This document shows, piece after piece, positions 1 through 31,973 of a DNA stretch of 31,973 nucleotides; positions within the stretch are counted from its first letter, which is position 1; every line of letters starts with the position of its first letter. Source of the DNA: a virus (taxonomy: Duplodnaviria > Caudoviricetes). Both the position numbers and the translations under genes were made by a program. The stretch covers positions 1-31,973 of IMG/VR virus record IMGVR_UViG_3300010376_000096; one strand, given 5' to 3'. A model generated the notes under the pieces. That model saw only the letters and a program-made list of their open reading frames with translations. It was not told the origin of the DNA and did not search any database.

Positions 1-67
1 CCCCTCCCGCGATAGTGACGTGACAAAAACCCATCGCCCCGTGCGGGCCCGGGCCTGACGGCCCGCG

Positions 68-94
68 TTGATCCATTCGGACATTGATCCATTC
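68..94. repeat. 11-bp direct repeat TTGATCCATTC x2 (68-78, 84-94)
   Basis: Read directly; preceded by a GC inverted repeat GCGGGCC(43-49)/GGCCCGC(60-66). Confidence 0.75.
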
Positions 95-162
95 AGAAAT
101 CCAGCTTGGGGCGGTGGGAGGATTCCAGGGAACAATGCTGCCTTCGGCAGCATTATCGAAGC

Positions 163-864
163 ATGAGCGCGCTGCCGCGAGTCCCGCTTGAGGCCCCCCA
201 TTCTGAGGTCCGCTACAGCCCTATGCGGATGCAGCCCTGGTATTTCCATCTGATTGAGGTCATGGTAGCTTGTCCGATGATGGATAAGAAGGAGCTGGCG
301 GAAGAGCTTGGGGTTTCTTTTGCGACGGTTGTTTACGTGACTAATTCTGATTTGTTCAAGTTTCATCTTGAGGAGAGAAGGAAGGAAATCCGGCAGCAGA
401 CGGATGCTGTGATTACTCATCGTCTTTCCAGGGTGGCGGATAAGTCTTTGTCCCTTTTGCAAGATATCCTGGAGGAAAAGGGGAAGGCGATTCCGCTTCC
501 CCAGCTTGCTGAACTTTCACATAATGTTCTGACGAAGCTGGGGTATGGGGCTTCGACTGAAGGTCGCAGCGCGGTGCAGGTCAACGTCAATGGGGGGGCG
601 ACGCAGGTCATCGTGCCCGTTTCTGCAAGTGATCTCGCGGAGGCGCGCGCTGCGCTGCGGCGGAGCGAGGAGATGAGGGTCATCGAAACCGCGACCGTAG
701 GTCGCAGCGCAGCAGGATATTCCTCCTATAAACCCAATGGTGGTGGGGTGGTTGAAGTCGAGAGCAATCATCCCATTCCGTCGGACGAGGGAGTGAGCGT
801 GGTCGAGGAGAATTCTCCTCCCGCGCTCCTTCCTCTGTTCGACTTCCTTGAGGATGAAGGGTGA
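163..864 (+). CDS. Putative terminase small subunit (HTH protein)
   Basis: HTH-like segment KKELAEELGVSFATVVYVTNSDLFK followed by a helical region and AVQVNVN; lies upstream of the large terminase. Start uncertain (ATG 163 or 223; ORF track uses TTG 106). Confidence 0.6.
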   Translation: MSALPRVPLEAPHSEVRYSPMRMQPWYFHLIEVMVACPMMDKKELAEELGVSFATVVYVTNSDLFKFHLEERRKEIRQQTDAVITHRLSRVADKSLSLLQDILEEKGKAIPLPQLAELSHNVLTKLGYGASTEGRSAVQVNVNGGATQVIVPVSASDLAEARAALRRSEEMRVIETATVGRSAAGYSSYKPNGGGVVEVESNHPIPSDEGVSVVEENSPPALLPLFDFLEDEG

Positions 865-906
865 ATTGTGAGGATGGAGAGTGAGTGAACCGTCGGAGGA
901 GCTTCC

Positions 907-1335
907 ATGAAGATTCGGCTTTTTCTGCTTCTGGCTCTCATGGCGCTGCCGCAGGCAGCGCCTGCTCAAACACACGACCCGTGTACACAAGCCCCTCGGG
1001 TCTCCATCCCCATCTCCATCACCACCTCGACGAAGATCCTATCCGGCGTTCAAGGAAAAAAGAACTATCTCTGCACCCTCCTCCTTGTTCCCTCTGGGCC
1101 TGTGAGCATCTCTGTCGTCGAGGGCACCGGGGCACTCTGCGGCACGAACACGAAGGCCATCGTGGGCTCGACTACGGCTGCGAATGGGATGAACATCGCA
1201 GCCGGGCAGATCCTGAACTTCGGTGTGGGGCTGCTGAGTTTCGGCGCCGGCACATCCCCGGGCGCTGATGTGTGCATCCTCTCGTCCTCGGGGACAGTGG
1301 AGATGGCGGGCGCCGCTTTGATCTCGCAATATTGA
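907..1335 (+). CDS. Signal-peptide-bearing beta-rich protein, 4 Cys
   Basis: GGAGGA SD before the ATG; N-terminus MKIRLFLLLALMALPQAAPA-Q (basic, hydrophobic, AxA cleavage site); resembles ORF 7889-8236. Confidence 0.8.
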   Translation: MKIRLFLLLALMALPQAAPAQTHDPCTQAPRVSIPISITTSTKILSGVQGKKNYLCTLLLVPSGPVSISVVEGTGALCGTNTKAIVGSTTAANGMNIAAGQILNFGVGLLSFGAGTSPGADVCILSSSGTVEMAGAALISQY

Positions 1336-1362
1336 TCGCCCACAGCGCAGCGGAGTAATCCT

Positions 1363-2898
1363 TTGGACGCCCAGACAAAAATCAGTCTTGGGGAACTTGT
1401 ACGCCTCTGCGCCGTGGACTCGGACCTCTACGCTCGCTACTTCTTCCCGAAGGCGGCGCGGCAAATCAGTCCTCCTTTCCTGAAAGAAGTGTGGTATGAT
1501 CTCGAGAATCCAGCTTCTCGCTTCGTCAATCTACGGGTTTTCCGTGGAGGCAGCAAAACCACCACCCTTCGGCTGTTTACCTCGAAGCGGATTGCATACG
1601 GCATATCGCGAACTATCCTCTACATCGGGGCCTCCGAAGCCCATGCGACCCGGAGCGTTCGATGGCTCCAGAGGGCCATCGCCCGACGAGACCTAACCGG
1701 TGCGAACACTCAAACTCCGTTTGCTCAGACATTCGATCTCAGGCCGGGGGTGAAATGGTCTGAGACAGAGTTGGAAGTGTATCATGGGATTGAGGAAACC
1801 CCGATATGGGTGCTTGGGGTTGGTATTACTGGCAACATCCGCGGCATTAATTTTGATGATTATCGTCCAGATCTCATCGTGTGCGACGATGTGGTGACGG
1901 ATGAAAACGCCGCCACGACCGAACAGCGCGAGAAGATCATCGACCTCGTCCTCGGCGCGGTGATGAATTCCCTCGCCCCCTCCGCGGACGCACCCAATGC
2001 GAAAATGGCGATCCTTCAGACCCCGATCAACTCTGAGGACATTTCGGCGCTGGCGTCGAAGTCGCCGAGCTGGAAAACCTCCACCTTCGGATGTTGGACA
2101 GAGCAGTCGAAGGACTTCCCGCTTGAATTCCAGAAGAGTGTTTGGGAGGAGCGTTATCCGACGGAAGAGCTCCAGAAGCAGAAACAAGCCGCTATTGCCC
2201 TGAATAAACTATCCACCTTCCTCAGGGAAATGGAATGTAAAATCACGGCGCCGGAACTCTGTCCCCTCAAAGCCGACTGGCTCCAATACTACGATGAGCT
2301 TCCTCGAGGCGGAATGACCGTCCTGGCAATTGATCCCGTCCCACCCCCTTCCGATGTGGCCCTTGCGAAGGGCCTTTCAGGCCGAGATTGGGAAGCCCAG
2401 ACCGTCTGGCGGAGAGTGAAGGGGGAATACTACCTCGTCGACCTAGCAGTGAATCGTGGGCATGAGCCGAACTGGTCTGTCACCACCGCGATGGAGTTGG
2501 CGCTTCGTCATGGCTGCGCGAGGATTGTCGTCGAGAGTATTGCGTATCAGCGAACGCTCGAGTGGTTGTTGAAAAAAGAGATGCAGCGCCGCGGGATCTA
2601 TTTCGTCATCACCGACACCTCCGAGATTTCAAAGCGTACCTCTCGATCCAAACATACTCGGATTGTCAATGTGCTCAGTGGGCCAGCAAGCCAGCGGCAC
2701 ATCCATGTTCGGAAATCCCACACCGCCTTCATCACCCAGTGGACTGAATACCGTCCCGGAATCGGGCATGATGATATTCTCGACAGCTCTTCCCTCGCTA
2801 TTGGATCAATCGTCAACCCCTTCCTCGAGCTGGCTGTAGATGAATATGGGGATGATACGGGAGTTGAGAAGGTGAAATTCAATCGAGGGTGTCCATGA
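1363..2898 (+). CDS. terL: Terminase large subunit
   Basis: Walker A-like FRGGSKTT, RG..RPDLIVCDD Walker B, nuclease motifs LAIDP and HDDILDS; TTG start with upstream GGAG; directly before the portal. Confidence 0.92.
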   Translation: MDAQTKISLGELVRLCAVDSDLYARYFFPKAARQISPPFLKEVWYDLENPASRFVNLRVFRGGSKTTTLRLFTSKRIAYGISRTILYIGASEAHATRSVRWLQRAIARRDLTGANTQTPFAQTFDLRPGVKWSETELEVYHGIEETPIWVLGVGITGNIRGINFDDYRPDLIVCDDVVTDENAATTEQREKIIDLVLGAVMNSLAPSADAPNAKMAILQTPINSEDISALASKSPSWKTSTFGCWTEQSKDFPLEFQKSVWEERYPTEELQKQKQAAIALNKLSTFLREMECKITAPELCPLKADWLQYYDELPRGGMTVLAIDPVPPPSDVALAKGLSGRDWEAQTVWRRVKGEYYLVDLAVNRGHEPNWSVTTAMELALRHGCARIVVESIAYQRTLEWLLKKEMQRRGIYFVITDTSEISKRTSRSKHTRIVNVLSGPASQRHIHVRKSHTAFITQWTEYRPGIGHDDILDSSSLAIGSIVNPFLELAVDEYGDDTGVEKVKFNRGCP

Positions 2899-2911
2899 GC
2901 GGCCACCGAAG

Positions 2912-4888
2912 GTGGCAGCGCAGCAGAGTGTTCGTCCCATGCCCGGTATGACAAGAGAGATCCCGAAGGGATCTCCACTCCACCAGAAGATTATTTCGAT
3001 GCTCACGGCGCGGATTAGGTTTGCGGAACGCGCCCGCGCGAAACAAGTGGAAAAGTGGCAGAAAGCCGAGGAGAGGATCCTTGCTTACATCCCGGAGACG
3101 GATATCGACGCCTCCCGCCGGGGGAAGAGAGATCGGGAAGGCTATCAAACCTACACAACTCTCCAGCTCCCCTATTCTTACGCGCTGACTATGGCAGCGC
3201 ACACCTATCTCACCTCCGTCTTCTTCTCCAGATCCCCTGTTCATCAATTCCAAGCCCGCCATGGTGAAGGCGAGCAGCAGGTCCAGGCCGTCGAGGCCCT
3301 GATCGGCTACCAAGTCGAAACGGGCCTGATGCTGGTCCCCTATTACATCTGGGTCATGGACTGCTGTAAGTATGGAACGGGGATCATCGCAAACTGGTGG
3401 CAGGACGAGATAGTTCAGTTCTCCCAGATCGCAGAGGTCACTGATCCCTTGAAAGGGAAGACATCGAAGGTCCAGGAATCCATCCAGGTCCCAGGATACC
3501 GAGGAAATAAACTCTTCAATGTCAGTCCTTTCGATTTCTACCACGACCCTCGCTTTCCCCTCTATGATTTCCAAAAGGGCGAGTATTGCGCGCGCCGTTT
3601 TGTCCTGGGCTGGAACGAGATGATCCGGCGCCGGAACCTTGGCTACTATATGAACACCGAATTCGTCACGTCCCGCTTCGCTCCCTCCCAACTCGTGAAC
3701 ATGGGATCGTCGATCCTCGAGCGCCCCGAGATCCCCGGCTTCATCCTCGACGCGGAGGACCAGGGCCATCCGATGGCTTTCTACGTGTACGAGGTGTACG
3801 TAGATCTGATGCAGAAGGAATGGGGTCTCGGGGACTCGGAGTATCCTGAAAAGTGGGTCTTCACCATCACGGGCGACTTGTCATTGATAATCGGAGCGCA
3901 GCCCCTCGGTGCCGCCCATGGGAAATTCCCATTTGATGTCATGACCGCGGAGATCGAGGGCTATGGACTCTGGGCAAGAGGAATTCCGGAGGTTGCTCGA
4001 GATATCCAAAACACTCTCGACTGGCTCATCAACACACATTTCTACAACGTACGAGCTTCTCTCAACAATCAATTCATCATCGACCCGTCGAAAATTGTTA
4101 TCCGAGATGCAGAGGATGGAGGTCCAGGCTTCATCTATCGACTCCGCCCTGAGGCGTATGGAGGAGATATTCGAAACTTCTTCTATCAGGTCCCTGTTCA
4201 AGACGTTACCAGAACCCACATCGCGGACATCGAAACGGTCTTCGATTTCGGGGAGAAGGTAACGGGCATCAACGATCAAATGTTCGGCGCCCTCGCGGGC
4301 GGGCGGAAGACAGCGACGGAAGTCAGAACGTCCACTGGCTTCGGAGTCAATCGCCAGAAGACCCTCGCCGAGTGGTGTTCCGCGATGGGGATGTCTCCTC
4401 ACGCCACGAAGCTGGTCCAACAAAGCCAGCAGTGGTTTGATGATGAGTTCGAACTGCGGATTATGGGGAGCCTGGCGAACGATGCGCAGCGCTTCATCAG
4501 TGTAACGCCCGACATGATTTCAGGCTTCTACGATCTGGTTCCCGTCGACGGCACACTCCCCATCGACAGGCTGGCGCTTGCTAACCTGTGGCAGCAGATC
4601 CTCGGGCAAGCGCGGCAAATTCCCCCGCTCATGCAGCAGCTCGATTTTTGGAAGCTCTTCGCCTATATCGGGAATCTCTGTGGCATCCGGAACTTCAATC
4701 AGTTCCGCGTGCAGGTGATGCCACCTGGGGCAAACCCGAACCTGCAGGGGAATGGGAATGTGGTACCATTACCGATTGGTGGCAGAGGACAGCAGGCGAT
4801 GGCGGGCGCGATGAACTCCGGCGGCACGTCCCCTGCGGGACTTGATCTATCCTCCTCCCAACCTAACCTGGGTGGGGGTCCATTCTAA
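2912..4888 (+). CDS. Portal protein (P22/SU10-like)
   Basis: 658 aa after terL; CKYGTGI, SPFDFYHDP, EKVTGIND..G...RKTATEV motifs typical of podovirus portals. Start could be ATG 2939. Confidence 0.88.
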   Translation: MAAQQSVRPMPGMTREIPKGSPLHQKIISMLTARIRFAERARAKQVEKWQKAEERILAYIPETDIDASRRGKRDREGYQTYTTLQLPYSYALTMAAHTYLTSVFFSRSPVHQFQARHGEGEQQVQAVEALIGYQVETGLMLVPYYIWVMDCCKYGTGIIANWWQDEIVQFSQIAEVTDPLKGKTSKVQESIQVPGYRGNKLFNVSPFDFYHDPRFPLYDFQKGEYCARRFVLGWNEMIRRRNLGYYMNTEFVTSRFAPSQLVNMGSSILERPEIPGFILDAEDQGHPMAFYVYEVYVDLMQKEWGLGDSEYPEKWVFTITGDLSLIIGAQPLGAAHGKFPFDVMTAEIEGYGLWARGIPEVARDIQNTLDWLINTHFYNVRASLNNQFIIDPSKIVIRDAEDGGPGFIYRLRPEAYGGDIRNFFYQVPVQDVTRTHIADIETVFDFGEKVTGINDQMFGALAGGRKTATEVRTSTGFGVNRQKTLAEWCSAMGMSPHATKLVQQSQQWFDDEFELRIMGSLANDAQRFISVTPDMISGFYDLVPVDGTLPIDRLALANLWQQILGQARQIPPLMQQLDFWKLFAYIGNLCGIRNFNQFRVQVMPPGANPNLQGNGNVVPLPIGGRGQQAMAGAMNSGGTSPAGLDLSSSQPNLGGGPF

Positions 4889-5187
4889 TGCCCCCCCACG
4901 AGGATGAAAAACACAGCCTCAAACTAGCGAGCAAGCTACGGCCCCTGACAGCCTTGGAGGGCTGGAAGATCTATATCTCCATCCTCGACGAGCATATCAA
5001 CACGAAGGTGAATGCAGTTCTAAGCCCAGGGGGAGGGATTGACGGCGTGTTGAAATCGGAAGCAGATAAGGGGGCGATTATGGGATTGCGTCTCGCAAGG
5101 GGGATTGTCGGCAGTATTCTACAGGATGCCGACGCGATCAGTAAGAAGTACGCGGGTTCCGACATGGATCTAACGGGAGATGAATGA
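4888..5187 (+). CDS. Small protein between portal and scaffold
   Basis: Overlaps the portal stop; EGW..Y and KGAIMGL helical pattern; position typical of this phage architecture. Confidence 0.7.
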   Translation: MPPHEDEKHSLKLASKLRPLTALEGWKIYISILDEHINTKVNAVLSPGGGIDGVLKSEADKGAIMGLRLARGIVGSILQDADAISKKYAGSDMDLTGDE

Positions 5188-6131
5188 TGGGTGATCTTCC
5201 CACCGAAGGTGGGCCAGTGGATGCGGGCGCTGGAGAGTCTAGCGACCCCTTCACCCTCCCGACCGAATTCAACACTATGGGCGACCTGGATGGGGTCGAA
5301 ATTCCCGGGGAGGCCTCACCTCCTGAAACTCCCCCATCCGAGGAAGCGGCACCGACTCGTGCCCCCGCTTCCCCGCCCACTCCTTCTCGCGCTGCGCCTC
5401 CGCAGCCGGGAGCGCCAGCAGCCCCGAAAACCGCCCAGCCGACTCAGGCGCCAGGGACACAACCTCCCCAGCAGCCTCAGCAGCCAGTGGAAGGGACGCA
5501 GCAGGCGCCGGCGAGGATTGGGGCTCCTTCTCCCCAGACCCCGCGTGAACTCCTTGGAGAGCTGCAGCGTTCGCGGAACGACATCGTCTCCGCGCTCGCA
5601 AACGGGCGCTTCAAGGTCGAGCTGCTGAAGGACGAGATCACGGCACTCGAAAACGACGCCGTGGCGGCGCTGCCGAACATCCTCAGTCGCTTGGGCGCTC
5701 AGCTGTACTATGAAGCCGCGACGACCACGATCAATCAGATTGCGAATATGGTCCCGCAAATGATCGCAGGGTACCTGAATGAAAGCAGTCAGAATAATCA
5801 GGCCGTCGACGCCTTCTCAGCTGCATTCCCCCAGATCAACATGCGGGATGCGAGTGTTCAGAACGTCGTGGCTCAGGTTGCCGCGACCTTCCGAAGCATG
5901 AACCCGCAGGTTCCGAGGGACCAGGCGATCCAGTTCGTAGGAAGGTATGTGTGCCAGCAGCTTGGACTTCCATTAAACGCCGCGGGCGCAGCTCGCGGGA
6001 ATGGCCAGCGCGCTCCTCGAGCGCCCGCGTTTTCGCCGGCTGGAGGAGTCGGCCACGGGGCACCTCGGACGCCAGCGGGCCAAGGTCAGGACAACCCCTG
6101 GAGTGGAATGGGGCAATCCTTCGACGAATAG
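5184..6131 (+). CDS. Capsid scaffolding protein
   Basis: Acidic and Pro/Gln-rich N-terminus, helical core, directly upstream of the major capsid gene. Confidence 0.7.
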   Translation: MMGDLPTEGGPVDAGAGESSDPFTLPTEFNTMGDLDGVEIPGEASPPETPPSEEAAPTRAPASPPTPSRAAPPQPGAPAAPKTAQPTQAPGTQPPQQPQQPVEGTQQAPARIGAPSPQTPRELLGELQRSRNDIVSALANGRFKVELLKDEITALENDAVAALPNILSRLGAQLYYEAATTTINQIANMVPQMIAGYLNESSQNNQAVDAFSAAFPQINMRDASVQNVVAQVAATFRSMNPQVPRDQAIQFVGRYVCQQLGLPLNAAGAARGNGQRAPRAPAFSPAGGVGHGAPRTPAGQGQDNPWSGMGQSFDE

Positions 6132-6140
6132 GAATGAGTC

Positions 6141-7385
6141 ATGACTGGTGCAGTCGCTGGGCTGCGCGGAACGGGCGATTGGGGACCGGATGAGCGCCCC
6201 ACCGACTTCCGCGAGTCAATCCTTTTCTACAACCCGAACGGCACGGCGCCCATCTTCGCCCTAACAGGGAAGGCGGGTAAGAAGACGGTCAACGATCCCC
6301 AGTTCCAATGGTGGTCAGAGCCGAATACGCTGTGGCGCGCTGCGACCTCCGGCGCCCTCGTGGCCACCGACACCACAGTCACCATCGTGTCAGCCGATCC
6401 CACGAACACCACCGCCGGCGCCGTGTGGTCGTCCGCCCTTCATCTGAAACCTGGAGATGTGCTCCTGGTCGAGGGTGCGGCGGATGTGGTGGATATCACG
6501 ACCCTCGAGCGCATCCAGGTCCAGAACGTATTGAGCGACACCCAGTTCGTCGCGCTCCGCGGCGTGCAGGGTACGACGCCGGGCGCCATCGCCTCCGGCT
6601 CAAATCTGACGAAGATCGGATCGTCCTTTGCTGAAGGCACCGGCGCACCTACCGCCGTGTCCCGGAACCCGATCGAATTCAAGAACTACACCCAGATCTT
6701 CAAGGACACGTATGAGCTGACGGGCACCGTGAACGAGACGTTCGCCCGTACCGGGAACGCGTGGTCGAATGATAAGAAACGCAAGATGTTCGATCACGCC
6801 CGCGACATCGAAATGGCGTTCCTCTTCAACGGCGCACCATTTCAAACCGTGGGGGATAATGGAAAGCCCCTCCGCTTCATGGGCGGGCTCCGAACGTTCA
6901 TCCCTGCGACGAACACGACAATATACACTGTCCCCACGACAGTGTCAACATTCCTCGACGCCGTGAACCCCATGTTCAACTTTGATACGGAGGGCGGGGA
7001 TACGAGAATCTGTTTCGCCGGCAATCAGGCGATCATCGAGCTGAACAAGATCGTCCAGGCTTCGACGAACCTTCGCATCAACTTCTCCCAGGAAATCAAA
7101 ATCTACGGTCTTGATTTCAAGGAGTTCATCCTCCCCCGTGGGAGGTTGTTGCTACGAAGCCATCCTCTCCTGTCCCTCCATGGTTTGTATAGAAAGTCGA
7201 TGTTCGCCATCGACTTCGCCTCCCTGAAGTACGTGTGCATGAAGGGCCGGGACACGAAGGTGAAGGATGATGTGCAGTTGCCGGATGAGGATGTGCGGCG
7301 AGGCTTCGTCCAGACGGACTGTTCTATCATGGTTGACCGAGGTGGCCTGACCTGCGCCTATCTCGGCAATATCTCGTCGACGTAA
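6141..7385 (+). CDS. Major capsid protein (SU10/DUF5309-like)
   Basis: 414 aa; NYTQIFKDTYELTGT, HARDIEMAFLF, RFMGGL motifs; insertion domain (LKPGDVLLVE...LRGVQGT); position after the scaffold. Confidence 0.88.
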   Translation: MTGAVAGLRGTGDWGPDERPTDFRESILFYNPNGTAPIFALTGKAGKKTVNDPQFQWWSEPNTLWRAATSGALVATDTTVTIVSADPTNTTAGAVWSSALHLKPGDVLLVEGAADVVDITTLERIQVQNVLSDTQFVALRGVQGTTPGAIASGSNLTKIGSSFAEGTGAPTAVSRNPIEFKNYTQIFKDTYELTGTVNETFARTGNAWSNDKKRKMFDHARDIEMAFLFNGAPFQTVGDNGKPLRFMGGLRTFIPATNTTIYTVPTTVSTFLDAVNPMFNFDTEGGDTRICFAGNQAIIELNKIVQASTNLRINFSQEIKIYGLDFKEFILPRGRLLLRSHPLLSLHGLYRKSMFAIDFASLKYVCMKGRDTKVKDDVQLPDEDVRRGFVQTDCSIMVDRGGLTCAYLGNISST

Positions 7386-7411
7386 GTCGGCGCGAAAGGC
7401 GGGTTGGGTAC

Positions 7412-7451
7412 GGAGGGTGCCCCACACCCTCCCTCTTCGAGGGTAGGAGGG
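7412..7451 (+). promoter_or_regulatory. Intergenic hairpin(s) overlapping the anti-SD/SD of the next gene
   Basis: GGAGGGTG(7412-19)/CACCCTCC(7425-32) stem; CCCTCC is also complementary to the SD GGAGGG(7446-51). No U-tract. Confidence 0.5.
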
Positions 7452-7457
7452 ATTCCG

Positions 7458-7823
7458 ATGCCTCGTTCAATTCTCCAAGGCACGCAGATCTATGATAGTA
7501 AGGAAATGCAGAACATGCAGTGGGCGAACTCGCTTATCAATTTGACGGGCGCGTTGGCTCTCACGGCCACCACAATGCCGGTCATCCTGGCGTTCGGCGC
7601 CGCGGCGCCGCAGACGGTGACGCTGCCTCCCCTGACCGGCGTGGGCGCGATGTCGATGACGGATTCTCGGGTCCACGCTCTAATCAACACCTCCGCTTCC
7701 GCCATCACCCTCAATGCCCATGCGAACGATGGGGGCGCCACCGTCGCGACCCTCGCAGCGGGGAGTGTGACTTTCCTCTTCTCCCTCATGAAGCTCGCTG
7801 TGCCGAAGTGGTTCAGTAAGTGA
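7458..7823 (+). CDS. Putative capsid decoration/head-fibre protein
   Basis: GGAGG SD before ATG 7458; QTVTLPP...INTSASAITL...KW beta-sandwich pattern; follows the capsid gene. Confidence 0.6.
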   Translation: MPRSILQGTQIYDSKEMQNMQWANSLINLTGALALTATTMPVILAFGAAAPQTVTLPPLTGVGAMSMTDSRVHALINTSASAITLNAHANDGGATVATLAAGSVTFLFSLMKLAVPKWFSK

Positions 7824-7836
7824 GGTCGGACGAATT

Positions 7837-7868
7837 TGGGGCGAAATAGTGTAGCTATCTCGCCCCAT
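7837..7868. repeat. Palindromic element copy 1: TGGGGCGAAATAG-N4-GCTAT-N2-CGCCCCAT
   Basis: Intergenic hairpin; 26 of 32 positions identical to copy 2 at 27639-27670. Confidence 0.85.
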
Positions 7869-7888
7869 CTTCGAGGGAGGTCCGCGCC

Positions 7889-8236
7889 ATGCCTGGAACA
7901 ACTATCTACGACCCGCCTCGATTAACCACTGCTCTCGTCAACGTGAACACGATCGGGTCGAATATCATTATCCCCGCGAAGCCGGGACAATACATCCGGA
8001 TTTACAAGCTGTGGCTTGTCGCAGCAGCGGCTGTGAACGTCACGATCTCGGATGTGGGGCCGCCGCCGGGGAACATCATCATAAACGATGGTCCGATGCC
8101 ATTTCTCCCCTCGGGCGCCCTTATCCTCGACTACGACACCATCGCGTGGTATAATAGTCAGGTCGGGGCATCCTACGCTCTCATCCTCTCCGCCGCCGTG
8201 CAGGTGAGTGGGAGGATCTACTACACTCAAACGTGA
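7889..8236 (+). CDS. Small beta-rich putative virion protein (no signal peptide, no Cys)
   Basis: GGAGG SD; alternating hydrophobic beta pattern; aligns by eye with the mature part of ORF 907-1335. Confidence 0.75.
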   Translation: MPGTTIYDPPRLTTALVNVNTIGSNIIIPAKPGQYIRIYKLWLVAAAAVNVTISDVGPPPGNIIINDGPMPFLPSGALILDYDTIAWYNSQVGASYALILSAAVQVSGRIYYTQT

Positions 8237-8243
8237 GGCCTCC

Positions 8244-8636
8244 ATGACCTCTCGAATGAACGCATATGACTTCGGAGCCTCGAATGCGAGTGGGGTGACG
8301 CCGCCGCCCATCCCCACGGTCCGAAAGCCCGCTTCATCTCCTGTCATCCCTATCCTGACGACGGACCTCGAGGTGGGCGTGGATACTCGAGGCCAGACCT
8401 CCGTGACGGTCAGTCTGCCGTCCGTCGCGGCGTGGAGCGCTGCGAACATCACCGGCCTCGACCTGGTGATCTATGATATGTTTGGAAATGCAAGCGCCGC
8501 GCCCATCACGCCCGCTCCTGCGGTGGGGGATAGCTTCGACTACGGCACCGTGACTCCTACGATTTTCTCGAACTTCGGTGTGCTCGCCCTCCGGCCCGAT
8601 CCACCGAACAAATGGCTCGTGAGGGGTGTGGGATGA
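8244..8636 (+). CDS. Putative fibre/baseplate-like beta-sandwich protein
   Basis: VDTRGQTSVTVSLPS...IYDMFGNA...GDSFD...SNFG...KW pattern common in phage fibre domains; GAGG SD before ATG 8244. Confidence 0.65.
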   Translation: MTSRMNAYDFGASNASGVTPPPIPTVRKPASSPVIPILTTDLEVGVDTRGQTSVTVSLPSVAAWSAANITGLDLVIYDMFGNASAAPITPAPAVGDSFDYGTVTPTIFSNFGVLALRPDPPNKWLVRGVG

Positions 8637-10573
8637 AGAAGATCCTCCTTGCAGGTGTTGCGCTGCTCGCTCTCGTAGGCACCGCAGGCGCTCAACCCGC
8701 CGGCCAGTGCGCTGCGGGCCAAGTGTGGGCGAACCCAACGTCCTCCGCGGGCCAGTGTCGTCCAGCCGCCCTCGGCGGCGTGGGAGGTGTGTTCGACCAG
8801 AGCTTCGGCAACCTTTTCGGAACGCTGCCTTGGCGGAGCACCAACGGCATCGGAGGGTGGATTGCTTCCGCCGGTCCACAGCTGGGGTCTCCTCCTGGTG
8901 TCCCGGGAGGGCCGGCCCCGGGCTTTCTATACTTCTACGGAGGAGTCAACGGGAACTTCTTCGGCATCGGCGCAGCCCCATCCCCAACTGCGAACCAAGT
9001 CCTCAACTTCCCCGCGAGCCCTCCGGCTGCCGGGCAATCTTTGGTCGTTCAATCCTGGAACGCCGGGACAAGTACGGCAACTCTCCAATGGGCAGCGGGG
9101 GCGCTGCCGAGTCCTCCTGCATCCCCAACCTCTCAGTGGTTCCTTCGAGGCGACGGAGTCTGGTCGAAATCGCTGAACTCGAACGCTGCTGGATCCAGCG
9201 TCACATCGAATCCGACCGCAGGCGCGCAGTCTATGCTCAATCTCTTCCCTGCCGACTCGGGGGCGTCAGGGAATGCTGCTGTCCTCAATCTCTACAGCTA
9301 TTCAAACGGCTTCAACTACGCCGATACTATCAATTTCTGGAACGTGGGTGGGACTGGCGCGGTCCCCGCAACCACCACGACAGGAGGCTCGGTTCCCTTC
9401 ACCCTCGGCCAATTCGCTTGGGGAGGGTATGATACGAGCATTCCTGGTTTCACGGGCAATCAAGCTATCGTTCGAGTTACCGCTGCCCAGGCGTGGTCAT
9501 CCTCGAGCCATGATGCGTTTTATCAGTTCTTTGTAACCCCCATAAACTCGATCAGCACTACCCTTGCAGCGACCTTAAAGAAAGGTTTGTACGTCGGGTC
9601 CACCTCCAATCCCACGGACCCCGGTGTGGGGGTGGTGCAGAACGGACCGCAGACCTTTGCGGGGCTGGCGACGTGTAATTCGACAAGTGATGGAAGTGTC
9701 GCCTCCGTCACAGATTCGACGACGAATAGCTTCGGCGCCGTGATTGCGGGGGGAGGGTCGCTCCACGTCCAAGCATATTGCAACGGCTCCCAGTGGACGG
9801 TATCGGGAGGCGGGACCGCCATCGCGGGCGGGACACCGCCGAACTATCTATCCGGCCTCCTCATGCAGAATACGGGAGGCACGAACACAAACCAGATTGA
9901 TGTGGGCGCTGGCTCGGCGGCGGATAGCGGAAACACCGCCCTCATCAACTTCGTGGGCCAGACGGCGAAGGATCTGACGGTCCTGTGGGCCACGGGAAGC
10001 TCGAGCGGATGTCTTGAAGGCCCTGGAGCGATCGCCGATGGCACGTGGTGGATTTGGTTAATCTCCACAGGTTCCGTGAATGATATCCTGTGTTCTGCGT
10101 CGGCTACCTCTCCCACCATGACCCGACCGGGGGGCACGTACACTCTCAAGCGCCGCATTGGGGCGATTGTGCGAAAAGGGGGCAACAATCTCCTCTTCAC
10201 CCAACTCGGGAACGATTTTCTCTTGAAGGTCCCGCAGCATGATTTCGCGGCGCAGGCGGTGAGTTCGGCTGGAGTTTCGTTCACCTTCACCTCCTTCCCG
10301 AACGGCCTTTCTCTAAAAATCATCGGAAATTCGTGTATCTTCAACCCTTCCCTTACGACATCAATGTTCATCTTCGGTCCGGGTTTAATGAGCCCGGATC
10401 CCATCGCAGGTTACGGCGCCTCGACGATTTGGGCTGGATCGACTAACGGAAATTGTGCCCAGGTCCAAATCTACTCGAACACAACTGGTCAGCTCCGCTT
10501 CGTCAGCACGCGGGCGTCGGGAGATCAGGCGGATTTCACCGTGACGGGCTGGGCGGACACGAGGGGACAATGA
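8633..10573 (+). CDS. Tail/head fibre-like protein with N-terminal signal peptide, 8 Cys
   Basis: ATGA overlap at 8633; MKKILLAGVALLALVGTAGA-Q signal; fibre motifs FLRGDGVW, IAGGG..VQAYCNGSQW, YTLKRRIGAI and terminal GWADTRG; Gly/Ser/Thr-rich. Confidence 0.8.
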   Translation: MKKILLAGVALLALVGTAGAQPAGQCAAGQVWANPTSSAGQCRPAALGGVGGVFDQSFGNLFGTLPWRSTNGIGGWIASAGPQLGSPPGVPGGPAPGFLYFYGGVNGNFFGIGAAPSPTANQVLNFPASPPAAGQSLVVQSWNAGTSTATLQWAAGALPSPPASPTSQWFLRGDGVWSKSLNSNAAGSSVTSNPTAGAQSMLNLFPADSGASGNAAVLNLYSYSNGFNYADTINFWNVGGTGAVPATTTTGGSVPFTLGQFAWGGYDTSIPGFTGNQAIVRVTAAQAWSSSSHDAFYQFFVTPINSISTTLAATLKKGLYVGSTSNPTDPGVGVVQNGPQTFAGLATCNSTSDGSVASVTDSTTNSFGAVIAGGGSLHVQAYCNGSQWTVSGGGTAIAGGTPPNYLSGLLMQNTGGTNTNQIDVGAGSAADSGNTALINFVGQTAKDLTVLWATGSSSGCLEGPGAIADGTWWIWLISTGSVNDILCSASATSPTMTRPGGTYTLKRRIGAIVRKGGNNLLFTQLGNDFLLKVPQHDFAAQAVSSAGVSFTFTSFPNGLSLKIIGNSCIFNPSLTTSMFIFGPGLMSPDPIAGYGASTIWAGSTNGNCAQVQIYSNTTGQLRFVSTRASGDQADFTVTGWADTRGQ

Positions 10574-11589
10574 AGACCTTCACAGCTCTCGCTCTCCTTA
10601 CGGTCCTGGTGGGCGCTGTAGGCGCCCGTGAGGCGGGGCGTCCCGACGATCGGAATGTGTATGGCCTCCCGGATATCAACACCGCCGCAGGTAGTTTCGG
10701 CCCGATTCAATGGTCTGCTGCCGGGAAGATCCAAGTCTTCCCTTCGAATGTTCCGTCAATTGCATGGTTCGTAGCGGTAGGGCAATCGCACATCGTTAAT
10801 GTATCCGTCCCTCCTCTTACAACATACTACTTCCCCACAAATGGTGCGAAGTGCATCAATCTCTCCCCGTATAACGGCAACTACTACATCGCCTCCGACC
10901 CTGTCATCGGAGCTACCATTCAGGTCAATGGAGCCGATCTCGGATGGTTGAGCAGGTTGTGTGATCAGCTGATTTCAGGAACGGGGGGTGCAGGTGGGAA
11001 GTATGGAACGTCCGGCGTTGGCTTGATCACGGTGGGCATTGGAGGGTCCTCCGTATGTGAGTGGGCGCCGGTTTCCTCAGCCGCCCCGTGTCCGGCGGGC
11101 TCTACTCTAGGAAGAACGAACCTCAGACTTCAGATCGCAGCGCAATGGCTCACTACCCTCGGCATCACGCCGCGAGCATGGCTATACCAACAAGGTCAGG
11201 CGGATTGTGTTGGGGGGATTTCTCTAGCAACCTACGCCTCGAACCTCCGTGCTGTGATCTCGTATGAACGTGGGCTGGCGGCAGCTCGAGCGAATGACCA
11301 GTGGATTATTTCTCAAGACACCTACAATCAAACTAGTGGGACGTTCGGCAACGGTGTGCATGGCGGCGCGAGTCCCCCCTTCACCTGCCCCGATACCATT
11401 GCCCAGGCAGCAACGAACGTCGGCGGCGATACACATAACTTCGTCGGTCCGAATATGGACGCCATTCCAGGGGGTGGGGTAGCGAATACCTACACCGACG
11501 GCGCTCATTACACCTCCGTGACGGGGAATATCTGGGCCGCGCAGCAATGGTCGAGTTCGATCATCAACACCTGTGGGAGTGCCTGCTGA
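10570..11589 (+). CDS. SGNH-family (sialate O-acetylesterase/SASA-like) hydrolase with signal peptide, 8 Cys
   Basis: ATGA overlap at 10570; MKTFTALALLTVLVGAVGA-R signal; GQS(H), GIGGSS, QQGQAD, DGAHY motifs correspond to the GQSN/QGESD/DxxH blocks. Confidence 0.8.
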   Translation: MKTFTALALLTVLVGAVGAREAGRPDDRNVYGLPDINTAAGSFGPIQWSAAGKIQVFPSNVPSIAWFVAVGQSHIVNVSVPPLTTYYFPTNGAKCINLSPYNGNYYIASDPVIGATIQVNGADLGWLSRLCDQLISGTGGAGGKYGTSGVGLITVGIGGSSVCEWAPVSSAAPCPAGSTLGRTNLRLQIAAQWLTTLGITPRAWLYQQGQADCVGGISLATYASNLRAVISYERGLAAARANDQWIISQDTYNQTSGTFGNGVHGGASPPFTCPDTIAQAATNVGGDTHNFVGPNMDAIPGGGVANTYTDGAHYTSVTGNIWAAQQWSSSIINTCGSAC

Positions 11590-12341
11590 TGGACCGTGAT
11601 ACTGCAGTCTCACAGATTCAGGAAAATATGGGCTTCCGCACGGACCTGACCCAGTCCATCATCAACAACCTCCAATTCCAACAAGATGAGCTGGAAAAGG
11701 GAGATACTCTGCCGTGGTGGCTGCTGCAGGAGGATCAGTCCTTCGTGATCAATCCTCCGAATCCCCCGGTGGCCACTCCTCAGGAGTATCCCCTCCCTTC
11801 AAACTTCATCAAGGAGTCGGACAGCCAAGACGGGAACTTGCGCTTTTACCAAAATCAGCCGGGGCCTGCGGTCTACCTGAAGAAGTTCGACCTGAAGCAA
11901 GCGGAGCAGTTCTTCTTCGGTCCGAGGAAGGTGTGGTGGCAGGGGAACGTGGAGATAATCCAGTCGGAGGATACGAGTTTCACTCCCGGCACCCCCGCCG
12001 CTTACGTCCTTCGAAAATCCACCATCCGGATATATCCCGGCCCTGACAAACAATATAACCTCACGTGGTCATACTTCACACATGACCTCCCGGTAGGTGG
12101 GGCGAATACGGTGAATGGGTGGTTGACGAATGCGCCGCAGCTCCTCATCGGACTCGCGGGGAGGCGGATGGCAATGACCGCTCGAGATCCCGATGCCACG
12201 GCGCTGTTCAACGTTATTCTCTACGGAAACCCCCAGGGGCTGGATATGCCGAACTCTCGAGGAGCGATTAAGGCCTTCCAGGCCCTCCTTTATGAAAGAG
12301 AGATTGCGGGCCGCTCGTTCCATATGGGGGCGCGACTGTAA
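11589..12341 (+). CDS. Head-tail adaptor / tail tubular A-like protein
   Basis: TGATG overlap; EYPLPSNF, GTPAAY...IRIYPGPD..Y, NGWLTNAPQLLI motifs. Confidence 0.75.
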   Translation: MDRDTAVSQIQENMGFRTDLTQSIINNLQFQQDELEKGDTLPWWLLQEDQSFVINPPNPPVATPQEYPLPSNFIKESDSQDGNLRFYQNQPGPAVYLKKFDLKQAEQFFFGPRKVWWQGNVEIIQSEDTSFTPGTPAAYVLRKSTIRIYPGPDKQYNLTWSYFTHDLPVGGANTVNGWLTNAPQLLIGLAGRRMAMTARDPDATALFNVILYGNPQGLDMPNSRGAIKAFQALLYEREIAGRSFHMGARL

Positions 12342-13306
12342 TGGGCCTCGAATCTGCAACATACATAGCCGGTCTGGTTCCAGGGAACCCGCCGTCCTCT
12401 GATCTCGAGAGCCAGGGAGCGGACCACCTCAGGCTGATTAAGAGTGTTTTGCAGAATACGTTCCCCGGCGCTGCGGCGCCATTCTATCTCCCATCCGCTC
12501 CTCCCGTCAACACCGTCGCTCTGACCATCGCGCATCAAAACGCTCTCGTCACCATCGACACGACGAGCGCGGTGCAGAATGTAACCCTCCCGGCGCTCAC
12601 GGCGGTGAATGCGGGATGGAGCTGTCGGCTTATCAAATTGAATACGGGGACAAATCCATTCTTCATCCTCCCCTCAGCGGGGACGATCCAGAGTGGAGAG
12701 TATGCTGGATTGAGCAAGGCGCGGCGCTGCATTCCCGGTCATATTACGGAGGTGATATGGTCCGGCACGGCGTGGTTTGCGATGAGAGTTCCGAGGGTTC
12801 CTGTGGGCTCGATCATCACCTGGAGCGGGAGCGTGGCGCCGCCGACGGGATACGAGCTCCCGAATGGGCAGATTCTGAATGCCGCGAACTACCCCGAATA
12901 CGTAGCTGTAATGGGAGCGGGGAACACGTTCGATGTGAGAGCGAGGGTTCTCGCGGCGCCAGATGCAGGCGCTGGCATCTGGACGGCCGCCGTCGTCGGC
13001 TTCTTCCTCGGTGAGATATCTCATACCCTCACCACGAGCGAAGTCCCCCAGTTGGGCATTTCGGGCTCCGCCTCCGTATCCTCCGGAACCATTACCGCTT
13101 CCACTTCTGCTCACGATCAAGGTGGGACGTTCGGTCCGCAGGTAGGTGGTGCCAGCCATACGAATGATGGCGGCAACTCATCCGTGACCATCAACGACAC
13201 CCGCGCTTGGTCCGTGTCCGGCCTCACGACGAACTCTGGTGGAGGTGGAGCGCATAATAACCTCCAACCCACCCTCGTCCTCAACAAACTTCTCGTTGTC
13301 GAATGA
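12341..13306 (+). CDS. Tail fibre with tail-collar domain
   Basis: N-terminal ESATYI..L...NP......QGADHLRLIK anchor; VPVGSIITWSG..PPTGYELPNGQ collar motif; C-terminal GGGAHNNLQP. Confidence 0.85.
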   Translation: MGLESATYIAGLVPGNPPSSDLESQGADHLRLIKSVLQNTFPGAAAPFYLPSAPPVNTVALTIAHQNALVTIDTTSAVQNVTLPALTAVNAGWSCRLIKLNTGTNPFFILPSAGTIQSGEYAGLSKARRCIPGHITEVIWSGTAWFAMRVPRVPVGSIITWSGSVAPPTGYELPNGQILNAANYPEYVAVMGAGNTFDVRARVLAAPDAGAGIWTAAVVGFFLGEISHTLTTSEVPQLGISGSASVSSGTITASTSAHDQGGTFGPQVGGASHTNDGGNSSVTINDTRAWSVSGLTTNSGGGGAHNNLQPTLVLNKLLVVE

Positions 13307-13319
13307 AAGGAAGACTTCT

Positions 13320-13631
13320 ATGCCAGAGCAAAAGGGCTGGTTTAAGGATGTGCTGGGGGAGAGACCAGTCGAGGGTGGCCACCACGGAAGCGACCCAAAA
13401 TACTCCCACTTTGCTGAGAAGGAAACTTCCGGCAAGAACATCGACTGGGAGACGACGGCGCACGCCGGGAAGGACTCTTCCTCCAGTCCACCGCAGGTGG
13501 ACTGGGATCAAATCAAAGGCCTCACGAAGCCGTATGAGGCCCATGGCCATACCGAGATGAAACGGTTCGCCGAACACGAGCGGACCGAGTCGAAAGCGGA
13601 GAAGAGAGCAGAGAAGGAAGGAGATTTCTGA
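13320..13631 (+). CDS. Small charged, His-rich hypothetical protein
   Basis: AAGGAAG SD before ATG 13320; stop overlaps the next start. Confidence 0.6.
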   Translation: MPEQKGWFKDVLGERPVEGGHHGSDPKYSHFAEKETSGKNIDWETTAHAGKDSSSSPPQVDWDQIKGLTKPYEAHGHTEMKRFAEHERTESKAEKRAEKEGDF

Positions 13632-13936
13632 TGGCGAAAGGTCACAACGAAAATCCTGACAGCGGGTATTCTCATTTCCACGAAAGTGGAGAGAAGAGCC
13701 CGCACGGAGGGAAGCTCGTGGGTCACGTTCCCAGCGCGAGTGCCGGACATGGCAAGAATGGCGAAGCTCCCGGCCATAAGACAATCGGGAAGCGGCAGAT
13801 GCCGCAGAGACGGGAAATCCCGTCTGGAGATAAGCCGCCGGCGATGAACAACGATAGCATGGAGGAGCCCGGCACGATGGATATGGGCGGGCAGTCCATG
13901 CTCGGTTGGCACGAGAACCCGGGGAAAGCGCCGTGA
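13631..13936 (+). CDS. Small disordered His/Gly/Pro-rich hypothetical protein
   Basis: GGAG SD, TGATG overlap upstream and GTGA overlap with the endolysin. Confidence 0.6.
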   Translation: MAKGHNENPDSGYSHFHESGEKSPHGGKLVGHVPSASAGHGKNGEAPGHKTIGKRQMPQRREIPSGDKPPAMNNDSMEEPGTMDMGGQSMLGWHENPGKAP

Positions 13937-14874
13937 GGATTGTCATATCCTCAGGTCACGGCGCCAAGGTCCGCGGCGCGAAGGGCTATCTCGATGAGGT
14001 GGACGAGGCGCGCCGCGTTGTGGAGGAGGTTGCGGTCTTGCTCCGCAATCTGGGAGTGGAGGTGAAGACATTCCACGACGACACTTCCACCACCCAGAGC
14101 CAGAACCTCAAGACCATTGTGGACTACCACAATGCTCAAGCACGTGAGTATGATGTGAGCGTTCACTTCAACGCCTATCAAACCACATCGAAGCCGATGG
14201 GATGTGAGGTGTTGTACGTCAGCCAAGGCGAGTTGGCGGCTGCTGTGTCGATGGCGATGTCCGAAGCGGGAGGACTCGTAAATCGGGGCGCCAAGAAGCG
14301 CACGGACTTGTACTTCCTCAACAACACCAAAAAGCCGGCGATTTTGCTTGAGGTGTGTTTCGTCGACTCCTCCACCGACGCGAACCTCTATCGGGCGAAT
14401 TTCTCCGCCATCTGTGATGCGATCGCAGGAGTTGCCACTCCTGTGAACGCTGCAGTCCCGATCGATCCCGAGGACCAGACGCAGAGCCCAGCTCCAATCC
14501 CCTGGAACCAAACCGACATCGTGTGTACGAAGTTTGGAGGGAAGGCAGACCCCAACACCTCGGCCTACGATCCGAAAAAGACCCTAAACGACACGGATAT
14601 GTATGTCGCCCTTCCCTACAAATTCAAGGGCTCTCGGCCGAGGGTAAAGGTGTATAACCGGGAGGTGAACGTGTCCGCCGTGGGGGAGATCTGGGATGTC
14701 GGGCCCTGGAACACGAACGATCCCTATTGGGAAACGAATACTCGACCGCAGGCTGAGACGGGGACGGATATGAGGGGGAGGAAAACGAACAAAGCTGGAC
14801 TCGATGTGTCGCCAGCGATGGATCGAGCTCTGGGGTTGAATGGGAAGGGAAAGGTGGATTGGGAGTTCATATAA
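13933..14874 (+). CDS. Endolysin: Amidase_3 plus C-terminal double-psi-beta-barrel (RlpA-like) domain
   Basis: ISSGHG, DEV, SVHFNA, ILLEVCF Zn-amidase motifs; linker; YVALP...VKVYN...IWDVGPW...GLDVSPA DPBB pattern. GTG start at 13933. Confidence 0.88.
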   Translation: MRIVISSGHGAKVRGAKGYLDEVDEARRVVEEVAVLLRNLGVEVKTFHDDTSTTQSQNLKTIVDYHNAQAREYDVSVHFNAYQTTSKPMGCEVLYVSQGELAAAVSMAMSEAGGLVNRGAKKRTDLYFLNNTKKPAILLEVCFVDSSTDANLYRANFSAICDAIAGVATPVNAAVPIDPEDQTQSPAPIPWNQTDIVCTKFGGKADPNTSAYDPKKTLNDTDMYVALPYKFKGSRPRVKVYNREVNVSAVGEIWDVGPWNTNDPYWETNTRPQAETGTDMRGRKTNKAGLDVSPAMDRALGLNGKGKVDWEFI

Positions 14875-15086
14875 TGAACCCTGGGATTGGAGAGGAGGGT
14901 GTGAAGGTCTTCCAGTCCATGATAGATGGATTGAAGGGCCATCCGGCCTTTTTCATGCTTCTCCTCTTAAATCTCATCTTCCTCGGCTTCATGTACATCT
15001 CGCTAAACAAGACCTACGATCGGACGACGAGAGAGCTCGAGAAGAATGATCTCCTAATCGCGAAGCTGATAGAAAAGTGTAAGTGA
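14874..15086 (+). CDS. Single-TM membrane protein (putative holin or lysis accessory)
   Basis: TAATG overlap with the endolysin; TM segment AFFMLLLLNLIFLGFMYISL followed by a short coiled coil. Confidence 0.6.
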   Translation: MNPGIGEEGVKVFQSMIDGLKGHPAFFMLLLLNLIFLGFMYISLNKTYDRTTRELEKNDLLIAKLIEKCK

Positions 15087-16690
15087 TGCCTGAGATCGAG
15101 ATAGATAATCTGGCCTCCGTGGGTGGTATTGTGGATGTTCCCGCATACCAAACTCCCCCGGAAGCTTGGTCCTTCAACAATAACGTGAGGTATTTTGCGA
15201 ATGGTGTGGAGAAGCTGAAGGGGTGGTCCTCGAGGTTCAATAGCCCCGTGGCTCAGAGTCCGAACTTTATCCTATATGTATCCGCGCCAGCGCAGCCCTT
15301 CTGGCTCTGGGCTTCCCCGACGGATATCTGGGTGTGGGACGGAACCTCAAACACCAAGATCAGCAAAACACCCGGAGCCTACACCGCCCCGAACCTCCCG
15401 CAATGGAACGGGACGATTATAGGTGGCGTTCCGGTGATGAATAATGGGACGGATCCTCCCCAGTTCTGGGCGAAATATGATTCGATCACCCCTCAGCTCA
15501 TGGCCGACTTGACGAATTGGGGAACGCATCCCGACCATCCGGTGACGTGCAAGGTCATACGGAGCTTCCTCGTCTATCTGCTCGCGTTGAATATCACCGG
15601 CTCCGGCGGCGTGTCACCGCATGAAGTCCGATGGTCGAACGAGGCGCAGCCCGGCTCCCTCCCGACGACGTGGGATTTCGGCGACCCCACCCACAACGCT
15701 GGCCGGGTTTTTCTTGGGGATGTGGATTCCGGCCAAATCATGGATGGGCAGGAGCTGGGAGGCCAATTCTTCGTCTACAAGGAGAATTCCGTTTGGAGGT
15801 TTGTGTTCGTTGGAGGAACATACATCTTCCAAGATCAAGTTTTCCTCGAGACTGCTGGGCTCCTGACCGCGAATTGCGTGGCCCTCACGGGGGATGGACT
15901 GAAGCACGTTTTCCTCTCTCAGGATGATTTGGTTCTTCATAATGGCTTTGTGGCTGAGCCGTTGCTGAACCGGCGCTATAAGAGATACCTCTTTAATCAG
16001 CTCCATCCGACGGCATATGTGAACTCTTTCCTCCTCTCGAATCCGCCATATGAGGAGATATGGGTCTGCTATCCGTCTTCGGGCGCCCCCGTGAACGCGG
16101 ATGGGACGATTCCACCAAATCGGGCCCTCATCTGGAACTATCGATATAATGCCATCTCCGAAGCGGACATCTCGTTCACTCGAGGAGCGATTGGAACGTT
16201 CGTCGCCTCCCCAGGAACGAAGTGGGTTGATGCTACGATACCCTGGAACTCCGACATCGATCCGTGGTCCACACAGTTTCGTCGGAAGGTGATCGTGTGT
16301 GATCATACGAACAAACAGTTCTACATGCTCGATGATACCCCGCTTCGAAATGGGGTGAACTTTAACGGTATCCTGCAGAGGTTAGATCTGGGAGTGCTAG
16401 GACGAACACGTCAAGGCGAATGGATCGAGGACTTCCAGCATCGGAAGATGATCCAAAACCTGTGGCCGAAGGTGGTGGCGCCGTCGCCCATCCAAATCCA
16501 GGTGGGATATCAGGATACTCCGAACGGTCCGATAAGGTGGAACGCTCCGGTCACCTTCGATCCAAACACCCAGATCAAGGTCGATGGGACGTTCGGGCAA
16601 GGAAGGTCGATCGCGCTGCAGTTCTCGTCTCTGGCGGATTTCCGTCTCGATGGCTATAAGATGGATCTGGCAATAGCAGGTAAATTCTGA
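15083..16690 (+). CDS. Tail nozzle / DNA stabilisation protein (P22 gp10-like beta-propeller)
   Basis: 535 aa, beta-rich, VRWS, FFVYKENSVW, EIWVCYP, ALIWNY motifs; position in the tail module. Start 15083 or 15086. Confidence 0.8.
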   Translation: MMPEIEIDNLASVGGIVDVPAYQTPPEAWSFNNNVRYFANGVEKLKGWSSRFNSPVAQSPNFILYVSAPAQPFWLWASPTDIWVWDGTSNTKISKTPGAYTAPNLPQWNGTIIGGVPVMNNGTDPPQFWAKYDSITPQLMADLTNWGTHPDHPVTCKVIRSFLVYLLALNITGSGGVSPHEVRWSNEAQPGSLPTTWDFGDPTHNAGRVFLGDVDSGQIMDGQELGGQFFVYKENSVWRFVFVGGTYIFQDQVFLETAGLLTANCVALTGDGLKHVFLSQDDLVLHNGFVAEPLLNRRYKRYLFNQLHPTAYVNSFLLSNPPYEEIWVCYPSSGAPVNADGTIPPNRALIWNYRYNAISEADISFTRGAIGTFVASPGTKWVDATIPWNSDIDPWSTQFRRKVIVCDHTNKQFYMLDDTPLRNGVNFNGILQRLDLGVLGRTRQGEWIEDFQHRKMIQNLWPKVVAPSPIQIQVGYQDTPNGPIRWNAPVTFDPNTQIKVDGTFGQGRSIALQFSSLADFRLDGYKMDLAIAGKF

Positions 16691-16968
16691 TGGTCGAGAC
16701 ACCACGAGCAGTCATCTACACCCCTGCGGCGCCGCCGAGCTTCAGCGACCAGCAGATCCAGGGGGGTATTCAGTGGGCTTATATTGAGTTCCAAAAGCTC
16801 TCGAGGGTCATGGCTGGATCTCAATTGACCCAGTTCGTGCCGCAGTCGAGGGTGCCAACGAATCCTCGAGTGGGGCTTCTGTTCTACTCCGACGGTACTC
16901 ATCCTCCCATCGCAAGCGGGGAAGGATTGTATGTCTACAAGTCTACAGGCTGGAAGTTCATCGGTTGA
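16690..16968 (+). CDS. Small tail-associated protein
   Basis: TGATG overlap; G..YSDG...GEGLYVYKSTGW pattern seen in small post-nozzle proteins. Confidence 0.65.
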   Translation: MVETPRAVIYTPAAPPSFSDQQIQGGIQWAYIEFQKLSRVMAGSQLTQFVPQSRVPTNPRVGLLFYSDGTHPPIASGEGLYVYKSTGWKFIG

Positions 16969-16978
16969 TAGCACTCTG

Positions 16979-17395
16979 ATGTGCTGGCTGTCGGTGGAGC
17001 AGGTCCATGAGAATTGGGAAGAAATCCGCACGCGGATTGGAGAGGATGTGAGGTTCGGACGATACTTCTCTGAAAAAAGTTTGGTCGATGATATTGTAGG
17101 TCAGAAGATCCAGGTGTGGACGGCGGGGACGGACCTCATAATTTTCACGAGGCTGGATACCTATCCTTCGGGGATCAAGACGTTGAGGGTTTTGTGGGCT
17201 TTCGGGACAGGGCTGGATGGGATGCTAGAGGTGATTGTCGATGTGTTCCGGAGGTTCGCGCAGCAACATGGGTGCTGTGATGTGGAAATTACAGGCCGCG
17301 AAGGGTGGAGCAGGAAGCTCAGGCGCCTCGTCGCGGCGCGGGATGTGCAGTCAGTGATCGTGATTCCTGTCGGAACGATCGGACGGGAGAACTAA
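16979..17395 (+). CDS. GNAT-fold-like virion assembly protein
   Basis: FAQQHGC..VEITGREGWSRKL motif; lies between nozzle and ejection genes. Start uncertain (16931 or 16979). Confidence 0.65.
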   Translation: MCWLSVEQVHENWEEIRTRIGEDVRFGRYFSEKSLVDDIVGQKIQVWTAGTDLIIFTRLDTYPSGIKTLRVLWAFGTGLDGMLEVIVDVFRRFAQQHGCCDVEITGREGWSRKLRRLVAARDVQSVIVIPVGTIGREN

Positions 17396-17396
17396 G

Positions 17397-18263
17397 ATGG
17401 GCGGAAGCTCGAGCAGTCAGCAGCAGGCAACGACAACGTCAACGCCTAGCGCGCAGCAACAGCAGTTGATTAACCTTGGAATGCCCTTCGCGCAGCAGTA
17501 TGCAGGAAGCGGAGGTATTCAGCTTCCATCGCAGGCGCCTATTGCGGGGTTCACGCCGGCGCAACAAGCTGGACAGGCTATGGCAATCGGGGCCACTCCA
17601 ACGCAGCAGGGAGTGGTACAGAATGCCGCCCAGGGGACGAATTTCCTCACCTCAGGTGCCGCGCTCGACCCGAACACGAACCCTGGCCTCATGGGCTCGA
17701 TAAACTACGCTCTCGATCCCATTCAGCGCAACTTCACTCAAACCGTCCTCCCAGGTATTGCGAGCGGAGCCGCGGGCGTTGGTGGCTTCGGGGGCTCCAG
17801 ACAGGGGATTGCAGAGGGCATTGCTTCCCAGAACGAACAGCAGCAGGTCGCGGGAACTGTGAATAGCATGGTCAGCCAGAACTATCAAAACGCCCTGGAC
17901 CAGATTGCGAAGGGCGCTGCGGTGGCACCCGGCGTCGCGGAAGCGCAGGTCATTCCTGCTACGACTATGTCAGGCGTGGGTGATGTGCAACAAGCGCTGA
18001 ACCAGGCTCTCGCGACGTATGGCTTCCAGAGCCAGCTCTTTCCTCAAATGCAGCCGATCACGATGGCGGAGCAGCTTCTCGGCCTGTCGTCAGCGATCCC
18101 CGGAGGAACAACAACATCCTCCGGTACGGGGACGGCGCAGATGTCCCCACTCCAACAAGCGATTGGAATTGCGAGCATAGGCAGCTCACTCTTTGGAGGC
18201 TCAAACTCCCCATTCTCAAATATGATGGGAGGGTTGGGGAGCCTGGGAGCGATGTTCGCGTAG
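17397..18263 (+). CDS. DNA ejection/pilot protein 1
   Basis: MGGSSSS..TTTS N-terminus, AGFTPAQ, GGFGGSRQGIAEG, Gln/Ala/Gly-rich with hydrophobic C-terminus. Confidence 0.75.
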   Translation: MGGSSSSQQQATTTSTPSAQQQQLINLGMPFAQQYAGSGGIQLPSQAPIAGFTPAQQAGQAMAIGATPTQQGVVQNAAQGTNFLTSGAALDPNTNPGLMGSINYALDPIQRNFTQTVLPGIASGAAGVGGFGGSRQGIAEGIASQNEQQQVAGTVNSMVSQNYQNALDQIAKGAAVAPGVAEAQVIPATTMSGVGDVQQALNQALATYGFQSQLFPQMQPITMAEQLLGLSSAIPGGTTTSSGTGTAQMSPLQQAIGIASIGSSLFGGSNSPFSNMMGGLGSLGAMFA

Positions 18264-18272
18264 GAGATGTAA

Positions 18273-19433
18273 ATGGCCCTCGAAGATCAGGACTACAACG
18301 ACCCTTCGTATATGTGGGGAGGGGGTGGACGCACCCCCTTCAACTTCGCCATTGCGAATATGGCGGCGAATCCAGATCGCCACGGCGCCCTCGCGTCGCT
18401 CATGACATATCATGGCATCGAGCCGCCGGATGAACATTTCAGGTCGACGCCTTCCGAGGGCGAAGTGCGCCGCAGCCTGGGAAAGGCTTTTGCTCAGGCT
18501 GACACAGATGTGGCAACAGACGCAGGGAAGGGAAGTCCGCATCACATTCCAGACATAACCCCGGCGCAGGATTTCCGCAATTTGGGCAAAGTGCTCACTC
18601 CGAATTGGGATATGACGCCGAGGCCGCCGGGGCATCAGCAGCGCCCGCCTTCGGGCGGTCTAGGAGGTGAACAGCCGTCTCCTGCTTGGGCCGCGTCGCC
18701 CGTCGCAGCGCCCGAGGGCAACGTATCCCCCCAGGCGCCGGAGCAGACTTCTCAGCAGAGTATCGAGGGCGCATATCCCGAGGGCGTGGAGCCTCCTCGC
18801 ACTCCAGGCGCTTTCGGCGAGGGGATTCCACGAGAACAGATCCCCGATCGTGGACCTTTCACCCTTCCCCGACCGGATTTGGGTGCTATGCTTCGCCCGC
18901 AGCGTCCTGGACCGTATCCAGCGGAGGGGACAGGAGACATCAACGTTCCCGAGCCATCTAGGAAGGATGAAAGCAGAGTGGGAGCACTGCCGGACACGGC
19001 GCCCATCCCTGCCCATCGTGTGAAAACGGTGAGGGTGGCGCCCACGCCGGCTCCAGAGGCCGCGGCAGCTACGGGCGCCGCGCCCGAGCCAGATACGAGC
19101 GAGAAGCCGGGAAATTTGAATGTTCCAGAACCGGCGTCTGTCGAGGACAATTCTCACACTGTGCTACAAGCGGCGAAAGACGCTGCGGCGGCGCCACCAG
19201 AGAAGCCCGACAAGAAACAGAGTGATAGCCTCGCGAAGGCGCTCGCGGGCCTCCACGCGATCACCCCGAACATCCCGCAGCCCCATATCACGAACCCTCC
19301 GCCATTCCACCCAAACGCGGCGTGGTTGCGTTCGAACACGGCGGGGGATCTTCTGAAGGATATATTCGCCGCGAGCCATCCATCAGCTACTTTCCGTCTT
19401 GGTGAAGCATTGAGGGGAAAGAAGTTCGCTTAG
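18273..19433 (+). CDS. Pro-rich putative internal virion protein
   Basis: AGGAG SD; long low-complexity Pro/Glu/Ala region; within the ejection gene cluster. Confidence 0.6.
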   Translation: MALEDQDYNDPSYMWGGGGRTPFNFAIANMAANPDRHGALASLMTYHGIEPPDEHFRSTPSEGEVRRSLGKAFAQADTDVATDAGKGSPHHIPDITPAQDFRNLGKVLTPNWDMTPRPPGHQQRPPSGGLGGEQPSPAWAASPVAAPEGNVSPQAPEQTSQQSIEGAYPEGVEPPRTPGAFGEGIPREQIPDRGPFTLPRPDLGAMLRPQRPGPYPAEGTGDINVPEPSRKDESRVGALPDTAPIPAHRVKTVRVAPTPAPEAAAATGAAPEPDTSEKPGNLNVPEPASVEDNSHTVLQAAKDAAAAPPEKPDKKQSDSLAKALAGLHAITPNIPQPHITNPPPFHPNAAWLRSNTAGDLLKDIFAASHPSATFRLGEALRGKKFA

Positions 19434-19440
19434 GGAGGCC

Positions 19441-20184
19441 ATGATGGCCGATCAGGACGACGAAGAGGGCCCGGTTCCAGAGAGCCAACCGACCCAGCAA
19501 AATCAGCCTTCTCGCGCTGGCGGGGGTATGATGGATCTCGCGGGACGGTGGAACACATGGATGGATAACCCGTCCAACCGCGCCGCGCTGATGCAGTTTG
19601 GAATTGGGATGCTCACTCCCATGGCGGGGATGAGTGGACTGTGGCAAGCTGGATTTGCGTTGGGCCACGCAGGGGAGGCAGCGGCTTCGGTCCAGAAGCA
19701 AGAGAGGGAGCAACAAGCTCTCGAGCAAAAGGGCGAACTCCAGCAAGCTCAAGCAGAGCGGGCGAGACAACAGGCTGCTCATGAAGGCGAAATGACTCAG
19801 ATGAAGGCTGCAATGCTCGAGCAGCGGAAGGCGGAGGCTGATGCAAGGGAGAGGGAGAAAGAGGCGGCGACGGAACTCACGGCGCGGAGGGATTACGAGA
19901 AATATCGAACAAATCCTCTGCGGGACCCGAACGAACCTCTCATGTCCTTCGAACAATACTACCCAGGGTGGCGGGGACAACGAGGTGGACCTGCTCAGAA
20001 GGAAACCATATCCTCGACTCAGCTATTCTCGAGGCCTGGAATGTCCGCGGCGGTCCAGAAGGGTGGAGGGGATCCGGAGAGGCTCTTCAAAACCTTCATG
20101 GACCAGTACAACATCACAGATCCAGATGCCCTTCGCATCCGGCTTGGATTGAAGCCGTTAGGAAAGACAGGAGGAGGTACGTAA
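19441..20184 (+). CDS. Putative ejection protein with hydrophobic hairpin and coiled coil
   Basis: GGAGG SD; ALMQFGIGML...AGFALG followed by a Gln/Glu/Ala coiled coil. Confidence 0.65.
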   Translation: MMADQDDEEGPVPESQPTQQNQPSRAGGGMMDLAGRWNTWMDNPSNRAALMQFGIGMLTPMAGMSGLWQAGFALGHAGEAAASVQKQEREQQALEQKGELQQAQAERARQQAAHEGEMTQMKAAMLEQRKAEADAREREKEAATELTARRDYEKYRTNPLRDPNEPLMSFEQYYPGWRGQRGGPAQKETISSTQLFSRPGMSAAVQKGGGDPERLFKTFMDQYNITDPDALRIRLGLKPLGKTGGGT

Positions 20185-20586
20185 ATGGATCCGATGACAC
20201 TCTCAATGATGCTAGGTGGGATGATGCCTGGGAGCGCCGGGGCGCCCGCGGCGGGCGCTGCGGCAGGACAGGCCGCCGCTGGGCAACCTGGAGGCCTTCC
20301 TCAGCTGAGTCCAGCGGAGCAAGATCAGGCCATGCGGGACAAGATCGGTAAGAACCTACGGGAACAGGCCACTCAGGTCGAGAAGATGGGAGCGCAGGGA
20401 GGGCAGCAGAATCCTGCCCAACAGCAGTTCCAAGCAATGAACCGGCCTGCGGTCGCTCCGACGCCGCCTCCAGCGCCCGTTCCGCGCCCCGGCGCGGGTC
20501 AGATGAACCCGCAGCAGATGGCCCCTCTCCTCGCTATGATGGGCCTGGCTCCTAGCGGACCGATGCCGGGAGGGATGCCCGTATGA
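20185..20586 (+). CDS. Gln/Pro/Gly/Met-rich low-complexity protein
   Basis: GGAGG SD; abuts the previous stop; ATGA overlap with the next gene. Confidence 0.6.
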   Translation: MDPMTLSMMLGGMMPGSAGAPAAGAAAGQAAAGQPGGLPQLSPAEQDQAMRDKIGKNLREQATQVEKMGAQGGQQNPAQQQFQAMNRPAVAPTPPPAPVPRPGAGQMNPQQMAPLLAMMGLAPSGPMPGGMPV

Positions 20587-21017
20587 ACCCGCAGTTGATG
20601 GCGCTGTTGGCCTCCCTTCAAGGAAACCAGATGGGACAGGCACAGACGGGAGTGGGTCCGCCCTCGGCTCCGATGGGACCGGGCCCTGCAGGACCGCCGG
20701 CGCCTGGACAGGGCCCGAGCCCTCCTGGCTACCAACCAGCTGATGGAGGGCCGCCAGGTCCTCCAATGGCTGGCACATATGATGCCCAGTTTCCTCAGCA
20801 GAAAGGGGATATGTATAACCCCCCTTTCACGGGTCAGGAGGAAACAGGCAGCGGGTACGATCAGCAGCGCGACGCGCGTCCGGGCGCCATTCCTCCCATT
20901 CCAAGAAATGACCTTGGCGCGCTCTTGATGCCCACCCTCATCGGTCAACAGAGAGGCCCGATTCCCACCTCCTCCTTCGATTGGAACCAGGTCACTCGGA
21001 GTATGCTGAACCACTGA
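20583..21017 (+). CDS. Pro/Gly/Gln-rich low-complexity protein
   Basis: GGAGG SD; ATGA overlap; ends 1 nt before the giant gene. Confidence 0.6.
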   Translation: MNPQLMALLASLQGNQMGQAQTGVGPPSAPMGPGPAGPPAPGQGPSPPGYQPADGGPPGPPMAGTYDAQFPQQKGDMYNPPFTGQEETGSGYDQQRDARPGAIPPIPRNDLGALLMPTLIGQQRGPIPTSSFDWNQVTRSMLNH

Positions 21018-21018
21018 C

Positions 21019-24000
21019 ATGGACGACATGCAGCTCTACAAAGACCTCGCGGATTCGGGCTATACCCCGCCTTCGCCGCATATCGACGAGGCGGATAAAG
21101 ATCTCAAAATGAACCCGCAGGAAAAGTCCTTTTATGAAAGGCATTTGAAGAATTTGTGGGGTTCGGGAGGGGTGGATAATGAAGATGGGACGAGGTCGAG
21201 CCTCTCCCAGGCCACAGTGGGGGTGGATAATAAGACGTACAATATCCCCACAGTGTGGGATGGCCAGCATCTGTCGACGGATCAGGCGTTCGCGCGGGCG
21301 CAGAAGGAGGGGCTAGATAGCTTCCCTTCATATAATTCTCTGGAGGAAGCGCAAAGCCGTTATAACCGGATGCATGATTATATGCAGAAGGATACCGGCG
21401 ATTGGGCGGGGATGCGCCAGCAACAGCCGGATATGATCCGGATGCGAAGGGCGTTCCGAGATGCTGGCTACGACTGGCCGGAGCCGACGAGGCCCTCAGG
21501 GCTTCCTAAGAGTTCAGATGATAGTAGCGATCCGGGAATCTTCCGGCTCGCGACGACTGCGTTGTTCAGAGGAATGGGACAGGGAACGACAGCATTCGGT
21601 CAGGGTATTCAGGCAATGATGCCTGGGACGAAGCTGGCGGATTTTGCGAACGCGCCGCCGGAAACTCAGGATAAGGTTTCGAAGTTGTTGAAAACACGTA
21701 TTGGGGAAGGGTGGTCAGATCCGCAATGGTGGGCCGTGCAGCTGATGTCGGGAGCGGGGGAGTCGGCGCCCTCGGCGGCTCTAGGAGGCTTGGGAATAGT
21801 TGGAGGCGGGGCCGTTGGTGGTCCGGCGGGCGCACTTGCAGGCGGCGCTGCAGGGTTCGGGGTCGGGAGCTTTGTGCAGGATCTCGTTCCGGCGTATCAG
21901 AGAGCGAAGGCGGAAGGTCTGAGTGATAAGGATGCTACGACGAGGGCGATCGTGGACAGTGGAATCGCGGGCGCGTTCGGCGCTACGATGGGCTTGGTGC
22001 CTGGAATCTCCTTCTTCGGCAAAGAGTCGCAAGCGATGGCGAATGGGGAGATCGCTAAGGTCCTCCGGCGCCCCGTTATGGAGATGTTGACACAAATCGG
22101 TGTTGTGCAGCCGGCTCTCATGGGTGCTCAGACGGCAGCTACAGCTGTCGCTGAAGGCAAGGATATTGATCCGGGGGATATTTTCACCTCAGCCATAATG
22201 GGAGCGGGGACTGGGGGGATGCTCTTCGGCTCCCATTATGTGGGAGGGAAGATCGCTCGGGGATTGTATGGAAGGGGTGTCCCACCTGAGGCGCAGACGG
22301 CAGCTACTCCAAAAACAGCGGGAGAGGCGTTTGAGGCTGCTACTTCACAAGGGAAGGAGCCGCCTCCGGTGGGTCCTACGGCCGATGTGTATGATGAAAA
22401 ACAGGCGAAGGAGGCTGAGAAGGGCCAGGCTACGGAAGAAAAAGTAACCCCGAAGAAGATCAAGGAAATCAAAACTCCGGAGGAGGAGGAACAGGCCTAT
22501 AAAGACGCAGTTGATTTTGTTCAAGGAAGGGAGACCGTCGGAACAAGTGTGATCCAGCGGCAGCTGGGGTTGAGGTATGGTGCGGCGGCTAATATCATCG
22601 ACCGGATGGAGAAGGAAGGAATTGTCAGCCCTCCGGATTCGAGAGGGAAGAGGACGGTTTTGAAGGAAGAGGCGGCGCCGGCGGAAGCGCCGGAGAAGAA
22701 GAAAGTCGAAGTTCCTTCGGAGCCGGAGGGGGGTGATTTGTACGATCGTGCGGTTGATTTGACGAAACAGAAAGGAGGGACGGTCACGCCTTCCGACATT
22801 CAACAGCAATTGGTGAATGAAGGGTATGGTGTTTCTCGAGACGATGCACAGGGAATGCTTGATCGGATGGAAAAGGAGGGTGTAGTTGGCCCGAAAAATC
22901 CATTCGGACACCGGCAAGTCATGGCTGAAGCCACGCCGGAAGAGATGGCGAAAGCTCAAGCGGTGGGAGAGGAAGCAGCGCCTCCGCAAGCTGCAGCACC
23001 GGCTCCTCGACCGAAGAGGGGGAAAGGGTTAGGAGGGAAAGCGGAGGGAGGGAAAGCTCCTTCGGCGAAAGAGCTAACGGGGCTAAGTGAGGAGGAATGG
23101 CTCTCGAAGGATCTGACTAATATTCCTGGAGGGGGGAGTAGAGATTGGGCGTATGAGGTGAAGGTGTCTCGGAAGGGAGTAGGGAAACCGAAGGAAGTTC
23201 CACCTGAGGCGCAAAGGGAGATTGAGGGGGAGAGAGGAGAGCGGACTCTCGGCGGAATGGACAGGAAGGAATTCTATCGAGATCTGGCGAATGATATTCA
23301 CCACTATGGTCCGGCGTCAGCTACTGGACCCGAGTGGTCGAGATTCCTTCAGGATAACTCAGCCTTCATACGTGAGCATCCGACGGGGGTTTTGGATCTT
23401 CCCTCCTGGCTCGCAGATAAGTATGGGAAGATTAAGAAGGGAGATCTTCTCGCACATCTGGGGCAGCAGCAGATTGTGGATCATACTACGTACCTGCCAG
23501 TCACGATAGCCCATCGTGTGTCTCCTGGACCGTACACAAACCATGCAGAGCGGAATCTTTACTGGAAACCGTTGAATGGACGGCTGACTCCGGAGACAGT
23601 TGCCGTCGTTAGGACATCAGATAGGATTGATGTGGATGGGAAACATGTCCTCCACATCGAGGAAATCCGGCCGCCGGAGAGGCTCGGAGAACTCCCCTTT
23701 GGAACGAAGTTTCCGGAGGTGGTGTTCAAGAGGATGTTGAGGGTAGCAGCGGACGAGGGGTATGATAGGGTAACGTGGCCCACTGGGGATGCTCTAGCAG
23801 AAAGATATGCGGTCTCGCAGTATATTCCGCTCGATCATCCTCGAGCTATGTCATTCATGGAGAATGCGATCAAATTCTACGATGAGATATTGCCCACTAT
23901 TGCAGGCAACACAGCCATTATGCACGGCGTCGACGACGGATTTGTGAGACTGTTCAGAGATAATCTAAGTTCGCATTATATTGATGTGAGCCCAGCCGCG

Positions 24001-27000
24001 GGGAGCCGGGTGAGGCAGGGTAGTCCGGTTATGGCTGCTCCAATTACCCGGGACACAATCAGGATCGAGAGGGGGGTGGAAAGGAACTTCAACCCCGAGA
24101 CGCTGTCGAGGATGGGCGCCGTCGTGAGGGATATTGGGAAGAGGCTGGGGATTTCGAAGCCAGTTACCATAAGCTTCACGAGGGCGCAGCCGGCTTCCAT
24201 GATCTCCGCAGGGTTCAAGAGGACTCGAGGAGCGCAGTGGACGGACGCGACGGGATATCATATCTCCATCCACATGGATGAGTTTAGTGAGGGAGATATT
24301 CCTGGCATAGTGGGGGTTCTGGCTCATGAGATGGGGCATGCGGTCGAGAGGGATTTGTTTGAGAGAATGCCTCCATCCGTTAAGGCGATAATTAGAGCGG
24401 AGCATGATAGATGGCGACAGCAGGCGGAGAGGGGGACGTATAGTGAGATGATCCTGTCGAAGTCTCCCATGACGGTGCTGTCGGATTTCGAGAGCTTCAA
24501 TAAAGATCCGATGCTGAGCTTGACACCAAAAGACCAGGAGTATTGGCTCAGCTTCAAAGAATGGTTCGCAGATCAGGTTGCTCGATGGGCCACGACCTCG
24601 GCGAAGCCGATGGGGCTTCTCGAGCGGTCGATCCAGGGCATTGGGAAGGCGGTGAGGTGGGTTCATGAGCAGATGCTCGGGAGGTTTGGAATTAAGAATG
24701 CGAATCCTTCGGATGTGATGAAGGGGTGGTTGGATTCCCATCTGAGCGACGCGGAGCCATTTGGAGCGGATGTGTATGGGGAGTATCAGCTCCGGACCAT
24801 CCAGGATTCGAAGCAAGCGTTTATCAGGGATGGGACGCCGGAAGTGTCGGCTGTTCCTTTGCATATCACGAGTGTGCAGGGGAGAGATATTCTGGCGAAT
24901 GCTTCGAGGGAGATCGAGGGACTGAAGGTCGAGGGCGCCGCGGCGTTCGCCGGACATGCTGACCGGATGAATGGATTCTATCGATGGATGACTAGCCTTC
25001 CCCAGCTCGCAGAGATGAACCCGCACGTCAAACAGCTTCAGAAGCAAGTCGAGGGAATGAAGTTCTTTAATATCGAGCTGAGGAACGATGCGGATTTGTG
25101 GTTGTCGACGGCGCATATGTTTCGAAGGCTCGGGGGACCGCAGGCGGAAGCGGTCGCGAAGCTGATGGATCAATGGGGAAATATGCGCTATCGGACTCCG
25201 GATGAGATTGCTCTGAATATCCAGCGGCATCCGTCGAGGGATGAATTTGAAAAGATGGTGAGGGATAATGGGGTCTCGGAGCAGGGGCTGAACGTCTTCA
25301 AAAAGATGGTTGCGGATCTGGGCACGAGGTTGGATCAGATACAGCTCCACCTCGAGCAGAAGGCCATGAAGATCTCGGACCCGCAGGCGCAGGCGGAGGC
25401 GCTGCAGAACGCTAAGGACGCGATCGCGACCATTAAGTCGAGGCCTTATTTCCCAATCACCCGGAGGGGGATGTTCAACGCCCTTATTCACAGGAATGGT
25501 GAACCGACGGGTTTCCGACGCTTCGATACGGAGAAGCAGAGGGATGCCTGGGCGAATAAGATGGAAGGGCAGATTAAGCCGGATGAAAAGATTTCGAGAG
25601 GGAAGTTCAACAAAGACACGGAGCCGATGTTTAATCTTCCTCAGCAGTTGCTGGATACGTATGAGAAGGGGGATTTCAAACTCTCCCAGAGCCAACGCGG
25701 CGCGATGAAGCTTTTGAAGTATGAGCATCTTGTGGATCCTGCATATCAGGATCCCATGGATGCGAAGATGCTGATGAGGAGCTATGCAAAATTCTTCTTT
25801 CATTCTGGGAGGTATTTTGCTAGAGCAAAGTGGATTGATCAGTTCAACGAGAATATTAGGTCTCTGAGAATGGAGAGGTTTAATCGAGAGAACTCGGATA
25901 AGATTGATGATATGGCGAATTTCATGGCGAAGCATCGTGACTATGTCATGGATCCGAAATCGGATTTCGCGGCGCTGCGGGGCTTGATTTTCAACATGCG
26001 GTTGGGCTTCTCTCCCACAACAGCCTCTCTCTACCTCACCCAGACGCCGTTGGGCACCATACCGTGGCTCGAGGCGCACTTCGGGAATGGCAAGGGAGTG
26101 CTCGCAGTATCGAAGGCGATGCTGAGGACGAAGAACTATTATAGCTCGGATAAGGTAAAGGCATCGACGGCCTCAGAGCTTCGGCTGACGAGAGAGGGTC
26201 AGAGGCTGGGAGCGCTGGATGCGGGCGCTGCGCCGGCGCTCGCAGGGATGAGCGAGGATAGAAATCTGCCGCCTTCCTTCGGGGGGAATAAGCTGGAGGC
26301 GGCTTATAATAAATGGCAGGAGACAGCAGGGACGCTGTTGCATCTCGCAGATTCGTTTAACAGAAAGACAGCCTACGACGCGGCGTCTCAGCTCGCCCTT
26401 GAGAACCCCTCGGCGAAATATCTAGATCGGGTAGAGCAGGCGTATCCGCAAACGTACGAGGATCTGATAAACAAGGGCTATACGAGAGATGAAGCTCGAG
26501 CAGTCCTCGCTGGAATGCATACTGTCGATCAAACCCACTTCACATACCAGAGGTGGGCGCGGCCGCAGTTCATGTGGGGAGGTGTGAGGTCATCCCTATT
26601 CATGTTCCAGTTCTGGAAGCAGAACATGCTATTCATGCTCTGGAACTATCCAAGTGTGGCGGTTAGGTCGCTTTTGGTGATGTCGGCAATGGCGGGGATG
26701 GCTGGGCTGCCGTTTGCTCAGGATATCAAGGGATTGTTGAAGGCGGTAGGGTGGCAGCTTTTTGGGAAGGATTGGGATATTGAGAAAGAAATCCGAGAGT
26801 GGGTGGAGTCTACGTTTGATGGCCGTGTAGATCCGGACATCCTGCTTCATGGGCTGTCGAGGAATAGTATGGGCATCCCGCAGGTGCTGGACGCGATGGG
26901 ACATGTGCCGTATCCTAACCTCGATCGCTCCTCGGCGATCGGGGTGGGGGATGTGCTGTCTTTCCTGCCCCTCGAACAGCTCGGCCCGAAGAAGGATCCG

Positions 27001-27636
27001 CAGAGGGCGCTGGCGCGAATTGAGCAGGACGCGGCGGGTGCGGCCTTCGGCTTCGGGGCGGATTTGTATAACTTCCTTATCGCTTCGAAGCTGGATTGGA
27101 CAGACGCAAAGCGATGGGAAAGGGTGATGCCTCATGCGATGCTCAATGCATCGCGAGCTTTTCGTTGGTATAGGGAGGGGATGGAAAGGGACCAGAGTGG
27201 GAACCCTGTTGTGAAGTTCGACCCACACGATACTACGCAGATGATGGAGATCCTTGCACGCGCTGCGGGTTATAATCCCACCCGGCTCACGGCGCAATAC
27301 GAAATGCGAACCATGATGGAGGATCGGAAACAGTTCTGGGAGCTGAAGAAGCAGGGGATTATGGAGCAGTTCTGGCAGACTGTGAAGACGCAGGACGGGG
27401 ATGCGAGGAAGCGCGTGATGGGGGCGATTAGGGAGTTCAACGCCACTCTCCCGGCGGAGATGAAGCCGATGGTTGCAATTACGGGGGAGGGGATCGACGC
27501 GATGATTAAGAGGAAGATGGAGGTGAAGATGGAGCGTGAGAGGGGGACGGCGCCGCCGAAGGAGATGCCGCTTCTTCGATCGATCCAACGATTGTTCCCG
27601 AGCGCCGACAGTGTGGCGAGGCAGACGGTGAGGTGA
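21019..27636 (+). CDS. Giant (2205 aa) polyvalent internal virion/ejection protein
   Basis: Gly/Ala hydrophobic segments, two FtsK-gamma-like domains (22498-22662, 22735-22923), HEMGH zincin motif (24325-24339) with downstream EWFA, PLxRFG-like YFPITRRG (about 25447), helical C-terminus; last gene of the structural operon. Confidence 0.85.
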   Translation: MDDMQLYKDLADSGYTPPSPHIDEADKDLKMNPQEKSFYERHLKNLWGSGGVDNEDGTRSSLSQATVGVDNKTYNIPTVWDGQHLSTDQAFARAQKEGLDSFPSYNSLEEAQSRYNRMHDYMQKDTGDWAGMRQQQPDMIRMRRAFRDAGYDWPEPTRPSGLPKSSDDSSDPGIFRLATTALFRGMGQGTTAFGQGIQAMMPGTKLADFANAPPETQDKVSKLLKTRIGEGWSDPQWWAVQLMSGAGESAPSAALGGLGIVGGGAVGGPAGALAGGAAGFGVGSFVQDLVPAYQRAKAEGLSDKDATTRAIVDSGIAGAFGATMGLVPGISFFGKESQAMANGEIAKVLRRPVMEMLTQIGVVQPALMGAQTAATAVAEGKDIDPGDIFTSAIMGAGTGGMLFGSHYVGGKIARGLYGRGVPPEAQTAATPKTAGEAFEAATSQGKEPPPVGPTADVYDEKQAKEAEKGQATEEKVTPKKIKEIKTPEEEEQAYKDAVDFVQGRETVGTSVIQRQLGLRYGAAANIIDRMEKEGIVSPPDSRGKRTVLKEEAAPAEAPEKKKVEVPSEPEGGDLYDRAVDLTKQKGGTVTPSDIQQQLVNEGYGVSRDDAQGMLDRMEKEGVVGPKNPFGHRQVMAEATPEEMAKAQAVGEEAAPPQAAAPAPRPKRGKGLGGKAEGGKAPSAKELTGLSEEEWLSKDLTNIPGGGSRDWAYEVKVSRKGVGKPKEVPPEAQREIEGERGERTLGGMDRKEFYRDLANDIHHYGPASATGPEWSRFLQDNSAFIREHPTGVLDLPSWLADKYGKIKKGDLLAHLGQQQIVDHTTYLPVTIAHRVSPGPYTNHAERNLYWKPLNGRLTPETVAVVRTSDRIDVDGKHVLHIEEIRPPERLGELPFGTKFPEVVFKRMLRVAADEGYDRVTWPTGDALAERYAVSQYIPLDHPRAMSFMENAIKFYDEILPTIAGNTAIMHGVDDGFVRLFRDNLSSHYIDVSPAAGSRVRQGSPVMAAPITRDTIRIERGVERNFNPETLSRMGAVVRDIGKRLGISKPVTISFTRAQPASMISAGFKRTRGAQWTDATGYHISIHMDEFSEGDIPGIVGVLAHEMGHAVERDLFERMPPSVKAIIRAEHDRWRQQAERGTYSEMILSKSPMTVLSDFESFNKDPMLSLTPKDQEYWLSFKEWFADQVARWATTSAKPMGLLERSIQGIGKAVRWVHEQMLGRFGIKNANPSDVMKGWLDSHLSDAEPFGADVYGEYQLRTIQDSKQAFIRDGTPEVSAVPLHITSVQGRDILANASREIEGLKVEGAAAFAGHADRMNGFYRWMTSLPQLAEMNPHVKQLQKQVEGMKFFNIELRNDADLWLSTAHMFRRLGGPQAEAVAKLMDQWGNMRYRTPDEIALNIQRHPSRDEFEKMVRDNGVSEQGLNVFKKMVADLGTRLDQIQLHLEQKAMKISDPQAQAEALQNAKDAIATIKSRPYFPITRRGMFNALIHRNGEPTGFRRFDTEKQRDAWANKMEGQIKPDEKISRGKFNKDTEPMFNLPQQLLDTYEKGDFKLSQSQRGAMKLLKYEHLVDPAYQDPMDAKMLMRSYAKFFFHSGRYFARAKWIDQFNENIRSLRMERFNRENSDKIDDMANFMAKHRDYVMDPKSDFAALRGLIFNMRLGFSPTTASLYLTQTPLGTIPWLEAHFGNGKGVLAVSKAMLRTKNYYSSDKVKASTASELRLTREGQRLGALDAGAAPALAGMSEDRNLPPSFGGNKLEAAYNKWQETAGTLLHLADSFNRKTAYDAASQLALENPSAKYLDRVEQAYPQTYEDLINKGYTRDEARAVLAGMHTVDQTHFTYQRWARPQFMWGGVRSSLFMFQFWKQNMLFMLWNYPSVAVRSLLVMSAMAGMAGLPFAQDIKGLLKAVGWQLFGKDWDIEKEIREWVESTFDGRVDPDILLHGLSRNSMGIPQVLDAMGHVPYPNLDRSSAIGVGDVLSFLPLEQLGPKKDPQRALARIEQDAAGAAFGFGADLYNFLIASKLDWTDAKRWERVMPHAMLNASRAFRWYREGMERDQSGNPVVKFDPHDTTQMMEILARAAGYNPTRLTAQYEMRTMMEDRKQFWELKKQGIMEQFWQTVKTQDGDARKRVMGAIREFNATLPAEMKPMVAITGEGIDAMIKRKMEVKMERERGTAPPKEMPLLRSIQRLFPSADSVARQTVR

Positions 27637-27673
27637 AATGGGGCGAAATAGCCACGCTATACCGCCCCATTTC
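27635..27673. terminator. Palindromic element copy 2; probable bidirectional terminator at the convergent junction
   Basis: Perfect 11-bp stem GAAATGGGGCG/CGCCCCATTTC plus inner ATAG/CTAT; spans the stops of both convergent genes; only 3 U's on either side. Confidence 0.6.
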
Positions 27674-28889
27674 CTCCCAACCTCGGGGCCAGCTCGAGCC
27701 CTGGACGACCTTCCCTCTGGGTGATCTTCAGGAGGCCCCCTCGAACCGCAGCGCGGATCGCTTCCTCGAATTGCCTCATCGGCATTATTTTCACGCAGTG
27801 AGTCCAGAGGTCGTCTGAGGTATGCCACCCACTCGCACGGATGATGGCGACTATCTCTGCAATGTGCTTCGCTTCATCCACTACTCCGATGCTTTCGAAT
27901 ACCTTCATCATGTCGGGTTCGATGGAGGTGATGAGGGCCTCGGCTTCCATTAGATCCTGACGCTCGATTAAGAGCTTGTCCCGCTGCGCCGCGGCGATGA
28001 TGATTGCGAGCTTATGGATATGGGTTTGTTTTCGGGCCAAATATCCTGAGTATCTATCACTCTCCATGTGAAGTGGTCGTCCTCCGTCATACAAGTCATT
28101 ATACCAAGTACGCCCCCACCTCCGAGCATCCTCGACCAGTTCGTAAGGTCCTGCAAGGTGGGAGATTGCTGTAAGATCAGCGATAAGAGCGAGTCGCATA
28201 GCCTCGTGTCGAGCATCGGGCATGACTTCATCGGGATAGGGAATAAGGACACGTTTCTTATCTCCATAGACGAAGACAACGCGGGAGGTGAGACCTCCAC
28301 CGATCATATAGTCGGGAAAGTTTGCCTTCATCCATGCGGGAGTCGTGGCCCCTATCACGTTCAGCCAGGGGTTGAGGACCTCGATCTCCCCCCTCGACTG
28401 GGTTCGATGAAGGAACTTGTCCTCTTGCCCTTCCCATACGCGTATCAAAAAGGATACGAACTTGTCGTCTTTCATCGTTAGAAATGTCCCAAGTTCTCCA
28501 ACCGAAACGGTCACGGCCGACATGGGAGAAACAAGCTCTTCCCCCGTTTGTGATGAGTATTTTACATAAACCGTAGATTCCGCTAGAGAGTTGGCGAGGG
28601 CCTGCCAAGTCAGACTTTCCGGACCAAAGCGTATATCCGGGACGGCGGATAGTAATTTCAGCCCGATTGAGATCGATGTGGATTTCGTAGCTATGCCAGG
28701 AGGCCCCACGAGGATTATGTAGAAGTTCGGGGTCCACTGGAACTTCCTCATGTTGATCCATACGCGCCTCCTCAGAGCACCGGCTATGGTGCTCACGCCG
28801 GTCCAGAAGTGGAAAGCGAAGGGACTCTCGGTGTCACTCGTGTACTCCATATAGGCCTTGAGCCAGTTTGAGAAATAGCGTTGGGCCAT
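27657..28889 (-). CDS. DUF3987/YfjI-like P-loop ATPase (primase-helicase associated)
   Basis: ESP..FHFW, PNFYIILVGPPGIATKSTS Walker A variant, ELGTFL, LNVIGATTP, GGLTSR; downstream of the polymerase. Confidence 0.8.
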   Translation of the reverse strand: MAQRYFSNWLKAYMEYTSDTESPFAFHFWTGVSTIAGALRRRVWINMRKFQWTPNFYIILVGPPGIATKSTSISIGLKLLSAVPDIRFGPESLTWQALANSLAESTVYVKYSSQTGEELVSPMSAVTVSVGELGTFLTMKDDKFVSFLIRVWEGQEDKFLHRTQSRGEIEVLNPWLNVIGATTPAWMKANFPDYMIGGGLTSRVVFVYGDKKRVLIPYPDEVMPDARHEAMRLALIADLTAISHLAGPYELVEDARRWGRTWYNDLYDGGRPLHMESDRYSGYLARKQTHIHKLAIIIAAAQRDKLLIERQDLMEAEALITSIEPDMMKVFESIGVVDEAKHIAEIVAIIRASGWHTSDDLWTHCVKIMPMRQFEEAIRAAVRGGLLKITQREGRPGLELAPRLGGNGAV

Positions 28890-28903
28890 GCCACGCCCTC
28901 ATT

Positions 28904-29734
28904 TCATTTCACTTCCTCACAATCTCCCCAAGAGATGGATGATGCAGAGATCTTCCAGGGGATATGAAGGGGGGTGGGATAGGGAACGGGGATGTCGAGT
29001 GCCCTTCTAATCACGTCGAGAGTCCTTGGATCGAAGCGGTGGGAGGGGATTTGGAAGACGAGGGAGTCGTGAACTTGTAAGAGCATCTCGACCCAGGGGC
29101 AGGTCTGCTCGAGGTTGAGGGCGCCGCGGAAACACACCTCAGCCACTGTCCCCTGAGGGATCCAGGCGAGAGCTTGGGTGAATAGAGAGTCGAGGCGGTC
29201 GAAGTAGATGATGCGGTAGCCGAATTTGTTGGATACGGAGCGTTTCGCTTTCAGGTCTGCTTGGACCCGGTGGTGCCAGTCCCTGATGCCGGGGTGTTTA
29301 CGAAACCAGTTAAGCTGGAAACGTTCAGCCATTGCAACTCGCCAGCCAAAGGTGACGGCGAGGGTGCGCGCCGCGGCGCCGTAGTTTGTTCCATGAACCC
29401 CCGACTTGAGCTGCTGTCGGATGGTGTGGCGTCTGGGATGCTTAAGTGGCAGCCCAGAAAACTCCGGGCCAAAAAGCTCATTCGCGTTCTCCGTGTGGAG
29501 GTCATAACCGCTCAGGATCTGATCGATCAGAAGTTGATCGTTACTCTCAGCAGCCACAACGAGGGCGTCGGCGCCGGTTAGATCGGCGTCGATCATCACA
29601 TAGCCAGGATCGGGAATGAAGAGCTTCCTAACATTCGGAAGGACGATTCTTTGCGACGAGTCGGAGCTGGGCGATATTTCCGAGGAAGGTGTTGCCGTCG
29701 GGCCCTCGTCCTTCTGGGACTGTGAAATATGCAT
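28904..29734 (-). CDS. polA: DNA polymerase A, C-terminal catalytic subunit (motifs A, B, C)
   Basis: NVRKLFIPDPGY, DADLTGAD (A), DLHTENA, RQQLKSGVHGTNYG (B), QVHDSLVF (C). Start ATG 29734 has a GAAGGA SD; 29752 is an alternative. Confidence 0.88.
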   Translation of the reverse strand: MHISQSQKDEGPTATPSSEISPSSDSSQRIVLPNVRKLFIPDPGYVMIDADLTGADALVVAAESNDQLLIDQILSGYDLHTENANELFGPEFSGLPLKHPRRHTIRQQLKSGVHGTNYGAAARTLAVTFGWRVAMAERFQLNWFRKHPGIRDWHHRVQADLKAKRSVSNKFGYRIIYFDRLDSLFTQALAWIPQGTVAEVCFRGALNLEQTCPWVEMLLQVHDSLVFQIPSHRFDPRTLDVIRRALDIPVPYPTPLHIPWKISASSISWGDCEEVK

Positions 29735-29870
29735 AGGGCATTCCTTCATCATCGAGAAGAACGACGTGGACGTGGTTGCAGCTACTGCAGAGGAAGGCTT
29801 TAACGGAGTGGGCTCTAACGAGGCCGTCGAGGGCTCTGACTTGTTTGGGGGAGAGAGGAAGGTTGATCAT
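29628..29870 (-). CDS. Small hypothetical protein with CxxC-x-H motif
   Basis: AAAGGA SD; CSSCNHVHVVL; overlaps the 5' end of the polA C-terminal gene in another frame. Confidence 0.55.
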   Translation of the reverse strand: MINLPLSPKQVRALDGLVRAHSVKAFLCSSCNHVHVVLLDDEGMPYAYFTVPEGRGPDGNTFLGNIAQLRLVAKNRPSEC

Positions 29871-29882
29871 GCCGAGATCCTT

Positions 29883-30242
29883 TCACAGACGGTAGGGGAG
29901 GAAGATGAGAGTGGCGATGGGCACACCATGCTCGATATAGCGGGCGTCGTCATTCCCATTGTGGAGGAGGACAATTAGCTCGTGATTAGAATTAATAAGA
30001 TGAGGGCTATCAGCGACGAATACACCACTACTCGCCAGGGACTCCCGAGACAGAACCAAACCAACCCGTCCAGGATCAAGAGTGATATGAATCCCAGATC
30101 GGATAGGAATTGTCGAATGGGGCGAGAGGAGCTTTTTGATTTCATGGTTGCTCTCCGAAAGGCAGAAGGAGAAGATGATGTAGGAGTAGAGCCCCTCCGG
30201 CGCTGGCAGGCAGGCTCGAGGGTGGGCACGATCGACTCTCAT
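29883..30242 (-). CDS. Degenerate trimeric dUTPase-like protein
   Basis: ATGA overlap with the polA-N stop; IRSGIHI, GLVLSRESLA, GVFVADSPHLI, LIVLLHN, IATLIF echo dUTPase motifs 2-4; motifs 1 and 5 not recognisable. Confidence 0.7.
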   Translation of the reverse strand: MRVDRAHPRACLPAPEGLYSYIIFSFCLSESNHEIKKLLSPHSTIPIRSGIHITLDPGRVGLVLSRESLASSGVFVADSPHLINSNHELIVLLHNGNDDARYIEHGVPIATLIFLPYRL

Positions 30243-31972
30243 TCTTCCTCTCCCTTTGGAACATTTTGAAGATTTGTGCCTCGTCCGAAGGCGTTCGAGG
30301 AACTCGACCACCGAAAGGTTTCAGTTCCACTCGTGTTGAACGAGCAGCGCATCCGCCCATCGGGGTCGAGTTCCGCTCCAATGAAAGTTGAGGAGAAGAC
30401 GCCGATACTCCGGGCTTGTTCGAGGAGGTCGAAGATCCTGGAAAACTCGGGGTTTTTCCTCTTCAGAACCTTCATGGCTTTGTCGTCTACGGTAGGTCGG
30501 CCCGTCTTCCGATGGCGCTGCCCCTCCATCCCGAGGATTTCGTAGAAGAGTGTGCGTTGCTGGATGGGCGAGGTCCACCAGGGGGCGCCGGGCTTGACGA
30601 TGTCGCGGGGGATGATGTAGTGGAGGCGGTTGTGAATGGTGCCGAGCGCCGCGGCGAGTTCGAAGCCGACCTGGGATCTTCGTTGTTTGTCAATATTGAT
30701 CCCTCGATTCATCATACGAAGGGCCAGCGCCATCTTCTGCTTCTCCCACTCCCAAAGTTCTCTCATTCCCATTCGCTCAACCAGCGCACGGAGTGCGGTG
30801 GCGCATTCGTAGGTCCGCAGGCAGTCGACTCCGTTATATTCGAGGTGGGTTCGCTCGTCGGCTTTGAGGTCCCAGTCTTTATTGTCATCTTTCCAATACC
30901 AATGGTAGCGACAGTAGAGAGATGATAGGTAGTCCAATCCCTTCGGCGTCCCCGGAAACAGAAGGTGATGTGCCGACATCGTATCGAAGTCCAACTTGGG
31001 ACTAACACCGAGCCAGTGCTGGATGTATTGGGTGTCGTAGAGGTAGTTCTGACCTTCGACCAGGATATTTGGATGCTGAAGGAGTCGCTGCATGAGACGG
31101 AGAAGGATCGCTTCTTGGTCGGGAGGCCAGAAGGATTCGAACCGGCGTTGAGGGAGGAGTCGGACGAAGGGGATGACGAGAGCAAGGGCGGAGGGGGTTG
31201 AGAACCCTCCGTCGGCGAAGCCGATGCAGGTGATGAGCCTACGGGATGTTTCGATGTCATTTGCGATCCTGATTCTCTCAGTCTTCGCTCTCTGGAGCCA
31301 GTTTTCGAGGATATAGGTTGCTTGATGGAACTCCGGGGGAGCAAGGATAGTCGGAGAGGCGAGAGGCCGCCAATCGTTAGCGAGTGCTGCCTTCACGCGG
31401 ACTCTGAGGTCGTGGAGTGTGGGGGCTCTGAGGTACCATTGTTGAAGAATTGCGGCGGGATGGAAGATCGGGAGGAGTGGGATTTTCGGCACGGGTATCG
31501 AGGAGGAGGGGTAGAGCATGGAGCCGCGCCATGACGAGATCCCTGCAGGCACACGAACGGTTGCACCATCTCCCGTTGATTCCGACGAAACGGAGGCGCA
31601 TTCCGTTAAGGCCCATAGAGCGTAATTCCCACAGACAATCACAAGTCTTGGACGTATTTCGCTTATCTGACGATATAAGCGATCTAACTCGGCCATGACT
31701 AATGGTGTGGGGTGAAGACCCCTCAAGCTCGGCTGAGATTTTGAGTAGGTGTTGAAGAAGCGCCATGTGTCGTTTCCTTTTGGTTTTTGAGCGATGACGT
31801 TGGTGCAGAAGATTTGACGGCGCTCGAGGCCCGCTTCCATCAGTATTCGATCGAGTTCTTTTCCAGAAGGGCCTTGGAAGGGACGGGAGAGCATCTCCTC
31901 CTCCGCCCCCCAAGACTCACCTACCAGGACAATCTCGGCATTCCTCGGACCGGAGGTTCCGTACCAGAGATC
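30239..31972 (-). CDS. polA: DNA polymerase A, N-terminal subunit: UDG-like domain, 3'-5' exonuclease and thumb (5'-truncated by window)
   Basis: Frame is open to the window edge (..AEIVLVGESWGAEEEMLSRPFQGPSG); UDG-like GESWG/PF.G.SG/TNV/FHPAA; ExoI DIET, ExoII QNYLYD, ExoIII YNGVD; ends TETFRWSSS...NLQNVPKGEEE. Confidence 0.88.
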   Translation of the reverse strand, partial: DLWYGTSGPRNAEIVLVGESWGAEEEMLSRPFQGPSGKELDRILMEAGLERRQIFCTNVIAQKPKGNDTWRFFNTYSKSQPSLRGLHPTPLVMAELDRLYRQISEIRPRLVIVCGNYALWALTECASVSSESTGDGATVRVPAGISSWRGSMLYPSSSIPVPKIPLLPIFHPAAILQQWYLRAPTLHDLRVRVKAALANDWRPLASPTILAPPEFHQATYILENWLQRAKTERIRIANDIETSRRLITCIGFADGGFSTPSALALVIPFVRLLPQRRFESFWPPDQEAILLRLMQRLLQHPNILVEGQNYLYDTQYIQHWLGVSPKLDFDTMSAHHLLFPGTPKGLDYLSSLYCRYHWYWKDDNKDWDLKADERTHLEYNGVDCLRTYECATALRALVERMGMRELWEWEKQKMALALRMMNRGINIDKQRRSQVGFELAAALGTIHNRLHYIIPRDIVKPGAPWWTSPIQQRTLFYEILGMEGQRHRKTGRPTVDDKAMKVLKRKNPEFSRIFDLLEQARSIGVFSSTFIGAELDPDGRMRCSFNTSGTETFRWSSSSNAFGRGTNLQNVPKGEEE

Positions 31973-31973
31973 A

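Follow-up and report, generated by a model that had tools for sequence, protein, structure and literature searches.

The window, i.e., the whole stretch of 31,973 nucleotides of viral DNA that was analysed, is predicted to belong to an uncultured, short-tailed, SU10-like podophage that is lytic and carries terminase, portal, endolysin and holin genes. Its host is probably a soil Acidobacteriota. No integrase was found in the window by Pfam/PHROG annotation, in a record that is ~70% complete. The genes considered here are all on the plus strand:

106–864, plus strand, TerS-like gene
907–1335, plus strand, gene 907, for a predicted exported small four-Cys jelly-roll protein of 142 aa, between the TerS-like gene and TerL
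1363–2898, plus strand, TerL
2912–4888, plus strand, portal
5184–6131, plus strand, scaffold-like gene
6141–7385, plus strand, MCP
7458–7823, 7889–8236 and 8244–8636, plus strand, three small genes (7458, 7889 and 8244) for leaderless, Cys-free products of no known family
8633–10573, plus strand, gene 8633, for a predicted exported tail-fibre-like receptor-binding protein of 646 aa
10570–11589, plus strand, gene 10570, for a predicted exported SASA/SGNH-like carbohydrate esterase of 339 aa
11589–12341, plus strand, SU10-type adaptor (PF24175, E 3.3e-5, under the family cut-off)
12341–13306, plus strand, ordinary, leaderless tail fibre with a collar domain
13906–14874, plus strand, amidase endolysin (PF01520, E 2.4e-24; phrog_435)
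14859–15086, plus strand, holin-like membrane protein of 75 aa with a hydrophobic stretch at residue 31

The adaptor start at 11589 was placed by alignment with the adaptors of Mel-JY34 and the G111 contig, and we infer that the 14859–15086 product is the holin.

The first-pass annotation had described Sec-type leaders on the products of genes 907, 8633 and 10570. Their starts were as described, and no other of the 32 ORFs had a hydrophobic N-terminus. The best 10-residue Kyte-Doolittle windows were 3.11 for 907, 2.89 for 8633 and 2.65 for 10570, and those of the other 29 of the 32 ORFs were at most 1.76. With their predicted cuts (↓), the three leaders are MKIRLFLLLALMALPQAAPA↓Q, MKKILLAGVALLALVGTAGA↓Q and MKTFTALALLTVLVGAVGA↓R, which span residues 1–20 of 907 (APA↓QT), 1–20 of 8633 (AGA↓QP) and 1–19 of 10570 (VGA↓RE), respectively. 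The criteria for a Sec leader were a positive n-region, an uncharged h-region of ~8–15 residues and small residues at −3/−1, all within the first 15–35 residues, and by these the three are predicted to be of the signal peptidase I type. No lipobox (L-x-x-C) was found, as no Cys lies at or adjoining the predicted cut sites of the three proteins. A crude rule-based leader test passed 2 of 31 annotated genes, 8633 and 10570; over six frames, 12 of 937 possible starts passed, of which three are starts of 8633/10570. Gene 907 fails the rule solely on the Pro at −2 (APA↓Q) and was taken to have a leader because of its n-, h- and c-region features.

The ATG of 907 is preceded by GGAGG. The ATG of 8633, preceded by GAGGGG, lies inside an ATGA overlap with the stop of 8244–8636, and that of 10570 inside an ATGA overlap with the stop of 8633–10573; both overlaps, reported before, are real. 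In addition, the stop of 10570–11589 overlaps what is probably the real start of the adaptor (TGATG, 11587–11591), and therefore 8244, 8633, 10570 and the adaptor are all coupled in this order. It is most improbable that the leaders go unused, with the true starts downstream or the hydrophobic N-termini serving as helices of cytoplasmic structural proteins. A public gene caller did cut 8633 to a 446-aa product beginning at Met201 (P0003), and the leader calls come from a rule-based test, not a trained predictor. However, SD sites precede the leader ATGs, and leaders are retained in diverged relatives of quite different sequence, i.e., P0002/L052, P0004, P0006, P0007 and every one of the 22 viral loci in the 907 family. 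The frame of 8633 is open from 8612, and its similarity to the L052 fibre begins at residue 104. Retention of leaders in relatives of all three proteins also supports the export that had been predicted for them. An uncleaved leader, which would tether the bulk of each protein to the inner membrane on its periplasmic side, e.g., as part of a lysis or exclusion machinery, is unlikely. In L006, L015, L024 and L026, the hydrophobic segment is long or internal and shows no clear AXA site, and that of P0002 lies 20–35 residues from its annotated start. The leaders in the window, however, are short (18–20 residues) with classic small −3/−1 residues (APA↓Q, AGA↓Q and VGA↓R), and most relatives show AQ-type sites.

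The Cys counts reported before, 4 for 907, 8 for 8633, 8 for 10570 and zero for 7458, 7889 and 8244, were the same on recounting. MCP, portal and TerL also carry 4–7 Cys, and an even Cys number by itself is weak evidence. The oxidative folding that had been predicted is better supported by conservation, since 21 of the 22 viral 907-family loci have four Cys and a Cys pair in the fibre tracks the leader. The exception in the 907 family, L020, lost the first two Cys together.

The 907 family lacks a name. Most of its viral relatives, all 22 of which have an N-terminal hydrophobic leader, show AQ-type cut sites. The AF2 model of the 907 protein (pLDDT 91.9) was all-beta, its structural matches were jelly-rolls with Z values of 7.8 or less, and a jelly-roll fold is predicted for the protein from this model. 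PBSX XepA (Z 7.5) and SPbeta YomS (Z 7.0) were among these matches, amid many jelly-rolls with Z of 6–7.8 and within the noise band of the tool. XepA and YomS are reported as phage late-region products that leave the cytoplasm (PMC6834076), and XepA has been listed as non-classically secreted (PMC1266369). A Foldseek search of the PDB with the 907 model returned no match at E ≤0.001. Paralogy of 907 with its leaderless neighbour 7889 was rejected (hhalign probability 1.3%).

The 907 domain was also found in 23 Acidobacteriota genome records. At all eight loci inspected, it forms the C-terminus of proteins of 390–680 aa without an N-terminal leader, and L015, the sole related long protein whose whole frame was read, has an inner hydrophobic segment. 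In the genomes, the domain is located in phage-like elements that also carry genes for terminase and beta-helix proteins, and a PEP-CTERM protein was among the neighbours of 907 relatives. The long Acidobacteriota proteins look less like components of a virion than like envelope proteins tethered to a membrane.

The 8633 protein consists of the leader (1–20), a fibre-like shaft, a Cys-bracketed motif (342–398) and an Mtd-like shoulder with a jelly-roll tip (394–646). No Pfam or PHROG match was found for residues 21–400, and a PDB sequence search with 8633 gave no matches at E ≤1. The Atlas features of the shaft resemble viral fibre clusters (Mtd_N and PTL_trimer cluster, score 0.92), which is a lead only. 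By tblastn, the C-domain matched four of five phage records with E values of 1e-15 to 5e-7 and the fifth with 1e-3. The match at 1e-15 is a Bradyrhizobium phage tail-region protein, and a Rhizobium phage protein annotated as a putative tail protein is also homologous. Relatives of the C-domain were identified at 42 viral loci; the profile scan used the three-sequence alignment A5, the five-sequence A4 being too diverse. The similarity between 8633 and the L052 fibre had an E value of 7e-46 without composition correction and 9e-21 by tblastn and is missed by BLASTP with composition correction. Structurally, the 8633 model matched Mtd (Z 8.4, rmsd 2.6, 96 residues aligned) and, best for the tip, the Bd2133 fibre of Bdellovibrio bacteriovorus (PDB 8ond and 8ok3; Z 9.0 and 8.8; rmsd 3.3, 108 residues aligned for the former value). 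Bd2133 is a cell-made fibre-like adhesin of the phage-fibre type. Different from 8633, Bd2133 is bacterial and not phage-encoded, and the identity is 12% over the ~108 residues aligned. From sequence and model together, 8633 is predicted to encode a tail-fibre-like receptor-binding protein that is fibre-like along its whole length.

Leaderless tail proteins with the same C-domain are found in Bradyrhizobium phage ppBjS10J-1 (WAX24466.1), Rhizobium phage RHph_TM3_3_3 (QIG67268.1) and Microcystis phage Mwe-JY13 (XAI95125.1) and at 39 viral loci. They are homologous to the C-terminal ~250 residues of 8633, with identities of 27–38%, and are encoded at the distal end of tail modules. Different from 8633, they have neither a leader nor Cys at the paired columns. 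Among 43 sequences, Cys occupied both of two fixed C-domain columns only in the window, L052, L055 and L063; the remaining 39 had G/F, A/I, A/V, G/A and similar pairs there. Leaders are present on the fibres of the window, L055 and L063, while the L052 fibre is incomplete at its 5′ end. Moreover, the Cys-bracketed motif of 8633 is common to the leader-bearing P0004. In a quick tree of the fibre C-domains, at least two gains of the leader and Cys-pair state are needed: the leaderless L058 is the neighbour of L055 and L063 (support 97), as the leaderless L054 is that of the window and L052. Joint gain on at least two occasions in this tree also argues against the leaders being unused. Beyond the last ~250–370 residues, the similarity of the L063 fibre to leaderless fibres was not significant, and because of this no retained attachment domain is claimed.

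The 10570 protein, which consists almost entirely of a catalytic domain, matched PF03629 over part of the profile with 17.0 bits (E 0.0047), where the gathering cut-off is 24.8. Its relative P0002, which is 37% identical, matched positions 4–216 of the 226 in this profile with 27.1 bits (E 3.8e-6), above the same cut-off. The catalytic motifs of SASA are a GQS with the active Ser, a C-terminal Asp/His and a block of the form QGxxD. Of these, GQS and the block, here QGxAD, are identical in 10570 and P0002; the two proteins are one residue apart in their D..H spacing, and the placement of the catalytic His/Asp in 10570 is uncertain. The two proteins have three aligned Cys in common and possibly a fourth, by eye. 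A PDB search with the esterase profile gave no matches at E ≤1. The 10570 product is best described as a putative SASA/SGNH-like carbohydrate esterase, with its assignment to the SASA branch (PF03629) made only via P0002. Neither in 8633 nor in 10570 was a domain for attachment to the virion found.

Single-protein scans of viral contigs found no relatives of the three proteins; alignment-based scans did. In L052, an esterase relative lies in the same place and likewise has a hydrophobic leader. The order of fibre, esterase, adaptor and collar fibre is kept in L052, where the similarity to the window is limited to the fibre C-domain and the esterase. Genes 8633 and 10570 form a two-gene cassette that directly precedes the adaptor in another phage backbone as well. 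L055 and L063, which have leader-bearing fibres independently, carry GDSL esterase genes 1–2 kb downstream. The L055 esterase has seven Cys and no leader, and the L063 esterase has a leader and one Cys; Cys and leader are not always paired, which counts against the main reading given below of exported, disulfide-bonded proteins. The earlier proposal that the three genes make up one system was not supported as worded, as only 8633 and 10570 travel together. Gene 907 moves alone between phage backbones, and no relatives of other window proteins lie within 4 kb of the 22 viral loci of its family.

The closest relative of the window, the G111 contig, has an MCP that is 54% identical. Between its MCP and adaptor are eight unrelated leaderless genes, and no leader gene precedes TerL. 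No relative of 907, 8633, 10570 or the small genes 7458, 7889 and 8244 was found in G111, and Mel-JY34 has yet other genes in these slots. By this comparison, 907, 8633 and 10570 all occupy variable slots, and their position in the virion operon, from which a structural role had been argued, is no proof of one. Such slots, together with the 907 domain in Acidobacteriota genomes, might suit ordinary morons, i.e., host-derived secreted genes for lysogenic conversion with no role in the lytic cycle. This is very unlikely. An own promoter or terminator and foreign composition, by which a moron is recognized, are not apparent from the overlaps and GC: starts and stops overlap at 8633, 10570 and 11589 with no own-promoter spacing, and both GC and codon-position GC of the leader genes match those of their neighbours. 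Moreover, 10570 was not found in the 301 + 5 Acidobacteriota genomes searched with it as the query, the genomic 907 domains sit in phage-like elements, and no integrase was seen in the window of this ~70% complete record.

The textbook assembly of tailed phages takes place entirely in the reducing cytoplasm. Canonical holin holes open the inner membrane and spanins break the outer membrane afterwards, and T4 fibres, Hoc/Soc and lambda gpD show that fibres and decoration proteins are able to bind finished particles in vitro. Sec is predicted to export the products of 907, 8633 and 10570, signal peptidase I to cleave them and a Dsb-type system to form their disulfides in the periplasm of the host. 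The fibre and the esterase would not join the particles, which are built in the cytoplasm, until holin lesions have made the two compartments one, i.e., after holin triggering and before rupture of the outer membrane. By analogy with virion-borne esterase spikes, they might then bind and de-O-acetylate surface polysaccharide. The 907 protein could likewise fold in the periplasm and be added to the head or neck, which is the weakest step. Export and disulfide bonding of all three products, followed by docking of fibre and esterase on virions, is our best guess, at somewhat less than even odds. Slightly more tentative is the wider proposal of a two-compartment virion assembly, in which fibre and esterase, and perhaps a head add-on, would mature in the periplasm and be plugged on between holin holes and outer-membrane rupture, the leader and Cys-pair state would have arisen repeatedly in soil phages, and the 907 family would mark Acidobacteriota phages with runs of exported head/neck-module proteins.

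Alternatively, the exported proteins may never join the particle and act on the envelope of the infected cell late in infection, which is rather less likely. In this reading, the receptor polysaccharide would be bound by the fibre-like lectin and de-O-acetylated by the esterase, and the receptor thereby masked or destroyed, with a block of superinfection, less loss of progeny on debris or loosening of exopolysaccharide for egress as possible effects; the 907 protein would be a further factor in the periplasm or close to the membrane. Topology favours such a role, as virions are built in the cytoplasm, and so do the variable accessory slots, an esterase with no room for an anchor, the PEP-CTERM protein near 907 relatives, and the fusion of the 907 domain to longer leaderless proteins at the eight inspected Acidobacteriota loci, with the inner hydrophobic segment of L015. 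Precedents are lambda Lom/Bor, T5 Llp, Cor, P1 Sim and periplasmic NanS-type esterases. Lom, Bor, Llp and Cor come from phage late regions, Lom being an outer-membrane barrel and Llp and Cor lipoproteins. Different from Lom, Llp and Cor, however, the window proteins have neither lipobox nor barrel. In a diderm they would stay periplasmic unless secreted further and would meet only nascent glycan. Moreover, translation of these genes is coupled to that of structural genes, without separate promoter-type spacing, 8633 retains the whole fibre architecture, and the cassette lies beside the adaptor in two backbones. With regard to docking, three observations count against it: the missing attachment domains on 8633 and 10570, the variability of the slots and the envelope-like Acidobacteriota 907-domain proteins. 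So does the ordinary leaderless fibre at 12341–13306, with which the tail would be complete even without 8633.

The esterases of phages G7C and epsilon15 lack a leader, are synthesized in the cytoplasm and have an N-terminal particle-binding part. They are described as virion-borne O-antigen esterase spikes, with gp63.1 on gp66 in G7C and the tailspike in epsilon15 (PMC10743462; PMC6393563; 10.64898/2026.07.31.742079). Similar to these, the gene for the putative SGNH-type esterase of the window adjoins a fibre gene within the tail module of a podophage, and the presumed substrate is O-acetylated surface glycan. Different from these, the 10570 protein has a leader, and no particle-binding part was found on it. 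M13 g3p folds with disulfides in the periplasm. Similar to g3p, 8633 would be a receptor-binding-type protein with a Sec-type leader; g3p is reported as an example of the Sec-exported virion proteins of filamentous phages (PMC8310372). Different from the window phage, which is predicted to be lytic and tailed, filamentous phages leave the cell by extrusion, with assembly taking place at the membrane. In a literature search that was short on subscription journals, no paper on Sec signal peptides in fibres or structural-module proteins of tailed phages was found.

If periplasmic maturation of fibres, enzymes or decoration proteins were routine, host range would depend in part on the Sec and Dsb functions of the host, receptor-binding proteins would be mis-described wherever gene callers or annotators cut off or ignore leaders, as happened with 8633, and disulfide-stabilised fibres might explain particle stability in acid soils. 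The two leader-bearing lineages, each of which gained leader and Cys pair jointly, provide a clean natural experiment with which the question can be tested. Finally, Acidobacteriota provide a host lead for this uncultured phage group, and the unnamed, predicted exported jelly-roll family of 907 is now defined.

The window is an entire IMG/VR virus record of 31,973 bases from an SU10-like podophage; the record is linear, and its own estimate puts completeness at about 70%. By major capsid protein (MCP), its closest cultured phages were Microcystis phage Mel-JY34 and Vibrio phage VS-ABTNL-3, with identities of just 39–41%. The first-pass annotation had proposed that three genes inside the virion operon encode exported, disulfide-bonded proteins: 907 (907–1335, 142 residues), 8633 (8633–10573, fibre-like, 646 residues) and 10570 (10570–11589, esterase-like, 339 residues). 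The surrounding genes were assigned as follows.

106–864, plus strand, TerS-like HTH protein (family scans)
1363–2898, plus strand, TerL (phrog_38)
2912–4888, plus strand, SU10-type portal (PF23899)
5184–6131, plus strand, scaffold-like protein (family scans)
6141–7385, plus strand, SU10-type MCP (PF17236)
likely start 11589, plus strand, SU10-type adaptor (PF24175, weak match)
12341–13306, plus strand, ordinary, leaderless collar-domain tail fibre (family scans)
13906–14874, plus strand, amidase endolysin (family scans)
15083–16690, plus strand, phrog_3287 virion protein (family scans)
17397–27636, plus strand, internal/ejection-type proteins, the last of 2,205 residues (family scans)
minus strand, primase/helicase and split family-A DNA polymerase (family scans)

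Re-reading showed that the coordinates and sequences proposed for the three leader genes were all correct, as were the start/stop overlaps: 8633 and 10570 both begin in an ATGA overlap with the upstream stop. Each of the three genes is also preceded by a Shine-Dalgarno-like site. Alignment with Mel-JY34 and with G111, an Acidobacteriota genome contig carrying the closest relative phage, placed the adaptor start most likely at ATG 11589, overlapping the esterase stop (TGATG). Among the 32 ORFs, a strongly hydrophobic N-terminus was found only in 907, 8633 and 10570, whose best 10-residue Kyte-Doolittle windows (KD10) were 3.11, 2.89 and 2.65, respectively, versus ≤1.76 elsewhere. A deliberately crude rule for Sec-type leaders, which bans Pro at -2, was passed by 2 of 31 genes, 8633 and 10570. 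Across all six frames it accepted 12 of 937 candidate starts, three of them belonging to these two genes; the 907 leader fails it solely through Pro at -2. The reported Cys counts also hold, with 4, 8 and 8 in 907, 8633 and 10570 and zero in the neighbouring 7458, 7889 and 8244. These counts alone say little, because the MCP, portal and TerL contain Cys too.

The public gene call for 8633 starts at Met201 (446 residues, P0003) and so loses the N-terminal 200 residues, leader included. Moreover, an Arg-rich alternative frame (8626–9432) is open over the start region of this gene (8633–9232). Third-position GC did not discriminate between the two frames, whereas homology to L052, a 7.5-kb viral contig, did.

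The last ~250 residues of 8633 are homologous to leaderless tail-region proteins of Bradyrhizobium, Rhizobium, Microcystis and Pseudomonas phages, which occupy the distal position in tail modules. Scanning with the C-domain alignment identified 42 viral loci; L053 is the L052 contig again, and the other 41 include 36 distinct ones. Among those 41 loci, only L055 and L063 have a leader at the start (MRQAMQRILTLIILFIFPCISLAA|SDD). L059, whose acidic N-terminus is followed by a stretch of moderate hydrophobicity, was not counted as having one, and the 5' ends of L078 and L094 are cut off. In the MAFFT alignment, the Cys459 and Cys486 columns are both Cys in just four sequences (the window, L052, L055 and L063), while the remaining 39 loci have G/F, A/I, A/V, G/A, A/A or similar residues. 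The Cys-pair state needed two changes on a quick maximum-likelihood tree, and as few were needed in 2 of 500 label shuffles. On this tree the leaderless L058 was sister to L055 and L063 (support 97) and the leaderless L054 to the window and L052 (support 82–87, not starred). Thus, the leader and Cys pair were most likely gained jointly, at least twice. No other argument is as strong for the leader being in use and for the C-domain being exposed to an oxidising compartment.

The other Cys of 8633 are likewise paired: two are found within 30 residues of the mature N-terminus and two are private to the window; two Cys bracket a 42-residue motif that occurs twice in the leader-bearing relative P0004 (65 and 53% identity). 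The model of residues 330–646 (from family alignment A6) had a pLDDT of 78.5, rising to ~90 for residues 394–646. One of its two parts resembles the N-terminal part of Bordetella phage Mtd (Z 8.4, rmsd 2.6, 96 aligned residues), and the other, a jelly-roll tip, resembles the fibre tip of Bdellovibrio Bd2133 (Z 9.0, rmsd 3.3, 108 aligned residues). The first 400 residues were similar to viral fibre clusters in Atlas, with a score of 0.92 that serves as a lead only.

For 10570 a single relative was found, P0002, which was 37% identical over 97% of the query. Identical copies of the 907 and 10570 proteins also occur together on a 45,979-base contig. P0002 scored 27.1 bits against PF03629 (SASA; cut-off 24.8 bits) and 10570 only 17.0 bits. 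The GQS and QGxAD blocks are unchanged from one protein to the other, and the placement of the C-terminal Asp/His is uncertain. Their alignment has three Cys in common columns; a fourth shared Cys (TC motif) was recognized by reading the sequences and is not put in one column by MAFFT. The other Cys of 10570 are two together in an insertion that P0002 is without and two in a C-terminal CxxxC.

P0002 is encoded on L052, where the gene order is an 8633-type C-domain fibre, the esterase with a hydrophobic segment at its N-terminus, an SU10 adaptor (PF24175, E 7.5e-21), a collar fibre and a 681-residue protein. The fibre C-terminal end is WIDTRGQ in L052 and WADTRGQ in the window. As detectable likeness between the window and L052 is limited to the fibre C-domain and the esterase, these genes behave as a two-gene cassette, whose place just upstream of the adaptor is kept in two diverged backbones. 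Downstream of the fibre, at a distance of 1–2 kb, GDSL-type esterase genes were also found in L055 and L063, the independent phages with leader-bearing fibres (E 5e-12 and 2e-11, respectively). The L063 esterase has a leader and the L055 one has none, and leader and Cys content disagree in both.

No Pfam or PHROG family matched 907, and only three database relatives were found, one of which is 907 itself. The alignment-based scan with the 907 family identified 22 viral loci, 19 of them distinct. The open frames of all 22 carry an N-terminal hydrophobic segment (KD10 ≥2.13). The start is uncertain in L006 and L015, where the segment is possibly an inner membrane span. Four Cys were found within the last 125 residues in 21 of the 22 loci. 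The exception, L020, is without exactly the first two, which suggests pairing of 1–2 and 3–4. The 907 model (family alignment A3) is an all-beta sandwich with a pLDDT of 91.9. Fold searches yielded only generic jelly-roll matches (Foldseek best E 1.1e-3; VIA-align top Z 7.8), including endospore-appendage subunits, viral capsid protrusions, TNF/C1q-like domains and carbohydrate-binding modules; Z was 7.5 with PBSX XepA, 7.0 with SPbeta YomS and 6.8 with a phage cement protein. From the model, 907 is read as a small jelly-roll, a fold that implies no function.

Similar to the window, L020 and L023 have a 907-type gene directly upstream of TerL. Elsewhere it is directly after the portal (L008), directly before the portal (L018), directly upstream of an SU10-type adaptor (L021), between a capsid/protease gene and Neck1 with four further leader-bearing genes (L012), or after the portal with three further leader-bearing genes (L010). 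No relatives of other window proteins were found within 4 kb of the viral 907-family loci; thus, the 907 gene moves alone. Moreover, 907, 8633 and 10570 are all in variable slots. In G111, the MCP and adaptor are separated by eight unrelated genes, all leaderless, and no comparable gene precedes TerL. The MCP–adaptor slot of Mel-JY34 encodes an 864-residue protein, a small protein and one resembling glycosyltransferases.

Runs of 3–5 consecutive leader-bearing genes were observed in the head/neck/tail modules of L012 (1653–7013), L010 (2627–6188) and L063 (6295–9257). A PEP-CTERM motif (E 1.5e-7) was detected in one neighbour gene of L017; otherwise the leader-run genes of L012, L010 and L063 are without Pfam family. 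By eye, the motif SLPLPxGASTAAKQPALGTAGSAS.DVIT.QGI is common to a 325-residue leader protein of L063 (6848–7825) and to the 907-family protein of L006 (3059–4357), where it falls in a long N-terminal extension.

The comparisons give good support to the prediction that all three proteins are exported, cleaved and oxidatively folded, and it very probably holds. Where the proteins would act is less certain. Fibres and decoration proteins are able to bind finished particles. Given this, together with the whole-fibre architecture of 8633, the conserved place beside the adaptor and the translational coupling, the exported proteins may dock on particles after holin action, a reading that we hold tentatively. 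Several findings call for caution: the exported proteins yielded neither an attachment domain nor a partner, the phage has an ordinary leaderless fibre, the three genes occupy variable slots, leader and Cys content disagree in the L055 and L063 esterases, and in Acidobacteriota genomes the 907-type domain belongs to longer proteins that do not start with a leader. Action on the envelope by products that never join the particle is a somewhat less likely alternative. Uncleaved anchors, simple morons or leaders that go unused are less likely still.

The nearest known ideas include exported late-region proteins of phages, such as Lom, Bor, Llp and Cor, and virion-borne esterase spikes. Further ones are XepA, reported as an exported late-region protein (PMC6834076), and the Sec-exported virion proteins of filamentous phages (PMC8310372). 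The portions of the literature covered by our search contained no account of Sec leaders on tailed-phage fibres or structural-module proteins.

A prokaryote scan with one genome per species identified 24 relatives of 907, of which 23 were in records labelled Acidobacteriota/Terriglobia/Acidiferrales and one was on a 5.5-kb contig labelled Saccharibacteria. The window MCP had a match in 1 of 401 sampled Acidobacteriota genomes (54% identity, E 7e-140), on the 46.9-kb contig G111. The identities between G111 and the window were 48% for TerL, 49% for the portal, 53% for the MCP, 33% for the adaptor, 35% for the fibre N-terminus and 38% for the phrog_3287 protein. Because of the 907 relatives in that phylum and the G111 match, an Acidobacteriota host is likely, short of proven since MAG binning can misplace phage contigs.

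In the eight genome loci inspected, the 907-type domain forms the end of a 390–680-residue protein without a leader at its start, which begins MRIKIIG.. or has this motif 15–25 residues in. These longer proteins may be membrane-tethered, because a hydrophobic segment lies internally in L015, a viral relative of this longer type. The one locus that was Pfam-scanned, L029, is a phage-like element with a terminase gene and a beta-helix gene beside the 907-type domain. An element recurs in all eight loci (L029, L030, L031, L033, L034, L038, L044 and L046), with a ~106-residue MASNPNYVKKQ.. protein, the 907-domain protein and then a long ORF (~530–870 residues); a terminase-like MxxKxDKS.. protein of ~500 residues is also present in 8/8, a MPKRVIDFDAMWGSDKLAAC.. 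protein in 4/8 and a 123-residue MPAYSNSTPP.. protein in 5/8. In L029 (920–10598), the long ORF has a beta-helix and the last protein is a terminase large subunit. The element looks like a small prophage or satellite.

Several other features of the window were observed. Three small Cys-free proteins without family lie between the MCP and the exported fibre (7458–8636), and no relatives of them were found in the loci compared, G111 included; candidate roles are head decoration, fibre socket or chaperone. The endolysin (Amidase_3 plus an unassigned C-terminal part of ~120 residues) and a 75-residue holin-like gene lie amid structural genes (13906–15086). No lipoprotein resembling a spanin was observed in the window; in G111, two small lipobox-type genes adjoin an M15 peptidase and a holin. 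Six consecutive internal/ejection-type proteins (288, 386, 247, 133, 144 and 2,205 residues; 3,403 in total; 17397–27636) contain no Cys, which would fit transit through an oxidising periplasm. The 2,205-residue protein includes an FtsK-gamma winged-helix domain (PF09397, E 5.9e-22), and its C-terminal part resembles DarB-type and giant phage proteins. Finally, the family-A DNA polymerase is encoded by two minus-strand ORFs (28904–29752 and 30239–31894), the upstream one with a uracil-DNA-glycosylase-like domain at its N-terminus (PF03167, E 1.1e-13), and the gap of ~490 bases between them is overlapped by a 120-residue plus-strand ORF (29616–29978).

Follow-up and report, generated by a model that had tools for sequence, protein, structure and literature searches.

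What could two domains of the FtsK-gamma type do in the middle of a giant phage protein that has no FtsK motor? The question arises from a virus record of 31,973 bases, 70% complete according to CheckV; this whole stretch is referred to here as the window. By gene content, as assigned with Pfam and PHROGs, it belongs to a short-tailed phage with a terminase, an SU10-like portal, a major capsid protein, an adaptor, a tail-collar protein, an amidase endolysin, a primase and a family A polymerase. The window DNA occurs in soil metagenome runs, and the same 2205-aa protein is encoded on a 45,979-base contig represented in a protein collection. A chimeric assembly or other artefact was ruled out by a single 45.6-kb contig of the probable source run that spans the window stretch, and by contigs of two other runs on which the gamma domains appear with zero differing letters. 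One contig from another run bridges the left edge of the region described below as an insert; for its right edge, a bridging contig was not found in any other run, and the four runs contained no sequence variants of the stretch. A longer contig of this phage was sought among viral contigs by exact pattern, with 0 matches. Hints at the host conflict: the closest cultured-phage matches of the gamma stretch infect Rhodobacterales, those of the endolysin infect Bacillus and Listeria, and those of the capsid infect Microcystis and Vibrio.

The protein in question is encoded at the very end of the virion cluster, behind genes for the terminase, the SU10-like portal, the capsid, the adaptor and tail proteins; upstream there is also a weak match to a 'DNA ejection protein' (E 5e-4). 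Outside the region that carries the gamma domains, it is laid out as follows.

21019..27636, plus strand: giant open reading frame of 2205 aa that closes the virion cluster; polyvalent protein of phage type, likely an ejection protein; phrog_11358 and phrog_10089 (DarB-like)
21079..21429, plus strand: N-terminal mobile domain, residues 21-137; no named family, unmatched in full-length homologues
21766..22278, plus strand: Gly/Ala-rich, mildly hydrophobic module, residues ~250-420; common to homologues, predicted to insert into a membrane
23251..24063, plus strand: helical lead-in and GNAT-like fold, residues 745-1015, from structure matches; QSDxHQ absent here
24301..24756, plus strand: zincin-like metallopeptidase domain with HExxH at 1103-1107 and E1181
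25384..27558, plus strand: conserved C-terminal region, also found in DarB-like giant proteins from podoviruses, F116-like ones among them

This architecture fits a phage polyvalent protein, given several unrelated domains, the zincin-like peptidase and a late virion gene setting. The peptidase residues H1103, E1104, H1107 and E1181 are invariant in 22/22 aligned sequences. LPD Pfam families, which are not required of all polyvalent members, gave no match in the whole giant protein or in four parts of it scanned alone. For the N-terminal domain, the ESM Atlas returned unnamed clusters only. The GNAT-like module was modelled with a pLDDT of 83 and a pTM of 0.80, and GNAT-fold proteins were its consistent structural matches (best Z 8.8, rmsd 3.6, 130 aligned; 10 chains with Z of at least 8), with Z values that barely exceed the background of the tool and a fold likeness that by itself says nothing on function. 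Most homologues have an EExQSDxHQ stretch in this module, of which the QSDxHQ part is lost in our phage; in the ESM Atlas, the module of one homologue matched unnamed clusters only (0.85, to be taken as a lead only). Hydrophobic segments of the giant protein are weak, with a Kyte-Doolittle peak of ~1.3, and include one mildly hydrophobic stretch in the C-terminal region (residues 1870-1892). Mild hydrophobic stretches at the places that match T7 gp16 were nevertheless found in the giant protein and in all four homologues checked, and in 2/24 homologues the N terminus is occupied by a wall enzyme, i.e., a lysozyme or cell-wall hydrolase. Together with the gene position, the wall hydrolases and the mild hydrophobic segments suggest that the giant protein is likely packaged in the head and ejected.

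Between the Gly/Ala-rich and the GNAT-like module lies the region that carries the gamma domains.

22426..23268, plus strand: lineage-specific insert of ~280 aa, residues ~470-750, edges approximate; contains both gamma copies and their linkers
22480..22662, plus strand: FtsK-gamma copy 1, residues 489-549, from profile, PDB matches and model; Q513, R514, Y520 and a basic wing kept
22666..22731, plus strand: acidic proline-rich linker of 22 aa with low pLDDT
22732..22926, plus strand: FtsK-gamma copy 2, residues 572-635, divergent; from profile, model and structural alignment
22927..23268, plus strand: long charged linker behind copy 2, rich in Pro, Ala, Gly and Lys by composition

A preliminary description had placed tandem FtsK-gamma-like domains at 22498..22923, and our analyses bear this out. 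Both peptides read in frame within the open reading frame 21019-27636 on the plus strand, from Y494, whose codon begins at 22498, to M635, whose codon ends at 22923. The Pfam gamma family PF09397 matched the whole giant protein in 2 stretches (E 5.9e-22, 77.6 bits). Scanned alone, copy 1 reached 65.3 bits (E 4.1e-18), well above the family cut-off of 30.6, and retrieved the solved gamma domains 2j5o, 2ve8 and 2j5p from PDB sequences at E 2e-7 to 7e-7; the profile score and these matches rule out a chance helix-turn-helix match for copy 1. Copy 2 scored 28.0 bits (E 1.8e-6; 26.3 bits in another scan), under the same cut-off, and had no matching stretch of its own among PDB sequences, while PF09397 was still its best family. 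AlphaFold2 run without an alignment gave each copy a three-helix fold with a wing, at a block pLDDT of 72-88, and placed a low-confidence linker between the two. In Foldseek, the single domains superposed on 2ve8, 2j5o, 2j5p and 2ve9 with an rmsd of 1.7-1.8 over 55-65 columns. Structural alignment of copy 2 with VIA-align ranked 2ve8 first (Z 9.9, rmsd 1.9, 61 aligned, 34% identity); Fur-type and other winged helices followed within 1 Z, but at low identity. Because of its score below the cut-off and the tie in Z between 2ve8 and generic winged helices, we regard copy 2 as a divergent gamma domain rather than a full member by score; that it is a chance helix-turn-helix match is unlikely. A BFVD search returned generic tandem winged-helix proteins. 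An FtsK motor was not found, as neither PF01580 nor PF17854 matched the giant protein or the 29 other open reading frames scanned.

The two copies match in 45% of profile columns and both keep the hydrophobic core. In a tree of 256/264 domains (8 were dropped for gaps), they were not sisters, with poor support, and only one sequence is closer to copy 2 than copy 1 is. They also differ in charge. Copy 1 has a basic wing and contains 10 K/R and 10 D/E, compared with 8-13 K/R and 7-8 D/E in 7 motor-linked gamma domains; copy 2 has an acidic pI of 5.1 and, judged by this acidity, may bind no DNA at all. The flanks and linkers of the insert are charged and Pro/Ala-rich and the inter-copy linker has low pLDDT, in agreement with the charged, flexible flanks described before.

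The gamma pair is not shared by the relatives of the protein. A whole-length search yielded 24 homologues (P0003-P0026) that have the C-terminal part in common at 25-44% identity, and PF09397 was found in 0/24 of these full-length sequences. A purpose-built gamma profile likewise gave 0/24, with one match (P0036) among 16 more distant sequences. Within the family made up of the giant protein and its 24 homologues, the pair is thus present in 1/25 members. Pairwise BLAST showed that, in the closest homologue, the N-terminal module is followed directly by the one that begins at residue 752 here. The distance between anchors on both sides of the insert is 403 aa in our phage and 113-161 aa in 9 homologues. 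Of 19 homologues examined for this comparison, both anchors were present in 10, from which P0017 was excluded for its missing downstream module. Moreover, 23 related IMG/VR records contained no gamma domain anywhere (0/23; 0/9 for near-complete ones), with a control search positive in 8/14 named genomes. The results in 0/24 homologues and 0/23 records rule out that the pair is a conserved part of the ejection machine; the insert is an accessory outside its core.

Which of the known functions of gamma could the two copies have retained? E. coli numbering was obtained from the alignment with 2j5p and from the peptide 1289-1297 in PMC5052618. KOPS reading requires N1296, R1300 and E1303, and a triple alanine mutant is KOPS-blind (PMC2533119). 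At these positions copy 1 has G, N and D and copy 2 has D, G and D, so that 0/3 residues are identical in either. The R1297 position, basic in 7/7 single-gamma motors, is A in copy 1 and D in copy 2, where aspartates 608 and 609 stand at the N1296 and R1297 positions. Our alignment confirms that both copies deviate from the GYNRAA segment. Single changes are nevertheless no proof of loss, because the same residues occur in motor-linked FtsK, with G at the N1296 position in 3/7, N at the R1300 position in 2/7 and D commonly at 1303.

The preliminary description had proposed that the module orients incoming DNA or competes with host FtsK, and the pair might indeed bind KOPS on phage or host DNA, orient genome entry or block host FtsK and cell division. 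The fold is kept, G and N at the positions mentioned are tolerated in motor-linked FtsK, and tandem copies could add avidity, since one KOPS is bound by three gamma domains (PMC5052618). Against this stand the loss of identity at all three KOPS positions in both copies and the exchange of the basic residue at 1297. The KOPS DNA sequence is GGGNAGGG, as distinct from a host's own KOPS-like motif. In the window it was neither enriched nor polarised, with 13 sites observed and 9.4 expected, 8 on the plus and 5 on the minus strand. In addition, the few injected copies would probably be unable to cover the KOPS sites of a chromosome. We hence consider KOPS reading or competition with FtsK, as poorly supported as it is by residues and site counts, to be very unlikely.

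A further proposal was that the module activates host XerCD; injected copy 1 would then switch on XerD for integration at dif or for resolution of genome dimers. Isolated and triple or tandem gamma domains activate XerCD-dif recombination (PMC3130261), and XerD is contacted by hydrogen bonds from Q1288, R1289, R1292 and N1296, with R1289 as the key residue (PMC5052618). Copy 1 keeps 2/4 of these, Q513 (Q1288) and R514 (R1289), while R1292 and N1296 are both replaced by G. Copy 2 keeps 1/4 (Q1288), has Q596 at the R1289 position and contains a 5-residue insertion (599-603) ahead of the GYNRAA segment that falls within the XerD contact loop and lengthens helix 2. Moreover, R1289 is the family default, present in 188/221 small motor-less copies, and its retention in copy 1 says little. 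Free gamma also needs a high concentration in vitro (PMC3130261), whereas a virion would bring few copies.

On the DNA side, a tyrosine integrase of their own was found in only 1/23 related records, a distant provirus, which would suit phages that depend on XerCD. The dif-like pattern we used was the proteobacterial consensus, which may not be that of the host. It had 0 matches at up to 2 mismatches in the window, outside which ~14 kb of the genome lie; two exact words resembling the XerD half were present in the window without a matching other half. With a looser pattern, the 23 relatives gave 41 one-mismatch matches compared with 51 for the reversed control, none of them exact. Thus the search for a dif-like site that had been suggested did not bring one to light in the window, nor above control in the relatives. 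GTDB genomes contained no close family member either, only 2 distant loci that match in the peptidase domain alone. XerD activation is weakly supported at best, and we rate it as highly improbable.

The altered helix could also have acquired a new specificity. It would then read a phage-specific motif, for example at the leading genome end, and pause or orient DNA entry, or it would aim the GNAT-like module at DNA or DNA-bound proteins. In agreement with such a re-programming, the changes affect the recognition surface and spare the core, they differ between giant proteins, and a GNAT-like fold follows directly behind the insert. However, most of the substituted residues are G, A or D, so that side-chain contacts are lost. 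The GNAT-like module of the homologues works without gamma, and in our phage it lacks its conserved stretch. Furthermore, among polarised KOPS-shaped 8-mers in the window none passed correction, and the best (corrected p 0.051) was not strand-specific. We therefore think it rather unlikely that the pair reads a motif of its own. Carried further, one may speculate that giant injected proteins repeatedly capture gamma and rewrite its KOPS/XerD face so that each phage has a DNA-reading head of its own where the ejection channel opens into the cytoplasm. By pausing or orienting entry, or by aiming the GNAT-like module, this head would provide a programmable ejection checkpoint; we put this forward as a long shot.

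The reading we favour, with a probability of roughly one half, is that the gamma pair, two motor-less winged helices on an optional insert of a likely injected protein, provides a loose, KOPS-independent grip on dsDNA. The giant protein would be packaged and ejected with the genome, and its Gly/Ala-rich module would enter the inner membrane. T7 gp16 offers an analogy for what follows: its N-terminal transglycosylase is followed by TMH I (243-410), by a cytoplasmic part that binds DNA irrespective of sequence, and by membrane region II (PMC8954989). The giant protein shares this order of parts, with a slot for a wall hydrolase, a hydrophobic module, a large middle and a second hydrophobic stretch, but the likeness is one of layout without sequence homology; gp16 has no gamma domain, and the giant protein is 900 aa longer and has the peptidase and GNAT-like modules in addition. 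By this analogy the insert, because it stands directly behind the presumably membrane-entering Gly/Ala-rich module, may begin the cytoplasmic part as residue 411 onward does in gp16. Copy 1 would bind the DNA backbone via R514, R519 and its basic wing, and several subunits could give avidity. Copy 2, with its acidic start of the recognition helix, probably contributes little or has decayed. Such a grip might hold or shield the incoming DNA and keep the other domains of the giant protein close to it.

Alternatively, the loose grip on DNA that we favour might not exist, and the insert could be a passenger, i.e., a decaying or near-neutral gamma cassette, or one turned into a protein-binding module, which stems from a stand-alone phage gene and drifts in a tolerant linker. 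The occurrence in a single one of 25 family members, copy 2 with its sub-cut-off score and acidic recognition-helix start, and the adjoining GNAT-like module, likewise without its conserved stretch, all agree with this. Donors would be plentiful. At E 0.001 the gamma pair query matched 1470 cluster representatives, and stand-alone and tandem gamma genes are abundant; besides the query itself, 87 of the best 149 matches had two copies and 12 had three, a tandem share that is inflated by the tandem query. Pfam scans of 82 of these 149 matches showed gamma joined to motors and to GapR, TIR, Mrr, ParB and InPase domains, and 34 records of cultured or annotated phages matched the gamma stretch. On the other hand, the copies match in less than half of their columns and still keep core and fold, which suggests long retention, and the domain recurs in six other giant proteins. 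We thus judge a mere passenger to be unlikely, though worth keeping in mind.

Of these six giant proteins, three contain LPD38, and one of the three combines two gamma copies with an H-NS domain; a strawberry-notch helicase and a SNF2 helicase are each present in one further protein, and the sixth has three gamma copies. R1289 is kept in 4/11 copies from giant proteins, 31/32 motor-linked copies and the large share of small motor-less ones given above, and R/K1297 in 2/11, 30/32 and 164/221, respectively. Since the set was found with the altered pair itself as query and 7 proteins account for all 11 giant-protein copies, these counts are biased and non-independent, and we take the apparent erosion as a lead and not as a rate. 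The recognition-surface changes vary from one giant protein to another.

Neither the domain in such a protein nor its duplication is new, contrary to what the preliminary description had implied. Iyer et al. (2017, PMC5512222) listed the FtsK wHTH as an infrequent domain of polyvalent proteins with predicted dsDNA binding. Their phage-type polyvalent proteins, such as Cupriavidus WP_029307715, resemble ours as giant multidomain proteins next to virion genes with a zincin-like MPTase, a GNAT-like fold and, rarely, an FtsK wHTH as cargo. In our phage the domain is in tandem with a divergent second copy, whereas the available part of that paper mentions it once and discusses neither copy number nor recognition residues; the architectures it lists may already include tandem cases. 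Since 99/149 of the best other matches have two or three copies, the tandem arrangement is ruled out as a novelty. Compared with the gamma subdomain of FtsK/SpoIIIE (PF09397; 2J5O, 2J5P, 2VE8, 2VE9, 5DCF), the copies belong to the same sequence family and have the same winged-helix fold, but they lack the alpha/beta motor, lie internally instead of at the C terminus and have the KOPS and most XerD contact residues changed. In Bacillus phages Sam46 and Sam112, a gamma domain is fused to the small terminase, and the role of phage gamma genes was described as unknown (PMC8190038). This is likewise a motor-less gamma reused in a DNA-handling phage protein; however, according to the available text, its DNA-binding site is highly conserved and it acts at packaging, whereas here the site is eroded and the protein is a predicted ejection protein. 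A published experimental function of gamma in an ejection protein was not found in a search mostly restricted to journals outside subscription.

What motor-less FtsK-gamma domains do in phages is a theme already raised in print, and for this theme a family with and without the gamma cassette provides a clean natural pair. Genetics is limited by the absence of a cultured phage with the insert; none of the cultured phages carried it. If the erosion of the recognition face holds in an unbiased survey, it would mean that the gamma copies of giant phage proteins are not doing the jobs of FtsK.

An N-terminal stretch of 117 residues in the giant protein is a mobile phage domain. It shares 57% identity with part of a small ORF in the DNA of an unrelated phage (L001:10001-10345), where that ORF sits between terminase and portal; in two homologues of the giant protein, the same N-terminal slot is occupied by wall hydrolases. 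A further module follows behind the gamma insert:

21079-21429 (+), N-terminal 117 aa of the giant protein, a phage domain without family name
23251-24063 (+), EExQSDxHQ module, widespread in such giant proteins, of no named family

A Pfam scan of the module returned no family match, and its structure is predicted to be a GNAT-like fold. Its QSD stretch is gone in the window phage and in P0004, one of the homologues.

Elsewhere, a virion-cluster gene (10453-11589, +) weakly matches sialate O-acetylesterases (E 0.006), and its product is perhaps a capsule-deacetylating tail protein. The endolysin is most similar, among cultured phages, to those of Bacillus and Listeria phages, in contrast to the capsid, whose best matches are phages of Microcystis and Vibrio. 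The family A DNA polymerase is spread over two ORFs, separated by a 141-aa ORF with weak dUTPase likeness (E 8e-4); it is either a split gene or harbors an intervening element.

13906-14874 (+), Amidase_3 endolysin
28904-31894 (-), family A DNA polymerase region
30239-31894 (-), polymerase ORF carrying a uracil-DNA-glycosylase-like domain and a 3'-5' exonuclease domain
28904-29749 (-), polymerase ORF with the remaining part of the enzyme

Within gamma copy 1, a 36-base stretch (22594-22629) matches short contigs from two soil runs at 32 positions. On either side of the match, the contigs spell out the recognition helix of a canonical gamma domain, and they are probably bacterial ftsK genes; the match is too short to point to a donor. 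Motor-less gamma domains were found by Pfam scan fused to GapR (proteins P0051, P0057, P0080, P0149), TIR (P0064, P0078), Mrr nuclease (P0069), ParB (P0118) and InPase (P0090), fusions that point to a broader mobile-domain theme.
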